Shown: positions 1 to 64,000 of the stretch, one piece after another | Position numbering within the stretch: position 1 is the stretch's first letter | How the letters are laid out: the number at the start of each line of letters is the position of its first letter | From: a virus | Taxonomy: Duplodnaviria; Heunggongvirae; Uroviricota; Caudoviricetes | Length of the DNA stretch: 64,000 nt | Direction: 5' to 3' (one strand) | Virus record (IMG/VR): IMGVR_UViG_2693429668_000006 | Made by a program: the position numbers and the translations under genes | The notes under the pieces: generated by a model | Seen by the model: only the letters and a program-made list of their open reading frames with translations | Database searches by the model: none | Told to the model about the DNA's origin: nothing

Positions 1-42
1 CGAGTATTTTTAGTCATCCTGTTTACCTCTTTCTCAGGAAGT

Positions 43-198
43 TTAGTCTCCAGGATTCCCGGGGCGGTTCACTCTCTCAAATATGGAAACGTCTTCTATT
101 CCTCGAAGAATGGCTAACATTTTGACCAGTTCATTAGCATCCATTTCTTCGAATAAGGCGTTTTGTTCATCAGCTATCGCTTTGCATTTCTTGCACAT
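43..198 (-). CDS. small hypothetical protein (51 aa, CKKCK motif), below ORF-track size cutoff
   Basis: ATG at 198 preceded by the conserved translation-initiation context (GGAAAAACACATG) and class-B motif; stop at 43-45. Confidence 0.3.
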   Translation of the reverse strand: MCKKCKAIADEQNALFEEMDANELVKMLAILRGIEDVSIFERVNRPGNPGD

Positions 199-214
199 GT
201 GTTTTTCCTAATGC

Positions 215-235
215 TTAAACAAGTTGTTTTCTTAT
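215..235 (-). promoter_or_regulatory. class-B palindromic motif TTAAACAAGTTGTTTTCTTAT (candidate operator/promoter)
   Basis: one of 7 near-identical copies 20-45 nt upstream of minus-strand start codons. Confidence 0.4.
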
Positions 236-495
236 TGGCTTTATTGTGATGTGGCATAAAAGGGGAGCAAGCTAAACGTAAAGGTGCAAACTCTCTATTT
301 CGGTCAACGAAACACAAGGGCCATTTGGCCCTTGTCATTAACACGTTGCTTTACGGACTAGCGGATAAGCGAAGTAGATCGCCAGACCAATGAGGACGCC
401 ATCAGAAATGACAGACATCATCTTTCCCGTAAAATCCACCAACACCGCTATCACCAGAAGAGCAATGACGGTCACAAGCCGGAATCTCTCAAGCA

Positions 496-921
496 TTAGA
501 GATAAGCATCCAGTGACAACTGAAGCGCCTGGGCGATCTTTTTCAGCGCCTGCTCTTCTGGTTCATCAATGCCGTCCTGGTCGGCAATATCAAGGCACAG
601 ACACAGTACATCTACTGCATCATCAGTCCCGGCCACATCCGCCAGCTCACGTAAAGCCTGGGCATTAGCACGGCGCGGTGAGGCTTCGTATTGAGCGCGG
701 ATATTGGCGCTCATCTGGGCAATCTCACCAGCAAAAGGAGAAAATGCAGGCAGAGCTGCAATTGTTTTCTCAAGAATGGAAATTTCTTTTGCATCGCATG
801 TACCGTTGGCATAGGAGATCATGTACCCGCCCCACACGGTGGCTTCAACCGCATCACGGTTCTCCATTTTTTTGACTTCGATAACAGCTTTACGAGTTTT
901 CTTTTTGAAGAAACCTAACAT
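496..921 (-). CDS. hypothetical protein (141 aa); weak TerB-like resemblance in acidic C-terminal part
   Basis: ORF with conserved initiation context at 921; motif DQDGIDEPEE; class-B motif upstream. Confidence 0.45.
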   Translation of the reverse strand: MLGFFKKKTRKAVIEVKKMENRDAVEATVWGGYMISYANGTCDAKEISILEKTIAALPAFSPFAGEIAQMSANIRAQYEASPRRANAQALRELADVAGTDDAVDVLCLCLDIADQDGIDEPEEQALKKIAQALQLSLDAYL

Positions 922-945
922 GTGTTTTCCTTTTGCTATTTGTCA

Positions 946-961
946 AAACAAATTGTTTTCT
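946..961 (-). promoter_or_regulatory. class-B palindromic motif AAAACAAATTGTTTTCT
   Basis: AAACAA/TTGTTT inverted repeat upstream of start at 921. Confidence 0.4.
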
Positions 962-1014
962 GGTTACATAAATTGCTTACGCAAAGACGGTCAATGCATA
1001 TGCACTAACAACCG

Positions 1015-1203
1015 TCAGAAATAACCAAGTACCGAACCGACTGGAAAAATAAAAATCCCAACTACACGAGCCAAGGTCATGCCAGCCTGAAACTGGAGAT
1101 CACCTGAGCAAACGAGTTTTATAATGTTGGATACCCAACCGGCGGCCATGAGAGCCAGAATTGCCAGCCAAATTTTCCCAAAGTGATTTGAAAGCCAGTT
1201 CAT
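1015..1203 (-). CDS. small membrane protein (62 aa)
   Basis: hydrophobic ORF, two predicted TM segments. Confidence 0.4.
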   Translation of the reverse strand: MNWLSNHFGKIWLAILALMAAGWVSNIIKLVCSGDLQFQAGMTLARVVGIFIFPVGSVLGYF

Positions 1204-1212
1204 ACAACCACC

Positions 1213-1707
1213 TTAGTCACAACATGATCCTGAGTAACTGGATGAACTTGAGGTATCGCATCCACCGTCATCCCATCCAGAGTGACAGGACGCTCTACTG
1301 GAGTGGTGGTAATTGTCGTCGACGGAGGTGTGGTGATGGATGAACCCGGCATCAAAAGGCTCTGGCCGGCTGGAACGGCTACCGTCGCCAGTGAAACTAT
1401 AATGAGAACGTAGGCCATTGGTTTCAGCCTCTTTCTTTGAAAATTTTCCATTCGAACTGTCCTTGTTGTTTTTCTCCTTCACTAAAGGCCGTGTACTTTT
1501 CGCTTCGCGTGAAGAACCAGAGGCAACAATCGCCCCCACGTTCGCAACAACTGACGCTTGATTATCTAAACGTTCATTCAGCAACCGAACGGTAGTCTCT
1601 AGTTCATCAAGACGTGACATAACACGACCGCTAAACAATTCGGCCAAAATTTGACGTAAAGAACGAGGACGTTTAGTTGCAGAAGTGAAATAGGTTTGAC
1701 GTGCCAT
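1213..1707 (-). CDS. hypothetical protein; N-terminal ~100 aa look coding, 3-prime extent uncertain (overlaps alternative-frame ORF 1200-1451 with signal-peptide-like start)
   Basis: ORF track; basic/coiled N-terminus; low-complexity C-terminus suggests mis-extended frame. Confidence 0.35.
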   Translation of the reverse strand: MARQTYFTSATKRPRSLRQILAELFSGRVMSRLDELETTVRLLNERLDNQASVVANVGAIVASGSSREAKSTRPLVKEKNNKDSSNGKFSKKEAETNGLRSHYSFTGDGSRSSRPEPFDAGFIHHHTSVDDNYHHSSRASCHSGWDDGGCDTSSSSSYSGSCCD

Positions 1708-1855
1708 GTGGACTCCATCCAGTGTCAGAAAGAGTTGCGGCTGGCGATCGCCAGCCGCCTTTCTCGTTCCATCCTGGAACTGTGTCTTACCGACACATTG
1801 TCATCCTGACGCTGATAAGATACATGATTTAAAATGATAGGTAAACACTTACTTA

Positions 1856-2446
1856 CTACTTGTTATAAACAAAACCAATATCTTTCTTGTGAGGCATATC
1901 TGCTGCTGAAAAAGCTGCGATCTTCGCGAGTCGATCACATATTTCATTTTCACGATGCCCGGCGTGACCTTTAACCCACTTCCAGCGAACATTATGTCGA
2001 CTTGCGGCCTCATCCAGACGCTTCCACAGATCAACATTCTTTACCGGTTTTTTGTCAGAAGTCATCCATCCATTGCGTTTCCACCATTTCATCCACTGTG
2101 TCATGCCGTTTTTCAGATACTGGCTATCAGAGTACAAAATAACGTTGCATGGATATTTCAAACGCTCCAGCCCGATAAGTGCCCCCATCATCTCCATGCG
2201 GTTATTGGTGGTGCTATGAAAACCATCTGAGAACTCGCGTTCCTCACCACCATACTGGAGAACTATACCGTAACCGCCCGGGCCACCCGGATTTTTAAGG
2301 CAAGAGCCATCACTGAAGATTTTCACGGTTTTAAGCTGGGGATTGAACTCTACGACAGGCGTTGTGGAATTGGTGCGGGGAGAATTTTTGTTTTTGTCAT
2401 TTTTGCGAGTTTTTGCTTGCGATCGGGCTGGTGTCTTCGTCGTCAT
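1856..2446 (-). CDS. rnhA: ribonuclease HI
   Basis: RNase H domain motifs (FSDGSC..., ...[14 protein letters not shown]); ATG at 2446 with GGAG RBS; longer track ORF start rejected. Confidence 0.85.
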
Positions 2447-3031
2447 ATAAACTCCTGAATCAAGCGCCGCGCCGATTTTTTTTCCTCGCGCGTGCGCACA
2501 CGCGTGCGTGTTAATAATTATTAAAATAAACAAATTACTTCCCAGAACAGGTTTTTATAAACCTGAACTGAACGAACGAAGTGAGTGAAGTTCACCTCGA
2601 ACGAAGTGAGAGGTTGTCTTTTCAGGTAATACTCTCCCAGGGAGGTGAGTACAAAATTTCCTCACCAACCTGGTCGTTTCATAACCTGAAAAGTTATGAC
2701 CTAAGTCTACTGCCAGCTTAGGCTTGGGAAGTTATGGATGACAGCACCCCAGAACCGAGATCTTCCCACACTTTATGAAGGGGAGTACTGGATTCAACCT
2801 CTCGAAACACCCCAGACTCGACAATCATAAAGTGACCCTTGTCTCTGCTCACTTTGGTTCCCCCTTCCCCAACCCCTAAACGGTGCCGGTTCTACGCTGG
2901 TAGTGAGCTTTTTTAAACCTGACGCCAGTGACGCTTACCCCCACCCATCAGGTCGAGCCTCCAATCTACGACTGGAAACTATCAGATCTTAGCACTTACA
3001 ATTCACTTTATGAATAGTTTGTACTTATCTA

Positions 3032-3286
3032 TCATTTCGATTGATTATTTTTTCGACCATGTAGTTGAACATTCAAGGCAAACACCTCGTTGATCAACTC
3101 ACCTAAAAGCTGTTCAACAAGTTCGCGATGCTCCCCAAGATGCAAGCACTTAATTGCCCATTCGTACAAGTTGAAAGCCTGCTCACGATCTTTCATCATT
3201 TCACGAGCCTGGGCCAGAAAATCGCTCTCTACGAGCGCAACGACATTAGTCGGGTATGACATGTTGGTTTCCTTAAAGTGGTTCAT
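3032..3286 (-). CDS. hypothetical protein (84 aa)
   Basis: ORF track, same strand as neighbours. Confidence 0.4.
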   Translation of the reverse strand: MNHFKETNMSYPTNVVALVESDFLAQAREMMKDREQAFNLYEWAIKCLHLGEHRELVEQLLGELINEVFALNVQLHGRKNNQSK

Positions 3287-3368
3287 AAAATCGATTTTAA
3301 AGCGTCTGGGAAGGGGTTCTAGTGGATTCTGTAGTGGTGTTCAGGTCTGGGAGTCTCTGATATAAAAC

Positions 3369-3427
3369 AGCCTGCTTCCGTATATTAATAATTAATATGT
3401 AGTTATTTATATATACAGAAGCAGGCT
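3369..3427 (-). terminator. composite hairpin element: 10-bp GC stem (AGCCTGCTTC/GAAGCAGGCT) around 39-nt AT-rich loop, T-rich tail on minus strand
   Basis: perfect inverted repeat immediately downstream of the stop of gene 3449-4042; second copy at 53541-53599. Confidence 0.5.
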
Positions 3428-3448
3428 AATTACAGACGCCAGAACAAA

Positions 3449-4042
3449 CTAAGCAGCCTTCTTTGATGGTCTTTTTTTCCTGATCACATTCGCAGGATCA
3501 TACCCTCCCAGACTTTTCATGACGTCCAAAGGGATCTTGCTTATAGAGTGCCCAGCGTCCTGACAGAATCCTCGAAAAACAACGAGCATACTGCCACCTG
3601 GGTTGATGTTTACTTCTACCTGACCCAGATTTACGTCAGGCTCGACAAACGCTACGCGGCCACCAGACAGAATAATCGTCTCATTCGCACACTCTGTTGC
3701 ACGCTCATACCACTTTGTATCTAGGGATTGAGGAATTAGCATCACTGTTGTAACTCCACGAGCCTGCTCACGTATAGCCGCATCAATCCAGGGGGAGATT
3801 TTGGAGTAGGGTGGATTGAGGAAGGCAATTGTACCTGGCTGTCCCCATTCAGATTTCAAAGCATCACGCTCAACGCCTATGAAATTAGGCAGCTTTGCAT
3901 TGTCCTTGTTGCAGGCAACGTCAACATCAAATGTCACTCCAAGATAACGTTGAATGGCAGAAAACAGCCAGTCAGGTGTTCTCCAGAGGTCACGAAGAGA
4001 GTTGTCGCGCTTTCGCTGTTTGATTTTTTCGGCTGCAATCAT
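3449..4042 (-). CDS. DNA N6-adenine methyltransferase (phage Dam-like family)
   Basis: NPPY catalytic motif (FLNPPYS), WRTPDWLF N-terminal motif typical of phage N6A-MTases. Confidence 0.65.
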   Translation of the reverse strand: MIAAEKIKQRKRDNSLRDLWRTPDWLFSAIQRYLGVTFDVDVACNKDNAKLPNFIGVERDALKSEWGQPGTIAFLNPPYSKISPWIDAAIREQARGVTTVMLIPQSLDTKWYERATECANETIILSGGRVAFVEPDVNLGQVEVNINPGGSMLVVFRGFCQDAGHSISKIPLDVMKSLGGYDPANVIRKKRPSKKAA

Positions 4043-4052
4043 CTTCTTTCTC

Positions 4053-4073
4053 GATAGGTAAGTATATACCTAT
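4053..4073 (-). promoter_or_regulatory. class-A palindromic motif GATAGGTAAGTATATACCTAT
   Basis: recurrent motif family (13 copies) just upstream of minus-strand genes. Confidence 0.45.
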
Positions 4074-4225
4074 TTTTGCATTTGATTTTATGTCTGGCAA
4101 TCAAATAAAACGCGCCAGAAATGCAAACGAGAAGCTCTCTGGCGCGTTTTTGTGGTGCTGGGTATGTGATTGGCTTACCCAGTACTATAAAGCTCTCTAT
4201 GGGCTTTATTTTAAGTAGGGGAACG

Positions 4226-5035
4226 TCATCCAATAGTGTACTCCGCGACAAACTTCTTAACGATCGGTGATTCTTCGTTCAATGTTAGATTTCCACCGTC
4301 TCTAACGGCAATTCCTGTCGCTGGAAATACAGCCATCATTTGCCCAGCCTGAGTTGACGCAGTGTTAAGCGGATACGGTTTTTCTGGATTGCTCATTAAA
4401 GCAATCTTAATACTATTACTTGTAGCCTTCTTTTCTGTGAGAAGGTGTCTCATGGAAATTACCGTGTAAACACTAATATCTGGACCTCCGCTAAACCAAT
4501 TAAGAAGGTTTAATATCTTATCCTTTGCTTTGACAGGCGCGTTATCGTAAGCGTCTAAGAAAATATCTTTTTCTAAGCCCGCTTTATTGAAAAACGAATC
4601 ATCTTTATCACTTAAAGTAAAACGAGGACCTCTTGCAGTACGCGCTTTTTTATTTGTATTGCTATCATTTGACTGTTGAACTTTTAATTCATCATTAACC
4701 TCAACACACTCTTCAACCTCAATAAATCCCAATTGTTCTGGCTCGTTTTCGGCAGCTTCAACACTTTCAGCGTTAATTACGTTTATAGGCTCATGCGCTA
4801 ACTCCAACTCATTTAAAGCAGAGCTGAAATCACCTGCTTTTTCTTCATTGAACAGTTCTTCGGCAACATCATCAGAACTCATGGCTACGCCAGCATCTAG
4901 GCCGAGCAGCAGATCGTCAATATCATCAGTATTTTCAACCTGTGCAGCTTTTTTTACTGGTTCATCAAGTGATTGCAACATGGCTGTCAGCTCGTCCAGA
5001 TCATCATTTGTCATTACATTTTCAACCGAACTCAT
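4226..5035 (-). CDS. acidic hypothetical protein (269 aa)
   Basis: ORF track; Asp/Glu-rich N-terminal half. Confidence 0.5.
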   Translation of the reverse strand: MSSVENVMTNDDLDELTAMLQSLDEPVKKAAQVENTDDIDDLLLGLDAGVAMSSDDVAEELFNEEKAGDFSSALNELELAHEPINVINAESVEAAENEPEQLGFIEVEECVEVNDELKVQQSNDSNTNKKARTARGPRFTLSDKDDSFFNKAGLEKDIFLDAYDNAPVKAKDKILNLLNWFSGGPDISVYTVISMRHLLTEKKATSNSIKIALMSNPEKPYPLNTASTQAGQMMAVFPATGIAVRDGGNLTLNEESPIVKKFVAEYTIG

Positions 5036-5193
5036 GTAAGTCTCCTTCTGTTTGGTTACATTTGCGTTTCGATGGCTGCATTTTGACTAAACCTATCAGG
5101 CGGAAAAGTATTAAATACAGGCAGAAAATGATTGAAAGGCGACTGTTCTTTAAAAAAAAGCCTACTTTAAACTTTTTAAAGTAGGCTTTTGTT

Positions 5194-5751
5194 TTACACA
5201 ATTTCAGAGGGTAATTTAAAAAATCCGTACTTATTACGTGCCTTAAAGAAGCATTGCATCATTAAGTTTGTGTCATATAAGGCACTATGTGCTTTGGCAT
5301 GATCGTATATAAAGCCAAGAGAGAAGGCCAACTCTTCAAGGCGGGGACGTTTACCGTCTTCTGTGGCCCACAATCCCGATAACATAGTATCTATAACAGG
5401 AACTTCTGGCAGTCTTACTCCATACCCTGAAAACTCGTGTCGAATAAATGGTATATCAAATGCTTCGCCGTTATGAGCAACCCACACACTACATGCCCCC
5501 ATATAAGCGCCAATTTCGCTGGCATGATTTGACAACAAAGGTTCAGCTGCGAGCTGTTCCAATGAAATGCCATGAACGGCTTGAGCTTTCGGATCTATGT
5601 TTCTGCGAGGGTTAAAACGCATCTCCAGACTATCAATATGTCTCTGTGTCTCCAGTTCATAGCGGGTAATTGCGATTTCAATAATTTTATGACCAGCAAG
5701 GAAATCCAGTCCCGTAGACTCGATATCGATGCCTGCAACAATCGTTGTCAT
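5194..5751 (-). CDS. DEDDh 3-prime-5-prime exonuclease (DnaQ-like)
   Basis: Exo I GIDIESTGL, Exo II HNGEAFDIPF, Exo III HSALYDT motifs. Confidence 0.7.
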   Translation of the reverse strand: MTTIVAGIDIESTGLDFLAGHKIIEIAITRYELETQRHIDSLEMRFNPRRNIDPKAQAVHGISLEQLAAEPLLSNHASEIGAYMGACSVWVAHNGEAFDIPFIRHEFSGYGVRLPEVPVIDTMLSGLWATEDGKRPRLEELAFSLGFIYDHAKAHSALYDTNLMMQCFFKARNKYGFFKLPSEIV

Positions 5752-5760
5752 CAGAACTCC

Positions 5761-6180
5761 TTACAACTTCTTAGCGCCCTTAAGTAGTGCGCTACGTACA
5801 AATTGAGCCGCTTTTTTCAAAGTTTCTTCACTGGTTTCACAGACAATCGGATCTTTCCACTTACCTGACGCAGTGTTGAGAATATTGATTTGGTTGCTAT
5901 CCAGACAAACAGAGATATAAAGCACCGTGCCACCAGCCAGCATCAAATGCATAGGAAACAGAGGCTTTTTACTGCCTTCACTGAACTGAGACATGGCGAT
6001 GTTAATGGCTTCACCTACTTGTGCGCCAACAAGCCCCTGCGCAGTTTCGAATATGGCACGAATAGCCAGACGAGCCTCTCGATCGCTCATAAGCGACCGG
6101 GAATGTTCGTCCGCTACACGAATCAAAGCCTCTGTTGTTTTCCGATCCAGTTCATCTTCAAGCAACATTTCACTAAACAT
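5761..6180 (-). CDS. hypothetical protein (139 aa)
   Basis: ORF track. Confidence 0.45.
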   Translation of the reverse strand: MFSEMLLEDELDRKTTEALIRVADEHSRSLMSDREARLAIRAIFETAQGLVGAQVGEAINIAMSQFSEGSKKPLFPMHLMLAGGTVLYISVCLDSNQINILNTASGKWKDPIVCETSEETLKKAAQFVRSALLKGAKKL

Positions 6181-6241
6181 TTTTTATCCTTAACCCATTT
6201 TGAGAGTTTTATTGTCGCAATGTCGAAGAGGCGAACAATTT

Positions 6242-6886
6242 CTAATGAACGGTTACTCGGCCACAGAACCGGTTTTCTATCTTTTCTACAGCGTTATCTA
6301 GCATTCTCATCACTGATCTGGCTCTTGCTTCAACCGTGCGATATCGGTTGGAAACGACGAAGGTTTGCAGATCTCCCCTTTGCGGATGCAGGTGAATTTT
6401 TGTCAGTTCCCCGCACATCAACGCATCAATACGAGCGACATACAGACGGTCTAATGATGCTCGTTGTGATCGCAAGTAATCTCGCTCTGAGAGAGCGACC
6501 CCCGGGCGTAGGCCAGCAATGGCGTTAAAGTTTGAAATAGCAGTTTTGTGGCAAAACTTTTCGATATCGAGGGCTAACTCAATACACCGATCTTCATTTG
6601 TATGGCCGACCAAATCCAACGTGTAGGCCATAACATCAGCAGGTGTGCGATCGATAACAAAGCCTTCAACACCACGTGTAAGTAGCTCTATATGCTTTGC
6701 TATTTCCATTTGAATCTGAAGCCGCTCATATAGAGGCATAGACTCACCTACTCGAACACCGAGGCGGCTCATCAAACTTCCGACACCAGCATCCACGTAA
6801 GGGATTCCGTAATGTTTGTCGATATATTTAGCCAGGGTTGTTTTCCCACTGCCCTGAGCACCAGTGATCCCAATCCGGTAATCCAT
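6242..6886 (-). CDS. P-loop nucleotide kinase-like protein (possible dNMP kinase)
   Basis: Walker A GAQGSGKTT near N-terminus; sits in nucleotide-metabolism block. Confidence 0.5.
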   Translation of the reverse strand: MDYRIGITGAQGSGKTTLAKYIDKHYGIPYVDAGVGSLMSRLGVRVGESMPLYERLQIQMEIAKHIELLTRGVEGFVIDRTPADVMAYTLDLVGHTNEDRCIELALDIEKFCHKTAISNFNAIAGLRPGVALSERDYLRSQRASLDRLYVARIDALMCGELTKIHLHPQRGDLQTFVVSNRYRTVEARARSVMRMLDNAVEKIENRFCGRVTVH

Positions 6887-7362
6887 TACGACCTTCTGTA
6901 TACGATCTGCGAAAAGCCAGGCTCTTCCTCGCTGGCTCGTTGGGTATAAGCTGTTTCAACAGGCACAAAGCCTAAGTTACGCATCATGCTTGCCGGGAAG
7001 AATGCATCGGCGTTTGGTACATCAACGCCGATGTGGGAGAGCCAAATCTCTTCAACATGCGGCATGAATAGCGAGTAAATTTGTTCCCCGCCAATCACCC
7101 ACACAGGCTCTGGTAATCGCAACACATCATCCACACCAGCAGGGTAGAATCCATTTGGTACAAAGCCATGAGAGCGCGTCAAAACGAGGTTATGACGCTC
7201 TGGAAGAGGGCGTTTGAGACTTTCCATCGTTTTACGCCCCATAACGACAGTGGCGTTTTTGGTGAGTCTCTTAAATAGCTTCAGATCGGTAGAACAACGC
7301 CAGGGCAGTTCGTTCGCTATGCCGATCTCATAGTTACGGCCAACAGCAGCGATCATCTTCAT
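6886..7362 (-). CDS. folA: dihydrofolate reductase
   Basis: collinear with E. coli DHFR (IAAVGRN...LPW..DL..FK..T....VVMGRKT..S..RPLP.R.N.VLTR...VIGG..IY). Confidence 0.85.
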   Translation of the reverse strand: MKMIAAVGRNYEIGIANELPWRCSTDLKLFKRLTKNATVVMGRKTMESLKRPLPERHNLVLTRSHGFVPNGFYPAGVDDVLRLPEPVWVIGGEQIYSLFMPHVEEIWLSHIGVDVPNADAFFPASMMRNLGFVPVETAYTQRASEEEPGFSQIVYRRS

Positions 7363-7820
7363 TTGCTCACCTCATAGATGACCGGTCGATGGTGAGAGTC
7401 GGCTAAAGCGGCACGGAGTCGAGGATCGTGCACCAGCGCAGCGATAAGCAGATCGCCTTTATGCTCCGCTAATGTGCGCTTAATATGCTTCTCATAACTG
7501 GTGCCATTCGGTACGAGATGAAGCCAGTCATAATCAACGCCAAAATCTTTCAGCCATCGTTTAGTTGGCGCTTCAAGAGTTTCAGAGCGGCTACTGATAA
7601 GCACCACTTCAGCCCCTGAGCGAGCAAAACCACGCAACATACGGCTGGTGGGGAAAATGAGTTCATCACCGGCAATGAGCTGGCCTGCATCCGCGTCAGA
7701 TACTGATTTACGATGGCTGGCATTTGCCAGCACACCTTCAATTTCGCATAAGACATACATACCTCTTGCCATATCACACCGCCACTGGAACCTTGATCCA
7801 CGGTAGAGGGTCATAGCCAA
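7359..7820 (-). CDS. hypothetical protein; possible HAD-like fold (true start likely internal Met)
   Basis: ORF track; weak HAD-like motif spacing; not confirmed. Confidence 0.35.
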   Translation of the reverse strand: MAMTLYRGSRFQWRCDMARGMYVLCEIEGVLANASHRKSVSDADAGQLIAGDELIFPTSRMLRGFARSGAEVVLISSRSETLEAPTKRWLKDFGVDYDWLHLVPNGTSYEKHIKRTLAEHKGDLLIAALVHDPRLRAALADSHHRPVIYEVSK

Positions 7821-8877
7821 GAATTAAAACCTCGTCCCATTTGAAATCATCCAACTCTGACCATTCATGAGGGAAAATAACGACCGGATCTGAATGCTCT
7901 GGAGCCTGTCGTTTCATTAGCTCACACACACCTTCCATGTGGTTGTTGTACAAATGCACGTCAAAGCCAAAATGCACAAATGCACCGGCCATGTGACCCG
8001 TAATCTTCGCGAGAAAATGAGTGAGAATGCCATAGCCAGCAATATTGAATGGCATACCAACAAAAGTGTCTACGCTACGCTGTACGAGGCAGGAGTTGAG
8101 GATGCGTTTGGGGATTCCAAGTTCATCCAGTTCAGCTTCAGTAACACTGCCGTCCATCTCCAGATCGTATAGCATCTTGGTGTAGATAGACTCGTAACCG
8201 AGGCGACTGTGTTGAAGACCAATGTCAGTTGCCATCGTTAAACGGGTTTCAAAATCCAGCTCACGACTCCACAAAGAGAAGACAAAGTGGCAAGGTGGCA
8301 GTTTCATATCCTCAAGCTCGCCTACGTTCCATGCGTTAAGCATGATGCGACGATCGGTAGGGTTCGTGCGCAGTGTATCGACAATACGCTGTAGCTGATC
8401 GATTTCACGGGACAGCACTACGCGATCTTCACTGATACCCAGGTATCCCTCGACTTTGTACCCGCGTTCACGGAAAGTAGCGATCTTGCTCAGATATTCA
8501 CTATGGCTCACGATGCGGGTATCTTCCCATCGACGCCACTGCTTACCGTAAACCGGCCCCAAATCGCCATTCTCATCGGCCCATGCATCCCAAATCTTAA
8601 CGCCGTTATCCTTGAGAAATTGGATGTTGCCCGTGCCTTTCAGATACCACTCAAGTTCGACAAGTAGTGGCTTAAGATTTACCGCCTTTCCAGAAATAAG
8701 CGGCACAGTCCCACCAGTAAGCATGTAGTAAGAGGGAACGTAGCAGGTGCTTAAAGTACCAGTGCCTGTGCGATCATCAGCCTGCACGCCGCTTTTAAGC
8801 ACCGTCTCAATAACTTTTGCATACGATGCGTTTGTTACCTGACCGTTCGTATGCTCTCGATTCAAAAGGAGTGACAC
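7774..8877 (-). CDS. thyA: thymidylate synthase (GTG start, ~100-aa insertion relative to E. coli ThyA)
   Basis: DRTGTGT, GDLGPVYGKQWR, LPPCH active-site motifs; GAGG RBS before GTG at 8877. Confidence 0.85.
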   Translation of the reverse strand: MSLLLNREHTNGQVTNASYAKVIETVLKSGVQADDRTGTGTLSTCYVPSYYMLTGGTVPLISGKAVNLKPLLVELEWYLKGTGNIQFLKDNGVKIWDAWADENGDLGPVYGKQWRRWEDTRIVSHSEYLSKIATFRERGYKVEGYLGISEDRVVLSREIDQLQRIVDTLRTNPTDRRIMLNAWNVGELEDMKLPPCHFVFSLWSRELDFETRLTMATDIGLQHSRLGYESIYTKMLYDLEMDGSVTEAELDELGIPKRILNSCLVQRSVDTFVGMPFNIAGYGILTHFLAKITGHMAGAFVHFGFDVHLYNNHMEGVCELMKRQAPEHSDPVVIFPHEWSELDDFKWDEVLILGYDPLPWIKVPVAV

Positions 8878-8890
8878 AAAAACCTCACAA

Positions 8891-8913
8891 AGATAAGTAA
8901 TTACTTATTCATC
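8891..8913 (-). promoter_or_regulatory. class-A palindromic motif AGATAAGTAATTACTTATTCATC
   Basis: immediately upstream of thyA RBS. Confidence 0.45.
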
Positions 8914-8954
8914 GTGTGAGTTTACATTCATTGAGAGAACAAGACCAGACAGAT

Positions 8955-8980
8955 AAAAAAATGGTGGCCATAGGCCACCA
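8955..8980 (-). terminator. rho-independent terminator (minus strand)
   Basis: hairpin TGGTGGCC-ATA-GGCCACCA followed on minus strand by T7 run. Confidence 0.6.
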
Positions 8981-9047
8981 AAACGAATAGTCATTCCAGA
9001 GTTTTATTACGCATGTTAAATATACACAGATAGATAACTACCTACAA

Positions 9048-9917
9048 TTATTTTTTGATCATTCCGTACATTGCTGAGGCTTTAGCTTGCTCAACAAAGG
9101 AGGATAAATCGACATCACTATAGGTTGGAGACTTCAGAATCTTTCCATCGGAAATTCGAAAACCGATCATCTTATCGGTGCCATCAGCATGGCGGAATCC
9201 CAGATCTGAAGAGTCGTATTTGCAGTTGGCCACAGCCTGGCGACGTTCCTCAACATCAGCAGGCCATAATTTTGTCATGTTAGACCGATGAATTTCGCCA
9301 ACCAGCTCGACGACATTGATACCGAGGAAATCAGCCAGTCGATAAGTCATCATGCACGCCACATAGATTTTGTTCATTACACGGCGCAGTTCCTGAATCA
9401 GCTCAGAATCCTTAACAGTCTTCTTCTCAAGTTTATCTGCCAGCTCTTCGAGCATACATGACGCCTCACGAGCTTCCTGAAATGGCATTGCCATATCATC
9501 GAAAACAGTGTTACCGGGCACAAAAATTGTCTGCATAAAGCGATCAATGCTCTGTTCCTGCGTGTAATAGGTCATGCCGGTAGAAATACCACCTTTGATG
9601 GCGACCATCGTACCAACACCAACGTATAAAAAGTCGGCCATTGCATCCAGCAGTTGCTCAATATCCCCATTCATTGCGGCTGGAATACCTTCCACTACAG
9701 CTTCTTCATGAATCAGGCTTGCACGGAGACGAAGCAGCTCTGGTGTCGGCATAACGCGTCTCGGATGCTGGAAGAGTTCATGAAACTGATCGACCATCTT
9801 GTAAATACTTTCAGTAGCTACACCATGACCTTCATGCAACTCATATGGTTCTGGCTTAAATCCAATGAGTCGATCGGTGGCAAGTTTCAGGTGGTCAGTC
9901 AGTTTGGTAAAGTTCAT
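9048..9917 (-). CDS. hypothetical protein (289 aa), function unresolved
   Basis: ATG at 9917 (MNFTKL...) with RBS; longer track ORF overlaps nrdB and is rejected. Confidence 0.5.
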   Translation of the reverse strand: MNFTKLTDHLKLATDRLIGFKPEPYELHEGHGVATESIYKMVDQFHELFQHPRRVMPTPELLRLRASLIHEEAVVEGIPAAMNGDIEQLLDAMADFLYVGVGTMVAIKGGISTGMTYYTQEQSIDRFMQTIFVPGNTVFDDMAMPFQEAREASCMLEELADKLEKKTVKDSELIQELRRVMNKIYVACMMTYRLADFLGINVVELVGEIHRSNMTKLWPADVEERRQAVANCKYDSSDLGFRHADGTDKMIGFRISDGKILKSPTYSDVDLSSFVEQAKASAMYGMIKK

Positions 9918-9994
9918 GCTAGTTTTGTTCCTTCTTAATTCTTGTGATCCATTGTGGCCCAGCGTTGCCAGGCCACATAATGCTTTGTATCGGT

Positions 9995-11137
9995 TTACAG
10001 GTCTGCAAACTGGCTTAGAGAAGCCTTGTCCACGGTAGAATCGATCTGACCTACCAGATATGTGCTTTGCTCTGCCTCTTGTGGTGCAATTTGCAGTGTG
10101 TCGGTTAACAACCACTTGTTCATCCAGACCAGCGGATCTGTGGTAACTTCTGGAAATAAAGCCTTCAGGCCAAGACGATTCATAGCCAGATTGGTGCGGT
10201 ATTTTACATAGGTCTTCAGAATATCCGCGTTTAAACCAATCATCGAACCGTCTTTGAAGAGATAGTCTGCCCAGTTCATTTCTTGTTCGGCGACTGATTT
10301 CATGGTGTCGTAAATGACGTTTTCTTCATCAGCAGCAATCTCTTTCCACAATAAACCTTCGCGACCGGTACGCATGAAGCGGATCATGCGTTCAGTTCCT
10401 TCGCAATGCAGAGCTTCATCACGGGCAATAAAGCGCATAATTTTGGTGTTACCCTCAAGCAACTTCCGTTCGCCAAAGGCAAACGTACATGCAAAACTTA
10501 CATAGAAACGGATCGCCTCAAGCGCATTAATGGACACCAACGTGCGGAAAAGCTGACGGTGCAAAGGGTATGGCTCCCAGCCATATTCATTTACGTACAG
10601 ACGTTCAAACTCTTTCTCACCTAACGACTGGCGCTCGCAGGTCATCCTATAAAGCCTGTCATATTCAGCAGAGATACTGATCGCTCGGTTGATGATTTCT
10701 TCATCCGTAACAATACCGTCAAAAACAATACTCGGATCGTCCACCATGCCACGAATAATGTGGGTGTAGCTGCGGCTATGGATAGTCTCAGAGAAAGACC
10801 ATGTTTCAACCCACGTTTCCAGTTCAGGAATAGAGATAAGCGGCAGCAGCGTTGCATTTGGGCTACGTCCCTGAACTGAATCGAGTAACGTTTGATAACG
10901 GAGATTGCTCAGAAAAATGTGACGTTCGTGGTCCCGCAGCTTCGTGTTGAAGTCGATACGATCGCTCGAAATATCAACTTCTTCCGGCCGCCAGAAGAAA
11001 GACAATTGACGTTCAATCAACTTTTCAAAATCACGGTATTTTTGCTGATCGTAACGTGCCACGTTGACAGATTGTCCGAGGAACATAGGCTCTTTGGTTG
11101 CATCATTAGCACCCAAACGGAACGTTGAATATGACAT
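9995..11137 (-). CDS. nrdB: ribonucleotide reductase class Ia beta subunit
   Basis: di-iron/tyrosyl radical region [19 protein letters not shown]; RNR small-subunit length. Confidence 0.85.
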
Positions 11138-11165
11138 GTGTTTTTCCTTTTTCTTTTTTGGTGCG

Positions 11166-11187
11166 TTTAAACAAGTTGTTATCTTAT
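11166..11187 (-). promoter_or_regulatory. class-B palindromic motif TTTAAACAAGTTGTTATCTTAT (plus partial second copy 11191-11200)
   Basis: upstream of nrdB start. Confidence 0.4.
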
Positions 11188-11243
11188 GTGTTTAAACAAG
11201 GCTTACAAATCAAAGAGAAGGTGGGGATATCCCCCACCATATG

Positions 11244-13559
11244 TCAGATTTTGCAGGCTCCGTCGCACTCATCTTCTGGCTCGACGGCTACAGCTTGCGT
11301 CAGTGGATTCTGCGGTTCGTCGTCATCACGCTTTCCTGCCCCATCTCTGGTGTTGTGGTAGTAAAGCGTTTTAACTCCCATCTTGTAGGCGAGAAGCAAA
11401 TCTGACAGTAGCGTCATCATTGGGACTTTATCGCCTTCAAAGCGAGAAGGGTCATAGTTGGTATTGGCTGAAATAGCCTGGTCAAAGAACTTCTGGATGA
11501 TCGCCACCTTTGTCAGATAGCCGCGGTTGTCCGGCATATCCCACAGGTATTCATACTGTTCCTTCAGTTTTTCAAACTCAGGCACGACCATCTTAACGAT
11601 GCCGTCCTTAGAAGATTTCACCGACACCGGGCCACGAGGCGGTTCGATGCCGTTGGTGGAATTAGTGATCTGGCTGGAAGTCTCGCATGGCATTTGTGCC
11701 GTCAGTGTGGAGTTGCGAAGGCCGTATTTTGCAATACGTTCACGCAGTTCTTCCCACGGCATCTTTAACTCAAAGTTGGTTTCGCCACTTTCGTCTAATG
11801 AAGAACGGTAATGGTCGATCGGCAACTGACCAATTGCGTACTTGGTCTGCTCAAACCAGTCACACTCACCTTTTGCTTCAGCAAGTCGGCAGCTGGCATC
11901 AAGAAGGTAATACTGGATAGCTTCGAACGTTTCATGCACCAGTTTATTGCCAGCGGTATCAGAATAACGAACGCCATTCTTTGCCAGGTAATAAGCAAAG
12001 TTGGTTACACCAATTCCCAAGCTACGACGAGCTTTGGCAGGCACTTCGGCTGCCTCCATCGGATAGTCTTGATAATCCAGTAACGAATCCAGTGCAGCAA
12101 CGGCATAGAACGCCACCTCTTTAAGAGACTCCAGTGAACGGATGGCTCCGAGGTTAAAAGCGGATAAAGTGCATAGCGCGATCTCACCGTTCGGGTCGTC
12201 GGTAAATGCCAGTGGACGAGTGGGTAGAGTGATCTCCATGCACAGGTTTGACTGGCGGACAGGTGCAAGAGCAGGAATGAAAGCGCCATGCTCATTAATA
12301 TGATCGACGTTCGCAATATAAATTCGGCCCGTGGACGCTCGTTCCTGCATCAGAGATGAGAACAGCTCAATGGCAGGTACTGACTTCTTGCGAATTGAAT
12401 CATCGGCTTCGTATTTATGGTACAGCTTTTCAAACAGATCCTGGTCTGTGAAGAAGGCTTCGTACATATCAGGCACATCATGCGGGCTGAACAGAGTGAT
12501 GTTCTCGCTTCTGACGAGTCGACGGTACATTAGACGGTTACTCATGACGCCGTAATCAAGATGGCGAACGCGGTTTTCATCAATACCACGGTTATTTTTC
12601 ACCACCAGCAGACTTTCAACTTCAAGATGCCAGATCGGGTAAAACGCTGTTGCTGCGCCACCACGAACACCACCTTGCGAGCAAGATTTAACAGCAGTCT
12701 GGAAATGCTTCAGGAATGGAATAACTCCGGTATGGGTGGCTTCACCATTGCGGATCTCACTGCCCAGCGCACGGATACGGCCAAAACCAATACCAATTCC
12801 AGCACGACGTGAAACGTAGTCGATAATTGCGGCTGAAGCTGCACTAATCCCTTTCAGACTATCGCCAGACTCAATCAGCACACAACTGGAGAACTGACGG
12901 GTTGGAGTACGGACGCCAGCCATGATTGGTGTGGGCAGAGACAGTTTGAACGTACTTGTAACGTCATAGAAACCTTTGACCATCTCCATACGTGTTTTGC
13001 CCGCGCAGTCGTCTTCCCAATTCTGGAACAGACACATGCCCACCAGCATATAGATATGTTGCGGGCCTTCGTGAATCTCACCAGTAACACGGTTTTGAAC
13101 GAGGTATTTGCTTTGCAACTGCACCGTAGCTGCATAGCCAAAAAGATCGTCACGTTTCGGCTTAATGTAATTGCCGAGTTCTTCGATCTCTTCAAACGAA
13201 TAATGTGTCAGCAAATCCTTGTCATAAACGCCCTTGTTAACGTTCTTGACAATGTGTTGGTAGAAGTTCGGATAGTCGTAACGACCGAAGGCATCTTTGC
13301 GGATTTTAAAAATGTTCAGGCGGGCAGCCACCTGTGAGTAATTTGGTGCTTCTGGTGAGATCAAATCAGCGGCAGATTTAACCAAAGCCTCATGCAACTG
13401 GCTGGTGGTAATCCCATCAAAAATGCTGGCCGCAGCTCCCATTGCTACAGCGGATGCGCTTACACCACGAATGCCTTCTACGCCATACATTACGACGCGG
13501 TTGTATTTTTCTTCGGATAACGGCTCTGTTTGGCCGTTACGTTTTACGATGCTTATCAT
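11244..13559 (-). CDS. nrdA: ribonucleotide reductase class Ia alpha subunit
   Basis: 771 aa; C-terminal redox cysteine pair (...ECDGACKI); adjacent to nrdB. Confidence 0.9.
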   Translation of the reverse strand: MISIVKRNGQTEPLSEEKYNRVVMYGVEGIRGVSASAVAMGAAASIFDGITTSQLHEALVKSAADLISPEAPNYSQVAARLNIFKIRKDAFGRYDYPNFYQHIVKNVNKGVYDKDLLTHYSFEEIEELGNYIKPKRDDLFGYAATVQLQSKYLVQNRVTGEIHEGPQHIYMLVGMCLFQNWEDDCAGKTRMEMVKGFYDVTSTFKLSLPTPIMAGVRTPTRQFSSCVLIESGDSLKGISAASAAIIDYVSRRAGIGIGFGRIRALGSEIRNGEATHTGVIPFLKHFQTAVKSCSQGGVRGGAATAFYPIWHLEVESLLVVKNNRGIDENRVRHLDYGVMSNRLMYRRLVRSENITLFSPHDVPDMYEAFFTDQDLFEKLYHKYEADDSIRKKSVPAIELFSSLMQERASTGRIYIANVDHINEHGAFIPALAPVRQSNLCMEITLPTRPLAFTDDPNGEIALCTLSAFNLGAIRSLESLKEVAFYAVAALDSLLDYQDYPMEAAEVPAKARRSLGIGVTNFAYYLAKNGVRYSDTAGNKLVHETFEAIQYYLLDASCRLAEAKGECDWFEQTKYAIGQLPIDHYRSSLDESGETNFELKMPWEELRERIAKYGLRNSTLTAQMPCETSSQITNSTNGIEPPRGPVSVKSSKDGIVKMVVPEFEKLKEQYEYLWDMPDNRGYLTKVAIIQKFFDQAISANTNYDPSRFEGDKVPMMTLLSDLLLAYKMGVKTLYYHNTRDGAGKRDDDEPQNPLTQAVAVEPEDECDGACKI

Positions 13560-13605
13560 GTATCACCAAATAAAGAGGGCCACTAAATATAGTGGCTCAT
13601 GTTAA

Positions 13606-13625
13606 TAGATAAGTACTTACCTATC
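13606..13625 (-). promoter_or_regulatory. class-A palindromic motif TAGATAAGTACTTACCTATC
   Basis: upstream of nrdA. Confidence 0.45.
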
Positions 13626-13632
13626 AATGAAA

Positions 13633-14202
13633 TCAAATGAGAGACTTAAGAACATCGCGCACCTGGCGGAACTGATCTGTTTGCATACCGGTATGGATGG
13701 CAGCCACCGCATCAGCCAAATGTTCGTTTTTGTTCACGAGAACATCCTGTCCAGATTGCTTACGACGCAGCCACGGTGCTTTAGGGTGTTTTTTCGTAGC
13801 CCACTGGATAATCTCTTCTTTCGATGTAGTAAGTTTATTGCCGACAAAATGCTTGATTTCGTTTGGAGTAACCTGGATCAATGGCTTATCCACACACGCA
13901 AGTACACCGATACAAATACCGTAAGACGTCTGCGAACGAGAGTTTTGGCTCCCAACCGGTAGCTCACAAAAAACCATATTTGCCTTATCAATGATTGGCT
14001 TCGCAACACGCCATATTTCACTGGCGCGGCGCAGATCGTCACTGTTCACACGAACGGTCTTTTTGTTACTCCCCGCTTTAGTCTCAACAAGAGTAAGGCC
14101 GTGAATCTCAAGTTCGTCCGTTTCAAGGTCTAAAGTGCCCACAGCAAGCCCAAAGTTGCTCATAGAGGGATCAACACCAACTACGCTGATTTTTTTACTC
14201 AT
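13633..14202 (-). CDS. RuvC-like Holliday junction resolvase
   Basis: N-terminal VVGVDPS (cf. RuvC ILGIDPG), MVFCELPVG, C-terminal HLADAVAAIHTG (cf. RuvC ADAADALAIA). Confidence 0.55.
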   Translation of the reverse strand: MSKKISVVGVDPSMSNFGLAVGTLDLETDELEIHGLTLVETKAGSNKKTVRVNSDDLRRASEIWRVAKPIIDKANMVFCELPVGSQNSRSQTSYGICIGVLACVDKPLIQVTPNEIKHFVGNKLTTSKEEIIQWATKKHPKAPWLRRKQSGQDVLVNKNEHLADAVAAIHTGMQTDQFRQVRDVLKSLI

Positions 14203-14211
14203 ATAGTCTCC

Positions 14212-14955
14212 TTACCATGTTCCCCATATAGGGTTTTCCAATAATCTCGCCTCCAACGAATTGGCTACTATTGCCGTTTGCAACGTTGGTTGGGGATAGT
14301 TTGCAAAGTCTGAATACTCATTTTCCTGCGTGACACGTTTATCTGCGGCATGTTTAACACCACTTGCTATGAAATGACGCATGATGCCCAATAGCCTCCG
14401 ACTGTCTGCACTATCGTTTGCTAAAACATGAGGGAGCTGAAGTTCGATTTCTACCATTTCTCCATACTTACCAACAAACTGTAGTTTGTCCGCACTGTAC
14501 TTTTTATCCCTCCTTTGGATAAGGAAACCAGTAAAAGCATCACCTGGCGATGCCAAACTATCCACCCGCTTATTGGCAAGTCGAATAAGGTTCGTGAAAG
14601 CCATACAGTGATGCGCACCCATTCCCCCAAAGAACCCTTCGCTATTAATGTTAAGATCTTCAGTTTCATGGGATGCAATAAACCCAGGCCCGACGTTGGG
14701 AAGATATCCCCCCTCAACAAAAGGATTAATCAGGATCGGCGCAATACATCCAGGTGGTAGTGATTTCAAACTTTGCATCAATGGCGTCTCGGATATTAGA
14801 CCAAGCAACGCGGCGAATTGTACTCCGTCAATATTGTTGCTGCCCCACAGAATACGTGGAGCCGCACCATTGGAAGTATGCCCATTGATCAGTTTTATCG
14901 ACTGCATCACTGCAAATACCTGCAAAAACTGCGAGCGGCTTAATTTAAACGACAT
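14212..14955 (-). CDS. hypothetical protein (247 aa)
   Basis: ORF track; upstream of sbcC-like gene. Confidence 0.45.
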   Translation of the reverse strand: MSFKLSRSQFLQVFAVMQSIKLINGHTSNGAAPRILWGSNNIDGVQFAALLGLISETPLMQSLKSLPPGCIAPILINPFVEGGYLPNVGPGFIASHETEDLNINSEGFFGGMGAHHCMAFTNLIRLANKRVDSLASPGDAFTGFLIQRRDKKYSADKLQFVGKYGEMVEIELQLPHVLANDSADSRRLLGIMRHFIASGVKHAADKRVTQENEYSDFANYPQPTLQTAIVANSLEARLLENPIWGTW

Positions 14956-16861
14956 AGCTGCGCCCCTCTTTAACTTCCAGCGTAATAGTTTCCCGGAACC
15001 ATGACTTCATCTCTTTATGGGAGATAATCAGCACAGTACCTCGCTCGCGAGCTTTGGACTCCAGAATACCCATGAGGCGTTCAAGACCGGCTGTATCGAG
15101 TGCATCGTCAATTTCGTCGCCGATAAACAAATCGATGTTTTTACTCGCCCGGTTACTAACCAGATCCTGCAATGCCAAAGAACACGCAATGCGAACCTTC
15201 CGCTTCTCACCACCAGAGAGGGTCTGGAACGACTTACTTGAACCTTTCTTCTGCACACTAATGTTGAATTTGTCGCGATACTCACCTTTTTTAGTGACAT
15301 CCATCGTCGACCACTCAGCAGTAATATTCCCGTCAGACAACGTATTGAGATACTCGGCAGTGCGTGTATTCAGGAAAGGCGTAACAGACGTCAAAATATG
15401 AGAACGCACCCCGGCAGGAGAGTAGACCTGACGAGCTTTTTCCAATAGCAACGTTTGTTCCTGAATAGCCTTCAACTCATCTTTTAAGGACTTGAAGGTA
15501 GACTTACTGGATACCAAGTTATCTTCGTGTCTGGCGATAAGAGCAATAAACGGATTAATCTCTTTTGATATACGATCGACCTCAGTACGAGCACGAGTCA
15601 CAAGAGACTCAATAGCAACAACCTCCTTCTCACGATGACGCAAAGATGAGAGTTGTTTCGTAAGCTCTTCAATCCGGGCAATGATAGCCGTTACATCAGG
15701 TGTCGTTTTAACAAGGGCAGACTCAATGCTTAACGCTTTCTCAAGATTCGTTTTGTGTTTAGCCATTGCCTCTGCAAGTGTCTTCGCCTGACCAATTTCC
15801 TGACGTGCTTGTTCAATGAAATTCTCCTTCACCGTTGATAGATCTTCTTCGCAGTAGGCTTTGCCACAAGTAGGGCATGGTGATCCTACTTTAGTACCAA
15901 CCTCTTCTGCTTTGGTCTTAAAATTGCGCGCGCGGCTCATTGCATCAGCCTGACTATTTTCTGTAGCTTTGATGCTTGCCCGAATATCAGTTATCGCACC
16001 ACGAACTTTGAGCAACTTGGCGTCATGTTCTTCTTTTGAGGCTAACTTTTTGCGCTCACTTTCGATTGCCTTCTCGGTATCACGTATCTGTTCGGGAAGA
16101 GTGCGGATCTCAAGTTCAACTTCCGTTAACTCAACTTCGGCACTGGCCAGCCCAGCCAGGGCATCGTCATAACGTTTAGAACGCTCTTGCTCCCATGATT
16201 CAGAGGAGGCTTTCGCTGACTCAATTTCTGACTGTGTTGCCTCAATGGTCGAGATTGTCGACTCCAATTTGGTTTTAACCACATCCATACGTGCGGCAGC
16301 TGCATTAGCTCGCTCACGAGCAATAGCGTAGGCGCGTGTCAGTCTGTCAACGCCAGCGGCTTCTTCTACGATGGTTTTGAGGTTTTTGTCGGACATTCCA
16401 GGTAAATCTGGCATAGCTTCTTGGCTCGCATAGATGGAAGCCATGAAAACCTCTTTAGATGCACCGATCAGACGCTCGACGAACTCCTGCGTCAGCGCAT
16501 CTTTGCCTTTCGTCATATCGCCATCTTCACCACGAACGATAAGACGATTTTTGAACTCTTTGTGTTTACGGTGACGAATGATTGCGTATCTCTTGCCTTC
16601 ATCCTCGATGGTTACTGCAACACGACAGTTCTTTTCATGGTCGGTAGACAACACATCGTCACCCTTCACACCATGAGCTGTTTCGCCATAAAGACACCAC
16701 ATCAGGCTATTCATTAGAGTTGACTTTCCAGAGCCATTACTTGATGCGGAACTATCATCACTATTAACACCCTGAATAAGCACTAAACCACGCTGATCTA
16801 ACTCGACCTCCGCGCTGGCGATAGCCATAAAATTCTCAACCTGGAGCTTTAAAAACTTCAT
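14945..16861 (-). CDS. sbcC: SbcC/Rad50-like recombination ATPase
   Basis: Walker A ...NGSGKST, zinc hook CPTCG within coiled coil, signature LSGGEKRKV, Walker B DEIDDALD. Confidence 0.8.
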   Translation of the reverse strand: MKFLKLQVENFMAIASAEVELDQRGLVLIQGVNSDDSSASSNGSGKSTLMNSLMWCLYGETAHGVKGDDVLSTDHEKNCRVAVTIEDEGKRYAIIRHRKHKEFKNRLIVRGEDGDMTKGKDALTQEFVERLIGASKEVFMASIYASQEAMPDLPGMSDKNLKTIVEEAAGVDRLTRAYAIARERANAAAARMDVVKTKLESTISTIEATQSEIESAKASSESWEQERSKRYDDALAGLASAEVELTEVELEIRTLPEQIRDTEKAIESERKKLASKEEHDAKLLKVRGAITDIRASIKATENSQADAMSRARNFKTKAEEVGTKVGSPCPTCGKAYCEEDLSTVKENFIEQARQEIGQAKTLAEAMAKHKTNLEKALSIESALVKTTPDVTAIIARIEELTKQLSSLRHREKEVVAIESLVTRARTEVDRISKEINPFIALIARHEDNLVSSKSTFKSLKDELKAIQEQTLLLEKARQVYSPAGVRSHILTSVTPFLNTRTAEYLNTLSDGNITAEWSTMDVTKKGEYRDKFNISVQKKGSSKSFQTLSGGEKRKVRIACSLALQDLVSNRASKNIDLFIGDEIDDALDTAGLERLMGILESKARERGTVLIISHKEMKSWFRETITLEVKEGRSYVV

Positions 16862-17090
16862 ATAACACCTCTGATACCGTGTGTTAGCTTTTGGCCTTCT
16901 TTCAATCTGAACTCCGTATGCGCCGGGAAGGATCTGCGCCTCAATACGCCTTTTCTTGTTAACCTTCCAAGATAAAACGCTACGGGATTTCCTTGTGGCG
17001 GGGAGGGCTTGTGAAACATCACCGTCTGGCCTCGTTCAAGTCTTTTCATCGTGATGGCAAAGTCTCGAAAGCTCCCATAACGACTTTGCT

Positions 17091-18176
17091 TCACACAGCC
17101 TCCGAACTCTCCGCTTCGGTGAGGATTTCCTGACACAAAATATCCAATTTGCTCAGATCAAATCCGCCGTCAGTATCGTGGACAATCTTGCAATAAGCAG
17201 ATACCGACTCTCCCAGGCTATCGATTTTGCTGGTTTCAGTTGTGCTGGCTGTCCCTTCCATCATTGATGACTTACGGATGAAGTTGCACACGACACCTTT
17301 TGCACCCATTGTTTTGAGGATGTTCTGGTACTTAATGCCTTCTTCATCGTTCTCAATTACGGCGCGGAAACGCACGTAGTTGCCGCGAATTTGGTCATCA
17401 GCAACATCATCTTCCAGGTTAATGAATTTAGGCGCACTGGTTTCGTAGTGACTGAAACTGCCGTCCGGGTTTACGATCATGTAGCCAGCCAGAGATCCAA
17501 CATCTCCCCAATTTTGATGAGTCAGTGCACCGACACTGATAACTCCAGGAATGACCTCTTTGTGGTTGTGGTAATGCCCACTAAGCACGAGACGAAAGCC
17601 GATATCCTTTAACTCCTGCGCATCGATACCGACGTCAGGCATTGTTGGAATGGCTTTGTTAATGGATGTATGGATAACAACGTCATGATTATCACCTTCT
17701 ACGCTCTTACGTAATGCTTTCAGATCGCTGATAAGCTCCGCATGATTGTTACGCCAGCTAATCAGGTGGACAGTCACATCACCAATTTTTATTGAGTGTG
17801 GGCGCTTGCCACATACGATTACCACGCCGATAGAACTCAGCGATGCTGCTGCGTTGGCGCTATATACTGAATCGTTGGTTTCAAGATCGTGATTACCGGC
17901 CAGCATTACTACTGTCAGATCAAGCTCGTTGATAATCCACTTGTACGTTTCAGTTACGTAATGCAAAACAGAAGGGGACACAGTTCCTCGGACGTGAAAT
18001 GTATCACCGGCAACCAACATGTACTTACAACCGGCCTTCTTCATGGCGATGGCTGCTTCTTTCGTTGCTTCCAACTGTATTTCAAGTCTGGAGTTAAGCC
18101 CCTCAGCGTTCGTCGTGGAGAACGCATCCCATTTGTGGTAGTGGCAGTCAGAAATGACGCCGTATGGCAAAGTCAT
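17091..18176 (-). CDS. sbcD: SbcD/Mre11-like nuclease (calcineurin-like phosphoesterase)
   Basis: metallophosphatase motifs GDTFH, GNHD, GHYH; paired with sbcC. Confidence 0.8.
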   Translation of the reverse strand: MTLPYGVISDCHYHKWDAFSTTNAEGLNSRLEIQLEATKEAAIAMKKAGCKYMLVAGDTFHVRGTVSPSVLHYVTETYKWIINELDLTVVMLAGNHDLETNDSVYSANAAASLSSIGVVIVCGKRPHSIKIGDVTVHLISWRNNHAELISDLKALRKSVEGDNHDVVIHTSINKAIPTMPDVGIDAQELKDIGFRLVLSGHYHNHKEVIPGVISVGALTHQNWGDVGSLAGYMIVNPDGSFSHYETSAPKFINLEDDVADDQIRGNYVRFRAVIENDEEGIKYQNILKTMGAKGVVCNFIRKSSMMEGTASTTETSKIDSLGESVSAYCKIVHDTDGGFDLSKLDILCQEILTEAESSEAV

Positions 18177-18288
18177 GTATTTTTCCTTTGTGGTTATTTT
18201 GATACAAATTCTAAGAGCAATGAGGAGGTAAACAACTATGCATAACGGTATGTTAGGAATGAAACGAGCGCCTTAATATACAAAATTT

Positions 18289-18312
18289 ATAAGTAAGTAT
18301 ATACCTATTTAT
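18289..18312 (-). promoter_or_regulatory. class-A palindromic motif ATAAGTAAGTATATACCTATTTATC
   Basis: upstream of sbcD. Confidence 0.4.
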
Positions 18313-18430
18313 CGTGGCGCAACTTTGCTTGTCTGTATGACTAAAAATAAGACAGGATCACTGTAGAACGCTATGAGAGCTATTTTGAGGGGGCGTAGAT
18401 TCTATCTACGCCAATATACGATCTGGAGGG

Positions 18431-19075
18431 TTACAGCGCGTCAGTGGGCTTTTTACGCGCTGCGTTTATGCTTATGACGCCAGCTTTTGGACGTGGGTCA
18501 ACAAGGTTAAGCTCTTCTTCGCTGTGGTATTCGAGGTCGAACTCACGTTTTACATGTCTGATGTAGATTGCGGTGAGCAGGCTATCTTTGGTCAGAAAGT
18601 GTCCGTAGGATTTGCGGATCACTTCTTCTACTTTCTCGATTTTCTCACCACCCATACAGAGATGATTAAACCGGCTGTGTTTCCGCAACATTTCGTCTAC
18701 TGGGCCTGAGTAAACCTTGTCTACTTTCCCAAAACGGATGATTTTCCCTGTGTCTGCGGATACGAGGCAAATCAGCTTGTCTGGTGATAAACGATCTCGC
18801 CACGTCACACCTGAACGGAGTGTGTTGAAGTAGGGAGCATCCAATCCGATGATCGGTTTACGAAATGCGAGTAATGGAACGTACCTGATGCAACTGTTTA
18901 AATGAAAATTCACACCAGCCTTATCAAGTTTAATTCTGGTTTCGTAGATCGGGCACTTCGCCGCTATACCGCAGATGTCACAAAGCAACTTCTGCTTATT
19001 CAGGTTGGAATTTGATTCGATAGTGTAGGAGCCGTCTTCAAGACGACGAACCCAGCGCGTGCGTTTTAGATCCAT
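18431..19075 (-). CDS. hypothetical protein (214 aa)
   Basis: ORF track. Confidence 0.45.
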   Translation of the reverse strand: MDLKRTRWVRRLEDGSYTIESNSNLNKQKLLCDICGIAAKCPIYETRIKLDKAGVNFHLNSCIRYVPLLAFRKPIIGLDAPYFNTLRSGVTWRDRLSPDKLICLVSADTGKIIRFGKVDKVYSGPVDEMLRKHSRFNHLCMGGEKIEKVEEVIRKSYGHFLTKDSLLTAIYIRHVKREFDLEYHSEEELNLVDPRPKAGVISINAARKKPTDAL

Positions 19076-19274
19076 ATGTCATTTTTCTGTGATTGTTAGC
19101 CGAGGCAACGATAACCCACCAGGTGCGCCGAAGGTAGTAAATGCCTGTTTTAATTATTCACATATCCACAGGATAGATCCTAATAAAGAGATCCATAGAT
19201 AGATCCTTATATAGATCAAATAAGATCCCCGATCGCTGTAAGCCGCGCCACGACTGGTCTGAAGTCATGTTCAT

Positions 19275-19376
19275 GTATGCTGTCAGCGGTAATTGATAGT
19301 CTGTCAGCGGTTCACCGTATGCTGCCAACTGTTTTTGGTATTCTGTCAGCGGCAAATCAAGTATGCTGTCAGCGGT
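19275..19376. repeat. upstream iteron array: 5 copies of ~16-bp GTATGCTGTCAGCGGT (some degenerate)
   Basis: copies at 19275, 19295, 19317, 19338, 19361. Confidence 0.75.
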
Positions 19377-19396
19377 TGAATGACAAAGGTGTCCAC

Positions 19397-20491
19397 ATGT
19401 CCACAAAAAATAAAAAAGGTAAAAATAACAAAGAAGTAGAAGATAACATCGACAACTTTGAAGAAGGTTCCCTTGAATTGTACACAGGGGAACTTGTCCC
19501 TAATAGCAACAATACAGTCCAACCAATTGCGTTGATGCGACTGGGGTTGTTCGTCCCCACGCTTAAGGGAACAAAATACAGTAAACGTAACAAGCCAAAT
19601 GAGATCGATGCTTCAAAGGAGCTTGTCCAGCTCGAAGTAGCCCGTTCTGAAGGCTATTCCGATATCAAGATAACCGGTCCTCGCCTGGACATGGATCATG
19701 ATTTCAAAACGTGGGTGGGCGTTGTGCGTTCGCTGGCAGAATACGGCGAACCTAATGGTCGTGTCGAGTTAAGCATCACGAAATTTGCGAAGTTTTGTGG
19801 CTATCCATCGTCACAGATCCGCAAAACACTCCGCGACCGGCTTACAAACAGTCTTTTGAAGATCATGCGTACAACTCTGTCTTTCCAGAGAACGTATGAA
19901 GAAAAGAACGTCGACGGCTCTAACAAGATCTCGCTTCTGATGGTGCACCTCATCAATAGCGTGGACTACAACGAGCAGAAAGATACGGTGGTGTTCTATG
20001 CAGAACCGAAGCTGGCCGAACTATATCGCTTTGACCATAAGGTTCTTTTGCAGTTAAAGGTTATCAATAAGCTACCACGCAAAGAAACAGCACAGGCTCT
20101 GTACACCTTCATCGAAAGTCTTCCAACCAAGCCTGCGCCGGTATCGCTTGCTCGATTGCGTGCGCGACTCAATTTGAGTAGCAGGAATGTCAGCTCGCAG
20201 AATCAGACTATACGTAACGGCTTAAAAGCTCTCCAAGATTTGGGCTATCTCGAATACAGCGAGATTAAGCGTGGGCGGTCGATCTATATCCAGATTCACA
20301 GCCGCAATCCAAAACTCAAAGTCGCACCGCCAAAACCTGAAGACATCGAACCCAAAAAACCAGATGAGAAAGCCGGGGAAATTGATGCCAAACAGAACAT
20401 TATCAATAAGATAACCGAACTTTCGCAGAATTTGACGCCTGAAAATATCAAGATGATTGAGATCCTTTCCAATAGTCTCAAACTGCTTTGA
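19397..20491 (+). CDS. repA: iteron-associated replication initiator (RepA-like), 364 aa
   Basis: plus-strand gene bracketed by iterons; ATG at 19397 with RBS; longer track ORF starting inside iterons rejected. Confidence 0.6.
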   Translation: MSTKNKKGKNNKEVEDNIDNFEEGSLELYTGELVPNSNNTVQPIALMRLGLFVPTLKGTKYSKRNKPNEIDASKELVQLEVARSEGYSDIKITGPRLDMDHDFKTWVGVVRSLAEYGEPNGRVELSITKFAKFCGYPSSQIRKTLRDRLTNSLLKIMRTTLSFQRTYEEKNVDGSNKISLLMVHLINSVDYNEQKDTVVFYAEPKLAELYRFDHKVLLQLKVINKLPRKETAQALYTFIESLPTKPAPVSLARLRARLNLSSRNVSSQNQTIRNGLKALQDLGYLEYSEIKRGRSIYIQIHSRNPKLKVAPPKPEDIEPKKPDEKAGEIDAKQNIINKITELSQNLTPENIKMIEILSNSLKLL

Positions 20492-20608
20492 TATGCTGTC
20501 AGCGGTGAAATGTATGCTATCAGCGGCTATTTTTCTGAAAAGTATGCTGTGAACGGTTAAAGATATGCTACCAGCGGTATAGTGAGATAAACGTATGCTG
20601 TGAGCGGT
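20491..20608. repeat. downstream iteron cluster 1 (5 copies)
   Basis: copies at 20491, 20512, 20542, 20563, 20593 with alternating 21/30-bp spacing; first overlaps rep stop codon. Confidence 0.75.
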
Positions 20609-20768
20609 AAATCATCTATCACCACTCAATGCTCTTTTATACCTCCCCAGTGGTTACTAACCTCGAAGAGTGCATTCCATATAGGTTTGCGCTCACTAAC
20701 ATTCTATTCCCATTGCGCTGATTACTTGTAGTGAAAGGTATTTATTGCCTGCTGCTCCCTGATAGAAC

Positions 20769-21023
20769 GTATGCTGTCAGCGGTGTTTTATTGAGGAATT
20801 TTTGTTTGGATATGCTATCAGCGGTAATTAATGGCATATGTCAGACCTTCGTATGCTGCCAGCGGTAATTTTGTTCTGGTTATACCCATACCGGTACACA
20901 TTATTCATGCAATGTCTTAAGTATGCTGTCAGCGGTAAAAAATCGAGTAAAGTATGCTGTGAGCGGTGAGATAGACTCTCGATATGCTATCAGCGGCAGT
21001 TGATTGTGTATGCTGTCAGCGGT
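20769..21023. repeat. downstream iteron cluster 2 (7 copies)
   Basis: copies at 20769, 20810, 20851, 20921, 20952, 20982, 21008. Confidence 0.75.
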
Positions 21024-21070
21024 GACGACTATGAAATATGACTGCGGAACGTGCCGCAGTCAGTTTGCAT

Positions 21071-21283
21071 TTAGTGTATTTTCTTCAACAGACCCCAAAG
21101 TGTTCCGGCTTTTGTAGTCAGTTTTCCTGTTTCTGGATCGTACATACGCCATTCACGCCGCTGGTGGACGATATACCCATCTTCACGTTCCAGACGCTCA
21201 AGAATGCCAGGCTGCTTGAAACCCTTAGCACGCCAGTATCCGCTTGTTTTCTCGATTTCCAGACCTGCCAGTGTTAATGCCAT
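21071..21283 (-). CDS. hypothetical protein (70 aa)
   Basis: ORF track; ATGA-type overlap with upstream gene. Confidence 0.35.
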   Translation of the reverse strand: MALTLAGLEIEKTSGYWRAKGFKQPGILERLEREDGYIVHQRREWRMYDPETGKLTTKAGTLWGLLKKIH

Positions 21284-21618
21284 TATCCAACCTCCTTGCA
21301 GTCATCGAAAAGGTAGCTTTGCTGAGAAGCGTGAACGCCATAGAAGCCCTTGTATTTGTTGTATACGAAGTGGTCTTCTCCGACGCCGGTTAATTTGCCA
21401 TTACGATTTGTGAGATATGGGGATGACAACACTCGATCGTCACGCACAACATAGAACTGGTCGCCGCTGTCTACGACCATCGCTCCATATGGTGCTTTTA
21501 TGACGTCGGTAAGAGCGCCATTCTTAACGTCGGCTACAGACATTTCACACTGATAAACAGTGGTGTCGGCCACAACGATCGAAGAAAGGAACAACAGCGC
21601 GAATGGGATGGCCTTCAT
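21283..21618 (-). CDS. secreted hypothetical protein (signal peptide)
   Basis: N-terminal MKAIPFALLFLSSIVVA signal-like sequence. Confidence 0.45.
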   Translation of the reverse strand: MKAIPFALLFLSSIVVADTTVYQCEMSVADVKNGALTDVIKAPYGAMVVDSGDQFYVVRDDRVLSSPYLTNRNGKLTGVGEDHFVYNKYKGFYGVHASQQSYLFDDCKEVG

Positions 21619-21794
21619 GCTGCCACCTCTTTGATTACATCAAATGCTGAATTAAATACGAGCACGATAGCCAAAGCGTTTATGACTACGTCGTGCACCG
21701 GGGAAAAGACTTTACGAATGACACCAGTGAAAATGCAGTCGATGACAAAAGCTATTGAAACGATGAGTAACAAGTATTCAATAAAAATCTTCAT
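21615..21794 (-). CDS. small membrane protein (59 aa), below ORF-track cutoff
   Basis: hydrophobic ORF with stop/start overlap to downstream gene; class-A-like motif at 21795-21817 upstream. Confidence 0.35.
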   Translation of the reverse strand: MKIFIEYLLLIVSIAFVIDCIFTGVIRKVFSPVHDVVINALAIVLVFNSAFDVIKEVAA

Positions 21795-21833
21795 GATAGG
21801 TAGATACTAACTTATATAAATTTTACTGTAAAC

Positions 21834-22109
21834 TCACTCAAAAGTGCTGATGCTTAAAATACGCTCAAGATGTTCGGCATCTTCATCACTGATTTGTTGA
21901 GTCTCTTCTACGTACCAACAGTTGCCGTTATGCCAACAAACACCATCATCATCAACCATCACTGAATCAGCGTCATGACCTGTATATTCAACGAGAATAC
22001 GCTGGATCAGCGCGTCAGTTTCTTCGTCGTTAAGGCCATCGGCTTTGACCATAAAAAGCGGAAACACGTCATAGACAGTGCTGGTAACGATTCGAACTAA
22101 AACTCTCAT
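21834..22109 (-). CDS. hypothetical protein (91 aa)
   Basis: conserved initiation context at 22109. Confidence 0.45.
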   Translation of the reverse strand: MRVLVRIVTSTVYDVFPLFMVKADGLNDEETDALIQRILVEYTGHDADSVMVDDDGVCWHNGNCWYVEETQQISDEDAEHLERILSISTFE

Positions 22110-22164
22110 GTGTTTTTCCTTTTGTGGTTAGTGTTTACTTATTTTGTTAGTTATGAATAGGCGA

Positions 22165-22590
22165 TCAATCTTCTTGTTTAGGGAAAAACTGTTCAATAAC
22201 TCTGTCAACGGCTGTGTCTATATGGAGTAGATGCCACACAACCATATCTTTGCTTCCCATGCCTTGTGTGAATATCACGTCATACTTACGCCATGCGCAG
22301 TGGAACCAATATGCTGAGTCATCAATTGGTAAATCCTCTCCCGCCTCTTTGAAGTATTTCAGCAGCATTGCCTGCTCTGCCGTTGGCGTTGGACCTATTT
22401 CCTGAGCGTACATACGGATGAATCGCTGCCAGTCTGTCTCGTCGGGGGTTGGATCTGGTGGGGTCATTTCTGCGATAGCGTTTCGTAGCTGATGCGCCCA
22501 ATCAGGTTCAGGAAAGCCTTTTGCTACTTCATCATCAATAACATCCAGAGCCACGTTTGCGGCATCGTAGAGTTTCTTAATAGCTGCCAT
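22165..22590 (-). CDS. hypothetical protein (141 aa)
   Basis: ORF track; class-B motif upstream. Confidence 0.45.
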   Translation of the reverse strand: MAAIKKLYDAANVALDVIDDEVAKGFPEPDWAHQLRNAIAEMTPPDPTPDETDWQRFIRMYAQEIGPTPTAEQAMLLKYFKEAGEDLPIDDSAYWFHCAWRKYDVIFTQGMGSKDMVVWHLLHIDTAVDRVIEQFFPKQED

Positions 22591-22602
22591 GTTTTCTTAT
22601 CC

Positions 22603-22626
22603 TTTTAAACAAATTGTTTTCTTAAT
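22603..22626 (-). promoter_or_regulatory. class-B palindromic motif TTTTAAACAAATTGTTTTCTTAAT
   Basis: upstream of gene starting at 22590. Confidence 0.4.
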
Positions 22627-22681
22627 AAGATAATTGCGATAAAAAAGGCGTCCAACTGGACGCCTGAACTTTTTAGGGGAG

Positions 22682-23512
22682 TTATTTCACTGTAATGAAA
22701 GGAGTGTTAGCCCCTTGAGTCATGTACTGCGGTAACTGGCCATTCCATTTATTGATGGCTTCCAGTTCCATAACGTTCGGGTTTTGACGCAGAGCTTCAC
22801 CGCGCAGACGAATGGCGTCTGCTTCTGCTTGCGCACGAGCACGGATAGCATCAGCTTCACCATTAGCCTGTTCACGTAGCATATTCGCCTCAGCTTTACG
22901 TTGTTCAACTTCCTGCTGACGTTGCAGAGTACGCTGGTTAGCCGTTACTTTGGCGTTAATAGATTCAATGACAGTTTTTGGGTAATCAGGCTTTCCAACC
23001 CATGACAGGCTCAGTACCTCAATACCAACCGGAGACATCTCTTTCTGAATATCTTTCAGTGCGTTGTCCAGCAATTGTGCCTTACCACCGTCGATAAATG
23101 AGTCAGTGGTCATACGGCTGGCCAAACGGTTTAGAGAGTCGGCAATTTTCTGACGCAGATCTGATTCGGTGATATCGTCTACGCCTTTGCGATAGGTCTG
23201 GAACACCGTCGTTACCTTGTCACGATTAACCAGATACGCAACGCCAATTTTGTGACCAATAGCAGTACCGTCACTCATCTGGAATGTGAACGGCTCGTCG
23301 TAGGTCTTTATTTGTTTGAAGGTCGGGAATACGTAAAGTTCGGTGTTAAGACCTGTCCATTGGCGACCAACGCCAACCACTTCACCAATCCCTTTGTCTT
23401 CACCTAATTTGTTTACTTTGATGCCAACGTATCCAGGCTCCACGCGATCACAGCCAGTAAGACCCATTGTGCAAATAGCCGCCAGAGCAACTGCAAGTAA
23501 ACCTTTCTTCAT
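22682..23512 (-). CDS. SPFH/band-7 domain lipoprotein
   Basis: lipobox LTGC after signal peptide; SPFH-like core; C-terminal Ala/Glu/Arg/Gln-rich coiled coil. Confidence 0.55.
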   Translation of the reverse strand: MKKGLLAVALAAICTMGLTGCDRVEPGYVGIKVNKLGEDKGIGEVVGVGRQWTGLNTELYVFPTFKQIKTYDEPFTFQMSDGTAIGHKIGVAYLVNRDKVTTVFQTYRKGVDDITESDLRQKIADSLNRLASRMTTDSFIDGGKAQLLDNALKDIQKEMSPVGIEVLSLSWVGKPDYPKTVIESINAKVTANQRTLQRQQEVEQRKAEANMLREQANGEADAIRARAQAEADAIRLRGEALRQNPNVMELEAINKWNGQLPQYMTQGANTPFITVK

Positions 23513-23515
23513 TAC

Positions 23516-23716
23516 TTATTTCCCCTTTGCTTTGATTAATGAGTTGATAAACTTACGACCAGCAATAAGACCGATTACAGGAGCACCAAAACCAACGACA
23601 ACTCCAAACATGACGGCTAAATCACTCTTGGTAGAAATCAGCGACGGAACCAGTAAACCGTAGATGAGAGCCACTGAAAGGCCTGTGGCTACTGCCAATA
23701 GATAGATTTTGATCAT
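23516..23716 (-). CDS. small membrane protein (66 aa)
   Basis: two hydrophobic segments; immediately upstream of SPFH gene. Confidence 0.4.
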   Translation of the reverse strand: MIKIYLLAVATGLSVALIYGLLVPSLISTKSDLAVMFGVVVGFGAPVIGLIAGRKFINSLIKAKGK

Positions 23717-23745
23717 GTGTTTTCCTATGTGGTTGTTATGTGAAA

Positions 23746-23768
23746 ATAATAAGTAAGTACTTATATAT
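23746..23768 (-). promoter_or_regulatory. class-A palindromic motif AATAATAAGTAAGTACTTATATAT
   Basis: upstream of 23716 start. Confidence 0.45.
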
Positions 23769-23807
23769 TTTCAAGAGATAAAAAGGCGTCCTGTGGACGC
23801 CTTGTGT

Positions 23808-26147
23808 TTACTCTTCTACTGACTCGGTGGGGTTGTCTTTTGCTCTTCGGTCGTCGATTGCCTGCAAAGCCGCAATGATTTCAGCCAGTGGCTTCTCCCG
23901 ATACATCTCGACGATCTGCGATTTGGTGTATTTCTTGTCACCAATTTCAACTCGCCCGCTGGCGTTCTTTGGCAGGTATCCTTCTTCCAGCATGTACTCG
24001 ACGAGCGATTCGATAACGTCGAGGCCACGAGTAGGATCGAAGTAGAATTTCCAGGTGCATTTGCCATACGGTGGTGCAACTTTGTTTTTGATGCATTCTG
24101 CGCCTACGTCCTGGCCGATCTTCTCTTTACCATCCTTCATCACCGATGCACCAAGACGGATACGTACAGAAGCGTAGAACTTCGGTGAATCTCCACCTGG
24201 CGACGTAGTAGGGTCGCCAAACATTACACCGATTTTTGTGCGAACCTGATTCAAGAAGATGATGCAGGCGTTGTATTTGCGTGCCCACAAAGCCAGAGTA
24301 GGGAAGTTCGCACTCGTCGCACGAGCCAGTGCCGTATTGTCGTTCATGTTTAGCTGATCTTTGTCTTTGGCTGTGCCTTCAGCCATCTTTTCGAACTTCT
24401 CGGCTTTGGAGTTCGGAACCATAGACGCAAGAGAGTCAGCCACGATACAGATAGGTGCTGATTCGGGGATAAGCTCTTCATCACGAACCAATTTAAGTAT
24501 TGTGCCGATCAACTCTACAGAGTCTTCGAAGGTATCTGGCTGCTTGTATACCCACTGACCGTCATCCTCATCTGCGTTCAGGCCATTGGCTACAGCCAGG
24601 CCAACGTCAAAACTGTTTTCATGATCGAGGAATACCGCCAGACCATCTTGTTTTTGAGCGGAGATCATCGCTGCTGTTGCAAGGAATGTGTTGTGGCTGA
24701 TAATCCCGTTAGACCAGAAAGAGTGTGTTTCCGGCATCGCTACGTCGAACGTTGGTGCTTCACCTTCCTCAATAGCCACGACTTCGTCGTAGAACAAGTT
24801 AGAGCCAATTACCGCTGCCAGTTGTGCAAACAGATGCTCGTTAAAACGATTCTTTCTGCCAATGAAGGAGACATAGATTTCTCGCAGTTTGTCTATTCCG
24901 ACACGATCGCCGCGGCCAATAACGTGGTCTACCAGAGCGTAGTCTTCACGGGTGGTCTTGGTGAGCGACTCGTAGAGTGATTTCACTAAGCCGCTGATGT
25001 GCGGAACATAGCCTGAGTAAGTGCGGTCAAAACCAATGTCCCGTTTGGTTGCCACTGATAAACGTGCCGGAGATTCGAAACCAATCGTTGACAGAAAAAG
25101 GTCGTAATTAGAGCCACTGAATGACAGCCGGTAATATGTATTTTCATAACCCGCGACGTGTTTTTCAGAGATAGTTGACGTAATCCCCAGATTCAGGAGC
25201 ATGAGGCGAATTTGCTGTAGCAGCAGCCCACTCGCGCTCACAACCTCAATGCAGCGACCATCATTGACGTGGCATTCCAGCTCAAAGTAGCCGCGAAGGA
25301 ATGCAATTTGAGCCTCGCTATTGGCGCGACGCACACTCAACGGAACCTGCTTGCCAGCAGCTTTCTCATACTCCAGACCATATTCTTTAAAAAGCAGCGA
25401 ACGCACCTCTTTGCTAAACAGCACATGGTCTTCCGAGCCGTTATGTTTTCTCGTAACTGGCATCTTGTCTGATACCAGCGAAATGAGGCGGTAGTACTCA
25501 TCCTTGATGAAAGGATCTGTGTTAGAAAAATTCACTGAATTTTCAGAGGCCACGTATCCGTCAGCAATTAAATAGCCCATCAGTTTTGCGATATTGGCAT
25601 CCAGGTGCTGATCGCCGAATTGATGTGTGCCAACCATTGAAGGAATCGTGTCGCCTACACTGATTTTTTCAGCATGTCGCCAGACGACATTACCTAAGTC
25701 GTCAACCACACGGATTGGGTGACGGAACGTAGCCTCGATATAACCGCCTGATGCCAGCTTAATACGCTTGAATTTGCGACGGTTGTTCCATGTCAGGTGT
25801 GAGGTCTTCTCTATCACGCCATTTTCATTGATGAGTCCAACGTTATGCTCTACATCGCGAGTAGTGCATGTCGCTTTGTACCCTTCAATCTCAAACAACT
25901 CTTTCACTGTTACCATTCCACGCTCCGTCAGCAGCATGGTGTCTGCGGTAACACATTTCCCCGCGCTTGGTGGCCCGAATACTTCTACGATACGACCACA
26001 TGGGAAACCGCCATCGTAACGACCGGAAATAGCTTTGTTTAACGGAGGAAAGCCTGTGTCAATCCAATGAGTTACTTTCTGAATTTCGTCGTTGCTACCG
26101 ATTTTCTTTTTCAGAGCAAGTGCCAGTGCGGATTTTCCTTTTGCCAT
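23808..26147 (-). CDS. recA: RecA-like recombinase precursor interrupted by an intein
   Basis: exteins (64 + 293 aa) carry RecA motifs GRIVEVFGPPSAGK|TF, FLDHENSFD, IIFLNQVR; insertion inside Walker A. Confidence 0.8.
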   Translation of the reverse strand: MAKGKSALALALKKKIGSNDEIQKVTHWIDTGFPPLNKAISGRYDGGFPCGRIVEVFGPPSAGKCVTADTMLLTERGMVTVKELFEIEGYKATCTTRDVEHNVGLINENGVIEKTSHLTWNNRRKFKRIKLASGGYIEATFRHPIRVVDDLGNVVWRHAEKISVGDTIPSMVGTHQFGDQHLDANIAKLMGYLIADGYVASENSVNFSNTDPFIKDEYYRLISLVSDKMPVTRKHNGSEDHVLFSKEVRSLLFKEYGLEYEKAAGKQVPLSVRRANSEAQIAFLRGYFELECHVNDGRCIEVVSASGLLLQQIRLMLLNLGITSTISEKHVAGYENTYYRLSFSGSNYDLFLSTIGFESPARLSVATKRDIGFDRTYSGYVPHISGLVKSLYESLTKTTREDYALVDHVIGRGDRVGIDKLREIYVSFIGRKNRFNEHLFAQLAAVIGSNLFYDEVVAIEEGEAPTFDVAMPETHSFWSNGIISHNTFLATAAMISAQKQDGLAVFLDHENSFDVGLAVANGLNADEDDGQWVYKQPDTFEDSVELIGTILKLVRDEELIPESAPICIVADSLASMVPNSKAEKFEKMAEGTAKDKDQLNMNDNTALARATSANFPTLALWARKYNACIIFLNQVRTKIGVMFGDPTTSPGGDSPKFYASVRIRLGASVMKDGKEKIGQDVGAECIKNKVAPPYGKCTWKFYFDPTRGLDVIESLVEYMLEEGYLPKNASGRVEIGDKKYTKSQIVEMYREKPLAEIIAALQAIDDRRAKDNPTESVEE
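24690..25955 (-). mobile_element. intein (422 aa) with LAGLIDADG homing-endonuclease domain
   Basis: starts Cys (CVTADTML...), ends ...SHN followed by Thr; LAGLIDADG-type motifs LMGYLIADGYV and AFLRGYFELE. Confidence 0.8.
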
Positions 26148-26149
26148 GA

Positions 26150-26422
26150 TCAGGCTCCTTTTGTTTCGTTGATTCGTTTTAAAGCGGCGGATTCGTCTAA
26201 TACAATCGCATCGTGATTAAGGAGTCTGGATACACGAGCGAGGATTTTTACGACCTGCTCGCTGACTAATCCAAACTCGCGATCTGTCGCTTTCATTCCG
26301 GCAGCGCCTAGAATTGACGGCAGTGCGATGACAGCGTACTCACCGTGATAAAAGACAATCTCTTTTGCCAGTTGGGTGGGGGTGGTTGTAGCGCCATTAA
26401 TAATCGATTTAAGCATTAGCAA
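26150..26422 (-). CDS. hypothetical protein (90 aa)
   Basis: ORF track. Confidence 0.4.
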   Translation of the reverse strand: MLMLKSIINGATTTPTQLAKEIVFYHGEYAVIALPSILGAAGMKATDREFGLVSEQVVKILARVSRLLNHDAIVLDESAALKRINETKGA

Positions 26423-27411
26423 TACCTTTCGAATGGAAGAACAAACACTTCAAGGTCTTCAAGGAACGAACGGAAATTCAGCTCGTAGCACAGTTGCTCG
26501 AATGCTTTCACGTCACGATTGCCTTTGATTGTTTCGATTTCGGTAGGCGGAAACTTCGTCTCAATCAGGTTCATTAGCGTGATGTTTCTCTTGAACGCTT
26601 CGAGCATTCGACAGCCTGTTTTCTCGTTGAAGGCATTCTTCGCTAGTTTGTTGAAGGCGGTCTTATGACGCCCTTTATTAACCACGATTGAGCCGTCGTT
26701 GATGCCGCGTACCATCGTTGCGACACTTCCCCATTCATGCAGCAGCTCTTTCGCACCGCCAGCACCAATGCCTCCAACACCGCTAATGTTGTCCGAGTTA
26801 TCGCCTTGTAATGCTTTTGCTTCCAAAAATGCGCGAGGCGTGGCGAATCCTGTCAGCTCCGCAAATTGCTCAAAATTAACCTGCTTGTTTTTGGCGTCTT
26901 CACGCAGGCTTACCCAGCTTACGTTTTCACGAACTAACTGAAGCCAGTCGCTATCGCCTGTTAACAGATAGATGTGTTCAACGGTTGGCTGCGGTGCCAT
27001 GCGGGATACCAGCAGCCCGGCCAGATCATCCGCTTCTGCATCTTTTGCAATGAGTTGGGTAACTCCAAGCGCGGTCATCATTTTGAGGATGTATGGCTTC
27101 TGGATAGCAAAGCCTTCCTTCATCTTTTTCATATCAGGATCGTCGTCGCGATTTGCTTTGTAGTCCGGGTAAAAGTCGCGACGCTTGTCACTAAATCCAT
27201 CCCAAAGAATCATAGGTCGGGCATGGAGGATGGAGGCATAACGACGGACGTTCTTAACAAAGCCGAAAGCAGCCTGTACTTCCATTTCGCCGTTGTGCAA
27301 TTTGTCAGATTGTTGGTGGTAATAACCCAGGCTATTGCCATCTACGAAGAGATAATTCACCGGTACATTCCTTCCAAAAAGTAAGGCGTCCGTAGACGCC
27401 TTACTGGTCAC
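26416..27411 (-). CDS. 5-prime-3-prime exonuclease / flap endonuclease (FEN family)
   Basis: N-terminal YLFVDGNSLGY, acidic cluster DAEADDLAG, H3TH-like C-terminal region. Confidence 0.75.
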   Translation of the reverse strand: MTSKASTDALLFGRNVPVNYLFVDGNSLGYYHQQSDKLHNGEMEVQAAFGFVKNVRRYASILHARPMILWDGFSDKRRDFYPDYKANRDDDPDMKKMKEGFAIQKPYILKMMTALGVTQLIAKDAEADDLAGLLVSRMAPQPTVEHIYLLTGDSDWLQLVRENVSWVSLREDAKNKQVNFEQFAELTGFATPRAFLEAKALQGDNSDNISGVGGIGAGGAKELLHEWGSVATMVRGINDGSIVVNKGRHKTAFNKLAKNAFNEKTGCRMLEAFKRNITLMNLIETKFPPTEIETIKGNRDVKAFEQLCYELNFRSFLEDLEVFVLPFERYC

Positions 27412-27420
27412 GTAATGGGA

Positions 27421-28449
27421 TTACAGAGAGTCCAGCTCTCTCAGTAGGTCATCCAGACCTTCATCTTCCGTCGCAGATGCGGCTGCTACAGATGTCGCTG
27501 CGACTGCTTCAGACTCTTTGACTGATACTGCAACGGCAGCGGAACTTGCTTCTGGTTTAAATTCAGTTTCAACGGCACGGAGGATTTCTTCATCAACCAG
27601 ACTGGTTGGTTCAGAAGCCGGTGTGTGCGCGGTTGCTACAGCCGTCGCTCCTTCTGTATGACCAGTGACAGAGCCAAATCCAGGTAGTGCCGCAGCCGAT
27701 GTTTTCGCGGTTGAGGAAATTGCTGGTGCAGATGCTGCGGCAGTTGGTGCAGCGATGCCAATCAGACGACCCATAGTGCGAACTGTCGACAGAAGACGAG
27801 TTTCATCAGCCTGATTTGCGTATGCGATCAGATCATGCTGGGTGTTCCAGAATTTATCTTCGATATCGCCTTTGTAGACTTTACGCTTAGGCGAGACGTC
27901 ATATTTGGTATCGCGACCAGAGCCAGTACGTTTAATCAGGAATGCGTAGCCTTCCTCTTTGCTCAGTGGATTGCCGATATCATCAGCGATGTCTTCGGTG
28001 ATTGCTTTGCAGATATCATCGAATACAGTAGACGGCAGCTCGATTAACTGGCATTTCTCAGCATCTGCGAAATCCTCACGAGCAGAAAGAATGCCGTTGA
28101 CCAGGTAGCGAGGAGTGGCACGCATTTGACCGATGCGTTCTTCCATTGCTTTGTTACCCTTGTGACGAGCGCGACCTTCCATAACCATTTCGCATAGCTG
28201 ACAAGCGCGACCGTGAGTATGTTGCTCACAAATATAAGCGTTGGTTGCTTCTTTACCTTCCTCGTTCTGATACTTAACGTAGTGCATACCGAAAGTCTGG
28301 AAGAACTTACCGTTTGGGTCGTCTTTATTCGGGAAGATGCGGATATAGTTGACGCCGTCTTTTAAGCGAGTCAGATCAACGTTGTTGCCACGTTTGGCGG
28401 CAATGTCTTCACGAGTTTTGTTAAGCAAATCAAGTAATGTCTTAGACAT
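27421..28449 (-). CDS. single-stranded DNA-binding protein, T4 gp32-like
   Basis: VNYIRIFPNKDD... collinear with gp32 core; H/C zinc-ligand cluster (CEQHTHGRACQLC); acidic C-terminal tail (DEGLDDLLRELDSL). Confidence 0.6.
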   Translation of the reverse strand: MSKTLLDLLNKTREDIAAKRGNNVDLTRLKDGVNYIRIFPNKDDPNGKFFQTFGMHYVKYQNEEGKEATNAYICEQHTHGRACQLCEMVMEGRARHKGNKAMEERIGQMRATPRYLVNGILSAREDFADAEKCQLIELPSTVFDDICKAITEDIADDIGNPLSKEEGYAFLIKRTGSGRDTKYDVSPKRKVYKGDIEDKFWNTQHDLIAYANQADETRLLSTVRTMGRLIGIAAPTAAASAPAISSTAKTSAAALPGFGSVTGHTEGATAVATAHTPASEPTSLVDEEILRAVETEFKPEASSAAVAVSVKESEAVAATSVAAASATEDEGLDDLLRELDSL

Positions 28450-28532
28450 GTGTTTCTCCTTGTTGTGATTTGGCCGATGGCGCTATGCGCGTTGGGCTTT
28501 CGTTCATTCGTGGCTCTTTCGAGCTGTTAAAT

Positions 28533-28560
28533 GATAGATCAGTACTTACTTATTATCTAT
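28533..28560 (-). promoter_or_regulatory. class-A palindromic motif GATAGATCAGTACTTACTTATTATCTAT
   Basis: upstream of SSB gene. Confidence 0.45.
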
Positions 28561-28566
28561 CAAAAA

Positions 28567-28998
28567 TCAACGGGGAGTAATAAAGCGTTCAGAGCCTAAT
28601 CGCTCTAATTCAACGATGGCCATCTTTGACGCCTGAACGATCATGTCTCGGCGATGCGAAAAGGCGGCGACAGCATGTTTGTATATGTCTGCGATGTGCC
28701 GTGCTTCATCCAACTTCTGCCGTTTAGACAGATACTGTGGGTTTGTTTTAACCTTAGCGTCCAGTACAGACTCGTTGAACTTAATGCCGTTCATACTCAA
28801 GTTCTTACGCTCTGTGTCGTATAGCTTTGCTTCAACAGCTTCAAGGTTAAGTTTTGCCTCTGCGACATCTCGATCTGCCTGCGCTAGTTTTGACCCATAC
28901 TCCATTAAAAGCCGTGGCTGTTTACGCCATACTTCCTCAAGGTTGTCGCGGTCGAACTCCAGATCGGCCATGATTTTAGAAAAAATATCAGTGTTCAC
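28567..28998 (-). CDS. hypothetical coiled-coil protein (143 aa); possible UvsY-like mediator
   Basis: size and position next to SSB/recombinase genes only. Confidence 0.35.
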   Translation of the reverse strand: MNTDIFSKIMADLEFDRDNLEEVWRKQPRLLMEYGSKLAQADRDVAEAKLNLEAVEAKLYDTERKNLSMNGIKFNESVLDAKVKTNPQYLSKRQKLDEARHIADIYKHAVAAFSHRRDMIVQASKMAIVELERLGSERFITPR

Positions 28999-29253
28999 TC
29001 TAATAGGTTCCTACTTATAAAATCTGTATCAATTATATCAAACAGAGAACGGGTTTATGGCGTCATGTCAACTTTGTTCAGGGGAAAAATATTGAGATCA
29101 CCGAAGATAATTAGTTGTCTTATTTTGGTAAGCTGTGCTGACCATCTTTAGGTCACATACATGAGATGGATGGGGGTGTGGCATGAACGGATGAAATTCA
29201 GTCGCCGTTGACAGATGTCAACACTGTGAATAGAATACTATTATCGGAGGCGA

Positions 29254-29478
29254 ATGAAGCAACATCCGAATAAGCATATTCAAGCAGCCATTGACTATGC
29301 ATTAAGTAAAGGCTGGATCTGGGTAGCAGCTGGTGGTGCTGCACATTGTTTTTGCAGACTGCGATGCGGTAATCCAGAAGGTGAACACAAAACTCACCAA
29401 ATGAGCGTATGGTCGACTCCGGGTAATCCCGAAAACCATGCCAAACAGATCAAACGAATGGTTGATCGTTGTAAATGA
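29254..29478 (+). CDS. small hypothetical protein (74 aa); possible HicA-like toxin
   Basis: plus-strand island; His/Cys-containing basic protein; weak pattern only. Confidence 0.3.
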   Translation: MKQHPNKHIQAAIDYALSKGWIWVAAGGAAHCFCRLRCGNPEGEHKTHQMSVWSTPGNPENHAKQIKRMVDRCK

Positions 29479-29538
29479 TTTCAAGGCGGCATTAGCCGCC
29501 TTTTGCAGAAACTGTCCAACTATCTTCAAAGGAAAACT

Positions 29539-30102
29539 ATGGCGCTTTATAACTTCACTCTGACGCTCTCAGGCGTATCGTATGAGACGGAAGGACTGGA
29601 AGACGCGCTGTACCAAAACGGCTGTGACGATGCGCTAATTTGCGCATATGGAAACTCCGTCTATGTAGAATTTGACCGCGAAGCACAATCACTTGATGCA
29701 GCTATCGCATCTGCGGTCGACAATATTGAATCAGCCGGTATCGGTGCAATTGTTGAATCCGTCGACTCGGCTCTTGTGGGCTTAAGCGATATCGCGGAAC
29801 TGACAGACCTGTCTCGCCAGGCAGTGGCGTTGCTCAAAGACGGTAAGCGCGGAAGCGGCGACTTCCCTTGCCCTGTACAACGCATAAAAGGCCAGTCTCC
29901 TCTCTGGGATTGGGCTGATGTGGCTGAATGGCTCATGAATAACGGACGACTTAAAGAGGGCGATCAAATTGTCCAAAATGCCCGAACTTTGAGTAAATGG
30001 AATCTGGCGCTTCGAAACAGCGTCTCGAAAGATTTCAACGAAATAGAGCAAATTGCGGAGAAACTGATTAAACGCCGCAAAGATATTGCGAAATGCGCAT
30101 AA
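29539..30102 (+). CDS. hypothetical protein with C-terminal HTH-like segment; possible HicB-like antitoxin
   Basis: ATG at 29539 with RBS; C-terminal ...LSRQAVALLKDG...WADVAEWL helix-turn-helix-like pattern. Confidence 0.35.
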   Translation: MALYNFTLTLSGVSYETEGLEDALYQNGCDDALICAYGNSVYVEFDREAQSLDAAIASAVDNIESAGIGAIVESVDSALVGLSDIAELTDLSRQAVALLKDGKRGSGDFPCPVQRIKGQSPLWDWADVAEWLMNNGRLKEGDQIVQNARTLSKWNLALRNSVSKDFNEIEQIAEKLIKRRKDIAKCA

Positions 30103-30431
30103 TGATGCCCGCCAATTGGCGGGCATCTGTTCTCTGTAAAGGTGTCTGGCATCGTCTGGTTCGTTAACGTTTACTAAACCAATGGTGACAAAAATTAGTT
30201 ATCTTTGAAAAATAAAGGTTGCATGAAAAGAAGGGGTATGCGTTAATAGCATCGTTGGTTTGCAAGACAGACCTTATGTAAGCAGTTTTAGTAAAGCAGT
30301 CTCAGTTCAGTGTTATCTTCTGATTTCCCTTCTTCGTGAGTCTCCTCCTTAAGTGCCTAAGTAAGTCCCAATCTATACAGATCAAATTCTCGCCGCACTA
30401 TGTGGCTCACAAAATTAAGAAGGTAATATCT

Positions 30432-30647
30432 ATGTCTAATAAAATGACTGGTTTAGTAAAATGGTTTAACTCTGATAAAGGCTTTGGCTTTATTTCTCCT
30501 GCTGATGGCAGTAAAGATGTTTTTGTACATTTTTCGGCAATTCAGAGTAATAATTTCCGCACTTTGGAAGAAGGCCAGCAGGTCGAATTCTCTATCGAGA
30601 ATGGGGCTAAAGGCCCAGCAGCAGCAAATGTCGTTGCTCTAAGCTGA
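30432..30647 (+). CDS. cold-shock protein (CspA family, 71 aa)
   Basis: RNP1/RNP2 motifs KGFGFI and VFVHF; GLVKWFN start; ~190-nt leader upstream. Confidence 0.85.
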
Positions 30648-30925
30648 TTCAACGCTGATGATCCTCATTTCTACAATAACGAAGACGGTGTAAGCCTGAG
30701 TGGATAGATTTGTAGGATTGTACAAGTTGAATAAATTAGCATGGTAAGGCCATGCTAATTAAATCGACACAACGGCCAGTTTATTCCATAAAAGTGAATT
30801 GCCCATTGTGGCGAAATGCGGGGTTGCCGCATGAATAGTCAAAGGCAGAAGCTAACTGCCGGCATGGCAAAACAAAGTGCGTAAGAGGAGTGACTTCCTC
30901 AACAAGCGCCATAATTCTTTATAAA

Positions 30926-30950
30926 CCCGCCAACAGGCGGGTTTTCTTTA
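30926..30950 (+). terminator. rho-independent terminator
   Basis: hairpin CCCGCC-AACA-GGCGGG followed by TTTTCTTT; between convergent csp and dnaE. Confidence 0.6.
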
Positions 30951-33900
30951 TTACTTATTTATTGTCTCCGCGATATCAGCCAGAATGGCCTCCAGTCGCT
31001 CTCCTTCTTCCGGTCGGAAGTACAGGATATTCGGGTTAAATCCGTAGAAGACGGTTGCATCAAGCTCTGGGAAGTACTCCTTACGACCAATCAGATCTGA
31101 TGGTTTACTCTTATTGTTAAATAGTGCGGTTGAACGACTACCACACGTCAAAATGTAGGTTGGTCGTACAAGATTAATTTCTTCCCGCATAAAGTCTGTG
31201 AACTGGCCTATCTCGTCTTTGGTATAGTCTTTCTCTTTGTCCTTAACCTTCTTACAAACACCCGTGACATAAAGATCGCCCATGCGCAGATCTCCAACTG
31301 TCAGTAGTTTTGCCTTAAAGTCGTCGTATCCGTTCTCCATGAAGTAGCCGGTACGAGCGTCATTGCCGTTCGCATTGTCCAGAATGATCATGATTTTGGG
31401 TTTAATACCAATAGTCGGGCGTATCAACTCCTCACCCAAGCCCATTTCAGCCGCCATACGTGTCATGAGTACGTTGATTTCGGCAGAACGCTTAGGATTC
31501 ATTTCGAACGGACGTGATGCTTTAACAGCGTCAATGATGAGATTGCCCATCAGCTCAGCCTGGTCGCGCAGTCGTTCAGGATCAGTTGCTGGCAGACTGC
31601 CTGGCTCAATTGACGCAAAAGCCCCTACTTTATGAAGCGACTCGCGTACACGACTGTTACATGCACGCTTCTCGACCGCTTCATCGAATTGTGCCACTGA
31701 CTCGAATTTGCCACCAACTTTCTCACGCGCACGCATAATTGCCTGACAACCATTTTCAGAACAGCCTTTCACAGCAGAGAATGGCGCATACAGTGCCTGA
31801 CTGCCGTCTTCGAGTGTGCGGATCTCAATTCGGTTAGATGACACATTAACGTCTGGTGGCAATACGCGAATGCCATAGGTCAGCGCATCCTTCACCAGCC
31901 CCTGATGCTTATCCTCGCCCAGAATGGTGAGCGCAGCTGCGAAGAACTCAGCAGGGTAGTGCGTCTTTAGCCACATAGACTGATAACTGATTAAAGAATA
32001 AGAAACGGAGTGTGATTTATTGAACTGATAGGCTCCGTTTTTCTCAAATGCGGTCCAGATCTCCTTCGCTTTCATCTCTGATAGCCCTGGATGTGACGCT
32101 GTAACGCGTACTGCGTTTATAGGTAGTTTTGCGCCGTGCTCAAGTGCCTCTTCGACAGTTTTCAGAGTTCCGTCTTCGCATTTAAAATGTTCCGCACGGT
32201 GAATGCGCTGTGTAGTGCCATCTTCCAGCTCAACGTCTATCCAGCCAGCTTGAGCCTGAACGATGAACTTCTCGCCCATGCTCTTCATTTTTTCCATGTT
32301 CTTCTTACCGATTGCGGAACGCACAGCGTCAGCTTCAGCCATTGTGAAGCCGGCAAGCAATCGAGTCGCGTTCATCGTCTGTTCCTGATAGAGAATCACG
32401 CCATTTGTTTCCGCGGTAAGTTCATCAAGAACGGGGTGTAATGATTCCGGCGTCATAAAGCCTTTGGCGACAGAAACATAGTCATCCAACATGCCTGATT
32501 GAATTGGCCCCGGCCGGAAGAGCGCAGTTGTAGCGACGACCGTTTTAAAGCTCATTGGCTCAATTCCACCACCTAAATCTTTAAGCAGCTTGCGCATTGG
32601 GCCTGATTCAAGCTGGAAAACACCTTGAGTGTACCCAGCAGCAAAACCATCCAGCACCTTGCGATCTTCAAGAGAAATGGCATCAAGATTGATATCTTCA
32701 CCTGTGTTCTCTTTTATGTAGCGTTTTGCACTATCGAGCAAATCGAGAGTTGCCAGGCCAAGCACGTCCAGCTTAATTAGGCCCATAGCCTCGCAGTAAC
32801 GCTTGTCAAATGCGATACAACGCGCGTCACCACGGCGCTCAACCGGTGTACGTTCTGTCAGAGGAACACCTGCTACGATCATCCCTGCCGCATGTCTACC
32901 AAAGCCACGCATAAGGCTTTGTAACTTGCAGGCTGCATTGAATGCATCAGGATATTTTGTTGCGTATTTGTCGAGACTTGCCAGTTGTTCGCGCAGTTCT
33001 TCCAATGGAAGGCTATCATCCTCAGCGTTCTTCAGTTCTTTTGATACCGCCATATCTGCGGACTCCACACCATAAATACGAGCGGTGTCACGTAGTGCAG
33101 AGGCTGCGCCCAGGTAGGTGAAGTTCGGAATGCCTGCAACGTAATCTTCGCCGTAGCGTTCATTCAGATACTCGATCACCTCATGGCGACGTGCCTGGCT
33201 GAAGTCCAAATCCGCATCTGGCAAGTCGAGACGCTCAGGGTTGATGAAACGTTCAAACAGAAGACCGTGACGGATAGGGTCGACGTTGGTTATGCCTATG
33301 CACCATGCCACCAAAGAGCCAGCGGAGGAACCACGACCAGGCCCGACAGGAATGCCAGTTTCACGGCTGTGATTCATCAGATCGCGTACCATCAGGAAGT
33401 AACCACAAAATCCCAGGCGAGTAAGCGTGTCCATTTCGTACTTAAGTCGCTCAACATAAACCCTGTTCTCAGAAGCCGGTGGTGTGTATCCAAACTCTTT
33501 TGTGGTAAGACGTTTACGCAGCCCTGCAACAGCCAGTTTCATCAGCGTTGCAGGTTCGTCGTCTGCCATCTTGGGCAGTGCTGGTGGCAATTCATGCCAG
33601 CGCCATGTACAGGCTTCGATAATGGAGTCCTGCGTTGTTGAGGCCATTGCAGCTGTTACCGGCACATCCATGCGAACGGAGAAGGCTTTAAGCGCCTCAA
33701 GGAGATGGCGGCGACCATTGACGGCGTTATCTCGCTGGTGGGGTATACGCAGACGATGCGGCTGGTCGATTTTTATGTTGTTCGTAACCATGTGCGCAAT
33801 GTCTTTAATGTCTGCATCGTCGATCGATTCGTAATAAGCGGGATAGAACGCTACTGGCTCTATTTTCAGTGCGCTGGCTACTTTCATCGCTCGGACGTTA

Positions 33901-34469
33901 ATCTGGTCGTAGAATGGGGTAGGGTGCGGATAAACCACGCTATAGAAGTTGTCTTTCCCGCCCGCTGTAATCAGTGAGCTTATGATTTTTGCAAAATCGT
34001 TGCGTTGGAACACGCTACCGATGTCGGAAGTGAGCAGGATGATGTTGCCTTTGGCATATGTAGAAACCAACTGTTCGAGCGAGAGACGCGGTACAAAGTA
34101 GAACTGTTCTCGTGTGTTGGCCACCGTCATTAGTTCGCAGATGTCGCGATATCCTTGCTCATTTTTAATTAGAGCGGTAAACGAGTAGTTACGTCCCCGC
34201 TCTAATGATTCCATACATCTCATAGATTCTTTAGCAAGTTTAGCCCGGTGCTCGTATGTGGGATCATCAACGATATTTAGTTTCACACCACAAATAACCG
34301 CCATGTCGTCACCAGCGGCACGTTGTAGTGGAATAACACTCGCAATATTCATGCTATCTGCTGAAATTACAGCGGTGTAGCCAGCTTCTCTGGCAATCTT
34401 CACCGCGTTTTCTGCTTTTAGAGCCGACTCCCCAAGTGAGAAGTCAGTTCGAACCATCAGTGCTTTCAT
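30951..34469 (-). CDS. dnaE: DNA polymerase III alpha subunit (DnaE-type, PHP domain N-terminus)
   Basis: 1172 aa; Pol III alpha core (GPGRGSSAGSLVAWCIGITNVDP), degenerate PHP N-terminus; ATG at 34467-34469. Confidence 0.8.
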   Translation of the reverse strand: MKALMVRTDFSLGESALKAENAVKIAREAGYTAVISADSMNIASVIPLQRAAGDDMAVICGVKLNIVDDPTYEHRAKLAKESMRCMESLERGRNYSFTALIKNEQGYRDICELMTVANTREQFYFVPRLSLEQLVSTYAKGNIILLTSDIGSVFQRNDFAKIISSLITAGGKDNFYSVVYPHPTPFYDQINVRAMKVASALKIEPVAFYPAYYESIDDADIKDIAHMVTNNIKIDQPHRLRIPHQRDNAVNGRRHLLEALKAFSVRMDVPVTAAMASTTQDSIIEACTWRWHELPPALPKMADDEPATLMKLAVAGLRKRLTTKEFGYTPPASENRVYVERLKYEMDTLTRLGFCGYFLMVRDLMNHSRETGIPVGPGRGSSAGSLVAWCIGITNVDPIRHGLLFERFINPERLDLPDADLDFSQARRHEVIEYLNERYGEDYVAGIPNFTYLGAASALRDTARIYGVESADMAVSKELKNAEDDSLPLEELREQLASLDKYATKYPDAFNAACKLQSLMRGFGRHAAGMIVAGVPLTERTPVERRGDARCIAFDKRYCEAMGLIKLDVLGLATLDLLDSAKRYIKENTGEDINLDAISLEDRKVLDGFAAGYTQGVFQLESGPMRKLLKDLGGGIEPMSFKTVVATTALFRPGPIQSGMLDDYVSVAKGFMTPESLHPVLDELTAETNGVILYQEQTMNATRLLAGFTMAEADAVRSAIGKKNMEKMKSMGEKFIVQAQAGWIDVELEDGTTQRIHRAEHFKCEDGTLKTVEEALEHGAKLPINAVRVTASHPGLSEMKAKEIWTAFEKNGAYQFNKSHSVSYSLISYQSMWLKTHYPAEFFAAALTILGEDKHQGLVKDALTYGIRVLPPDVNVSSNRIEIRTLEDGSQALYAPFSAVKGCSENGCQAIMRAREKVGGKFESVAQFDEAVEKRACNSRVRESLHKVGAFASIEPGSLPATDPERLRDQAELMGNLIIDAVKASRPFEMNPKRSAEINVLMTRMAAEMGLGEELIRPTIGIKPKIMIILDNANGNDARTGYFMENGYDDFKAKLLTVGDLRMGDLYVTGVCKKVKDKEKDYTKDEIGQFTDFMREEINLVRPTYILTCGSRSTALFNNKSKPSDLIGRKEYFPELDATVFYGFNPNILYFRPEEGERLEAILADIAETINK

Positions 34470-34653
34470 GTGTTTTTACCTTTATGGTTTTTTTGATTTT
34501 GTCATTGGGGAAGCCTACGAACTTCCCATACATCGAAATCGCAACTTCTTTTGCTGATTGGTGACAATCGGGCTTGTCTGGACATACCAGACAAGCCTTA
34601 CCAGTTTCAGAAGCAGCGATAAGAGAGCCGAAACATCCTTTACGCACGATCAA
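34444..34653 (-). CDS. small Cys-rich hypothetical protein (69 aa)
   Basis: ORF track; CLVCPDKPDC cluster; overlaps dnaE start by 26 nt. Confidence 0.3.
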   Translation of the reverse strand: MIVRKGCFGSLIAASETGKACLVCPDKPDCHQSAKEVAISMYGKFVGFPNDKIKKTIKVKTHESTDGSN

Positions 34654-35885
34654 CCAAATATTTTTTGAACAACTTCACGAGCCGCTTGTGCAGAAGCTGA
34701 AGGGAGTTTGTTAATGAAAGAACGCTCAATACCTGTCACAAAGTCGCCTCGCATCATTCCAATCTTGGCCGACAACAAAAGTTCACGAGGGCCAATTGGC
34801 TGACTGATAAGGTGTTCTTCGTATCCATCGCGAACGATACCGGCAAACTTAACCATCTTTTCTGCGTATTCATCCACGATACCGGCATTTATCAACATGT
34901 TGATCTCTGCCTCTTTGCTCATGTATTTCACATTCGAAACGATGCCAAAACGCGAAAAGTTCGCGGCGTTCTGGATGTTTGTACCCTGGTACAAGCCGGT
35001 TTCATCACCAGATCCGTTCGTGTTGCCAGTGCCAATGAAAGCAAACCGTTCATGCGGAGTAATGCGACGCCATTCTGGAGTCGCCTCTTTGATGACCAAC
35101 GCTTCACCTTCCAGCACTGGCTGATACACGCCAAGAATCTGTGGAAACGCAAAGTCGTATTCATCCGCGAGGTAAACCCAGCCATGCTTCATTGCGAGCG
35201 CAAGCAAGCCAGGCTCGAAATACGTAGAGCCATCACGCGCCAGAATTTGCCCCGTAACATGTGCCTCTTCCATTGATGCTGTATGTTGGGCACGGATCAA
35301 CGGACGATTGAGCAAAGCACATAGTTGTGTAGGCAATGACGATTTGCCTGTTCCTGCATGACCCCACAAATAGCCAGGTATGCCAAGTTCAAGCATCATG
35401 AAAATGTCTTTGATCAGTTCGAAGTCGCCATATACGTAGCCCTTCTTCACTTCTGGAACGAACTCTGGAAACGGCGTATTGACGTTGACGCTAACCATGA
35501 GCGGCGTCCCACGTTTTGTTCCGAGTTCTTTCACCGTTACATTTAGCAGTTCGTGAGCTGCGACCAGATCTGTCTTGTACTCAACTGTGCCTGTGTAGCC
35601 TGGGCTACTGGTCACGCCAGATGATTTGGCCATTTCGCTTTTTTGCTCGGCACGTTTAGCTTGAATTGCATCAAGTGCCTTTTTCGATAGCGTTGGTTCA
35701 TCTGGAAACTGCGTTGTGTACATTTTCAGTACGGTGTCAGGATCGGCATCTTTTACTGACTCAGGAATGCCCTCGCAATTACCATTGGCTACATGGGACT
35801 TAAAATAGTGAAATGATTTGCCGCACCACTTGCAAACAAGGTAATCAGAAGGATTTTTATCATTTTGCAGTGCAGTAGTAGTCAT
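34650..35885 (-). CDS. AAA+ ATPase (MoxR/CobS-like) with N-terminal zinc-finger-like segment
   Basis: Walker A GHAGTGKSS, Walker B-like VYLADEYD; N-terminal CKWCG...C. Confidence 0.65.
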   Translation of the reverse strand: MTTTALQNDKNPSDYLVCKWCGKSFHYFKSHVANGNCEGIPESVKDADPDTVLKMYTTQFPDEPTLSKKALDAIQAKRAEQKSEMAKSSGVTSSPGYTGTVEYKTDLVAAHELLNVTVKELGTKRGTPLMVSVNVNTPFPEFVPEVKKGYVYGDFELIKDIFMMLELGIPGYLWGHAGTGKSSLPTQLCALLNRPLIRAQHTASMEEAHVTGQILARDGSTYFEPGLLALAMKHGWVYLADEYDFAFPQILGVYQPVLEGEALVIKEATPEWRRITPHERFAFIGTGNTNGSGDETGLYQGTNIQNAANFSRFGIVSNVKYMSKEAEINMLINAGIVDEYAEKMVKFAGIVRDGYEEHLISQPIGPRELLLSAKIGMMRGDFVTGIERSFINKLPSASAQAAREVVQKIFG

Positions 35886-35942
35886 GCGCTTTTCCTTTGT
35901 TCTCTAATGAGCGTTCAAGTTCTTATATAAATATACCATTAA

Positions 35943-35964
35943 CTATGGTAAGTAGTTACTTATC
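35943..35964 (-). promoter_or_regulatory. class-A palindromic motif CTATGGTAAGTAGTTACTTATC
   Basis: upstream of AAA+ gene. Confidence 0.45.
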
Positions 35965-35980
35965 ATTAAGGCTGTTTTAA

Positions 35981-38089
35981 TTACTTCAAAATGATACGAG
36001 ATAGTTCAGTAACTACAGATGAACCAAGACTATCAACACTAGTTACCAGGGCATGATTTGCGTAAAATCTCTCCGGTGCATCAGTCATGATGCCAATTGC
36101 CATCAAATCAATGTCAGTCTGCGTTTCAATTTGCTTCGTAACCGAACGCAAATGGGCGTCAAAACCTCTCCCAACAGCCCACGGCGCGCCATCACTCAGA
36201 ACAAGCATGATCTTCCTGTCCTCCAAGCGACCGGAAAATAACGATGCAAGGCTGGCTATGCTTTCACCATCCACGTTATTAAGAAGTGGGAATGTGTAGC
36301 CTACGCACCCCATACGTGAGCGAACTTCGCGAGAATTTGCTTTTTCATTCCAATTTTTGATGATAGGTAGCATTAAAGATTCAAAGCGAGAGAACTCATA
36401 TTTGATAGCCTTAAGTTCTCCTGCTGCCATATGACTGCCAAATGTAGTGAAGCCGGTGATAATGTTGGGAACATTTATTCGATCAAGTGCATCGGCGATG
36501 GTATATGCACTTGCAAGAGCTAGTTTTATCGTTTCGCCACTCATTGAACCCGATAAATCAATCACTTGTTGAACACAGGCGTTAACGGCTTTAGATTCTT
36601 CTTTTTTACGAAACACGCGATCATCATTCATTGTTAATCTGTAGATACTTGAACCATGAATGCGCCCCCGACGCTGGCCAGGTATAAACTGAACTCTGTT
36701 TCTGCTTGCTATTGCACGTTCCAGGTCTTTTGCCAGCGTCGACGAAACACCTGACGAAAGGTGCTTTTCAATATATTTGTCGAAGAGCTGGTTGCCTTCA
36801 GGAACGATGCGATAACGGCTGATTGGATATCCACCTAAATCAATATCGGAGAATGTTTTAATAAGCCGTTTGATATGGGCTTCTGCCTGATCAATCGAGC
36901 CGATGAAGTCGTATGAGCGATTGTATGGCCTGTATTCGCTTTTCGAGCTTTCTGTTAACTCGCTTTTAATCGTTTCGGATAGCGCATCTTCTGTCATGCC
37001 TCCGACTTCATCTTCCATGCTATCCAACTCCTCTAAAGCCTCTTCCAGACTCATTTTTGACGGAGTTGGAATGTCTGAAGAGCCGTCTTCTGTCGATTTT
37101 CTTTTTTCGTGGTCAGTGGTAAATGATTCTGACGCCGCGTTATCAGAAGCACCAGAATCTGATACCTCTTTATCATTTTCTGTATCATCGAATATTGTTT
37201 CTGATGATTCAGAATTATCTGAATCATCACTGTCGTTATTATCATGTTTGTACTTACTGTGTGATTCTGATTTGATAGATTTGTGATTATCTAACGCTGA
37301 GGGTGTCTCATGATCTTCGTTGTCTTCATTGTTTTCTCCAGAGGCATCCGTCTGGTCAGCGTCTGAAGGATCGGAAGTTTTTCCCGGAGCTGACTCCTTA
37401 CCTTTGCTTTCACTTTCAGTGTCTTTGAGGATCTTAGCTATGGTCGCAGCCACCTTTACACAATCCTCGGTGCAAGACATGTTACGCACGGCCACATCGA
37501 TACCATGTTCTTTTAATAATGAAATTGGTTTCTCAATGACAGGCCAATATTCATCCATGAAATCTACGAACGGTGCTTGGCCATCCCAGGCTCTTACAAC
37601 CGGACAGAGAAAGAAGTTTAGAAAAAGCGCGCGCTGATCTTTGCCACAATAAGCAATAGCCTCTGAAGCCTTTGTTTTAAAGACTTTTTCGATTATAAGG
37701 CGCTGAGTTGCCATCAGATTACGTCTTGTTCCGTTAAAGACCTGACCCATTTTTCGCTCGATGAACACGTCTTCTAAGGCATTCCATAGCGACCAGGAAG
37801 GAACGCGTCCTTTTTCTCTCATTTTGTTGGACACACGAATATCGGTAAACAAAATGTGAGCAACCTCATGATCGAGAAATCCGCGCACAGCATTCATCAA
37901 TGCCGGTGTTGCGTTATCCGGGATTGATGGGATGTTTACGAGAATTGGCTCTCCATCATCGTTATAGCGTACATAAGCGTCGTCCCCTCGTTCTGCAACA
38001 GGGATGTTTTTACCTGAAAGGAGAGCGACTACTCGTTTTACACTGTCACGGAAGTCCTGAACCTCTTTGATGGAACGTTTTTTAGACAT
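35981..38089 (-). CDS. von Willebrand factor A (VWA) domain protein (CobT-like partner of AAA+ ATPase)
   Basis: C-terminal MIDAS motif DLSGSMSG; long acidic Ser/Asp-rich linker. Confidence 0.6.
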   Translation of the reverse strand: MSKKRSIKEVQDFRDSVKRVVALLSGKNIPVAERGDDAYVRYNDDGEPILVNIPSIPDNATPALMNAVRGFLDHEVAHILFTDIRVSNKMREKGRVPSWSLWNALEDVFIERKMGQVFNGTRRNLMATQRLIIEKVFKTKASEAIAYCGKDQRALFLNFFLCPVVRAWDGQAPFVDFMDEYWPVIEKPISLLKEHGIDVAVRNMSCTEDCVKVAATIAKILKDTESESKGKESAPGKTSDPSDADQTDASGENNEDNEDHETPSALDNHKSIKSESHSKYKHDNNDSDDSDNSESSETIFDDTENDKEVSDSGASDNAASESFTTDHEKRKSTEDGSSDIPTPSKMSLEEALEELDSMEDEVGGMTEDALSETIKSELTESSKSEYRPYNRSYDFIGSIDQAEAHIKRLIKTFSDIDLGGYPISRYRIVPEGNQLFDKYIEKHLSSGVSSTLAKDLERAIASRNRVQFIPGQRRGRIHGSSIYRLTMNDDRVFRKKEESKAVNACVQQVIDLSGSMSGETIKLALASAYTIADALDRINVPNIITGFTTFGSHMAAGELKAIKYEFSRFESLMLPIIKNWNEKANSREVRSRMGCVGYTFPLLNNVDGESIASLASLFSGRLEDRKIMLVLSDGAPWAVGRGFDAHLRSVTKQIETQTDIDLMAIGIMTDAPERFYANHALVTSVDSLGSSVVTELSRIILK

Positions 38090-38106
38090 GGCTAATCCTT
38101 TGTTAT

Positions 38107-38124
38107 GAAAACAAATTATTTACT
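38107..38124 (-). promoter_or_regulatory. class-B-like motif GAAAACAAATTATTTACT (degenerate)
   Basis: upstream of VWA gene start. Confidence 0.3.
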
Positions 38125-38187
38125 AGTGTGTTTAATGTAGCACTGCGCGAACAGGGAACTAAGCCATTCGCGCAGGGAGAAGAGGGG

Positions 38188-38400
38188 TTAACAGATTCTG
38201 ACGGCTAAAGACCCGGAGCCGGTATTGAGAAGCGTGAAGCGTTTGTTGTTAAGTTCGAATATAAAGCCAGTTGTGTCATTCACACCAACCTGAATCTGCT
38301 CATTCGGTAGATCGGTGAGGATGTCAGCTACACACTCATCAGCTAATTTCTGTACGTGTCCGATCTCAAGAGCGATTAGGCTGGAAATAGTGGTGTTCAT
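38188..38400 (-). CDS. hypothetical protein (70 aa)
   Basis: ORF track. Confidence 0.35.
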   Translation of the reverse strand: MNTTISSLIALEIGHVQKLADECVADILTDLPNEQIQVGVNDTTGFIFELNNKRFTLLNTGSGSLAVRIC

Positions 38401-38651
38401 TCAATCAATCCATTCTAACTTATACTATGGTAAGGAATACTACTAAAATCTATATCAATACTGAATACATTCATATCATATGCAAGTTGATTTTCTTACC
38501 TGTTTTGGGCTAATTTTTCTCCGTGCAATGGCCTTTAACCGGTCTTTTAAGTGCCTATCGAAAAAAATGATAATAGCTTTACAACCCTAACCTTTGATGT
38601 AATATCGGTAAGCACTTACCAGAGAGAATTGAACGCGCAAAGGTTGTAACC

Positions 38652-39038
38652 ATGTCTGATAACAAGATTGAATTTATAGAAAGTCGCTACGCTGCTTTTA
38701 TCGCAGGGTTGATTGAATCCTCACCTATGAGCCAGGCCCAGATAGCCAAAACAATTGGGTATAAAAACGCCAACAACCTTTCTTTAATTAAAAGCGGCAA
38801 AATTCCTTTGCCTATCGATAAGGTTCGTCCGCTGGCGCTGGCACTGGGCATTGAGCCAAGTCGTCTTATGATGATGGTGCTGGAAGAACGCCAACCCGAA
38901 CTCGCAGCATTTTTATACAAAGAAGGCACTGCTCCTCTTAACGAGGACGAAAAACAGGTTCTTGCTGCATATAACGAGCGATTCGGTAAAGAGAAAGGCG
39001 CATCACAAAAGGTTGTTGAGGCCATAAAGTCTCTATGA
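38652..39038 (+). CDS. HTH DNA-binding regulator (XRE-like)
   Basis: helix-turn-helix segment SQAQIAKTIGYKNANNLSLIKSGK. Confidence 0.5.
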   Translation: MSDNKIEFIESRYAAFIAGLIESSPMSQAQIAKTIGYKNANNLSLIKSGKIPLPIDKVRPLALALGIEPSRLMMMVLEERQPELAAFLYKEGTAPLNEDEKQVLAAYNERFGKEKGASQKVVEAIKSL

Positions 39039-40136
39039 AAAATTTACACGAATAAGCTCTGTTGATAGACGATCTCCCTTAAATTTGTGGTCAATTTCGT
39101 CTAAATCCGGTTGCTCTACGATTGATGCGATGTACGTCGAGAAACTTTCTAAGGCGTCTCGCATCTCGTCCATATAATCGTGCCGGTCGTAGACCCGATC
39201 TATCCCCTCAAGACTGTGGTTCATGATTTTACGTGATACCTCCTGGCTTATGCCTAATGCTGGGAAGTAACTACGCGCAGTACGGCGCAAATCTCGGGGT
39301 GTAAATGGCTCAAGCTCCATCAGTTCTGGTCGTTCCAGAATACGACGTAATGCCTGGGCTATTGCCACTTTAGACATAGGAAGGTCTTTCCCGATTTTTT
39401 TATTCGAAGGCACGAGCCACTGGCTGTCTTTACCATATTCGAACAACTCTTCAATACAAGTGCGCATTAATGAGCTTAAAGGCAGAGAATGCTCACGGGC
39501 AGATTTGTTCCTCTTGCCTTGATTCCAAACCCCACGCTTAAGATTGAACTCACTTTTTTTAGCCCGCAGTACTTCGTCAGGTCGTCTTGCGGATACAAGA
39601 CATAGCCTGGCCGCCCATTTTGTACCAGCGCACACATTGAAGTAGTCCCATATATTCCAGAACACCCATACCTCTGCGTCGGTCAGCTTCCGCTCGCGAG
39701 GTGTGGGCTTTGCGCCACCGGCAACTTTGTTAAGTGACATATCGTTTAACGGTGACACGTCTATCATCCCCTGGAAGGCGCACCAGCTAAGGAACTGCTT
39801 CATCAGAGAGAAAACGCGGCGGCCCATAACAATTTTGCCATCCAGTATTAGTGGGTTGACCAGTTGGTTCACCATGAACCTATTAATGTCACTTACTTTT
39901 ACATCGGCAATGTGCGGCAAAACATGTATCAAAATACAATGAACAGCGATCTCTGGCCGACGTCTGGTTATCAGCAGAGATAAGCGAGTGAATAACATGA
40001 ATGCGTCCGAGAATCTCATGTCATTGCTGACCTGGGAGATCATAACGGCCTGCATTTGAGATGCTCTTTCGAGATACTCTATCGCCTCTTTTGAGGTGTT
40101 CTCCGCAGCGCGTGCTCTGTCAAAGCTATTTTTCAT
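39033..40136 (-). CDS. tyrosine recombinase / integrase family protein
   Basis: C-terminal catalytic region TPRDLRRTARSY (box II) and NHSLEGIDRVYDRH (His...Tyr); ARRPDEV box I-like. Confidence 0.65.
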   Translation of the reverse strand: MKNSFDRARAAENTSKEAIEYLERASQMQAVMISQVSNDMRFSDAFMLFTRLSLLITRRRPEIAVHCILIHVLPHIADVKVSDINRFMVNQLVNPLILDGKIVMGRRVFSLMKQFLSWCAFQGMIDVSPLNDMSLNKVAGGAKPTPRERKLTDAEVWVFWNIWDYFNVCAGTKWAARLCLVSARRPDEVLRAKKSEFNLKRGVWNQGKRNKSAREHSLPLSSLMRTCIEELFEYGKDSQWLVPSNKKIGKDLPMSKVAIAQALRRILERPELMELEPFTPRDLRRTARSYFPALGISQEVSRKIMNHSLEGIDRVYDRHDYMDEMRDALESFSTYIASIVEQPDLDEIDHKFKGDRLSTELIRVNFS

Positions 40137-40346
40137 ATGACAATCACCGAGTTACGCCGATGCACTGTATAAGTAAACAGTATATTAGGCATAGATTCTT
40201 ATAGGATCAAGAGTAAAAGTAACTCATTTTCAGCAATGATTCCATACATAGTAGGTATGGAATCATTTAGCCGTTGTTTTTTGAATTTTAAGGGAACCAA
40301 GCGTGAGTTTGGTGGGAACAAAAACGGCTCCTGTGAGCCGTTAAAA

Positions 40347-40592
40347 TTAGAGAGTGGTGACGTATGCAGCCAGTTCTGTGTATCCGCCAATCGGTTGGCC
40401 ATCGATCAGTACCTGGGGGATAGTCTCTACCGGTTTGCCAACAATTTCGCTAAGTTTTTCCTTATCGATACCGGCAGTGGTGATGTCGATGTACTCATAA
40501 TCACCATAGCCGTGTCCCTTTAGTTGTTTCGCCAGCTCGACCGCACGTTTGCAATATGAGCAGTTATCTCGTCCGTAGATAACGATAGTCAT
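40347..40592 (-). CDS. glutaredoxin-like protein (NrdC/NrdH-like)
   Basis: IYGRDNCSYC redox motif, thioredoxin-fold length, ...DGQPIGGY. Confidence 0.7.
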   Translation of the reverse strand: MTIVIYGRDNCSYCKRAVELAKQLKGHGYGDYEYIDITTAGIDKEKLSEIVGKPVETIPQVLIDGQPIGGYTELAAYVTTL

Positions 40593-40648
40593 GTTTACCT
40601 CATAATAATTATGTGTTACTTAACCAGAAAATAAATATTACTATAAAA

Positions 40649-40670
40649 GATAGGTAAGTAAAAACCTATT
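40649..40670 (-). promoter_or_regulatory. class-A palindromic motif GATAGGTAAGTAAAAACCTATT
   Basis: upstream of glutaredoxin gene. Confidence 0.45.
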
Positions 40671-40731
40671 TAATGTCTGCAATACATCGTAAACTTGCCT
40701 GTTAATCACAACTTAATTTAGTTAATATTTA

Positions 40732-42060
40732 ATGCAACTAACAATGGTAAGTACGAGAGCATACATGCCTGTTTTTATTTCTGTTGCAATTCTAATGTTT
40801 TCCATAATAATTTTGTTTTTAGGTTTACTACTTGAGCCATTTCAAGATTGGAAGGTTACAGACCAAATTGCTGTATTGAGTAGTTTTATAACGACAGCGG
40901 CTTTTTGTGCAACAGCGTGGAACGCCTATGAAGCAAGAAAAAGTGCAAAGGCAGCACTGGAGGCCGTTAGGATAACTACCGATTCATTGATTGAGATGAG
41001 AAAAAATTCTTTCAAAGAATGGTTTGACACTTTATTAAATCAGCATGATGAGTTGTACAATAATGTCATACCAATCATTGAACAGACAAAAAAACAATTT
41101 AATAAAAATGAAATGCATTCGTTTTTTTATCCATTGGTAAGAAAGCATGAGGTTATTCAGTACATAAAACATATTACCAATATATTAGTCTATGTAGATA
41201 ACCGATTTTACATAGATGGAAATTGTTTTGATGAAAAAATGGAATATATTATTCAATTGAGTGGAAAAATACCACCGCAAATGAAGTTGGTTATTGCAGT
41301 TTTTGGATTGGACATCGATTCTCGTGAACCGCTGGATTCAAAAAAACTGTATGCTTTATTAAATAAATATGATTTTTTCAAAGATGAAATATTCTTTGAT
41401 GATGCTTATTCAAGCATGCCTGAAGTAGAGCTATTTATAAAGGATAGATTTGATAAAATATTTAAAACCAAGATGTTAAAATACTTTTGGAACGTGATTA
41501 AGGAATATTATTCTCAAGTTGAAGTCAAAGAAATCTGGGTGGTTCGTCGTCCGCAAGTTGCTTCATCGGTATTAATGAACTACCAAACACCATTATCTGG
41601 TTTAATTGATGATTATTTTAAAAATTTGCCAAATGAGGTAAAGAGCATTTTTGATGAAGCACTAAAAAAAGCTAATGATAGTGTTACGTCTATTGATGAC
41701 TATATTCATCGTTTGATCGGTTGCAGAGTCGCGTCGATTTCAGAGCATGTCCATTTCGAAAGTGAAATACTGAGTAGTGAAAAGGATGTGAAGGATATGA
41801 TTAAAAATTACATAGAGCAAAGAAAAACTGGAAAAAATGCGGTAAATCTTGGGCAGTTATATTTCTCGAGTGAGTCAGATGTAATTACAGGTGATCAGTT
41901 GAGTGATGCGATCGATGAATATGAGAAAAAGTTGGCACTTATGGCAATAAACGATAATGATGATAGTGATAACCTATTGTGCCATATCTATATTAAATCA
42001 TGTGAGATAGTTGATGAATATAAGCGTGAAACATTAAAATTGGGCGAGTACGCACAATAG
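40732..42060 (+). CDS. AT-rich membrane-anchored hypothetical protein (442 aa)
   Basis: N-terminal TM helix (and possible second), large K/E/D-rich soluble domain, markedly AT-rich codon usage, opposite strand to backbone. Confidence 0.55.
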   Translation: MQLTMVSTRAYMPVFISVAILMFSIIILFLGLLLEPFQDWKVTDQIAVLSSFITTAAFCATAWNAYEARKSAKAALEAVRITTDSLIEMRKNSFKEWFDTLLNQHDELYNNVIPIIEQTKKQFNKNEMHSFFYPLVRKHEVIQYIKHITNILVYVDNRFYIDGNCFDEKMEYIIQLSGKIPPQMKLVIAVFGLDIDSREPLDSKKLYALLNKYDFFKDEIFFDDAYSSMPEVELFIKDRFDKIFKTKMLKYFWNVIKEYYSQVEVKEIWVVRRPQVASSVLMNYQTPLSGLIDDYFKNLPNEVKSIFDEALKKANDSVTSIDDYIHRLIGCRVASISEHVHFESEILSSEKDVKDMIKNYIEQRKTGKNAVNLGQLYFSSESDVITGDQLSDAIDEYEKKLALMAINDNDDSDNLLCHIYIKSCEIVDEYKRETLKLGEYAQ

Positions 42061-42311
42061 GTTGTGCAGATTCGAAGCCTCTTTAAATTTTGCGCTGAAA
42101 ATTGTTATTTTACGGTAAGTAACGCTGTTTTCAGCGCATAAATGTCAGTGAATAATTTGATGCTTGCTGTAACGATGGTACGCTACGTAAAATCCGATAT
42201 TTATGAGACTGATTGCAGGTAAGGACTTACATAGCGCACAAAAATTGCTGATACCAGATGCAATATATGTTTAATGTCAAATTTTAGATAGGGGCGTATA
42301 CGCCCCTGTCA

Positions 42312-42866
42312 TTATTTTATTTTATCTTCTTCTAAACGAGAAAATTTAAATTGTTTATCGGTGATGGTGAGTAGTGTTACACCTTCCTTTTCGTGTAAAA
42401 GACCGGCACCGTTTGACACCATAATCAATCTATCCTTCCCTCGAAAGATTTCATAATATTTACCAGCTCCACAAGTTTTAGTTTCAATACAGTCCATGCC
42501 AGATACTGCTTCTCTGTTAAAAACACGATCTTTTGTAGCAACGGGTTTTCCGTACTCCTTTGTCAGCATTTCACTTATCTGGATGAATGTATACTTACCA
42601 ACATTACTGGTTAATGACATTTCGACTTTTCCGTCGATCAGGTTGCCATTCGTATGCGGTTCTTTTTCAGTCGGACTATTTTTATCTTGAAGAATAAACA
42701 CTTCAACATTTTGTGTTAGCTTCTTGAATTGGGCTTTATAATTTTGTTCAAGTTCACTTTTATCTTTGCCTATTAACGTTAATTCATCTATTTCAGATTC
42801 GTTACACCCTGTTAGTGTTAACGCAATTATTAGAGATGCGAAAATATTGAGATGGCACTTCTTCAT
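42312..42866 (-). CDS. lipoprotein (184 aa)
   Basis: signal peptide with lipobox LTGC; AT-rich. Confidence 0.55.
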   Translation of the reverse strand: MKKCHLNIFASLIIALTLTGCNESEIDELTLIGKDKSELEQNYKAQFKKLTQNVEVFILQDKNSPTEKEPHTNGNLIDGKVEMSLTSNVGKYTFIQISEMLTKEYGKPVATKDRVFNREAVSGMDCIETKTCGAGKYYEIFRGKDRLIMVSNGAGLLHEKEGVTLLTITDKQFKFSRLEEDKIK

Positions 42867-42982
42867 TAATTTGTCTCCATGTTTAACTGCTGCGATCTAA
42901 TCAGGAACATGAAGGCAGTCTAACGCTGCCTCGGATCAAAGCGATAAAACGATACGTGAATATAACTAAGTGTCAACAAATC

Positions 42983-43005
42983 AAAAAAGGGGCCGAAGCC
43001 CCTTT
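42983..43005 (-). terminator. rho-independent terminator downstream of tRNA cluster
   Basis: hairpin GGGGC-CGAA-GCCCC with A6 on plus strand (T6 on minus strand). Confidence 0.6.
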
Positions 43006-43159
43006 GAATTTTGCGCTGAAAAAAGTGTTGCTAGGATGTTAGCAAGCTATGGTTAAGAACGTCTGCCGTAATTGTCTATCACAGCGTTGAGCGGTCTGGT
43101 TTATGTTAGCGGAGTCTTAATCTGGTTGATTAAAAGGCCAAACCGCTCAACGCTGTGTC

Positions 43160-43246
43160 TGGCGGAGAGTAATGGAATCGAACCATCATCGTTTGCACAA
43201 TGGGACGGTTTTCAAGACCGCTTGAGCACCATGCTCCCTACTCTCC
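43160..43246 (-). tRNA. tRNA-Ser (anticodon UGA)
   Basis: 87-nt cloverleaf with encoded CCA, anticodon loop CUUGAAA, long variable arm, T-loop TTCGATT. Confidence 0.8.
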
Positions 43247-43540
43247 AATTGTGTTGTGTGCTCCGTTTCGTGGAGCTAACGGCGGGTGATCAGACCGCAC
43301 CAGGTTGGACGTATTTCAGCGTTATGCTGTTGCAAGAGAGCCAAATTGTGATGGCCGGTGCTGATCTCCGGCATTGCCTACGTTAGCGGCCTTCAGGCAG
43401 TTCATCCGCTTGCTTCTACGTCGCACATCAGCCTGTGCATTCACCACAATGTTGAGAACACTGGTTGTCACGCTGCAACGCAACATTATATTCATAAATT
43501 GGGATATGAACCCGTTACGCCAATGTTCTCAATATTATGT

Positions 43541-43616
43541 TGGTGCCGGTTAACGGACTTGAACCGCTGGCCATTTGCTTACAAAGCGACTGCTCTACCA
43601 ACTGAGCTAAACCGGC
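43541..43616 (-). tRNA. tRNA-Thr (anticodon UGU), two mismatches in anticodon stem
   Basis: 76 nt; acceptor/D/T arms canonical; loop TTTGTAA; possibly pseudo-tRNA. Confidence 0.6.
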
Positions 43617-43620
43617 AATT

Positions 43621-43707
43621 TGGTGGGGAGTGATGGAGTCGAACCACCCGAGTCGCAATGACAGTAGATTTACAGTCTACACCGCTACCTCTACGGACTA
43701 ACTCCCC
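43621..43707 (-). tRNA. tRNA-Tyr (anticodon GUA)
   Basis: 87 nt; anticodon arm GTAGA-CTGTAAA-TCTAC; long variable arm. Confidence 0.8.
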
Positions 43708-43712
43708 TAAAT

Positions 43713-43787
43713 TGGCGATGGTGGGTGGATTCGAACCACCGATCAGTTGGTTAACAGCCAACTGCTCTACCGCTGAGCTACACCATC
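43713..43787 (-). tRNA. tRNA-Asn (anticodon GUU)
   Basis: 75 nt; anticodon arm GTTGG-CTGTTAA-CCAAC; T-arm GGTGG-TTCGAAT-CCACC. Confidence 0.85.
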
Positions 43788-44545
43788 AATTCAGCACTGC
43801 CAGTATTTATTACTCAGCAGTGCCAATCGCGGCGGTGTTAGTTTTTGCCAATAAACGCACCGCTACTTGCACTTTTCGTTAGTGCCAGACGTTTTCGACT
43901 TCGCTCAATAGAAGGCAAAATCTTTAAGTAGATGATGTTTCTGAGGACAGCACCTACTTTGTAATTTACATAATGCGGTGTATGGAATCATTTGTTGTGA
44001 AAACAGGCACCAATGGCAACAGTGGTTAAACCTACACAACAATCCTGTCTTCACAACGTTGAGGCCACTACCCCGATTGAATGTTTGCCCAACATGTTAC
44101 ATATCAACGTTCGCCAGTATCTCTGTGAATAGAACCTTAGAATTGATAAAAATGTAATGGCCTCAACGTTGTGTGCTGGCTAACCATACCAGCCGGGCTA
44201 CGTCGCCGCTTTTTAACCCAGTATAAACGACATAATTGAACAAAATGACGTAACAGGATGGGCGGTCAGTGGCTAAGAATCCGGGAGTGATATGGAGTTG
44301 GAAATATACCGACCGCCCATTCTGTTACTTCATCGGAGAGGGCATGGGTGGTGCCGTATCATGCCCTCTCCTGCGTTCTGCAATCACACTCGCTCAGTGT
44401 GTCCCATTTCGGTAACGAGGCTGGAAACTGACCTCGCTGGTGTTTGGCTTATTAGGCTACTGCCAGATAGACTTCTTCGTTTGCACTTGTATTTAAGTTC
44501 AAACAGTCGCGTCTCAACGAAAACAAAGCCATCTTATACATAAAA

Positions 44546-44567
44546 GATAAGTAAGTAAATACTTATC
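44546..44567 (-). promoter_or_regulatory. class-A palindromic motif GATAAGTAAGTAAATACTTATC
   Basis: upstream (minus-strand sense) of the structured noncoding region and tRNA cluster. Confidence 0.4.
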
Positions 44568-44576
44568 GTGATGTTT

Positions 44577-44867
44577 TTATTCGGTTGTGACTTTTTTGAT
44601 CATGGCCACTCTACGATCAGGTGTTCTTGTGATGGTTGCAGTGAATCGTTTCGCTTGGATAGTAATGGTTTCGTTCTCCTTAAGTTGCCCGTAGCGAGTT
44701 TCCACCAGGGTGCCAAGACGCCACAGGCAATCATCGATACGTTTATGACTGGCAAATTTAATCAGCAGCAGTTTTACGACTAACTGACCTACGTAAAAGG
44801 CGAATCCGACTCCAGTCGCGATGAAATAGTGTACCAACCACCAGTCCCAAGAAGTTAAATTGCTCAT
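44577..44867 (-). CDS. membrane protein (96 aa)
   Basis: N-terminal hydrophobic helices. Confidence 0.4.
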   Translation of the reverse strand: MSNLTSWDWWLVHYFIATGVGFAFYVGQLVVKLLLIKFASHKRIDDCLWRLGTLVETRYGQLKENETITIQAKRFTATITRTPDRRVAMIKKVTTE

Positions 44868-45012
44868 TTTCTCACCTTTGTTTCATGAATTACCCGATAC
44901 ACACGCTTTCCGATGCACAGTGTTTTGGTTTTAAGTTCCTGCTTAATTAAGTCACGACAGATGCCGAAGCCGATAAGGAAACCAGCCATAAAAGCTAATG
45001 AGATGTATGGAA

Positions 45013-45228
45013 TCATTCTAACGCTCCTGATTCTACTAATTGCTGTAGCAATACTTTCCCTTTATCAGTTAACTGGTAGTTGGCCGAGCACCACGTTTCA
45101 GAAACGTTTGCAACCAACCCTAACCGCTCTAACTTAGCCCGCGTTTTAGGCTTCCAGTACTCAGGGAACTCCGGCCACTTACTGATTTCATGAAGCGTTT
45201 CCTTCTCCCGCTTACTTAATACGATCAT
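45013..45228 (-). CDS. hypothetical protein (71 aa)
   Basis: ORF track. Confidence 0.4.
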   Translation of the reverse strand: MIVLSKREKETLHEISKWPEFPEYWKPKTRAKLERLGLVANVSETWCSANYQLTDKGKVLLQQLVESGALE

Positions 45229-45387
45229 CCTTAATCTCCTTCACTGTGTGGGTTATTTCTACAATGCGATAAATACGACCGCGTCGTTCTATAACACCGC
45301 TTTTAATGTAGTCATTGATGCAACTGGACATCACCACAATACCGATTAAAAAACCAACCGCTAAAAATGCAATCATCCAGCCGAGCA

Positions 45388-46710
45388 TCATTCTTTATCT
45401 CCGATTCGATCTTCTGTATCGCGTAAGCAACGCGGCCATTTCAGTCGTGGGTGGCGTAAGCTGCCGTCCGGTGTTTTCTCGTGACAATGAACCTCAACAA
45501 TACGACCACGGTACTTCTCTTTGTTGTTCCAGATCTCGTCCAGATATTTATGCTTAATGCCGCTCGCACGAACAATCACACCGTTTTCAAGGCGAATAAC
45601 AATTTTTCCAAGCGTGTTGGCAAAACCAGAGTCCGGGTCGCCCGACTCAAAGTCGATAATTTCACCATCTTCTGAATCTTCGTCTTTTAACTTCCACCAG
45701 CTGCGGGTACGTTTAAACTCGTAAACAGAGTTCGGATCTTTGCCCATCTCCCCTTCTTCGTTATCGTCAAGGCGTTTCATGAAGCGTTCGATGAAGTCTT
45801 CGTGGCTATGGATGATATAGAACGGATGCAGGTGAATGTCTTGTGTGTAGCCTTCACTGCGATCGTTTTTGAACAACGCCACGAGAATAGCCAGGCGCTC
45901 TTTCAGCTTCATACCTGTCTTTGCATACTCTTTGGATTTAGCCTGTGCCCGCCATTCCGGTAGGAAGAAGTCGAAAACATGATAAATAGCGCCAATTGCC
46001 TGCACGTTCTTTTTGCGCAATGCAGATACGGACTGGTTAAATGAACCGGCTGTTCCTTCACCATCGAAGAAGATGTGTTTGTGGCCTGAAAGTTTGCCTA
46101 ATTCGAGCATTGCTGGCTTTAGGTGATCGAGAGACGTGATTGGATTACCAGTACGAGAAAGGAAGTTAACCTCTTCCTCGTCAACAATAACCTCGCAAAT
46201 TACTCGCAAACCATCGAGCTTAAGACTGCCAATCATCGGCCATTTTGCTTTAGGGTTTGGCTTGAAGGGGTATTTGTCGCCTTTTTCTTTATACGGTGAC
46301 GCCAGCTGCACCTCGAATTTCGGAATGGGATTTTCAAAAACCTTGTTGCATAGGCTAATCCCAACACCCGCTTTCGGGTCTTTTAAGAGGAAACGACGGA
46401 ACACGTCCTGCCCATCGGCGCACATTGACGCCACGATAGACTCAACAGCAGCTATTGCTGCGTTCCCCGTCAGCTCGCGAGAGGCCAGCTTATTCAGTAC
46501 ATCAATGGCTTTTTCGTCACTTGGGACGGACTCACTAAGCGGCTCTGCCACTTTGTATTTCTTTACCCCAAAACGGATGAAAGGGTTGAGCATCAATGAA
46601 ACCATGCTTTGTTCAAAGTCATCCATGTTGGCCAATGCCTCTTTTTTTGCATTGGTTCCCATAGCTTTCATTTCGTCCAGCTTATGCTTAAGTGCGATCA
46701 ACTTTTTCAT
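45388..46710 (-). CDS. ATP-dependent DNA ligase
   Basis: adenylation motif I KLDGLR; 440 aa. Confidence 0.8.
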   Translation of the reverse strand: MKKLIALKHKLDEMKAMGTNAKKEALANMDDFEQSMVSLMLNPFIRFGVKKYKVAEPLSESVPSDEKAIDVLNKLASRELTGNAAIAAVESIVASMCADGQDVFRRFLLKDPKAGVGISLCNKVFENPIPKFEVQLASPYKEKGDKYPFKPNPKAKWPMIGSLKLDGLRVICEVIVDEEEVNFLSRTGNPITSLDHLKPAMLELGKLSGHKHIFFDGEGTAGSFNQSVSALRKKNVQAIGAIYHVFDFFLPEWRAQAKSKEYAKTGMKLKERLAILVALFKNDRSEGYTQDIHLHPFYIIHSHEDFIERFMKRLDDNEEGEMGKDPNSVYEFKRTRSWWKLKDEDSEDGEIIDFESGDPDSGFANTLGKIVIRLENGVIVRASGIKHKYLDEIWNNKEKYRGRIVEVHCHEKTPDGSLRHPRLKWPRCLRDTEDRIGDKE

Positions 46711-47177
46711 TGTTGTTTTGCCTCCATATGTTGATCGATTTGCTCATGTGTTTCTTTTGTTGTTTCTTCAATCAACGCCGCATACACGTCAGTGATCGCT
46801 GTTTGTGATGTGGCGCTCTTCTTAACCATGCTATTAATCATTACACTGTCACGTTTTCGTTTTATAGTTCTGGCTTGTTTATTCCGTTCTTCAACCTCCT
46901 TAATGAGTGCGGTCATATCTTCGAAATACAGAGATTCTCCTTTACGAATCTCTTCAACCATCATTTTTAACGCCTTGCATTTGCCTGCTTTAATAGCGGT
47001 TGCGCACGACTGGAAAGACGTTCGAGGAAGACGGTTTTCTTTGAAGGCAAGAATGGTGTGCTGGCAAACGGAGTAGCTGCAATATGCCGACTCACCGTTT
47101 ATCTTTACTTCCTCACAACGAAGTGAATAACCGTTATTTCCTGAAATAGAAGGGACTTTTGACAAATCAGCTTTCAC
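46707..47177 (-). CDS. hypothetical protein (156 aa), Cys-containing N-terminal region
   Basis: ORF track. Confidence 0.45.
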   Translation of the reverse strand: MKADLSKVPSISGNNGYSLRCEEVKINGESAYCSYSVCQHTILAFKENRLPRTSFQSCATAIKAGKCKALKMMVEEIRKGESLYFEDMTALIKEVEERNKQARTIKRKRDSVMINSMVKKSATSQTAITDVYAALIEETTKETHEQIDQHMEAKQQ

Positions 47178-47244
47178 AATTACCGCCAGAAATAATCTTG
47201 TGCTTACCTATCATTATTTGCGTAAAAAACGACACACAGAGAGC

Positions 47245-48027
47245 TTACCAACTTCCCCAGCTAATCATCTTGCGCTGATCGCTTTCTAAGCGATAGGGGG
47301 CAAGAAGCTCTGTGACATGATTGGTGGCGTATGATTTGGCCTCTTGCTCTATCATCGGTAATTCGTTAGCAATCCTGACCATCTTCCCAGCAAATTCCGC
47401 CATTACGCCATCACACGCCTTACCCGCATCAACAATGATATGCACAAGATCCAACTGGCTTTTGCACATGTCCCAAAGAGTCGAATATTCGCTCTCCCTG
47501 ATTAGGTTTACAGCATCATTAGCCCCTTTATTAATCAAAACCTCCAACAGATTTGTCGGGGTGACGAAATCGGCTTTCAGAGACAATGTTGGTTCAGCTT
47601 TTACCGACAGCAAGTAATCTTCAAAGTTTTGCTTGTCTTCCAGCAAAGCTAAACTACGCATAGCTCGAATTGATTCTCGAATAACGGCTTCAATATGTTC
47701 GTCACCTGGAGGACAGATAATGGTATCTGTATAGATGACTCTGCCATCAAACCACGCCCCAACCTGCACTTTTAGAGTTCGTAAGTTTTCTTTGCGTACA
47801 AAAACAACTAATGCAGAACGTCGTGCATGTGCAGGTTCGCCCCATACGCACAACTTAACCTTCAGATAAGGTAGCCCCGGTAGAGGGATCTCGACCAAAC
47901 GAGTGGCGATATGATCCATTGCCGTATTGACGGCTTTTTCAATGATGTCTAGCCGATTGCTCTCGCTGATTTCTAAACCAGTTTTATCAATGATGTTGCA
48001 GGCTAATCTCTTAATTTCTTCTTTCAT
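47245..48027 (-). CDS. hypothetical protein (260 aa)
   Basis: ORF track; class-A motif upstream. Confidence 0.5.
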   Translation of the reverse strand: MKEEIKRLACNIIDKTGLEISESNRLDIIEKAVNTAMDHIATRLVEIPLPGLPYLKVKLCVWGEPAHARRSALVVFVRKENLRTLKVQVGAWFDGRVIYTDTIICPPGDEHIEAVIRESIRAMRSLALLEDKQNFEDYLLSVKAEPTLSLKADFVTPTNLLEVLINKGANDAVNLIRESEYSTLWDMCKSQLDLVHIIVDAGKACDGVMAEFAGKMVRIANELPMIEQEAKSYATNHVTELLAPYRLESDQRKMISWGSW

Positions 48028-48068
48028 ACCAACTCCTAGCTAACGGATGAAAGTATTCTTACAAAAAC

Positions 48069-48089
48069 TTAAGTATGTATCTACTTATC
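48069..48089 (-). promoter_or_regulatory. class-A palindromic motif TTAAGTATGTATCTACTTATC
   Basis: upstream of gene starting at 48027. Confidence 0.4.
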
Positions 48090-48152
48090 ATTTTAGGTGC
48101 AATAGTTCTTTATACTAAGATGCCGGGCATATCCTCAGCCCAGCATTCACCT

Positions 48153-48566
48153 TTAATGAGCTACAGCCTCACTGTTGCACATCTTTCTGTAGACCTGCTT
48201 ATAACGCTGTAAATCATGAGGATCATTAGGTGCCAACGACTTCGATAGGATTTTGTATACCACCCCTTTTGAAAACATGCCCTTTGGCTTCATTTCGAGT
48301 TCAACAACATATGAGTGATAGCCCACGTATGCACCAAAGCCATTTTTGGCGTTTAATTCACCACACACAAAGCCTGTCACACTCCCATCATCATGATCAG
48401 TCCTGACAAACTTATCTTTCCTAAACATCACCGACGTGGGATCTTTCATATCATCCGCAATTGCCTGTTGGCCCAGAGTAATAGCCTTCTCGTCTGTAGG
48501 CTTACACCCAACTAATGCAAACAACGACAATAAAGCACCTGTTAAAATCAACTTCTTTTTGCGCAT
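48153..48566 (-). CDS. lipoprotein (137 aa)
   Basis: signal peptide with lipobox LVGC. Confidence 0.5.
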   Translation of the reverse strand: MRKKKLILTGALLSLFALVGCKPTDEKAITLGQQAIADDMKDPTSVMFRKDKFVRTDHDDGSVTGFVCGELNAKNGFGAYVGYHSYVVELEMKPKGMFSKGVVYKILSKSLAPNDPHDLQRYKQVYRKMCNSEAVAH

Positions 48567-48793
48567 TTTGACTTCCCTTTATTTATATTTATCGTAGGTA
48601 TTAGTTAACCAAAACACGAGCCGTGTCACAATAATTCCATAGCTCATTATTTCCATCAGTGATTAATATCACATCAACTTTACAGTTCATAAATTATCAA
48701 AGCTGACAGATTAACTAAATTTAAGTACCCTTTTCGCACACTTGACGCTTGCCGCGTCTAAACTGTTCATCCTATATCAACAGAACATAAAAT

Positions 48794-50047
48794 ATGAAAC
48801 TCATAAAACCTTCATCGTTGCTGGCATTAGCTTTGCTTTTCGGCCCTGGATACGTTAACGCAGATAATAAACAAACGCTGATCGACGCCGCCACCGCAGG
48901 AGATACCACAGCACAAAGTGCGTTAGGGACAAATTATTTGGATGGGGCTAATGGCTTTGATGAGGATTTAGTAGAGGCCAAGAAGTGGATCGATCTCGCC
49001 GCAGAAAAGGGAGATAAAGTAGCATATTATGCGCTTGGGGTTATGTACACAATTGGGAAGGGAGTAGATAAAGATCTAAATAAGGCCGTTGAGTACTACA
49101 AACTAGCAGGAAATGCTCGCAACGGCAGTGCTTACCATAATCTTGCCGTTATATACGAACGAGGTTGGACTGGAAAGGAGGACCCAGAAGCTGCTTTAAA
49201 ATATCACAAACTAGCAGTAGAAGCTGGTGATATACCTTCGCTTGCCTATATGGGATATTTATATCAATACGGTAAGGGAGTTCCGAAAGATTACAAGAAA
49301 GCATTTAAATCTTATAAAAAGGCTGCGGATAGTGGAAATGCCGCAGGAATGTATGGGCTAGGCTCTATGTACGACGATGGTGTTGCTGTTAAGCGCAACA
49401 ATAAAGAGGCAATTAAGTGGTACTTGAAAGCAGCTGAATTAGGAAATAATAACGCCATGAGCGCGCTTGGATACAAGTTGATGCATGGAGAAGGTATAAA
49501 AAAAGACTATTCGAAGGCCAGAAGTCTTTTAGAACAAGCAATCAGCTTAGGAAATGATTATGCCATGAACCACCTTGGTTACATGTATCTTAAGGGATTG
49601 GGCGTCAAACAGGATTATCGGAAAGCATCAGAGCTTTACCAAGCTGCTTGCGATAAAGATGACGAAACGGGCTGCGAAAACGTTGCTGCAATGAAAGCAA
49701 AAGGTACGTTCCGTTCGCCTTCAAAACAGCAAAATGCCAAATCTGACACTCAGCGACTTATTGCTAAATCCATTGATAAAGGCGTTAACGCAACATTTAC
49801 CTGGCAGGGTGATGATGCCGTCTTCACCGCTAATGATGGCAAAGTTGACTGCACCTTCTTGAAGGATTTTTCAGAGAAAGGAGGCAATCTGGCTACCTCG
49901 TTTGTTTGCACCGATAACGTTCAAATCATCCTGAAGCAATTCAGAGATACCAAGAATGCCTACCTCGCGGTAATGACTGACAACTTCAACACAGAAGTTA
50001 AATCATTTTCGGTCAATGTTTACGTGACTAATACTGGTTCAAACTAA
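48794..50047 (+). CDS. secreted Sel1-repeat (TPR-like) protein
   Basis: signal peptide; tandem ~36-aa Sel1-like repeats (A..LG.MY..G.GV.KD...A..WY.KAA). Confidence 0.65.
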   Translation: MKLIKPSSLLALALLFGPGYVNADNKQTLIDAATAGDTTAQSALGTNYLDGANGFDEDLVEAKKWIDLAAEKGDKVAYYALGVMYTIGKGVDKDLNKAVEYYKLAGNARNGSAYHNLAVIYERGWTGKEDPEAALKYHKLAVEAGDIPSLAYMGYLYQYGKGVPKDYKKAFKSYKKAADSGNAAGMYGLGSMYDDGVAVKRNNKEAIKWYLKAAELGNNNAMSALGYKLMHGEGIKKDYSKARSLLEQAISLGNDYAMNHLGYMYLKGLGVKQDYRKASELYQAACDKDDETGCENVAAMKAKGTFRSPSKQQNAKSDTQRLIAKSIDKGVNATFTWQGDDAVFTANDGKVDCTFLKDFSEKGGNLATSFVCTDNVQIILKQFRDTKNAYLAVMTDNFNTEVKSFSVNVYVTNTGSN

Positions 50048-51220
50048 TGCTGCTATACCTTTTACCTTGCTTAAAAGTTCAAGCTGTCGTGAGTAAGGTT
50101 TTGCGCAATAGTAGGCTTTGATAATCTGCCCCGGTGTCGCATCGCCGGGGTCGAGTCCTTCCTCGCCCAAACACGCAACTTTGACATTAAGACCAATACT
50201 GGTCAGTCGCCTGGCTGCGGCCATCGTGTTTCGTATAGCTTGCTTTTCACTATCCCACATCATGATCACATTACGTAATCCACGCGCCTTGAGCGTCAGG
50301 AACGCGCCCAACTGATCTTCTGCATCCTGAGTGGTGTTGCCAGATAGATGCATCCCGAACGTTCCTATTGGCTCCACGTAATCACGTAATGTTTCTTCGT
50401 CGAAAATAGCTCGTTTGACCCCCATAACATCGAACGCACCCTCACAGACAACTACAGTCTGTTTGCCGACTGCATTATGGCCGTTGTAGAGAAATTTACC
50501 TGAAGCTGGAAGCTGCATAGGAAAGAGGTAGCGGCGTTCTGCTGTACCGGTAATGTCTCGTCCCTGAAATGTCTTCATTACCCCATCCAGATCGTAAACC
50601 GGTATCAGTATTCGCATATCGAATATCTGCCCTTTTACCTGATCTGTATACGGATCTACATAAGCGTGCTTGCCTTCGACGCAGTATCGTAGGTCAAAAT
50701 ACTTTGCCATTTCAGGTGATATGTTTCGTTCAACCAGATAGTCTGGAAGACGGCCATCTATAGGAAGCTCGTAATGACGAGGGAGTGCAACTGGCCCCTC
50801 TAACTCGACTGTGCTTGCAAGCACTAGCTCTTCTTTCTTTGGTGTCCACCCCTGGGAAAGAAGAGCGTTCTGCACATATTCCTCGAACTGTCGTCGTGAT
50901 TTACCGCTGTAGTGCTTGAGGAAGACCAGCTTATTGAACTGAATCTCTTCGGGATGATCACCAGCGAAGCATTTGCCGACGCCACTGGTCAGATTGAAAT
51001 ATACCTTCCAGTTGGAGCTGCCGCATACCGGACACTCTTTGATATTCACTTCACGACCGCGAGCACTCACGCCTCCACGTCGATAAACGATACCTTCAGT
51101 ATCCAACCATTGTTCAAAATCTAATTCGGCAATTAGCTCTTTCAGCTCGCTCACGATAATTCCACTTTTAACAGGCAATATTGTGACCAACCTAAATGTT
51201 GATATAACATAAAGGCTCAT
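50039..51220 (-). CDS. DnaG-like DNA primase (zinc finger + TOPRIM)
   Basis: zinc-binding CPVCGSSNW...GKCFAGDH; TOPRIM VVVCEGAFDVMG / MWDSEK; ATG at 51220 with conserved initiation context. Confidence 0.7.
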   Translation of the reverse strand: MSLYVISTFRLVTILPVKSGIIVSELKELIAELDFEQWLDTEGIVYRRGGVSARGREVNIKECPVCGSSNWKVYFNLTSGVGKCFAGDHPEEIQFNKLVFLKHYSGKSRRQFEEYVQNALLSQGWTPKKEELVLASTVELEGPVALPRHYELPIDGRLPDYLVERNISPEMAKYFDLRYCVEGKHAYVDPYTDQVKGQIFDMRILIPVYDLDGVMKTFQGRDITGTAERRYLFPMQLPASGKFLYNGHNAVGKQTVVVCEGAFDVMGVKRAIFDEETLRDYVEPIGTFGMHLSGNTTQDAEDQLGAFLTLKARGLRNVIMMWDSEKQAIRNTMAAARRLTSIGLNVKVACLGEEGLDPGDATPGQIIKAYYCAKPYSRQLELLSKVKGIAALV

Positions 51221-51301
51221 GTGTTTTTCTTTTGTGGTTTGGCAAAAGAAAAGTTGTTTCACCAATGAATCAAGCGTGGAGGTGTTCTCCACGCTTATTT
51301 T

Positions 51302-52642
51302 TTAGGTAACGTCTAAGATTCGCTCAATGAAGCGCATTTGTTCGAGGTTTTGTTTAACGCGAATGCTGATCCCTCCCTGCTGGTTACGTGAACCGGCAAA
51401 GTAGAGACGAGCCTCTCCTTTCGCTTCTTCTTCTTCGGTTTTGTTGATCGTTATTACCAGGTCAGCAATACGTACTTTTTCGATGTTGTCGGCAGCGTGC
51501 ATCATTGTGGCAACTTCTGACGCGCCACCTTCACGGTTTGTCTGCGATGCCGTGATCCCAGCAACGTTATGCTTGTCATAAAGAGCACGTAAATCGGTGT
51601 AGATACTACGAATGTTGGCGCGATCATCACGAAGGTCATAACTGGCACGCATCAAATCTGCGTAGTCGACAACAACCATGTCAGGCACCATGCCGTTGGC
51701 TTTCATGCTGTTAAGCATACGGTCCAGATCTGCCGGTGACATACTTCCTGACGGACGCTCAACAACCCACAAACTACCAATCCCCTTAGAGGCTCCCAAC
51801 TCTGCCAACTTACGATGAACTTCATCGCGCCGTTCCACCAACTTGGACATTTCCGTCTCCGACAATCTTGCATCAAAACGGTCGGACAAAATGTTGGTGT
51901 GAACCTCCAGCGAGAGATACAGAACATTGTAGCCAGCAAGCGTTGCGTTTATGGAAAACTCGCCCATTGCGGTCGATTTACCGGATTTAGCGAACCCCAT
52001 GAAGAGCACCATTTCGCGCTTTGCCCAGCCTTTTTGGTACAGCAACCTATCGAGAAGAGGGAGTCCAGTTGTAATACTGTTTGGTACATACTCCTCTGAA
52101 GCCTCATATTCACGCGCTTTCAATCGCTCACTTGCGGAGGTGTAGTAGTCATAGATTCCGGTCGCTTCGTTCGATCCAATCTGCTGAACCTTGGCCATGA
52201 TTGCCATCGCCCCCTGAAAGTCGCCCTTCTCTTTCAGTTCAGCAGCCTTAATCAGAGCATCATCAAACGCTACGCTTTTTGCGAAGGTTGATACCTGGTC
52301 AACCATGTACGAGGTATCGGACAATTTTTCTGCAAGGATGCGCTTAAACGCAACAACAACATCGGCGAATAGTTCCTCACGGATAGTCTTATCGCGTTTC
52401 GCACGCTTAAGCATATCCAGAATTGCAGATGAAGAGGGCGCGCTCTTGTACATACGGTAATAGCCCGAAACCATATTAACCAATATGGCATTGGCCGCAT
52501 TGGCAAATTGGCTAGGCACAACCAGATCTCCCGCACGAGTAAGAAACTCGTGATCACGACAAAAATATGCCGTCAGTCTGTTCTGGAAATCTTCATCAAA
52601 CTCTTCGGACAGCCCGCGTCCTGTATGGCAAAGTTCGGTCAT
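51302..52642 (-). CDS. DnaB-family replicative helicase
   Basis: Walker A GFAKSGKST, RecA-like C-terminal domain, 446 aa. Confidence 0.75.
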   Translation of the reverse strand: MTELCHTGRGLSEEFDEDFQNRLTAYFCRDHEFLTRAGDLVVPSQFANAANAILVNMVSGYYRMYKSAPSSSAILDMLKRAKRDKTIREELFADVVVAFKRILAEKLSDTSYMVDQVSTFAKSVAFDDALIKAAELKEKGDFQGAMAIMAKVQQIGSNEATGIYDYYTSASERLKAREYEASEEYVPNSITTGLPLLDRLLYQKGWAKREMVLFMGFAKSGKSTAMGEFSINATLAGYNVLYLSLEVHTNILSDRFDARLSETEMSKLVERRDEVHRKLAELGASKGIGSLWVVERPSGSMSPADLDRMLNSMKANGMVPDMVVVDYADLMRASYDLRDDRANIRSIYTDLRALYDKHNVAGITASQTNREGGASEVATMMHAADNIEKVRIADLVITINKTEEEEAKGEARLYFAGSRNQQGGISIRVKQNLEQMRFIERILDVT

Positions 52643-52655
52643 GTGCTTTCCTTTG

Positions 52656-52680
52656 TTTTTTAAACAAATTGTTTTCTAGT
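52656..52680 (-). promoter_or_regulatory. class-B palindromic motif TTTTTTAAACAAATTGTTTTCTAGT
   Basis: upstream of helicase start. Confidence 0.4.
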
Positions 52681-52685
52681 ATTAG

Positions 52686-53426
52686 TTAATTAGATAGGGG
52701 ATCAATAAACCGCCGTGCTTCTTCCAGTTCTTCTGGAAAGTGGGCGGAAATAAGGCGCTCTGGAACGATTTCCATTAGCCAGATAGCGGAGAAAATTGCG
52801 CGTATGCGCTTACTGCGAGGGATGGTGCGCAAACGCTCCAGAATCCACTCAAAATAGCTTTCCTGAATCGGGTTGAACTGCATGTCTCCCATATGCTTAA
52901 AGCTAACCAGAGAGTCATCCAGACGGGTTGTTGCGCGTCTGGCTAATTTCTCTTCAAATATCTCAATCAGTTCTGGCTGCCACAAATGCTGTGGGCGAGG
53001 CAGCTTGTCCCACAGACGTCGTGCAGCTGCGGAAAGAACAGTGGAGATAAAGTAGTCGTATGAGCAGCAATAGCGATCCGCAAACTGGCGTGCTTTCCAT
53101 AGCGACGTTTTATTAGCAGTCGACAACTCCTGATAAGGCAAGCGTTTTAACCCGGTGGTGAACGGAGCTGTTTCAAAGTGTTCACGACCGTGCGTCAGCA
53201 TGATATTTGAGTACTGACGTTTGTATGCCTCCGTAAACAGACAGGTGGCCATGAGAGGATGCATATCGCGGTAATCAAACCACTTCGTCTCAAACAGTTC
53301 AGCCTCGTCTTTGCAGCGCGACAAACCAATGTTTTCAGCAACCCACTTGTCCATAACAGCGGTATTCCACTCTGTCATGAAGTCGTACTGGTCGTTGTCG
53401 ATGGTATCGAAAAAGATTTGGCTCAT
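52686..53426 (-). CDS. hypothetical protein (246 aa)
   Basis: ATG at 53426 with AGGTGA RBS (track GTG start at 53435 rejected). Confidence 0.5.
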   Translation of the reverse strand: MSQIFFDTIDNDQYDFMTEWNTAVMDKWVAENIGLSRCKDEAELFETKWFDYRDMHPLMATCLFTEAYKRQYSNIMLTHGREHFETAPFTTGLKRLPYQELSTANKTSLWKARQFADRYCCSYDYFISTVLSAAARRLWDKLPRPQHLWQPELIEIFEEKLARRATTRLDDSLVSFKHMGDMQFNPIQESYFEWILERLRTIPRSKRIRAIFSAIWLMEIVPERLISAHFPEELEEARRFIDPLSN

Positions 53427-53437
53427 GTGGCTCACCT

Positions 53438-53459
53438 GGTAGGTAGTTACTTACTTATC
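53438..53459 (-). promoter_or_regulatory. class-A palindromic motif GGTAGGTAGTTACTTACTTATC
   Basis: immediately upstream of 53426 start. Confidence 0.45.
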
Positions 53460-53540
53460 ACAATGAGCGGATGATAGCGACTGGTGGCAGTTTTTGGAAG
53501 TGGAAACGGAAGGGACTTGTTCTGGTGGGTGTCTTTAAAA

Positions 53541-53599
53541 GACCTGCTTCTGTATATACAAATAATAAGTAACTTATTAAATACATACGGAAGCAGGTC
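53541..53599 (-). terminator. composite hairpin element: 10-bp stem GACCTGCTTC/GAAGCAGGTC around 39-nt AT-rich loop
   Basis: second copy of the element at 3369-3427; directly downstream of KAP-like NTPase stop. Confidence 0.5.
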
Positions 53600-53607
53600 A
53601 TAATCTA

Positions 53608-55314
53608 TTAATGATTGAGTATTTTATTAACACGCAGCTTATTAAGTGTTGATTTTGAAGCAACTTCCTCCAAAGCTTCTATTGCTTTATCAGTGATGCT
53701 CTTCTGTTCGTCTGTCGGGTGTTGCATACCCTTGAACTTGAGCATAGTCTCTTCTACTAAATTCAAAGCATCCTGATCACAGGATAATATCCAGTTTACG
53801 TAATCATCTTTAGAAAAACTGTTAAGAATATTCACATCACTATGGTTAAATCTTCCACCAGCTATTTTTTTTATAATTTTATCTAAGTTATAGTCATCTG
53901 GATTTCTATCTTTCAATTTTTTTTCAATTCTGAAACCTAATTCTTCATTTCCGAAGATCTCTACTCGCAAAGAATTAAATGTAGCATACGCATTGTCTTT
54001 ATTAACAAAAGCATCTGCATATGCCTCTATAATATTATTACAATCTCTATCCAATTTGATTAGGACATTTATTAAACCTACGAACTGTCCAATTGGTATA
54101 CGCAACAGACTATCGTTAATTACGCGCTCAATTTGAAAAATAAACTCTGATTCATTATCTTTAAAAGAGTTTCTAAAAACATCCCAAATTTTATAAACCT
54201 CACATAAAACCCTATTATCTCTATATTGTTCATTTTTTTCTTTTATTATATTTAGAATATTGCTTTCAGAAGACACATAACCGTTCTTAAGGTAAAAATC
54301 TATATCATCATCGAAAGCACTTTCTGCTCGTTCATAAATAATATCAAGGCTATTAACAAATGAATATACAGAGTTAACTTCTTCCTTTTCATCTTTATCA
54401 TCTAACATATAGTCGAATGCATGTATATTTTTGATTGACTCCTTAAATGAAGCATAATCAACGCTAGGAACACCAAAATAGTAAACCACTGAAAATAAGA
54501 CCAATCTATTAATAAAACTTTCTCTAACCTTATCCTCTGCTAACTTTAGCACATCTCTAAATATAACTAGAGATGATTTTATTTTATTTAATATTCTAAT
54601 GTTTTTGATGTTTAAATCATTTGCTAGGTTTTTTAACAAAAGAAAATCAGGGTCAGTCTCATAAAAAACTTTTCTTAAGTTTTTCTCAGGCGTGGGATCG
54701 TATTTTATTTCCACATCAATTATTTTTTCTCTATACTCTAAAAACTGTTGTTGTGCAGTTTCTTCATGTAAGTTATCTTCATTTAATATTAGAACAACCT
54801 TGCAATTTTTTCTTCTTGCCAACTCATCAATTACCCCCATAATCTCTTTAATTTCTAGCGCACTACCTTTTCGTTCAATATCATCAATGCAAACCAAATA
54901 ATTATTAACAAATTTATACTCAAGAGATGACAGCAGATTATCAGTTTTGAACCCAAAAAAATCGTTCTTTCCAAAATGTATTAAAAATTTTGACAAGGAG
55001 TTGTATTTCAACCATCCCCAAAACCCATTTCTATAACGAATCATAGTTCGATCCGTTTCAGATAAAATCAGTTCTTTATATTTCTTTTCATTAATTGGTG
55101 TGGCACAATGATAAAGAGCTTTTTTAATGTCTCCAATAGAATTTATTCCAAACAAAGAAACATATGAATATGCATTAAAATCTAATTTTTTAGAATGTTT
55201 AGTATAAAAGCTATTCCAATAATGCGTTTTACCTACTCCCCAATTTCCTTTTATGACAGCAACCCGATGATCTGAGTCCAAAAAATTTTTTAAAAATACT
55301 TCTATCGATTCCAT
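53608..55314 (-). CDS. KAP-family-like P-loop NTPase (568 aa), AT-rich accessory gene
   Basis: Walker A GNWGVGKT (GxWGxGK[ST]), Walker B LVCIDDIERK (hhhhDD[LI][DE]R); strongly AT-rich. Confidence 0.55.
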   Translation of the reverse strand: MESIEVFLKNFLDSDHRVAVIKGNWGVGKTHYWNSFYTKHSKKLDFNAYSYVSLFGINSIGDIKKALYHCATPINEKKYKELILSETDRTMIRYRNGFWGWLKYNSLSKFLIHFGKNDFFGFKTDNLLSSLEYKFVNNYLVCIDDIERKGSALEIKEIMGVIDELARRKNCKVVLILNEDNLHEETAQQQFLEYREKIIDVEIKYDPTPEKNLRKVFYETDPDFLLLKNLANDLNIKNIRILNKIKSSLVIFRDVLKLAEDKVRESFINRLVLFSVVYYFGVPSVDYASFKESIKNIHAFDYMLDDKDEKEEVNSVYSFVNSLDIIYERAESAFDDDIDFYLKNGYVSSESNILNIIKEKNEQYRDNRVLCEVYKIWDVFRNSFKDNESEFIFQIERVINDSLLRIPIGQFVGLINVLIKLDRDCNNIIEAYADAFVNKDNAYATFNSLRVEIFGNEELGFRIEKKLKDRNPDDYNLDKIIKKIAGGRFNHSDVNILNSFSKDDYVNWILSCDQDALNLVEETMLKFKGMQHPTDEQKSITDKAIEALEEVASKSTLNKLRVNKILNH

Positions 55315-55365
55315 TGGTGTCTATCCTTCAACTCATATATTGGGCGTAACAAACGCCCAATATAA

Positions 55366-55725
55366 TCACCCTTTCTTCATCAACTCGCGTTTAATTTCAT
55401 CGGTACGCATCGTGACATCGGCAGCTGTGATCGCCTCGTTAAGTTTCACGATGTCCTCGATTTCCTGCGGTGTCTTCTCCGCAAGATGGAAAATAGCAGC
55501 ACGAATCACGTCAGAACGAGTGAACTTCTCGAAGCGAGGGATGAACTTCATCATCTCCAGCAGTTCGAAGTATTCGTCCTCCAGTGACATTGTGCGGCTT
55601 TTAATTTTCTCTTTGCCACGAGTCGGGCGTCCCTGTGGTCTGACTGGTTGGCGCAAAGGAGTTGTGTTCTTAGCCGGTGCATCAGGCTCTTTGCGCTTTG
55701 CTAGGTCACCCATTTTCATGGACAT
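55366..55725 (-). CDS. small partition partner protein (ParG/ParB-like candidate, 119 aa)
   Basis: translationally coupled downstream of parA; basic N-terminus. Confidence 0.4.
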   Translation of the reverse strand: MSMKMGDLAKRKEPDAPAKNTTPLRQPVRPQGRPTRGKEKIKSRTMSLEDEYFELLEMMKFIPRFEKFTRSDVIRAAIFHLAEKTPQEIEDIVKLNEAITAADVTMRTDEIKRELMKKG

Positions 55726-56393
55726 TATTCTTCTTCCTCCAGACTCAACAGATAATCTACAAATTCTTCAAACTCGGCTTCCGCCTTTTTGTCGCGCTCG
55801 CTACCGGTCATTTCAAAGATAGAACGACCAGACTCTTCCGCATCATCATAGACGTTGCGGTTATATAGATTGACTGGCGCAGACTCGATGCCAAACGTCT
55901 CAACAATCTCTTTAGCCGCCAGAATGCGAGACACTTGTGATGGCAAAGCCGGGCACTGGTTCATGACCGCGCGGACCTTCACTTTATCGTTTACATTACG
56001 AACATTGTCGATAATAGGATCGATGTCACGCAGAGATTTCAAATCACGACGCTTAGGACGAAGCGGGATAATGATAACGTCGGCCATCAGCATCGCTTGT
56101 CGCTGAATTTCGGAGTCAAAGCCACCAGCATCTACCACTACAAACTCAGCTCTACCCTGAAGCGATTTTAGGTGCTTAATGATGTCATCCTGAACGTATG
56201 CAAAAGGAATCAGCTCAAGGTCTTCGTTCTGTCGACGGTCTTCACACCAGCTTGTTGTCGTGCGCTGAATATCTATATCAGTGATATAAACCTTCTTCTT
56301 CTTTTTGACTTTCAGGCAAACGGCAATTTGCTGGGCAACGGTGGATTTGCCAGGCCCGCCCTTTGTGCCGCCAACCACAAAGATCTTGGTCAT
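55725..56393 (-). CDS. parA: ParA-family partition ATPase
   Basis: deviant Walker A VVGGTKGGPGKST; 222 aa small-ParA size. Confidence 0.8.
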   Translation of the reverse strand: MTKIFVVGGTKGGPGKSTVAQQIAVCLKVKKKKKVYITDIDIQRTTTSWCEDRRQNEDLELIPFAYVQDDIIKHLKSLQGRAEFVVVDAGGFDSEIQRQAMLMADVIIIPLRPKRRDLKSLRDIDPIIDNVRNVNDKVKVRAVMNQCPALPSQVSRILAAKEIVETFGIESAPVNLYNRNVYDDAEESGRSIFEMTGSERDKKAEAEFEEFVDYLLSLEEEE

Positions 56394-56425
56394 TGGAGAG
56401 TTCCCTTTGCGTCTATTATTATCGT

Positions 56426-56450
56426 CTGAAACAACTTGTTTTCTTATATG
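56426..56450 (-). promoter_or_regulatory. class-B palindromic motif CTGAAACAACTTGTTTTCTTATATG
   Basis: upstream of parA. Confidence 0.4.
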
Positions 56451-56711
56451 TGATATAGCCTAAATGCCTACGGCTACGGTGTAAAGGTTAAATGGTAGGT
56501 TGTGGTTAACAATTGGCAATCATAGCTTGTATTTGTCTGTTGAAAAAAGTAACAATGACCTCTATATTACAAGTACGGTGATATGCCGTACACAATTTGA
56601 TAATGCACACGTAATGGGCTATAGCCTTTTAAAGTAATTTTTGAGTCGAAAACTCAGTTTGAACAGAGGAGATTGATGGCCTTCCTACATCACGGCCATC
56701 AGGAGGAATAC

Positions 56712-56981
56712 ATGTCAGCACTAAAAAAGCAGCGCATCGATTTGAGATTAACCGATGACGATAAAAGCATCATCGAGGAAGCTGCCGCAATGTCTAACCA
56801 GAGCATTACTCAGTTTATGGTTAGCAGTGCATCTGAACGTGCCGTGAAAGTTATAGAGCAACACCGTAGACTAGTTCTGAATGAAGAATCCTGGAATCTG
56901 GTTATGGACGCTATAAGCAATCCTCCGGCACCGAACGACAAGCTGAAACGAGCTGCTGATCGTCTGAAAAGCATGGAGTAG
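56712..56981 (+). CDS. tacA: TacA-like antitoxin (DUF1778, RHH)
   Basis: ATG at 56712 after AGGAGG RBS; typical TacA N-terminus MSALKKQRIDLRLTDDDKSIIEEAAA. Confidence 0.7.
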   Translation: MSALKKQRIDLRLTDDDKSIIEEAAAMSNQSITQFMVSSASERAVKVIEQHRRLVLNEESWNLVMDAISNPPAPNDKLKRAADRLKSME

Positions 56982-56988
56982 TTTACTC

Positions 56989-57510
56989 GTGAGCAATACA
57001 ACGATAGAGATTTTCTCTGGAGAGAAAGATTATGATCTAAACGGTTTTGATTGCGGCGAAGAGTCACTAAACGCCTTTTTAGCCAACCACTTAAAAAGGC
57101 AGCATGAGGGAAAAATTCTTCGTGCTTATGTGCTTTGCACTCAAGAAGAAAGGCCAAAAGTGTTAGGATATTACACTTTGTCAGGTAGTTGTTTTGAAAA
57201 GGAGTCCTTACCTTCAAGAAGCAAACAAAAGAAGGTTCCTTATCGGAATGTTCCAAGTGTTACTTTGGGTAGGCTGGCTTTGGACAAGTCCCTTCAAGGT
57301 CAAGGATTTGGCTCAATGCTTGTAACACATGCAATGCGCGTTGTGTACAATGCATCTCTTGCTGTAGGCATTCATGGACTTTTCGTTGAGGCGTTAAATG
57401 ACAAAGCCAAGGCGTTTTATAAAAGTTTAGGCTTTATCCAGCTGGTTGGTAACAACGAGCGTTCTTTGTTCTATCCTACAAAATCTATCGAAAAATTGTT
57501 CGAAGAATAA
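56989..57510 (+). CDS. tacT: GNAT acetyltransferase toxin (TacT-like)
   Basis: GTG start 8 nt after tacA stop; GNAT acetyl-CoA motif (RLALDKSLQGQGFGSMLV). Confidence 0.7.
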   Translation: MSNTTIEIFSGEKDYDLNGFDCGEESLNAFLANHLKRQHEGKILRAYVLCTQEERPKVLGYYTLSGSCFEKESLPSRSKQKKVPYRNVPSVTLGRLALDKSLQGQGFGSMLVTHAMRVVYNASLAVGIHGLFVEALNDKAKAFYKSLGFIQLVGNNERSLFYPTKSIEKLFEE

Positions 57511-57542
57511 TGTGTTCCCCTCATTTGAGGGGAACTTCGACA

Positions 57543-57758
57543 TCACCAACCACAAACCCTCTCTCCCATCGTATTGTGAAAAAGGATTTGGCGTTCGGTT
57601 TCTTCAGTCATTACATCATTATTGCTGATATAGATAGGCTCAGCCCCATCGCAGAACAACACGCTGGCTGTTTGTGGTTTAATGACGCACCCACTTATCA
57701 TACAACTCACGATGAACGGCAGAAGCATCTTTCTGACGTATTTTACTGCTCGTCTCAT
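57543..57758 (-). CDS. o-spanin (Rz1-like lipoprotein), embedded out of frame in i-spanin gene
   Basis: signal + lipobox MISGC; overlaps 57679-57930 in another frame. Confidence 0.45.
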   Translation of the reverse strand: MRRAVKYVRKMLLPFIVSCMISGCVIKPQTASVLFCDGAEPIYISNNDVMTEETERQILFHNTMGERVCGW

Positions 57759-57930
57759 TCACCACTTTCACTGTGTTTTGAAGTCGTTTTCTGTCTTCCT
57801 GTTTTGCCTTCTCTTCCATTGCTCGTCGCGCCGCATTCCCGCCCATCGTGTAAGCGCCGACAAGAACGAAAAGAACGGCAGCCAGCGTAATCAAAGCAAC
57901 TTTTAGCTTTGTCATCAGGCTGCCTAGCAT
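57679..57930 (-). CDS. i-spanin (Rz-like)
   Basis: N-terminal TM helix then charged coiled-coil. Confidence 0.5.
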   Translation of the reverse strand: MLGSLMTKLKVALITLAAVLFVLVGAYTMGGNAARRAMEEKAKQEDRKRLQNTVKVVNETSSKIRQKDASAVHRELYDKWVRH

Positions 57931-57931
57931 A

Positions 57932-58651
57932 TTAGACCATCCCTTTCTGGTGTTTTCTTACCTGCGACCAGGCAATGAATCCTGCCACAACAATAGTGGC
58001 AATACCGAAGATGATGCGTACTGTATCCCCGCTAGAGATATGACCTTGTGCTTTATCCATAGCAGCGGAAACCTGCGGCATAACATCGGCCAGCTGCGCC
58101 AGACCAATACCTGCTGTAACAGTTGCGCCTGCGGTTTCTTTAGTTACAGGAACAGCCTTCACGGTTTTCACCGGCTTAACAACGCCAGCTCGACGCAGAC
58201 CTTCCTCAATAACTTCTGCCGCATACCAGGTGTTCAGCGTTTTTAGCGGGCCTCGGCCATTCTCGTGGCGAATGATTGCCTCAACCAAAGGTCGAAGGAT
58301 GTCGTAATCATGCAGATCGATGATCATGTCTGCGGTTACACCAACGGCTTTAGACACCTCATTAATGTAGGCGTCAGTATTGTTTTCATTCGGCGGTGCC
58401 CAGCGTTCAATAACTTCACGAATGGTATCGATACTTGTGCCGTCTTTTGCGCGACGTTTATCGTGGTAGGTAATTAGAGTCACCGCCAGCGCACGAATCC
58501 CCCAAACAGGGTCTTTAAACGTGCAAAAGCGCGGTTCGTCTGGATTCGCAACCAGACCTTGCCACGGTGATCCTTTATCAAGATTACCGGGGTTATTATT
58601 ACGAATGCCTCTCGGAGTCTTCATCCTTGATCTCCTGTTATTGCAGTCCAT
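57932..58651 (-). CDS. putative lysin (peptidoglycan hydrolase candidate) with C-terminal hydrophobic segment
   Basis: position between holin-like and spanin genes; IRNNNPGNL motif; call is contextual. Confidence 0.4.
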   Translation of the reverse strand: MDCNNRRSRMKTPRGIRNNNPGNLDKGSPWQGLVANPDEPRFCTFKDPVWGIRALAVTLITYHDKRRAKDGTSIDTIREVIERWAPPNENNTDAYINEVSKAVGVTADMIIDLHDYDILRPLVEAIIRHENGRGPLKTLNTWYAAEVIEEGLRRAGVVKPVKTVKAVPVTKETAGATVTAGIGLAQLADVMPQVSAAMDKAQGHISSGDTVRIIFGIATIVVAGFIAWSQVRKHQKGMV

Positions 58652-58961
58652 TTTTTACGCCATACGCGGCTAACCCCAAAAGCAGTGCAGTAATAATGAA
58701 CGACGTTATTTTAGAAACAATGCCGCCAAAGAACCCACTGGAGATGGAATCTAACCGGTTAAGGAGCTTGTCCAGGTTGGAGTGTTGAATACTATGTTGC
58801 GCCGGGGTCATATCACCAAAGTAGGTTTTCAGCTGATCATTGACCTCCTGGCCAATTTCTTCACGTAGCTCTTTGCCTAATTTGCCAACAACCTCCCGAG
58901 CAACGATCGCGGCAATACGCTCAACTTGCTCTGTTGTAACGCCCGCCATCTCGTTCGACAT
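58638..58961 (-). CDS. holin-like small membrane protein
   Basis: 107 aa, C-terminal TM helix; first gene of lysis cassette. Confidence 0.4.
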   Translation of the reverse strand: MSNEMAGVTTEQVERIAAIVAREVVGKLGKELREEIGQEVNDQLKTYFGDMTPAQHSIQHSNLDKLLNRLDSISSGFFGGIVSKITSFIITALLLGLAAYGVKNGLQ

Positions 58962-59022
58962 GTTTTCCTCCGTGAAAAGTCAAATCGGGATGGCGGATTT
59001 ATATCACACTTCTCCTTTTAAT

Positions 59023-59047
59023 TGTAGGTATATACTTACCTACCTAT
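59023..59047 (-). promoter_or_regulatory. class-A palindromic motif TGTAGGTATATACTTACCTACCTAT
   Basis: upstream of lysis cassette. Confidence 0.45.
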
Positions 59048-59164
59048 ACATATACCGTTTAACGGTTGTTCATATTCGCATCTAGTAACTCACTAATATA
59101 TCCCTATGATTGCGGCTGTGAAATCGCATTTTTAAACCACACAGCCATATAAATAATGTCTAAA

Positions 59165-62100
59165 TCAGTTACTTGTTGCCCCAACAGTACCTGCAAATTT
59201 CAGCCATTGACCTGACGGACTTCTATTACTACGGTAGTGATAAACGAGGATTGCGTTTGTAATCCCACCATAGTCAGCTTTGTGTGACGTCGTTAAACGA
59301 ATTGTATAATCACCGTTAGGTAGATTAAAAACTTCGATTATAGATTCTGCTAATTCTACAGCACCAAATCCCGTTATATTGTTGATACTGCCAGCATTGA
59401 ATCCCATAGCATCGCCAAAGCCAATCCAATAACTTTTGCTAAACGCCCCATTTGATTTTAGGTGGCTAATGAATGCGGACAAGCTCATGCCCATATCCCC
59501 ACCTGAAACAGAGGAAGTTCGCACAGTCATACTTGGAAGAGCACTGCTCTTCACATAGGAACTTAGAAGGTTTGTTACCTCTGTTTTCGTGTAAGCATTA
59601 AGGTTAGCCGCAGTCAAAGTTATATCGGCAGAGCCATCAAACGCCACACCAGCAATTTTCCTTGCTGTCTGCAATTTTGTGGCGGTTGCGGCATTACCAG
59701 TAGTGTTCTGGTTCCCATCTGCATTCACACCTGGAATGCTGTCTTTTTTAGTATATATCTGAGTCCAGTCCTCTTCGAACCCATAGCCATCACGTGATGA
59801 ACGGTAATACAATCCACCATTTTTATAATGCGCTCGGATTTGGAGAGTCCGACAACTACCTACGCCTATATAAAAATTTGCAACGATATAAGAATCCCCG
59901 GAGCGTGTAACATTATACGCACCTGATTCGGCATTCCACGGGACCGCACCACTAGCATCGGCATAAGTTCCAGTAGCGCGTCGAGCAAAAGCAGATACAT
60001 TTGCAGCTGTTAGTGTTATATCAGCAGAACCATCAAAAGACACGCCGCTTATTTTTCTAGCAGTTTGCAACTTCGTAGCTGTTGAAGCATTACCGTTCAA
60101 ACTACCATTTACGCCACCAGTAACATTTAGTCCATTACCAATGGACACAGCACCGCTGGTATTATTAATTGTAATAGGTCGCAAACCGTTCCATGAACCT
60201 AATGTGTCTCCTGATGCTGTTAGCATGAAATATGTGTTCGATCCATCATTACGGATAAAGAACCCAAAGCTACCGTAAGCAATGCGGAAACCATTTGCAT
60301 ATTTTGAAACGATCTCACCAGAAGACGTTAATCCGCCAGTTAACGCTCCTCCAGATAGTGGTAAAGCTCCGACATCAGCCGCAGTAGGCTTGTTTTTAGT
60401 GTTATACGCTCTGCGCCATCCTGGTGAATAGCTCGTCCCGTTAAATACATAGATAAACTCCGCATTAGTGAGAGCACCAGAGACACTCGCCGTTGTGGCC
60501 GTTGTTATACGGATCGTATAATTGTTTGAGCTACTACCGTTATTAAATACCTCTATAACAGCTCCTGCTAATGGAATAACGCCACAACCAGTTTCACTAT
60601 TTGGTATGGTTGCACTATTGGCATAGGCCCACGCACATCGAGCAATCCATGACTTTGTGTTAAATGCTCCATTATTTTGCAATAACGTCACTAACTGTGC
60701 TGTTGTTATTGCTCCGCCATTACTTCCTGTAGTTAACCAACCAGTAGGAGATGCCGGGCAACCTATATTTGCTGGCGACAAGGAAATATTTGCCGAGCCG
60801 TCAAACGACACCCCATTGATAGTACGCGCAGTCTGCAACTTCGTAGCAGTAGCCGCGTTGCCCGTTGTATTCTGATTACCAGTCGTATTAACACCTGGCA
60901 AATTAATATTCGCAGTACCATCAAAGCTCACGCCGCCGATAGTTCTTGCCGTCTGAAGTTTTGTAGCAGTTGCAGCATTACCAGTGGTGTTCTGATTACC
61001 CGTAGTGTTTACACCTGGAAGGTTAATATTTGCAGAACCGTCGAAAACAACTCCACCGATAGATCTTGCCGTCTGCAATTTCGTGGCTGTACTTGCATTA
61101 CCATTCAATGAACCAGTTAATCCACCTGTAACAGACAACGGACCTGAAACTGTTCCTCCGGTTGTTGGCAGTGCTCCAATATCTGATGGTGTAGGTTTCT
61201 GATGTGAGCTATACATCGTATAAACAACACCATCGGTAACGCTGGAAGGCTTACTCGCTGAATATGTTGGCGAGGTATAAATAGAAACTGTCGCATTTGC
61301 AGTACAATCCCAATGGATATTTACACGAGTCGCATAATTGCCAATCTCAACGTAAATATCATATGTATCGCCGGATGTGTTGATCCAGGCGAAATTCGTT
61401 AATCCGACAGCTGTACGCTTCCACAAAGCACCTGTAATCCCTTTGGGGTTTCCATTGCCTGCTCGTAGAACCAGTTCTGAAATGCCTGCCTGATGTGGGG
61501 AGCCGACGTTGTAACCAGCGCCACCAATCAATGCGATGTAAACGATGGAACTCGCTTGTGGCATGGTAACCGTAGCCAGTTTGAACCACCCTGCCCCGCC
61601 AGAGAAAGACATCGTTACTGAATTTAAAGTACCAATATCTTTCGGCGTTAATGTGATATCCGCAGTCAGTGCTTTACCGTTAACTTTTCGGTTAGATGGC
61701 ACCCTGCTATTCGCATTGTCATTGGCTGCTTTAACTGCTTTTGGCGTTGCGGCCAGCGATTCACTGGTGCTGTCGACAGCACTGCTAAGTTTCACAACAC
61801 CTTTAGTTGTAAGGCTTGCGTCTTCCATCGCAACTGCACCGGCAATCTCTTCAGCACGATCAGCAGCAGCTTCCGCACGGGTCGCAGCGGATTCAGCAGC
61901 AGTTTTGCTCTGAGATGCTGCCGTCGCACTGCCTGCCGCCTCTGTTGCTTTCGTGGATGCCGTCGTGGCACTGCCCTTCGCTGCTGACGCCTGTCTGGTC
62001 GCCTCATCTTTTGAAGCAGACGCAGATGATGCCGATGACGCCGCCGAACTGGCGGACGATGCGGCAGCCGTTTTTGAGGATTCTGCGCTGGTTTCCGACG

Positions 62101-63190
62101 CTTTCGCGTTCGTTTCGGATGTCTTCGCTGCGGAAGCAGACCTCGCTGCTGCGCTAGCCTGTTCAGTGGCTTCGCCAGCCTTCGTTGTGGCTGTTGAAGC
62201 AGACGATGCGGCACTTTCTGCCGATTTTCCGGCGGCGGTGGCACTGGCTGAGGCCTGCCCGGCACTTGTTGACGCGGCACTGGCAGACGACGCAGCCGCT
62301 GTTTTTGAGCCTGCCGCAGCTGAGGCACTCTGTGCTGCTGCCGTCTCAGAAGACTTAGCGTTCGTCTCGGACGTTTTTGCCGCCTTCGCGGAATTGCCTG
62401 CCGCTGTTGCCGAGGAGGCTGCACTACTGGCGCTCAAGGATGCGTTCGTTTCTGATGATTTCGCTGCCTCTTTTGAGGCCGCCGCATCCCGGGCTGAGGT
62501 GGCAGCTTCTGACGCTTTCGTGGTCGCGGTGGATGCAGAAGTGGCTGCTGATTGTTGTGACGCTGCGGCATTCGTTTCAGATTTTTTCGCAGCAGTTGCA
62601 CTCGCACTTGCGGCACTTTGTGAGGATGCCGCAGCGGATGCACTTTGAGACGCTTGAGAGGCTTTTTCTCCAGCGGTATTGGCGCTTTCTGCTGCTGCGG
62701 CAGCACTGGCCGCTGCCTCACGAGCTTTGTCGCCAGCAGCATCAATCGCGTCAGTGTTATTTTTATACCACTCAACGTTTTCGTTGTGCTCGTTGACGAT
62801 CTGCATTAGCGGCTTAACGGTTACTTCTGTACCGTCTTCACGCTCGATTGTCACCTCATCCAGAGCAGTCAACCAACTGCGCATAGACTTGGAATCAGCC
62901 GACATACGCGACATTAGTGCTGTAAAGCGCGCGCTAAACTGTGTTAAGTCGCCTTCATAGGTCGTAATGATTCGGCACGGAACCTCAGACTGAGTTTCGC
63001 CGGTATAAGGTTCTGAGAGAACAATATTCGTATCGCTTATTACGCGCTTGATCTCATACAGCTTATTGTCGGGGCCAATGACGATCATCCCCGGCAACAC
63101 ACCATTAGCTGTTACGTTCCAGGCTGTCCCTGCCCCAACCAGAGTATTGCTACCCTGTGTAAATGTGATAGTACCTTCCCTGTACCACAT
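59165..63190 (-). CDS. tail fiber protein (1341 aa) with Ala/Ser-rich coiled region and T4 gp34/gp37-type fiber repeats
   Basis: ~200-aa Ala/Ser/Thr/Lys low-complexity segment; repeated GNASTATKLQTAR.I.GV.FDGSA.I.L units (>=5). Confidence 0.8.
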   Translation of the reverse strand: MWYREGTITFTQGSNTLVGAGTAWNVTANGVLPGMIVIGPDNKLYEIKRVISDTNIVLSEPYTGETQSEVPCRIITTYEGDLTQFSARFTALMSRMSADSKSMRSWLTALDEVTIEREDGTEVTVKPLMQIVNEHNENVEWYKNNTDAIDAAGDKAREAAASAAAAAESANTAGEKASQASQSASAAASSQSAASASATAAKKSETNAAASQQSAATSASTATTKASEAATSARDAAASKEAAKSSETNASLSASSAASSATAAGNSAKAAKTSETNAKSSETAAAQSASAAAGSKTAAASSASAASTSAGQASASATAAGKSAESAASSASTATTKAGEATEQASAAARSASAAKTSETNAKASETSAESSKTAAASSASSAASSASSASASKDEATRQASAAKGSATTASTKATEAAGSATAASQSKTAAESAATRAEAAADRAEEIAGAVAMEDASLTTKGVVKLSSAVDSTSESLAATPKAVKAANDNANSRVPSNRKVNGKALTADITLTPKDIGTLNSVTMSFSGGAGWFKLATVTMPQASSIVYIALIGGAGYNVGSPHQAGISELVLRAGNGNPKGITGALWKRTAVGLTNFAWINTSGDTYDIYVEIGNYATRVNIHWDCTANATVSIYTSPTYSASKPSSVTDGVVYTMYSSHQKPTPSDIGALPTTGGTVSGPLSVTGGLTGSLNGNASTATKLQTARSIGGVVFDGSANINLPGVNTTGNQNTTGNAATATKLQTARTIGGVSFDGTANINLPGVNTTGNQNTTGNAATATKLQTARTINGVSFDGSANISLSPANIGCPASPTGWLTTGSNGGAITTAQLVTLLQNNGAFNTKSWIARCAWAYANSATIPNSETGCGVIPLAGAVIEVFNNGSSSNNYTIRITTATTASVSGALTNAEFIYVFNGTSYSPGWRRAYNTKNKPTAADVGALPLSGGALTGGLTSSGEIVSKYANGFRIAYGSFGFFIRNDGSNTYFMLTASGDTLGSWNGLRPITINNTSGAVSIGNGLNVTGGVNGSLNGNASTATKLQTARKISGVSFDGSADITLTAANVSAFARRATGTYADASGAVPWNAESGAYNVTRSGDSYIVANFYIGVGSCRTLQIRAHYKNGGLYYRSSRDGYGFEEDWTQIYTKKDSIPGVNADGNQNTTGNAATATKLQTARKIAGVAFDGSADITLTAANLNAYTKTEVTNLLSSYVKSSALPSMTVRTSSVSGGDMGMSLSAFISHLKSNGAFSKSYWIGFGDAMGFNAGSINNITGFGAVELAESIIEVFNLPNGDYTIRLTTSHKADYGGITNAILVYHYRSNRSPSGQWLKFAGTVGATSN

Positions 63191-63232
63191 GTTGAATATG
63201 CTCCTTGATTTGGCGGGTTATCCTTGCCCGCC

Positions 63233-63253
63233 ATTAAGTAAATACTTACCTAT
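63233..63253 (-). promoter_or_regulatory. class-A palindromic motif ATTAAGTAAATACTTACCTAT
   Basis: upstream of tail-fiber gene, followed by 5-prime-UTR hairpin and AAGGAG RBS. Confidence 0.45.
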
Positions 63254-63283
63254 TTTTACCGATATAAAATTTTTTTTCCACCA

Positions 63284-63994
63284 TCACAGACGGCCAATTC
63301 TTACTCGTAGGACGTTGTTATCGTCATAAACGTCAATCCGCTGACCATTTATAACCAATCTCCCATTGCCGCCGCTATTACCGTTGATCTCAAGCGTTCC
63401 ATTTTTGCCGAACCGCCATCCAGATCTACCGCTAACAAAATTGGTAGATTGCAGATCGCCTACTTTTGCATTGGTGATTGTGCCATCCTTGATATACGCT
63501 CCATTCATATAGGCGATACTGTTTTCGATAACAAATGGCGTTGTGATCTTCCCGTTAACAGAGTTGACCAAACCAAACCTGTCCGCCTGAACCAAAAACT
63601 GAGATAGCCCAGTGGTGTCAATACCAAGCGCAATACCGGCAACATACTTCTGCCCTCCGCTCGTTGAAGTCTCCATTTTCAACGTCCACGCGGTTGATAC
63701 TTTTTTGTTGGTATCAGCAATAGCTGTTGCCTGCTGTTGAATTGTCGCGGTATTTCCATCCACCTCTGCTTTCAGAGTATCGATTCGCCCACTCAGAGCA
63801 TTATCTGCCTGCGTTCTCGCTGTCGTTTCAGTTGTGACCGCCGCAGAAATGTTGGCTGCTGTTTGAGACTCTAAGTTTGTGATTTGAGTCGCCAATGCAG
63901 CATCTTGCTCTGTACGCGTTTTCGTTTCGGTTGCTACAGCCGCTTTAATATCCTCTTTGTATTGAGAGGTCAGCTTGGTGATCTGAGACGACAA
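63284..63994 (-). CDS. tail fiber/tail tip protein, C-terminal part (gene probably continues beyond window end)
   Basis: coiled Thr/Ala/Gln-rich segment then beta-rich C-terminus; only 6 nt remain upstream. Confidence 0.5.
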   Translation of the reverse strand: MSSQITKLTSQYKEDIKAAVATETKTRTEQDAALATQITNLESQTAANISAAVTTETTARTQADNALSGRIDTLKAEVDGNTATIQQQATAIADTNKKVSTAWTLKMETSTSGGQKYVAGIALGIDTTGLSQFLVQADRFGLVNSVNGKITTPFVIENSIAYMNGAYIKDGTITNAKVGDLQSTNFVSGRSGWRFGKNGTLEINGNSGGNGRLVINGQRIDVYDDNNVLRVRIGRL

Positions 63995-64000
63995 CGCCGA

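Follow-up and report, generated by a model that had tools for sequence, protein, structure and literature searches.

A tmRNA-like RNA module and a chain of hairpins in a predicted stable-RNA operon of an SSU5-type phage-plasmid

The non-coding stretch upstream of the tRNA genes in the window (the whole 64-kb stretch of DNA that was analysed) begins, on the minus strand, with a module whose structure and homology are those of a tmRNA-like RNA. The window was 100% identical to plasmid pTIC (MF554642), the relatives of which include SSU5, pHCM2-type plasmids and Yersinia pestis pMT1, and is, by its sequence, a phage-plasmid of the SSU5/pHCM2/pMT1 type. The first-pass annotation of positions 43788-44545 had described inverted repeats in an ORF-poor region and overlooked its main content, as the first ~155 nt correspond to a tmRNA-like RNA gene.

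In the proposed explanation, the region would form the 5′ half of a ~1.55-kb stable-RNA operon on the minus strand. A weak sigma-70 promoter under a recurring palindromic operator would drive transcription; if the analogy with the C1-controlled ban operon of P1 holds, the operon would stay off in the plasmid prophage and be turned on in lytic growth. The 5′ end of the transcript would be a ~155-nt RNA that descends from tmRNA or mimics it, followed by a chain of long near-perfect hairpins, several with a CACAAC...GUUGUG basal stem, then by tRNA-Asn, Tyr, Thr and Ser with two further such hairpins, and by a terminator. The 17-26-bp stems may act as punctuation, providing RNase III-type processing sites and 3′-end protection, and so freeing and stabilising the RNAs. 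This proposal as a whole (stable-RNA operon, tmRNA-like RNA, hairpin chain and tRNAs in a phage-plasmid of this type) was given a probability of about 0.74. Features are listed in Table 1.

Table 1. Features of the predicted operon in the order of minus-strand transcription; positions are those of the window.
Feature	Position	Strand	Description
Operator-like palindrome GATAAGTATTTACTTACTTATC	44546-44567	.	"class-A motif" of the first-pass annotation; one of many copies in the phage-plasmid
Putative sigma-70 promoter	-35 44559-44554, -10 44536-44531	-	TTTACT-17-TAAGAT; read from sequence
tmRNA-like RNA (module A)	44372-44525	-	~155 nt; covariance model and homologues
Tag-like frame	44449-44484	-	GCA AAC GAA GAA GUC UAU CUG GCA GUA GCC UAA UAA, ANEEVYLAVA and two stops
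Helix-5-like hairpin	44437-44466	-	CUGG...CCAG; both stop codons within the loop
Pseudoknot 2-like element	44402-44436	-	hairpin CGAGG...CCUCG; loop UUCCA pairs with downstream UGGGA
Hairpin ACACAC...GUGUGA	44385-44401	-	stem 1 of the second pseudoknot in other phages
Perfect 12-bp hairpin	44335-44371	-	directly 3′ of the tmRNA-like RNA
Long hairpin	44244-44334	-	24-26-bp stem; ~37-nt loop with conserved UCCCGG
10-bp hairpin	44198-44235	-	100% paired; G·U cells 227, A·C cells 0
Short GC-rich hairpin	44175-44193	-	GCUGG...CCAGC; 6 bp, 1 compensatory pair; ACACAAC directly after
CACAAC-stem hairpin	44052-44173	-	20-bp stem, 82-nt cargo; 18 bp, 3 compensatory pairs
14-bp hairpin	43994-44057	-	13/14 complementary; GUUGUG/CACAAC hexamer common with the preceding stem
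Distal leader	43788-43993	-	more variable; smaller hairpins up to the 5′ end of tRNA-Asn (12-representative alignment, MFE structure)
tRNA-Asn	43713-43787	-	ARAGORN, Rfam
tRNA-Tyr	43621-43707	-	ARAGORN, Rfam
tRNA-Thr	43541-43616	-	ARAGORN, Rfam
Structured spacer, tRNA-Thr to tRNA-Ser		-	294 nt; carries a CACAAC-type hairpin, 43442-43542
tRNA-Ser	43160-43246	-	ARAGORN, Rfam
CACAGC-stem hairpin	43080-43157	-	directly 3′ of tRNA-Ser; sole mismatch is G·U on the minus strand
Intrinsic terminator AAAGGGGCUUCGGCCCCUUU	42986-43005	-	with U-run, after the last hairpin; likely operon end

The tmRNA-like module

From its 5′ end the module consists of a UUUUCG segment, a resume context, a tag frame, a helix-5-like hairpin and a pseudoknot region. 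A covariance model built from non-SSU5 phages only matched the window module with 87.5 bits (E = 3e-17) and the P1 ban leader with 85.1 bits. When run on the E. coli ssrA locus, this model gave as its best match exactly the resume/tag/helix-5 segment, the match being weak (12.2 bits, E = 0.54). The CUGG/CCAG hairpin of the module was aligned by covariance model with helix 5 of E. coli tmRNA, and its 4-bp stem was invariant in all 24 aligned non-SSU5 sequences. Both stems of the pseudoknot at 44402-44436 were compensated across phages (UA/CG, GC/AU, AU/GC), with 0 non-pairs in stem 2. Non-SSU5 phages have two H-type pseudoknots, with compensatory changes in 4/4 stems; in SSU5-like copies the loop-to-downstream pairing of the second looks degenerate, and the hairpin stands alone in the window. 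The module was 99% paired, and 7 pairs and 45 cells had changed on both sides, compared with 0-1 in slid controls. The module is the best conserved segment of the leader.

The tag frame of the window lies directly 3′ of CAAGU, with A at -4 relative to the GCA resume codon. At -5 the window has C, where most lineages have U; on tmRNA, the A at -4 (with U at -5) is needed for frame selection. All 143 copies have 10 codons and a stop, and 20 nucleotide variants encode 10 peptides of the form AN[DE][DEN]x[YF]LAVA, with synonymous variation only at codons 8 and 10; the P1 tag is ANDDLMMVAA. On the basis of ~10 variable sites, the variation of the frame appears coding-like.

Homologues of the module were found in HK620, Mooglevirus, Klebsiella phages and P1, in at least 120 viral contigs and in at least five unrelated phage lineages; identity with unrelated phages was 74-78%. 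The module heads or sits within tRNA clusters in Felix-O1-like phages, Klebsiella siphophages, P1 (the ban operon leader) and the late leaders of lambdoid and HK620 phages, and at 95/143 loci same-strand tRNAs follow within 1.5 kb. The order in P1 is Pban/C1 operator, dicF-like region, module, tRNA-Asn and tRNA-Thr. Homologues in other phages lie directly 3′ of TTGACA-17-TATAGT or TTGACA-17-TAGATT, and the versions with their own promoter begin at GUUUUCG, without the 5′ strand. Through SSU5-like plasmids, ~5% of complete E. coli genomes have the module, which is also present in Salmonella Typhi pHCM2-type plasmids and Y. pestis pMT1.

A tRNA-like domain (acceptor stem, G3·U70, CCA end, T arm) was not found, and ARAGORN made no tmRNA call in the window. 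The Rfam models tmRNA_permuted and beta_tmRNA aligned the tag-frame segment far below their gathering scores; the best sub-threshold scores were 24.1 bits in P1 (gathering 47) and 17.8 bits (gathering 84), and scores of tmRNA models within the window were 14.4 and 13.9 bits. An Rfam scan, which the first-pass annotation had suggested, returned no family at threshold for the region, whether DicF, c4, Y RNA-like or another: matches at gathering in the window were solely tRNAs and cspA, and at E <= 10 nothing credible was found in 42850-44650. The HK620, L138, L025 and P1 regions (gathering and E <= 10) likewise gave no family at threshold and weak tmRNA-model matches only. Scanning genome contigs for a bacterial source with a ...LAVA tag yielded three Enterobacterales phage/plasmid loci and two unrelated matches, none called as tmRNA. 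In three of four RNAduplex comparisons, pairing between the module and E. coli tmRNA did not exceed that of shuffles. Literature searches on tmRNA-like phage RNAs, Felixounavirus tmRNA, pMT1 sRNAs, the tag peptides and the leader of P1 ban yielded nothing about the module. From these sequence comparisons, the module is a previously unannotated tmRNA relative in which the tag-coding part is kept and the tRNA-like part is absent.

Three candidates for a missing tRNA-like part were rejected. An acceptor-like closing stem with G3·U70 could be drawn from 5′-CAGUGCUCUUUCC and GGUAAGAGCAUUG-3′; these arms are parts of two different neighbouring hairpins, each with its own pairing backed by many compensatory variants, and the copies with their own promoter have no 5′ arm. 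In a two-piece (permuted) tmRNA, the missing half would be a T-arm-bearing hairpin unit, which the beta_tmRNA model loosely aligned in one lambdoid contig; such a unit lies upstream in only ~3/55 distinct non-SSU5 copies, the strand polarity misfits, and the window has no T-arm unit. Finally, ARAGORN reported the Mooglevirus copy as a permuted tmRNA with the tag ANDNVFLAVA and two stops, and the tRNA-like domain of this call was chimeric, being made of a tRNA-Lys gene and an isolated 3′ half-tRNA.

Operon boundaries, hairpins and RNA folding

All four tRNA genes are on the minus strand; therefore 43788-44545 lies upstream of tRNA-Asn in the direction of transcription, in agreement with its earlier placement upstream of the tRNA cluster. 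The operator motif ATAAGTANNTACTTAT (<=3 mismatches) had 33 matches in the window against 3.3 expected, and the position of the copy at 44546-44567 was kept across all SSU5-like relatives. This palindrome overlaps the putative promoter, for which a start at ~44524 was predicted. With 8/12 consensus matches, the promoter was below the threshold of the scan tool and was not called by it; its hexamers, TTTACT and TA(A/T)GAT, were kept in 12 divergent relatives. The distance from operator to tRNA-Asn was 686-801 nt across SSU5-like loci, with one outlier, at identities down to 54%. The operator/promoter at 44531-44567 and the terminator at 43005-42986 would delimit the predicted ~1.55-kb operon. 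Genes of replication type (ligase, primase, helicase) neighbour the region, and an integrase gene is not far off.

All four inverted repeats described in the first-pass annotation were found, at positions within a few bases of those given. The pair CACAACGTTGAGGCC...GGCCTCAACGTTGTG is present with dimensions that differ from the claimed 17-bp arms ~100 nt apart: its arms are 20 nt (44052-44071 and 44154-44173, 19/20 complementary) and 82 nt apart. The pair AACAGGATGGGCGGTC...GACCGCCCATTCTGTT is contained in 26-nt arms (44245-44270 and 44308-44333, 88% complementary), GGAGAGGGCATG-N13-CATGCCCTCTCC is a perfect 12-bp hairpin (44335-44346 and 44360-44371), and the repeat 3′ of tRNA-Ser has arms at 43080-43099 and 43138-43157 (19/20). 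A fifth, related repeat was located at 43442-43464 and 43520-43542. The common arm motif CACARCGTTGAG occurs five times in the window (0.53 expected; at least five in 0/100 shuffles), and the 64 kb contain only 13 inverted repeats with a length of 16 nt or more and a spacing within 150 nt, three of which are inside this 1.1 kb.

The minus strand of the 758-nt region folded at -261.7 kcal/mol, compared with -208.5 ± 8.8 for shuffles (z = -6.0), while for the plus strand z was -5.0. Alifold energies were -137.1 for the minus strand and -89.6 for the plus strand. Across 63 distinct relatives the leader helices were 99.6% paired overall (98-100% each), and compensatory pairs were found in the hairpins at 44335-44371, 44052-44173 and 44244-44334. 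In all helices of these 63 sequences there were 843 G·U cells and 7 A·C cells, and reading the minus-strand helices on the opposite strand lowered pairing from 99.6% to 88.7%. The excess of G·U over A·C is consistent with selection on a minus-strand RNA rather than on DNA sites.

Of the individual hairpins, that at 44335-44371 had compensatory changes at 5/10 pairs in SSU5-like relatives and is homologous to the long-stem unit 3′ of the module in every lineage, where homology with the lambdoid, P1 and Felix-type units is positional. All 63 sequences kept the 24 bp of the hairpin at 44244-44334 fully paired, with 203 G·U cells and 1 A·C cell. In the hairpin at 44052-44173 the arms were kept and the cargo differed among relatives, with cargo variants of 112-122 nt. 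Mosaic breakpoints coincide with its arms (pMT1 at 44050, Klebsiella plasmids at 44158), and the arms could thus matter for DNA-level recombination besides, or instead of, RNA processing.

Comparison of relatives supports the earlier suggestion that a structured leader, or small RNAs, would be transcribed together with the tRNAs; this expression is predicted from the conserved gap of ~740-800 nt between operator and tRNA-Asn in SSU5-like relatives, the paired helices, the strand asymmetry, the promoter/operator at the 5′ side and the terminator at the 3′ side. The first-pass annotation had held that a lack of structural conservation in related genomes would count against such a leader; the helices were kept in 63 relatives.

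Alternative readings of the region

Among the alternatives, the one that fared best, improbable as it is, treats the CACAAC-stem hairpins as MITE-like elements or recombination "linkers" dispersed over phage non-coding regions, with incidental RNA structure. Their terminal inverted repeats have a common 12-nt end around cargos of 38-100 nt, three copies are present in the window, P1 and the immunity and late regions of lambdoid phages have related ones, and they coincide with mosaic junctions. However, target-site duplications were not seen at any of the three copies, and their cargos are unrelated to one another, unlike those of MITEs, whose copies have a common interior. Past the first 6-12 nt the arms also differ between copies while staying self-complementary, each single mismatch reads as G·U on the tRNA strand, and the orientation to the tRNAs is always fixed.

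Decay of tRNA or tmRNA genes into functionless fossils was considered very improbable. The first-pass annotation had offered decayed tRNA genes as an option, the tRNA cluster adjoins the region, the module lacks a tRNA-like domain in the manner of a truncated pseudogene, and a T-arm-like GGUUCGAAUCC is carried by some hairpin units of lambdoid phages and P1. Within 43788-44545, relaxed ARAGORN, a T-loop search and the Rfam tRNA clan all gave no support for this option. ARAGORN at thresholds of 70-100%, with introns and in mitochondrial mode, made no credible call inside; the only two calls were on the plus strand at the 80% threshold, required introns and were treated as spurious. No T-loop-like motif was present, and the matches to the tRNA clan were the four tRNA genes only. 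Decay also fits poorly with a module that is the best conserved part of the leader, in which four stems are compensated and the LAVA codons change synonymously only, that in two further phage groups is headed by a strong promoter of its own and that has been kept across so many unrelated lineages.

Slightly less probable still is that the hairpins are DNA-level elements, such as a replication origin, sites of single-strand initiation, centromere or recombinase sites, or cruciforms. The replication-gene neighbours, the over-represented arm motif and the breakpoints of pMT1 and Klebsiella plasmids at the arms of 44052-44173 fit this possibility. The strand-asymmetric substitutions and the loss of pairing on the other strand argue against it; moreover, the arms vary by compensatory substitution and hold no fixed binding sequence, and the same modules occur far from origins, both within the tRNA clusters that virulent Felix-O1-like phages carry and in the late leaders of lambdoids. 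Integron attC sites were rejected by reading: in either orientation the left arm contains GTTGAGC and the right arm GCTCAAC, the reverse of RYYYAAC left and GTTRRRY right.

That the stretch encodes small proteins, e.g. the 83-aa ORF 44292-44543 (plus strand) or the ORF annotated in pJN2-26, is scarcely credible: mechanical ORFs of 48-83 aa are present and a hypothetical ORF has been annotated here in one relative, but the ORFs shift, shorten or vanish across relatives and have no Pfam match, many alignment indels are not multiples of three, and conservation tracks base pairing, so that "ORF-poor" was right in substance (ORFs of <=83 aa on the plus strand).

Known systems and possible role

The module resembles tmRNA (SsrA; RF00023, two-piece RF01850, RF04321) in its A-rich resume context, the A at -4 and the GCA resume codon, in a 10-codon tag, AN(D/E)xx(Y/F)LAVA, comparable to ANDENYALAA of E. 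coli, in stop codons located in the loop of a short helix (cf. helix 5) with H-type pseudoknots downstream, and possibly in a UUCG...UUUGCG segment near the 5′ end. It lies among tRNA genes, as do the tmRNA genes of large phages. It differs in having no acceptor stem, G3·U70, CCA end or T arm, and therefore no evident means of charging or of delivery by SmpB/EF-Tu. It is also shorter (~155-170 nt versus ~360) with two pseudoknots rather than four, its tag ends in LAVA (VAA in P1), Rfam scores are below gathering, and ARAGORN makes no call in the window.

A phage-borne partial tmRNA is described for mycobacteriophage DS6A, where a CDS-less tmRNA consisting of the tRNA-like domain only is reported to inhibit host tmRNA (cited in PMC11915505). 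DS6A is a precedent for a phage using half the molecule, and the halves differ: DS6A has a tRNA-like domain without a tag frame, and the module has a tag frame and pseudoknots without a tRNA-like domain.

The closest counterpart of the whole leader is that of P1 ban, in which a repressor operator (Op72, C1) lies over the promoter and a ~650-750-nt leader containing the module homologue (85 bits), then a CACAAC-stem hairpin, precedes tRNA-Asn. P1 differs in a DicF-like sRNA and terminator ahead of the module, which the window lacks (no Rfam DicF match), and the operator sequences of the two are unrelated. Between tRNA-Thr and tRNA-Ser, the spacer of the window has 82% identity with the "upl/plp" region of P1.

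Non-tRNA stable RNAs are also part of the phage T4 tRNA cluster, in which RNAs C and D (species 1 and 2), without a known function, are co-transcribed and processed. RNAs C and D are not known to resemble tmRNA. In rRNA operons and the early RNA of phage T7, long near-perfect RNase III stems of about two helical turns flank stable RNAs in polycistronic precursors. At 17-26 bp the window stems, as putative cleavage sites, are compatible in length with ~20 bp; no counterpart is known for their common CACAAC/GUUGUG base.

For the module itself, the function inferred as most likely from sequence would be to interfere with trans-translation in the host, or to re-template it, while the phage grows, because the tag frame has evolved in the manner of a translated tag and has retained the A at -4, mostly with U at -5. 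No route is known by which a tag frame would reach the ribosome without a tRNA-like domain. A more specific and doubtful version holds that the module is a dedicated RNA gene, a tmRNA derivative lacking the tRNA-like domain, common to temperate and virulent enterobacterial phages (P1, SSU5/pHCM2/pMT1-type phage-plasmids, HK620-type lambdoids, Felix-O1-like phages and Klebsiella siphophages), whose tag frame is decoded, or occupies the decoding machinery, and so re-templates or blocks host trans-translation, for instance with a ...LAVA tag in place of the ...ALAA degradation tag or through titration of SmpB, S1 or ribosomes. If true, this would be a new kind of translational takeover, with the CACAAC-stem hairpins as its processing and assembly punctuation.

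What defines tmRNA is the combination of a tRNA-like with an mRNA-like domain, and in the known partial forms (mitochondria, plastids, phage DS6A) it is the tRNA-like half that has been retained. In the module the mRNA-like half is conserved alone, with purifying selection on the tag peptide and the pseudoknots, which raises the questions of whether infecting phages manipulate ribosome rescue or protein tagging and of how a tag template could function with no delivery domain. The "empty" stretches of ~0.7-1 kb beside phage tRNA genes and in lambdoid late leaders would be modular structured-RNA arrays; in P1, some of this sequence carries annotations for two hypothetical proteins, Upl and Plp. 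This is relevant to the annotation of phage genomes and to the engineering of P1- and SSU5-based vectors.

A conserved, strand-specific RNA structure array upstream of tRNA genes

Four tRNA genes were called by ARAGORN on the minus strand (table), so in transcriptional order the region under study (43788–44545) precedes tRNA-Asn, as the first-pass annotation had it. By sequence search, the window is 100% identical to plasmid pTIC (MF554642.1, 113 kb), 94–95% identical to many E. coli plasmids (~110 kb) and to phages Cyrano and CMS-2020a, and ~80% identical to Salmonella phage SSU5, pHCM2-type Salmonella plasmids, Enterobacter, Citrobacter and Klebsiella plasmids, and Yersinia pestis pMT1. Based on its identities to pTIC, SSU5, the pHCM2-type plasmids and pMT1, it is classed as an SSU5-type phage-plasmid. 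The tRNA cargo is polymorphic among relatives: tRNA-Tyr is present in the window and part of the family and missing from Cyrano and others, and relatives without it carry Asn-Thr-Ser, Asn-Ser or Asn only. Elsewhere, 30254–30672 (+) is a full-length match to the cspA thermoregulator 5′UTR (Rfam RF01766; 185.7 bits versus a gathering score of 78), suggesting that a cold-shock gene of the cspA type, together with its RNA thermosensor, is carried by the phage-plasmid.

Features of the tRNA operon and its leader
Feature	Position	Strand	Details
Palindrome GATAAGTATTTACTTACTTATC	44546–44567		upstream end of leader; from sequence
Putative promoter TTTACT-17-TAAGAT	44559–44531	minus	overlapped by palindrome
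tmRNA-like module	44372–44525	minus	first ~155 nt of leader
Inverted repeat	44335–44346 / 44360–44371		12 nt, perfect, N13 loop
Inverted repeat	44245–44270 / 44308–44333		26 nt, 88% complementary
Inverted repeat	44052–44071 / 44154–44173		20 nt, 19/20 complementary, 82 nt between arms
tRNA-Asn	43713–43787	minus	ARAGORN
tRNA-Tyr	43621–43707	minus	ARAGORN
tRNA-Thr	43541–43616	minus	ARAGORN
Fifth inverted repeat	43442–43464 / 43520–43542		directly 3′ of tRNA-Thr
tRNA-Ser	43160–43246	minus	ARAGORN
Inverted repeat	43080–43099 / 43138–43157		19/20 complementary, directly 3′ of tRNA-Ser
Intrinsic terminator	43005–42986	minus	after last hairpin

Every inverted repeat listed in the first-pass annotation was found. 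The arm start CACARCGTTGAG, common to three of the five repeats, has 5 matches in the window versus 0.53 expected, and only 13 inverted repeats (≥16 nt, within 150 nt) occur in the whole 64 kb, 3 of them in this 1.1-kb tract of leader and tRNA genes. The minus-strand fold of the 758 nt has an energy of −261.7 kcal/mol versus −208.5 ± 8.8 in shuffles (z = −6.0); for the plus strand, z = −5.0.

A gene-free gap of ~750–780 nt separates tRNA-Asn from a small ORF in all annotated relatives, and the operator-to-tRNA-Asn distance, taken from SSU5-like loci containing both ends, is 686–801 nt with one outlier, a spacing kept despite identity down to 54%. The region had been described as ORF-poor, which holds in that its ORFs (up to 83 aa) have no Pfam match and no conservation in relatives. 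In an alignment of 63 distinct sequences, helices were 98–100% paired (RNAalifold), with compensatory changes at 5 of 10 pairs in the 12-bp hairpin, 3 in the CACAAC hairpin (44052–44173) and more elsewhere; the proposed structured leader or co-transcribed small RNAs are supported by this structural conservation in related genomes. Across the helices, G·U cells numbered 843 versus 7 A·C cells, the alignment fold energy was −137.1 for the minus strand versus −89.6 for the plus strand, and minus-strand helices read on the plus strand were only 88.7% paired. The lone mismatches in window stems 43080–43157 and 44052–44173 are C·A on the plus strand and G·U on the minus. This strand-specific substitution pattern points to selection acting on an RNA of the minus strand and speaks against cruciforms or palindromes bound by proteins.

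A tmRNA-like module at the head of tRNA operons

Window 44382–44528 alone matched unrelated phages at 74–78% identity by sensitive BLAST. In HK620 the copy is part of the late-operon leader, with qut on one side and the annotated terminator on the other, and the Mooglevirus and Felixounavirus copies lie inside a gap of the tRNA cluster; Klebsiella siphophages also match. A degenerate pattern search retrieved at least 120 viral contigs, and 95 of 143 loci have same-strand tRNAs no more than 1.5 kb downstream.

The minus-strand frame GCA AAC GAA GAA GUC UAU CUG GCA GUA GCC UAA UAA encodes ANEEVYLAVA and two stops, compared with ANDENYALAA and two stops in E. coli SsrA. Upstream of it is A-rich sequence that includes A at −4, and both stops lie in the loop of a CUGG/CCAG hairpin, like tmRNA helix 5. 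Frame length is constant in 143 copies, in which 20 nucleotide variants give 10 peptides, all AN[DE][DEN]x[YF]LAVA; all changes at codons 8 (GCA/GCC/GCU) and 10 (GCC/GCU) are synonymous, third positions make up 6 of the 10 variable sites, and the other two frames contain stops.

ARAGORN, Rfam models and R1, a covariance model trained solely on 24 non-SSU5 module sequences, detect the tmRNA resemblance independently. ARAGORN reported a tag peptide (ANDNVFLAVA and two stops) in the Mooglevirus copy, with a tRNA-like domain that is chimeric and evidently false. The Rfam models tmRNA_permuted and beta_tmRNA aligned the resume/tag segment and first downstream hairpin of module copies (17.8–24.1 bits, E = 6e-4 to 0.05, well below gathering). 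R1 found the window module at 87.5 bits (E = 3e-17), and its weak best match at the E. coli ssrA locus (12.2 bits, E = 0.54) is exactly the resume/tag/helix-5 segment. A weak second R1 match in the window (54325–54474, minus strand; 16.8 bits, E = 0.055) is probably chance, since it is AT-rich and has neither tag frame nor stems.

Non-SSU5 copies contain two H-type pseudoknots downstream of the helix-5-like hairpin, all four stems of which show compensatory changes and almost zero non-pairs. Variants are UA/CG, GC/AU and AU/GC in pseudoknot 2 stem 1, AU/GC and GC/AU in its stem 2, and CG/UA and CG/UA/GC in pseudoknot 3 stem 1; the stem between the pseudoknot 3 loop and downstream sequence has three length variants (GCCCG/UGGGC, GCCCAC/GUGGGC, GCCCUGA/UCAGGGC), each compensated. 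Pair counting gave 99% pairing; double-sided changes affected 7 pairs and 45 cells, versus 0–1 in slid controls. The window copy retains pseudoknot 2 (CGAGG/CCUCG, with loop UUCCA pairing to UGGGA) and has pseudoknot 3 as a hairpin only. Felix-type and Klebsiella siphophage copies directly follow strong promoters (TTGACA-17-TATAGT, TTGACA-17-TAGATT), so their RNA would begin at GUUUUCG or a few bases upstream of it; the SSU5-like copy likewise directly follows its putative promoter, with a predicted start near GUUUUCG.

The closest family is tmRNA, but its defining tRNA-like domain was tested for and is absent; the module is therefore not a tmRNA. In P1 and a small number of lambdoid contigs, a T-arm-bearing hairpin unit adjoins the module; because only ~3 of the 55 distinct copies have this unit upstream, a two-piece tmRNA is not supported. 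Complementary flanks of the lambdoid copies do not form an acceptor stem with G3·U70: their two arms lie in different neighbouring hairpin units, and the internal pairing of each unit is proven by numerous compensatory variants. Decayed tRNA genes, also suggested initially, are not supported: the leader contains no T-loop motif and no credible ARAGORN call.

Two tRNA-like arrangements were observed. Lambdoid contigs L025, L014, L099 and L039, and phage P1 (L010, ~2410–2510), carry a recurring hairpin unit like a D-arm-less tRNA, not called by ARAGORN, with a long acceptor-like stem, hairpin GGCGACGUCGGAGAUCGCC (7-nt loop), 7 nt and T arm GGGUUCGAAUCCC. In Citrobacter phage Mijalis (L005, ~2586–2626, minus strand), a 425-nt gap within the tRNA cluster holds a tRNA-like arrangement that is permuted or split: a 3′ half-tRNA stands alone (T arm, ACCCUUC, G, CCA), and 4 nt further on come the complementary 5′ strand GAAGGGU and D-arm-like sequence.

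Long hairpins, mosaic junctions and the phage P1 ban operon

In all lineages the module is succeeded by a hairpin unit, which in the window is the perfect 12-bp hairpin 44335–44371. These units have 17–20 bp stems with CACAAC...GUUGUG bases, middle parts that differ between copies yet stay complementary (AGGUAAGAGCA/UGCUCUUUCCU, GUUGAGGCC/GGCCUCAAC, GGUAAGCUGC/GCAGCUUUCC, CGGUUGAAAGCA/UGCUUUCAACCG) and unrelated cargos. The family fills a ~1 kb non-coding stretch downstream of a cI-like repressor in lambdoid contig L138 (5840–6850), which includes a segment homologous to window 43380–43460. Breakpoints between relatives coincide with the arms of the 44052–44173 hairpin: pMT1 homology begins at 44050, with caf1R of the F1 capsule locus ending 14 nt from the CACAAC hairpin, and Klebsiella plasmids share sequence only from 44158. 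In Y. pestis KIM pMT-1 (L007, 2489–2620), the caf1R-caf1M-caf1A locus abuts this hairpin; the tRNA side of the operon is replaced, and the module and first hairpins are still present. The long stems may punctuate a polycistronic precursor of stable RNAs, serving in its processing and stabilisation, and their conserved ends may also favour modular exchange.

In the P1 ban-operon leader, R1 scored 85.1 bits (NC_005856, 68886–69057). This module directly follows the annotated 'dicF-like region' and its terminator, and 3′ of it lie a CACAAC-stem hairpin, tRNA-Asn and tRNA-Thr. Its tag is ANDDLMMVAA and one stop, and its pseudoknot stems (CGGGG/CCCCG, GUCG/CGAC, CAGA/UCUG, UCCCCG/CGGGGA) are entirely different in sequence and still complementary. 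The window's Thr-Ser spacer shares 82% identity with the part of P1 where ORFs upl and plp are annotated on the opposite strand; these ORFs overlap the CACAAC hairpin family and may be not genes but misannotated structured RNA. In the P1 locus (L010, 1965–2534), both are annotated opposite to the tRNA strand, one of the hairpin units they overlap carries T-arm-like GGUUCGAAUCC, and plp shares 30 nt with tRNA-Thr.

Transcription and possible function

The palindrome core ATAAGTAnnTACTTAT has 33 matches in the window (≤3 mismatches) versus 3.3 expected, and ~18 sites recur every few kb (e.g., 4058, 8893, 13609, 18293, 23749, 28538, 35948, 44551, 48073, 53443, 59024, 63234). They look like scattered copies of an operator or promoter signal, comparable to the C1 operators of P1, and resemble a many-operator phage system with a putative repressor. 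The promoter is inferred, as its match was too weak to be called by the promoter scan; its hexamers are kept as TTTACT and TA(A/T)GAT among divergent relatives. The primary transcript is predicted to be ~1.55 kb long. The ban operon is under C1 operator Op72 (annotation of the P1 record), which supports similar repressor control of the SSU5-type operon. Transcription would be repressor-controlled, and maturation of the operon RNA would depend on RNases.

Known partial tmRNAs keep the half opposite to the module, and the tmRNA database pipeline demands an acceptor stem and rejects truncations (PMC11915505), so the module form would be discarded. Rfam 15 gave no match at gathering score to the module or leader RNA, a literature search of limited reach returned no paper on the module, and no tmRNA with this tag was found in the bacterial genome collection. 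Complementarity of the module to E. coli tmRNA did not exceed that of shuffles in three of four cases and so was uninformative. We infer a role in trans-translation and, because the frame-setting context and tag are conserved, favour one involving the ribosome or SmpB, in which the module might serve as an alternative template or else compete.

Follow-up and report, generated by a model that had tools for sequence, protein, structure and literature searches.

The gene at 48794..50047 (plus strand) of the window, a 64,000-nucleotide stretch which is an E. coli SSU5-like phage-plasmid, encodes a predicted exported protein joining a Sel1-repeat solenoid to a C-terminal β-barrel, and its distribution strongly supports its identification as a moron, carried as optional cargo by several unrelated temperate phages. 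Morons are optional genes of temperate phages which benefit the lysogen. In the ORF list the gene has an ATG start and 417 codons plus stop, and its product is a member of phrog_8741 (E = 1.8e-199).

The gene lies in the replication block, with the ligase and DnaB helicase genes nearby, on the strand opposed to the flanking lipoprotein and primase genes; on this arrangement the first-pass annotation, the ORF list and the neighbour annotation agree. Upstream is the lipoprotein gene (48153..48566, minus strand; 137 aa, lipobox LVGC, phrog_2320), a co-inserted but separable second accessory module. Downstream is the convergent primase gene (50039-51292, minus strand), and the 3' ends of the two genes overlap by 9 bp (50039..50047), an overlap kept in both E. 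coli and Enterobacter elements (loci L002, L003 and L006). The AT-rich stretch separating the divergent lipoprotein and Sel1 genes (48567..48793; 227 bp, GC 0.33) is presumed to be a promoter region. It contains a single promoter-like site (9/12) at 48568-48595 on the plus strand, the counts of such sites upstream of the Sel1 gene not exceeding random expectation. A clear Shine-Dalgarno sequence is lacking 5' of the Sel1 ATG, and no terminator was found ahead of the primase overlap.

Comparison with PhiR41_1 defines an accessory insert of 1,975 bp (48089..50063) composed of the lipoprotein gene, the intergenic region and the Sel1 gene. Homology to PhiR41_1 stops at 48088 and restarts at 50064, the insert replacing about 39 bp, and no direct repeats of at least 6 bp are present at its boundaries. 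The insert is missing from the closely related phages PhiR41_1, Cyrano, CMS-2020a and SSU5, and locus L001 has the site empty. The SSU5-like backbone was detected in 253 of 5,426 complete E. coli genomes, 61 of which (about 24%) carry the Sel1 gene, always on plasmids and never on the chromosome; these plasmids are hosted by E. coli of gut and clinical origin. The GC content of the gene (0.416) differs modestly from that of its flanks (0.446 and 0.477).

Outside the SSU5-like replication block, phrog_8741 is found in two other phage backbones, the tail operon of a myovirus (locus L042) and another prophage, where the gene is placed 3' of the tail fibre at the prophage edge (loci L007 and L022). 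It is these two further contexts which make the moron assignment well supported. That the gene might be a moron had already been proposed from the window alone, and the proposal gains from the sharp edges of the insert, the presence in about a quarter of the backbones, the lower GC, the opposite strand and the occurrence in two unrelated backbones; presence and absence in collinear relatives further show a gene which is neither universal nor structural. In E. coli elements the lipoprotein gene usually accompanies the Sel1 gene. An obligate pair is ruled out by several SSU5-like contigs and all non-SSU5 contexts, in which the Sel1 gene occurs without an adjoining lipoprotein gene (loci L027-29, L043-44, L004, L005 and L007). 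The Sel1 gene has also been lost or has decayed, with a deletion scar in L016, a pseudogene in L021 and a truncated copy in P0002, and this repeated loss argues that its benefit is conditional. Like the classical morons lambda Bor/Lom, T5 Llp and phi80 Cor, it is an optional, independently oriented temperate-phage gene for an exported envelope protein, lodged between two conserved modules or following the tail genes. The classical products, whose phenotypes are known, are either lipoproteins or proteins of the outer membrane and are unrelated to the phrog_8741 protein in sequence and fold, whereas the latter is predicted to be a soluble two-module binder. Literature searches on phage-plasmid surveys brought up no mention of the gene.

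The first 23 residues (48794..48862) form a predicted signal peptide, MKLIKPSSLLALALLFGPGYVNA, with cleavage by signal peptidase I after VNA and before DNK. By the classical rules (hydropathy and the -3/-1 rule) it has an n-region with two Lys, a hydrophobic core at aa 6-17 (Kyte-Doolittle about 2.1) and V-N-A at -3 to -1; equivalent N-termini are present in all of eleven diverse phrog_8741 members, in line with the signal peptide noted at first reading. Hydropathy analysis detected no further hydrophobic segment in the 417 aa. Four cysteines are invariant in the family alignment, Cys286 and Cys294 in the solenoid and Cys353 and Cys372 in the β-barrel, and likely form two disulfide pairs. Together with the export signal they place the protein in the envelope.

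The Sel1 solenoid (48863..49702; aa 24-303) consists of an N-cap helix, seven Sel1 repeats and a C-cap helix. The HMM search bears out the at least seven repeats first seen by eye, with seven stretches matching Pfam PF08238 (E = 5.4e-56; 185.5 bits against a gathering cutoff of 30.7), and AlphaFold2 models 16 helices within aa 26-303 at pLDDT >90, which correspond to the N-cap, seven helix pairs and the C-cap. The named periplasmic Sel1 families are ruled out, since every match to an NCBIfam equivalog is far under its cutoff (ExoR 35 bits against 450; AlgK 51 against 700; MotX 50 against 330; MerG 60 against 350).

A variable linker (49703..49753; aa 304-320), with 31% mean pairwise identity and no resolved structure in the model (pLDDT <50 across aa 311-331), sets off the C-terminal domain (49754..50044; aa 321-417), which the first-pass annotation had recognised as distinct. 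AlphaFold2 models aa ~321-412 as an eight-stranded all-β domain (pLDDT 88, pTM 0.78), predicted to be a soluble β-barrel. Judged from sequence conservation, it is this barrel and not the Sel1 array that is the conserved core of phrog_8741. No Pfam family matched it at E <= 0.1, and a profile search against PDB sequences matched no solved structure. An exhaustive phmmer search of 1.84 billion representative proteins gave nine clusters of relatives, two of them spurious matches to Ig-like repeats, to which a profile search for remoter relatives added none. The barrel was found in 24 viral contigs as against 5 of 185,579 species-representative genomes. It is a domain without family assignment and with almost no relatives beyond phage-borne Sel1 fusions.

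The structural neighbours of the barrel include the periplasmic lysozyme inhibitors PliC, MliC and PhiA, as well as ACP and the T6SS immunity protein BtaiB, with OmpA-like barrels, avidins and domains of unknown function scoring equally well; all these resemblances are at the level of the fold only (7-18% identity). A further structural neighbour is a phage protein annotated as a putative lysozyme inhibitor, and an exported, eight-stranded antiparallel β-barrel of about 100 residues is the architecture of MliC/PliC. Membership of that family (PF09864) is ruled out at the sequence level by the absence of any Pfam, PDB-sequence or motif match, neither SGxxY nor SxSGAxY being present in the barrel; the SGxxY-type motif is the characteristic, active-site-inserting one of these inhibitors. 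PliC/MliC-type inhibitors are moreover stand-alone or lipid-anchored, while the phage barrel is fused to a solenoid, and identity to PliC/MliC, PhiA, ACP and BtaiB is 7-14%. DUF4251 (PDB 4GDZ, Bacteroides) and DUF1842 (8T0B) are not fused to Sel1 repeats and have no sequence relationship to the barrel. An outer-membrane anchor of the OmpA/OmpX type, or as in the TPR-porin fusions BcsC and PgaA, is unlikely given the strand lengths, the C-terminus and the Cys pair; such an anchor would have membrane-spanning strands of at least about 10 residues and a C-terminal aromatic β-signal, which the barrel does not.

Around the constant barrel the alleles are mosaic and have from five to seven repeats. 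In the central repeats (49109..49741; aa 106-316) sliding identity falls to 47-68% at the nucleotide level with respect to a plasmid otherwise 98-100% identical, and compared to the 381-aa alleles pS is 0.79-0.82 and pN 0.26-0.29. One 36-aa Sel1 repeat (49463..49570; aa 224-259) is, according to the alignments, present here and in other genera and absent from the 381-aa allele, the commonest in E. coli. Among alleles ω is 0-0.43 in every region, which indicates that all are under purifying selection and that the gene is intact and functional. Diversifying selection on the central repeats is ruled out by synonymous saturation between the classes (pS ~0.8) and by an ω of 0.09-0.43 among closer alleles, a combination which points to recombination between old alleles. 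As there is no sign of positive selection, an arms race is not demonstrated.

The mechanism which we consider most likely, tentatively and at somewhat less than an even chance, is that of a periplasmic binder which neutralises an incoming envelope-acting protein and so protects lysogens of the phage-plasmid. After Sec export and cleavage of the signal peptide the protein would be retained in the periplasm and would act purely through binding, because neither Pfam nor a PDB sequence search revealed a catalytic domain. It may capture or block a T6SS effector, a bacteriocin, a lysozyme-type enzyme or an entry or lysis protein of a superinfecting phage, the conserved β-barrel making the contact that stays the same and the Sel1 repeats, which are exchangeable, the one that varies, and cells with the phage-plasmid would be protected. 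The inclusion of lysozyme inhibitors and BtaiB among the neighbours of the barrel and the mosaic alleles around it are consistent with this reading. A chromosomal orthologue in Pseudenterobacter sits among CdiA toxin fragments and is the only copy with such neighbours. A precedent is Sel1E of Klebsiella, modelled on PA5087, for which the function of T6SS immunity protein has been shown experimentally (PMC7108748). Sel1E and PA5086-PA5088 of P. aeruginosa (5JKP, 6LCH and 5JJO) are Sel1 solenoids which bind a toxin directed at the envelope and thereby neutralise it, as is proposed here. Against neutralisation, no target, effector or cognate toxin gene is present beside the Sel1 gene in the SSU5-like, myovirus or siphovirus contexts, and the solenoid is nearer to EsiB, LceB, LpnE and HcpC than to PA5086-88, the similarity to the latter being generic (5JKP 31 bits; Foldseek E = 2.6e-5, ranks 37-49). 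Membership of the class of Sel1-type T6SS immunity proteins to which Tli5/PA5086-88 and Sel1E belong is not supported, as the genes of that class adjoin effector genes and neither this adjacency nor a specific sequence relationship is found for the phage gene. No β-barrel has been reported for PA5086-PA5088, unlike the phage protein, nor for Sel1E, whose C-terminal extension is unmodelled (PMC7108748). A broader and more doubtful proposal is that phrog_8741 constitutes a phage-spread 'portable periplasmic immunity', in which a constant and hitherto undescribed β-barrel inhibitor, coupled to an exchangeable Sel1 recognition array, would let temperate phages and phage-plasmids of Enterobacteriaceae shield their lysogens. 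Allele shuffling and repeat gain and loss would then track the variation of a periplasm-acting weapon, which would be a T6SS effector, a bacteriocin, a lysozyme or a phage lysin.

The same two modules could instead act on the host cell itself. Periplasmic Sel1/TPR proteins such as ExoR, AlgK and MotX are commonly adaptors or inhibitors of envelope machinery, and the general reading of the phage protein as a host-envelope modulator is plausible. Its specific form, in which an endogenous periplasmic partner is bound and physiology is altered in favour of the phage-plasmid, appears rather unlikely; candidate partners are a peptidoglycan hydrolase or lytic transglycosylase, the periplasmic domain of a sensor kinase (cf. 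ExoR) or a component of outer-membrane assembly or export. The highly conserved barrel would suit a conserved host partner, the ExoR, AlgK and MotX families do match weakly and the lipoprotein gene is the usual companion in E. coli, but the scores under the NCBIfam cutoffs and the copies doing without the lipoprotein speak against it, and a conserved partner leaves the persistence of deeply diverged central-repeat alleles unexplained. A different role, on the pattern of EsiB or ImbA, would be that of a surface or outer-membrane-vesicle protein which binds a host molecule, for example secretory IgA, and contributes to colonisation or immune evasion by lysogenic conversion. It is suggested by EsiB/c5321 of uropathogenic E. 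coli CFT073 (PDB 4BWR). This is the top match of the solenoid in sequence and structure (about 35% identity over about 280 residues, 192 bits; Foldseek E = 4e-16) and, like the phage protein, an exported multi-repeat E. coli Sel1 solenoid encoded by a strain-variable gene. EsiB is surface-exposed and binds SIgA (PMC3735183), and in A. baumannii an EsiB-like protein encoded on a plasmid binds immunoglobulins via vesicles (PMC13524772); the gut and clinical origin of the carrier hosts would fit such a role. Against it, similarity amongst Sel1 proteins is mostly repeat consensus, there is no evident route over the outer membrane, and the conserved part of the phage protein is a barrel which EsiB, a 467-residue chain with more repeats, does not have; EsiB is also exclusively chromosomal (PMC13524772). 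Of its SIgA-binding peptide (244-VLFSQSAEQGNSIAQFR-260) 5 of 17 residues are identical here, with Ser in place of E251, and the aligned aa 244-260 fall almost wholly (aa 244-259) in the 36-aa repeat lost from the commonest allele. Membership of the EsiB-type SIgA-binding class is not supported, given the non-conservation of this peptide including E251, and we consider an EsiB-like function unlikely overall.

Dedicated superinfection exclusion, in which the protein would act from the periplasm, perhaps together with the lipoprotein, to keep out the DNA of related phages, overlaps with neutralisation and is on its own quite improbable. Exclusion by periplasmic proteins or lipoproteins is a familiar phage strategy (T4 Sp and Imm, T5 Llp, phi80 Cor), the carriers are almost exclusively temperate phages and tail genes adjoin the Sel1 gene in two backbones; yet a receptor-specific block would not be expected of a conserved barrel that three phage types share, since their tails, and presumably their receptors, differ. 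A known defence system is ruled out, the PADLOC library giving just one spurious match of 18 bits. That the protein serves the phage-plasmid in its structure or replication is a reading to which we give next to no credence. The site within the ligase-primase-helicase block and the conserved overlap with the primase gene would suit such a role, but the protein is exported, the gene occupies unrelated positions in other phages and about three quarters of the backbone-positive E. coli genomes do without it; its absence from the four same-backbone relatives named above, all deposited as phages, effectively rules it out.

SSU5-like phage-plasmids, which are common in E. coli, have been monitored chiefly for resistance genes, with little attention to the rest of what they carry. 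The intact state of the gene, the purifying selection on it and its presence in three backbones make it probable that its carriage brings lysogens an advantage which is conditional and related to the envelope. Identification of the partner bound by the β-barrel would reveal a domain function not described before. Should the protective reading hold, the protein would add a further, phage-carried layer to the defences of gut Enterobacteriaceae against other bacteria or phages. A role as an adhesin or in immunoglobulin binding would instead make it a new factor of lysogenic conversion.

The first-pass annotation was right to place the Sel1-repeat gene (48794..50047, plus strand; ATG start, 417 aa in the six-frame ORF list) in a replication gene block, on the strand opposite to its flanking genes. 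Pfam and PHROGs identify around it an ATP-dependent ligase (45388-46710), a primase (phrog_47; 50039-51292, minus strand) and a DnaB-type helicase (51302-52642), and the ORF list gives on its other side a minus-strand lipoprotein gene (48153-48566, 137 aa, lipoprotein signal MRKKKLILTGALLSLFALVGC). The 3' ends of the convergent Sel1 and primase genes share 9 bp (50039-50047), an overlap that is also present in L002, L003, L006 and L018 and is kept in E. coli and Enterobacter elements, even in one chromosomal remnant. There is no terminator between the two genes, so transcription of either would run antisense into the other and might interfere with it. Five terminator-like hairpins are found in 47900-50300, against 1.9 ± 1.3 in shuffles; one of them (49899-49881, minus strand) lies about 140 nt beyond the primase stop, antisense of the barrel-coding region. 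The promoter search upstream of the Sel1 gene gave a match only at chance level, and no clear ribosome-binding site precedes its ATG. The lipoprotein (phrog_2320) has no match in Pfam, NCBIfam or the PDB; homologues with 48% identity occur in Salmonella phages SEN4 and SEN5 (33.5-kb genomes), with weaker N-terminal matches in Acinetobacter, Pseudomonas and Paracoccus phages.

The N-terminus, MKLIKPSSLLALALLFGPGYVNA followed after cleavage by DNK, combines a basic n-region with a hydrophobic core and a V-x-A motif for cleavage, and no second hydrophobic segment occurs elsewhere in the 417-aa protein. An N-terminus of the same type is present in 11 of 11 diverse homologues. The signal peptide noticed at first pass is therefore upheld as a prediction, resting on classical rules and on these homologue N-termini. 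Some orthologues (L042, a myovirus contig, 7059-8300, and L020, 7041-8300) carry a cysteine right after the hydrophobic core (LSVGC, LLGC) and could be lipoproteins rather than soluble periplasmic proteins; the window protein, unlike these, has no such cysteine.

The HMM search confirmed the repeats read from the sequence and makes this a genuine Sel1-repeat protein: Pfam Sel1 matches seven stretches with 185.5 bits (cutoff 30.7; E = 5.4e-56). An AlphaFold2 model built from the family alignment of 15 sequences has 16 helices with pLDDT >90 over aa 26-303, namely an N-cap helix, seven helix pairs and a C-cap helix. In the full-length model pLDDT stays under 50 for aa 311-331, and the β-rich C-terminal region is of low confidence. 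Given that six of the eight barrel strands have just 6-7 residues, that the variable C-terminus is not aromatic and that a cysteine pair is invariant, we read the domain as probably a soluble barrel rather than a membrane barrel. No Pfam family covers this domain by sequence, and at sequence level it is related to no PDB chain. Its structural neighbours include the lysozyme inhibitors PliC (8.2 and 8.1), MliC (7.5) and PhiA (7.4), and likewise outer-membrane barrels and avidins, all at 2-18% identity. Among predicted viral structures, small phage proteins that are uncharacterised match best (Mt1B1_P17, TM 0.74), and so does one annotated 'putative lysozyme inhibitor'.

As a genetic element, the window is a phage-plasmid of the SSU5-like type. 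When 5 kb around the gene served as query, the phages matched were PhiR41_1 (97%), Cyrano and CMS-2020a of Escherichia and SSU5 of Salmonella (80%), with just about 60% of the query covered. In pairwise BLAST, PhiR41_1 homology stops at window 48088 and restarts at 50064: the 1,975 bp in between (lipoprotein gene, 227-bp AT-rich spacer, Sel1 gene) correspond to about 39 bp in PhiR41_1, where the phrog_4248 gene directly abuts the primase. The insert is slightly poorer in GC (0.416) than its flanks (0.446 and 0.477). The primase-helicase backbone occurs in 402 PLSDB plasmid records and the cassette in 92; in 5,426 complete E. coli genomes the numbers are 253 and 61, and all 62 barrel-segment matches in these genomes are on plasmids, none chromosomal. 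Scars and decayed copies indicate that loss of the cassette is ongoing. In plasmid pLR-62-2_1 window 48234 is joined to 49909, an internal loss of 1.67 kb. In this deletion scar (L016, NZ_AP027577.1, 2501-2790), about 135 bp of the lipoprotein-gene 3' end are fused to the last ~139 bp of the Sel1 gene, which shows secondary loss in an 83%-identity SSU5-like lineage inside a 214-kb IncFIB/IncHI1B record. All that is left in an E. fergusonii plasmid is a 97-aa barrel ORF, and in Leclercia adecarboxylata the copy is in fragments.

The barrel is very rare. An exhaustive phmmer search of 1.84 billion representative proteins gave nine clusters. Seven are the phrog_8741-type family, full-length or in fragments, while the remaining two result from short, spurious hits to Ig-like repeats; a profile search added no further relatives. 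Five loci were found in one genome per species (185,579 species), and IMG/VR holds 24 viral contigs with the barrel. Most E. coli SSU5-like contigs carry the lipoprotein and Sel1 genes together. The Sel1 gene stands alone at the same site in several SSU5-like contigs, namely L027-29, the more distant L043 and L044 and the Enterobacter element L006, so the lipoprotein gene is a separable second module. Other contexts are not SSU5-like: in the myovirus L042 the gene lies between tail sheath/tube genes and tail chaperone/tape-measure genes, and in L007, L008, L022 and L045-47 it follows a tail-fibre gene at the prophage edge adjoining host genes, all these copies scoring on phrog_8741. Chromosomal copies occur in Pantoea and in Pseudenterobacter, in the latter with CdiA toxin fragments and an IS element around the gene. 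No partner gene is common to all contexts. This optional carriage on unrelated phage backbones bears out the proposal of a moron; by distribution the gene is a bona fide one, with the signature of horizontal mobility.

In Pseudenterobacter timonensis (L004, 5768-13894) the orthologue is surrounded by fragments of CdiA-type filamentous haemagglutinin, a NERD-domain gene and an IS element; one fragment has PT-VENN and DUF6862 with a 127-aa likely immunity gene, and the whole is a polymorphic-toxin and mobile-DNA island. Contig L018 (5001-5549) has a 123-aa barrel-only ORF and a 61-aa ORF at the primase position, between trp/ompW-region genes, and Escherichia whittamii contig L019 (7038-8813) has a full-length copy adjoining a primase fragment; both contigs are large and probably chromosomal, and the copies suggest past integration of SSU5-like DNA. 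In L007 (8047-8982) an unrelated 311-aa Sel1-repeat protein, without signal peptide and with a C-terminal Cys-rich motif and hydrophobic tail, is encoded about 0.8 kb downstream of the homologue, with one small ORF between. Elsewhere in the window, 53608-55314 (minus strand), a stretch of very low GC (0.285), encodes a 568-aa KAP-family P-loop NTPase with a match (E = 2e-21) to PDC-S49, a candidate defence family in PADLOC. Since the equivalent position of PhiR41_1 (L001 8778-9545) is occupied by another gene, this region seems to be a second accessory hotspot close to the replication genes. In 39033-42060, a tyrosine recombinase (Phage_integrase, 39033-40136) adjoins a 442-aa ORF of low GC (about 0.31; 40732-42060), which together with two smaller ORFs has no Pfam or PADLOC match.

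Alleles were compared with plasmid pYLPM7a, otherwise 98-100% identical to the window. The lipoprotein gene is 99-100% and the barrel-coding part 98-99% identical, whereas nucleotide identity drops to 47-68% in the central repeats (about 49030-49730) and the window allele has one additional 36-aa repeat (aa 224-259). Family members have 5, 6 or 7 repeats, the 7-repeat form occurring also in other genera. By Nei-Gojobori estimates on nine alleles, the window centre is at synonymous saturation against every 381-aa allele (pS 0.79-0.82, pN 0.26-0.29), with ω 0.09-0.43 among closer alleles and 0-0.19 in the barrel; L010 has its 5' end as in the window and its centre as in L002. Relationships thus differ from one part of the gene to another, and the 'hypervariable island' is the product of recombination among alleles that diverged long ago and are kept under purifying selection, not of rapid positive selection. 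Mean pairwise identity of 11 diverse members is 74% in the barrel, 45-63% in individual repeats and 31% in the linker, with Cys286, Cys294, Cys353 and Cys372 invariant; the constant core is the barrel and not the Sel1 array.

The analysis shows an exported protein of binding-type modules only, functional under selection, whose gene is optional cargo of temperate phages of at least three kinds. Absence of the gene from closely related phages refutes a structural or replication role. We tentatively favour a protein that would act in the periplasm by binding another protein, protectively neutralising an incoming envelope-acting one, which might be a T6SS effector, a bacteriocin, a lysozyme or a phage entry/lysis protein; this would overlap superinfection exclusion. 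It is favoured because Sel1 proteins act as T6SS immunity proteins (Sel1E is a proven one with Sel1 repeats, with PA5087 as its structural template; PMC7108748), because several periplasmic enzyme inhibitors and an immunity protein are among the structures that the barrel resembles, and because a constant module with shuffled recognition repeats fits a variable ligand. That phages carry the gene and often lose it likewise agrees with a benefit that is conditional. Against this reading stand serious weaknesses: the Sel1 gene has no gene for a cognate toxin near it, the barrel's fold similarities are generic, lysozyme-inhibitor motifs are absent from it, no positive selection is seen among alleles, and for expression in lysogeny the upstream region offers neither a promoter match above chance nor a clear ribosome-binding site.

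Binding of a host factor in the manner of EsiB or ImbA has experimental precedents, and EsiB is the best match of the solenoid, but its mapped SIgA-binding peptide is not conserved in the window protein and the segment aligned to it falls almost wholly within the repeat absent from the commonest allele, which leaves this quite improbable. Modulation of endogenous envelope machinery is unlikely, as ExoR, AlgK, MotX and MerG scores are all far under their cutoffs. None of the tests applied makes the protein a member of the EsiB, Tli5/Sel1E, ExoR/AlgK/MotX/MerG or MliC/PliC families.

Databases already list the gene as a 'tetratricopeptide/Sel1 repeat protein' and in phrog_8741 (unknown function), but in the phage-plasmid literature we came across no account of it. 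Its novelty lies in the combination of a Sel1 array with an unclassified, very narrowly distributed β-barrel as conserved core, together with near-exclusive phage carriage and a mosaic population structure. A Sel1 moron is unsurprising to a specialist; the barrel and its partner make a tractable experimental question.

Follow-up and report, generated by a model that had tools for sequence, protein, structure and literature searches.

A foreign, AT-rich KAP-family NTPase gene in a cargo slot of an SSU5-family phage-plasmid is a candidate single-gene defence cassette

The AT-rich gene at 53608–55314 (minus strand) of the window, i.e. the whole 64-kb stretch of DNA that was analysed, which is an SSU5-family phage-plasmid, constitutes a one-gene cassette in a recombinational hotspot. 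It encodes a soluble, PDC-S49-like P-loop NTPase of 568 aa from the KAP family, and this protein probably serves in defence against phages or competitor elements. Since the gene is AT-rich, is swapped and occupies a slot that elsewhere holds other anti-phage genes, a single-gene phage-defence protein is the most likely candidate function. The original prediction had envisaged a horizontally acquired single-gene module for immunity or abortive infection. The immunity part is supported in silico, with profile searches, base composition and non-core status all favourable, and nothing in the analysis points to abortive infection. Phage-plasmids of the SSU5 type are frequent in E. coli, Shigella sonnei, Salmonella and Klebsiella, outbreak and multidrug-resistant lineages among them, and the cargo of the slot would set the phage resistance of the host, a matter relevant to phage therapy and to the way mobile elements compete. 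The candidate KAP family is large and uniform and has been missed by DefenseFinder-based surveys.

Base composition and family assignment

The ORF starts with ATG, preceded at 9 nt by a Shine-Dalgarno sequence (AAGGA), and was confirmed together with the two motifs first read from it, Walker A GNWGVGKT at aa 23–30 (nt 55225–55248) and Walker B LVCIDDIERK at aa 140–149 (nt 54868–54897). Its reported AT-richness was likewise borne out: the GC content is 29.5% (GC3 23.9%), compared with 47–50% in the flanking replication and partition genes. The windowed GC profile revealed a sharp foreign block at 53600–55365, which is the 1.7-kb stretch with the lowest GC content in the 64 kb (29.7% compared with 45.5% on average; z about −4.9, reckoned against 35 non-overlapping windows). 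The KAP homologues are also AT-rich relative to all hosts examined. By composition, the gene is of foreign origin.

The protein is a KAP-family P-loop NTPase, as had been proposed from its motifs. The match to Pfam KAP_NTPase (PF07693) lies above the gathering cutoff, if weakly (26 against 20 bits; E 6.6e-6), and aligns aa 18–258 with profile positions 22–282 of 293, compared with a score of 148 bits for PifA. Both KAP motifs are present, Walker A as GxWGxGKT and Walker B in the form hhhhDD[LI][DE]R, and residues G23, W25, G26, G28, K29, T30, D144, D145, E147 and R148 are invariant across 64 homologues. A precomputed PF07693 annotation was present on nearly all homologues, and the protein also matched phrog_4740 (E 2e-165). 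Searching NCBIfam with it gave nothing meaningful, the family profile found no match at E ≤ 1 among all PDB chains, and Pfam nSTAND3 stayed below its cutoff (19.6 against 27.2 bits, over aa 15–67 only).

Among the defence-system profiles of PADLOC, the sole match was to PDC-S49 (E 2.1e-21, 74 bits), where PDC denotes "phage defence candidate". The proposed comparison with defence profiles thus gave a hit, but to a candidate family only and with partial coverage: aa 3–347 align with positions 8–346 of 624, or ~54% of the profile, so that the C-terminal half appears to differ and the protein probably represents a sister clade, not core PDC-S49. All 64 diverse homologues matched PDC-S49, the best family member with E 2e-29. 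Like the gene studied here, PDC-S49 (three HMMs of ~620 aa) is a single gene, comparable in length and with its NTPase, again of KAP type, at the N-terminus; a literature search found no published validation or mention of it. The Qat HMMs (QatABCD) were absent from the PADLOC matches, and the neighbours of the gene are par and rep genes. The PADLOC PifA HMM had no match to the protein at E ≤ 1 and matched one of the 64 homologues (E 2.4e-4).

Cargo slot, allele exchange and selection

In alignments to Cyrano, PhiR41_1 and SSU5, homology ends at 53600 and restarts at 55366, so that the foreign block coincides with a variable cargo slot of the SSU5-family backbone. The conserved left flank comprises parA (55725–56393, minus strand; Pfam MipZ/AAA_31/CbiA) and a parB-like gene of 119 aa (55366–55725, minus strand; no Pfam match). 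The conserved right flank is a homologue of SSU5_038 (52686–53435, minus strand; 249 aa, function unassigned), followed by genes for a DnaB-like helicase and a primase. A TacA/GNAT toxin-antitoxin pair also lies nearby, and the partition and toxin-antitoxin neighbourhood described initially was therefore recovered. In relatives, the slot carries PD-T4-3 (PhiR41_1; E 1.6e-23, GIY-YIG) or a DUF2971 gene equivalent to PDC-S31 (Cyrano and SSU5; E 3e-41). Vassallo et al. reportedly validated PD-T4-3 as a defence gene in 2022. A DefenseFinder survey likewise found PD-T4-3 in SSU5-group plasmids, and the KAP gene family is not among the systems given in such surveys of SSU5 plasmids. With its conserved flanks and mutually exclusive, unrelated cargo, the slot is a mobile-element defence hotspot.

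Occupancy shows that the KAP gene does not belong to the conserved core. A full-length copy was present in one of 11 related phage records and, within PLSDB, in ~114 plasmids, compared with ~726 plasmids in which tblastn detected the backbone marker (the SSU5_038 homologue) at ≥80% identity. PD-T4-3-like sequences were found at ≥95% in 135 PLSDB records. Transposon- or integron-type direct or inverted repeats were not found at the cassette ends, where two hairpins are the only such features; homologous exchange via the conserved flanks was therefore preferred to insertion by a dedicated mobile element, which was rejected.

Four KAP alleles occupy the slot, with aa identities of 100, about 76–77, 44 and 39%, on backbones whose flanking proteins are 86–100% identical. 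In p09EL50, the parA/parB-like flank is 99–100% identical in aa sequence and the KAP protein only ~76%; the corresponding dS values are 0.58 for KAP and 0.04–0.14, i.e. 4–15 times lower, for the flanks. This excess of dS indicates allele replacement by recombination and rules out rapid evolution in situ as the only source of allele divergence for the E. coli pair, to which the exclusion is confined because dS is saturated everywhere for the Salmonella and Klebsiella alleles. Divergence is far greater in the C-terminal than in the N-terminal half, and the C-terminal half is mosaic. Such an allele pattern is an arms-race signature. It also provides a natural allele series on near-identical backbones, in which the NTPase halves are ~91% and aa 351–568 ~57% identical, so that domain swaps can map the specificity determinants of KAP. 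The same series serves the question of how an effector-less NTPase might stop a phage.

The gene might instead be a selfish or neutral AT-rich passenger, silenced or free of benefit, or a counter-defence factor, and its very high AT content, the lack of a detected promoter of its own, the absence of an effector domain and the uncharacterised family would all suit this explanation. We consider it improbable, given the opposing evidence of purifying selection along the entire gene (dN/dS 0.22 in comparison with the ~77% allele), the catalytic residues conserved without exception, intact ORFs in more than 100 plasmids and a large, uniform family of at least 1,655 clusters (50% identity, E ≤ 1e-30), for which nearly all of the best 150 homologue matches are full-length. 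Among all KAP alleles, dN/dS ranges from 0.09 to 0.34 and thus stays below 1, as expected of a functional gene under purifying selection.

Flanking hairpins, expression and gene neighbours

Both hairpins had been regarded as boundaries of the cassette. The downstream one (53541–53599, minus strand) is real, but it is a conserved backbone terminator and not a cassette end. It consists of a stem with 18-nt arms (89% complementary) and an inner palindrome, and as minus-strand RNA it folds with dG −28.3 kcal/mol (z −7.25), with UUUU coming next. This terminator-like element closes the slot, is kept irrespective of cargo in all four genomes (the window, Cyrano, PhiR41_1 and SSU5), and parts the slot from the promoter region of the SSU5_038-homologue, DnaB and primase genes. 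A second copy of the element is found at 3369–3427. Rfam returned no credible RNA family over 52500–57000, and a miRNA identity for the hairpin was rejected as a spurious match (22 bits; cutoff 84).

The upstream palindrome is equally real, ATTGGGCGT-N5-ACGCCCAAT, but it is located at 55341–55363, 10 bp further right than the approximate position given originally (about 55331–55353). It forms the core of a hairpin with a 12-bp stem (55336–55364, minus strand; dG −17.9, z −4.8) that begins 1 nt past the stop codon of the parB-like gene, the KAP start codon following ~20 nt further on. A different GC-rich hairpin occupies this position in p09EL50, Salmonella, Klebsiella, Cyrano and PhiR41_1, and that of Salmonella has the canonical form of a terminator, U-run included. 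The element is likely a terminator or attenuator of the par operon rather than a cassette end. Between this hairpin and the KAP ATG, no sigma-70-like promoter was found, the site counts being at chance level. With no promoter match and a terminator-like hairpin ahead of the gene, we can only infer its expression, which would be low in the plasmid (lysogenic) state and would probably stem from read-through of the parA/parB-like operon. In E. coli, H-NS may silence a gene of such high AT content. Translational coupling to the parB-like gene, as implied by an overlapping Klebsiella annotation, was rejected because the N-terminus of the family corresponds to an internal Met 45 nt downstream.

Position alone might suggest an accessory maintenance function, with the protein acting as a third NTPase alongside the ParA/parB-like or replication proteins, either as a regulator of partition or replication or as a component of a lysis-lysogeny switch. 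The gene does lie directly 3′ of parA and the parB-like gene, across a spacer of ~50 bp and probably co-transcribed with them, and one of seven chromosomal homologues lies 0.5 kb from a ParA-like gene. We nevertheless regard such a function as highly improbable: ~85% of the plasmids that share this backbone lack the KAP gene and carry unrelated genes in its place; in all variants, a terminator hairpin stands between the KAP gene and the par genes; its composition is foreign and its dN is 5–10 times that of backbone genes; and the other six chromosomal homologues have neither par nor rep neighbours. Two of the seven reside in Pseudomonas prophages, adjoining an S24 repressor (moron position), one adjoins an OLD-family nuclease and one adjoins IS66. 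Three of the seven are found amid housekeeping genes outside defence islands. No conserved partner gene is common to the SSU5-like plasmids and the seven chromosomal loci, and the KAP gene is a stand-alone, single-gene unit.

Protein architecture, putative mechanism and known systems

The N-terminal NTPase domain with its helical lid (aa 1–258; 54541–55314, minus strand) holds both Walker motifs, which are separated by an insert of ~108 aa (aa 31–138). The C-terminal half (aa 259–568; 53611–54540, minus strand) is all-alpha and solenoid-like, comprises the most divergent and mosaic part of the protein and is a putative sensor or specificity module. The AF2 model has a mean pLDDT of 85.5 and a soluble fold. 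No 19-aa window exceeded a Kyte-Doolittle value of 1.6, and no TM helix was found within the insert. TM helices in or beside the NTPase domain are typical of the KAP family, though not universal, and their absence does not exclude membership, as PifA lacks them too. As modelled, the N-domain adopts an AAA+/STAND-like fold, with Cdc6/Orc1 initiators and the DNA-bound AAA+ filaments TnsC/MuB as its best structural matches, and the C-domain appears as an alpha-solenoid in which no enzymatic fold was found. Recognisable effector domains (nuclease, TIR, Sir2, protease or membrane) are all absent from the protein.

The same structural matches bear on the view that the gene mediates competition between elements, excluding related phage-plasmids, conjugative plasmids or satellites, and not defence against lytic phages. 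An Orc/Cdc6-like module could act on DNA-bound initiators, the gene is placed between the replication and partition modules, its alleles are swapped among close phage-plasmid relatives, and for PifA phage exclusion is described as "likely not the primary function" (PMC12632615). The exclusion would take the form of superinfection or entry exclusion, or of interference with foreign replication initiation. We judge this view rather unlikely.

For the favoured role in phage defence, a mechanism may be sketched as follows. The variable C-terminal solenoid would sense a protein or nucleoprotein complex of the invader, and sensing would activate the conserved NTPase (K29, D144/D145/E147, R195/R240). 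In the manner of STAND and AAA+ switches, activation would probably involve oligomerisation. As the protein has no recognisable effector domain, the NTPase-driven step would itself be the effector, whereby the target might be remodelled or sequestered, or NTP drained; this part is guesswork. Protection of the host would protect the resident phage-plasmid as well. Extended to the whole family, this gives the tentative and somewhat doubtful proposal that a large group of effector-less, soluble KAP NTPases functions as one-protein immune sensors, in which the swapped solenoid sets specificity and the NTPase executes a non-abortive block. If true, the protein would be the first recognised representative of such sensors within a clinically widespread phage-plasmid lineage, and its mechanism would be distinct from that of PifA, with its membrane leakage, as well as from that of STAND proteins, with their nuclease or TIR effectors.

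Most likely, nothing here is unprecedented. PifA of F, which excludes T7 and is a KAP protein lacking TM helices (PMC13001434), shares with our protein the Walker forms GxWGxGKT (A) and DD[LI][DE]R (B) and is likewise a plasmid-borne, effector-less single protein encoded beside toxin-antitoxin, rep and par genes. It is the founding bacterial KAP NTPase, excludes T7/T3, is triggered by gp1.2 and gp10 and causes membrane leakage. Judged by sequence, the similarity between the two proteins is marginal and any relation remote (BLASTP E 0.14 with ~23% identity over 245 columns of the NTPase domain; with hhalign, confined to that domain, probability 46% and E 2e-4). PifA differs further in its length (741 aa), its unrelated C-terminal region and its repressor partner PifC, pifC taking the place of the upstream parB-like neighbour of our gene.

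By analogy, the best functional counterparts are KAP NTPases studied in E. faecalis, where single genes conferred up to 6-log, Walker-B-dependent, non-abortive protection (PMC12632615, a 2025 preprint; EF_KAP and three metagenomic KAP P-loop NTPases). By description, EF_KAP resembles our protein in being a single-gene KAP NTPase followed by ~320 aa without known domain; it differs in its two N-terminal TM helices, of which our protein has none, and the hosts of the KAP set are Bacillota. Compared with STAND/Avs-type NTPases (Avs1–5, bNACHT, NLRs), the protein is much smaller and carries the KAP Walker B DDIER. Its Walker A begins at residue 23, which leaves no N-terminal effector domain, and it departs from the tripartite STAND layout of effector, NTPase and repeat sensor; the likeness seen in the model is of a generic AAA+/STAND kind.

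SSU5 and KAP are both unmentioned in a hotspot-annotation preprint. The slot itself resembles the P2/P4 hotspots (Rousset et al. 2022, PMC9122126) in its conserved flanks, mutually exclusive AT-rich cargo, validated systems and recombinational exchange. It differs from them in residing in an SSU5-family phage-plasmid, with the partition operon on one side and replication genes on the other instead of a location at cos or int, and in holding cargo that consists mostly of single genes.

The KAP gene and its family

Positions 50000-59000 matched SSU5-family phage-plasmids among both phages and PLSDB records. The phage relatives include Salmonella phage SSU5 and the Escherichia phages Cyrano (pLF82), PhiR41_1 and CMS-2020a, and the 721 PLSDB plasmids, of approximately 105-115 kb and in the majority non-mobilizable, derive from Escherichia, Klebsiella, Enterobacter, Salmonella and Shigella. 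The minus strand carries, in order, parA, a parB-like gene, the KAP gene, a homologue of SSU5_038, a DnaB-like helicase gene and a primase gene, and parA has a TacA/GNAT toxin-antitoxin pair and a lysis cassette on its far side. In Cyrano, the 119-aa gene that follows parA (55366-55725) is annotated as 'RelE/ParE putative toxin'; since it gave no match to Pfam and occupies the position expected of the ParB/centromere-binding partner, this label looks unreliable.

The 568-aa ORF of the original prediction is present at 53608-55314 on the minus strand, with an ATG start preceded 9 nt upstream by a ribosome-binding site (AAGGA). It carries both motifs assigned to it, Walker A as GNWGVGKT at aa 23-30 and Walker B as LVCIDDIERK at aa 140-149. 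Its AT-richness was borne out, with 29.5% GC and 23.9% GC3 against 47-50% for the primase, DnaB, SSU5_038-homologue, parB-like and parA genes, and in the GC profile no other 1.7-kb stretch of the window is as low in GC as 53600-55365 (z = -4.9).

The protein passed the Pfam KAP_NTPase cutoff, albeit weakly (26 bits vs 20), in keeping with the proposed family. Among defence models, PADLOC returned PDC-S49, a phage defence candidate, and nothing else. This profile was matched by all 64 diverse homologues, in no case strongly (E 2e-29 at best), and only its first 54% aligned with the KAP protein; because of these weak matches and partial coverage, the KAP-gene family is placed as a sister clade of PDC-S49. 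PHROGs assigned the protein to phrog_4740, annotated as function unknown, and the wider family bears the RefSeq name 'P-loop NTPase fold protein'. An exhaustive profile search with the family, at E <= 1e-30, yielded 1,655 clusters. Of the 150 best hits, nearly all were 530-607 aa long and matched end to end, with few fragments, and the family is therefore large and of fixed architecture. A search for transmembrane segments in the KAP protein found none. PifA, the KAP protein of plasmid F, likewise lacks them. The likeness between the two proteins is marginal and confined to the NTPase domain.

The seven chromosomal homologues examined are solitary and share no common neighbour. Two, at approximately 31-33% identity, lie in Pseudomonas prophages (10001-11740 of stretch L011 and 8001-9737 of L013) between early genes and an S24-family repressor, on the strand opposite to the adjoining S24-peptidase repressor gene, a site typical of classic morons or immunity regions. 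One is found beside an OLD-family nuclease, one beside IS66, and three are lone AT-rich insertions amid housekeeping genes. In Pragia, Oleispira and one Pseudomonas prophage, the three loci measured, the homologue is in each case more AT-rich than its surroundings.

The cargo slot and its boundaries

Alignment to relatives with other cargo delimits the slot that holds the gene and identifies it as a cargo hotspot. On the right, homology spans the hairpin at 53541-53599 and ends at approximately 53600; on the left, it restarts exactly at the parB-like stop codon (55366). The slot is occupied in Cyrano and SSU5 by a DUF2971 protein matching the PADLOC candidate PDC-S31 (E 3e-41), and in PhiR41_1 by a GIY-YIG protein on the opposite strand matching PD-T4-3 (E 1.6e-23). 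PD-T4-3 is reportedly an E. coli defence gene found by experimental selection by Vassallo and colleagues in 2022; it also appears in a DefenseFinder survey of SSU5-group plasmids.

The neighbouring backbone gene is present at at least 80% identity in approximately 726 PLSDB records, compared with 114 for full-length KAP homologues; PD-T4-3-like genes at at least 95% identity occur in 135 and Cyrano-type DUF2971 genes at at least 95% in 26, and more divergent copies of the latter are numerous. Among 11 related phage records, only CMS-2020a carries the KAP gene. This rarity among backbone carriers makes the KAP gene accessory, and not a core gene of the related phages. A maintenance role exercised together with the par and rep modules, beside which this accessory gene lies, is considered highly improbable.

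Both inverted repeats proposed to bound the cassette exist, but the downstream hairpin belongs to the backbone, being conserved in all four genomes compared independently of cargo, and the upstream palindrome lies 10 bp from its predicted position, at 55341-55363, within a longer 12-bp stem spanning 55336-55364. The downstream hairpin folds on the gene strand with -28.3 kcal/mol (z -7.25), is followed by UUUU, and looks like a terminator shielding the promoter region of the replication genes from the slot. The element recurs at 3369-3427, with core CCTGCTTCYGTATAT ... ATATACRGAAGCAGG and similarity that reaches into the flanks, and its position there is again intergenic, with a minus-strand ORF on either side. 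Against 0.14 expected by chance, four matches to the hairpin arm were found, and the copies could represent a terminator family or a protein-binding palindrome of the phage-plasmid.

The upstream palindrome begins 1 nt past the parB-like stop, where a GC-rich hairpin is present in every slot variant and differs in each, that of Salmonella being a textbook terminator with a U-run; it is therefore read as a terminator or attenuator of the par operon. From this hairpin it is approximately 20 nt to the KAP start codon, and a scan of the interval found no promoter-like site; the simplest explanation of KAP expression would be read-through that starts at the par promoter.

Allele exchange and candidate function

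Four KAP allele classes, all of 30-31% GC, occupy the slot: the window type (99-100% identity, four plasmids), a class at 77% from E. coli and Shigella sonnei (e.g. p09EL50 of O104:H4), one at 44% from Salmonella and one at 39% from Klebsiella. Proteins flanking the slot retain 98-100%, 88-95% and 86-93% identity in the latter three, respectively. In the comparison with p09EL50, KAP has a dS of 0.58 and its neighbours have 0.04-0.14, which indicates that the allele was swapped in by recombination and did not diverge in place. With the Salmonella and Klebsiella plasmids, dS reaches saturation throughout, and dN is 5-10 times as high for KAP (0.50-0.55) as for the flanks. The gene is itself mosaic relative to the 77% allele: aa 1-258 are 90.7% identical, with 97-99% nucleotide identity over aa 61-150, while aa 351-568 retain approximately 57% identity and show the highest dN/dS. 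Across the gene, dN/dS is 0.09-0.34, and by this measure purifying selection acts on a working protein. That the gene is a silent or selfish passenger, or else a counter-defence factor, is judged distinctly unlikely.

The best-supported reading, which we hold to be rather probable, is that of single-gene defence cargo. It draws on the KAP-type NTPase with its PADLOC candidate relative, a slot that also houses one validated and one candidate defence gene, the exchange of alleles whose C-terminal half is hypervariable, a base composition that is foreign, homologues at moron positions of prophages, and experimental precedent: single KAP NTPases with uncharacterised C-terminal regions gave phage protection that was Walker-B-dependent and non-abortive (PMC12632615). 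Inter-element exclusion, also envisaged at the outset, appears unlikely as the role of the gene. If defence is the function, a mechanism modelled on STAND, AAA+, PifA and Tmn would have the C-terminal solenoid sense an invader component, whereupon the NTPase would be activated and probably oligomerise; the NTPase-driven step would be the effector itself.

The proposal that KAP NTPases act as conflict proteins dates back to 2004, and PifA is a classical example. KAP defence proteins were validated in 2025 (PMC12632615). The kind of protein, the candidate status of the wider family in PADLOC and defence hotspots in temperate elements are already known; new are the explicit assignment of the KAP-gene family to a defined hotspot of SSU5 phage-plasmids, the evidence that its alleles are swapped and mosaic, and a soluble KAP protein that lacks a recognisable effector. 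The gene is a good, cheap experimental target, and one that would not surprise a specialist.

Other variable sites of the replicon

Over 49000-60000 the window equals MF554642.1 (pTIC) base for base, bar one block at 56819-57507. This block, corresponding to 68369-69057 of MF554642.1 (7820-8508 of its stretch L001), measures 689 bp in both, with 509 mismatches. In the window it comprises the TacA antitoxin 3' end and a GNAT toxin resembling TacT/KacT, an arrangement that p09EL50 and Cyrano share; in MF554642.1 it encodes AAC(6')-Ib-cr, which ends at the same base as the GNAT toxin ORF. So exact an equal-length swap is unusual and suggests that MF554642.1 or the window was edited or engineered.

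At 56400-57930, flanked by parA and the lysis cassette, a second variable slot holds the TacA/GNAT pair in the window, Cyrano and p09EL50, two unrelated genes with no Pfam or PADLOC match in SSU5 and PhiR41_1, and one 183-aa gene on the opposite strand in a Salmonella plasmid. A second AT-rich island (approximately 40400-42900, GC < 36%) adjoins a tyrosine recombinase gene (39033-40136) and may be a further cargo site; its two ORFs (40732-42060, plus strand, 442 aa; 42312-42866, minus strand, 184 aa) had no match in Pfam or PADLOC.

Beside the replication module lie an ATP-dependent DNA ligase gene (45388-46710) and a gene for a 417-aa Sel1-repeat protein (48794-50047) with six Sel1 repeats and an apparent signal sequence. 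The Sel1 gene and the primase ORF, on opposite strands, overlap at their ends by 9 bp. Within the 1341-aa tail-fibre ORF (59165-63190), a GC-rich stretch at 61650-62820 (> 56%, up to 61%, against a background of 45%) may be a recombined host-range segment.
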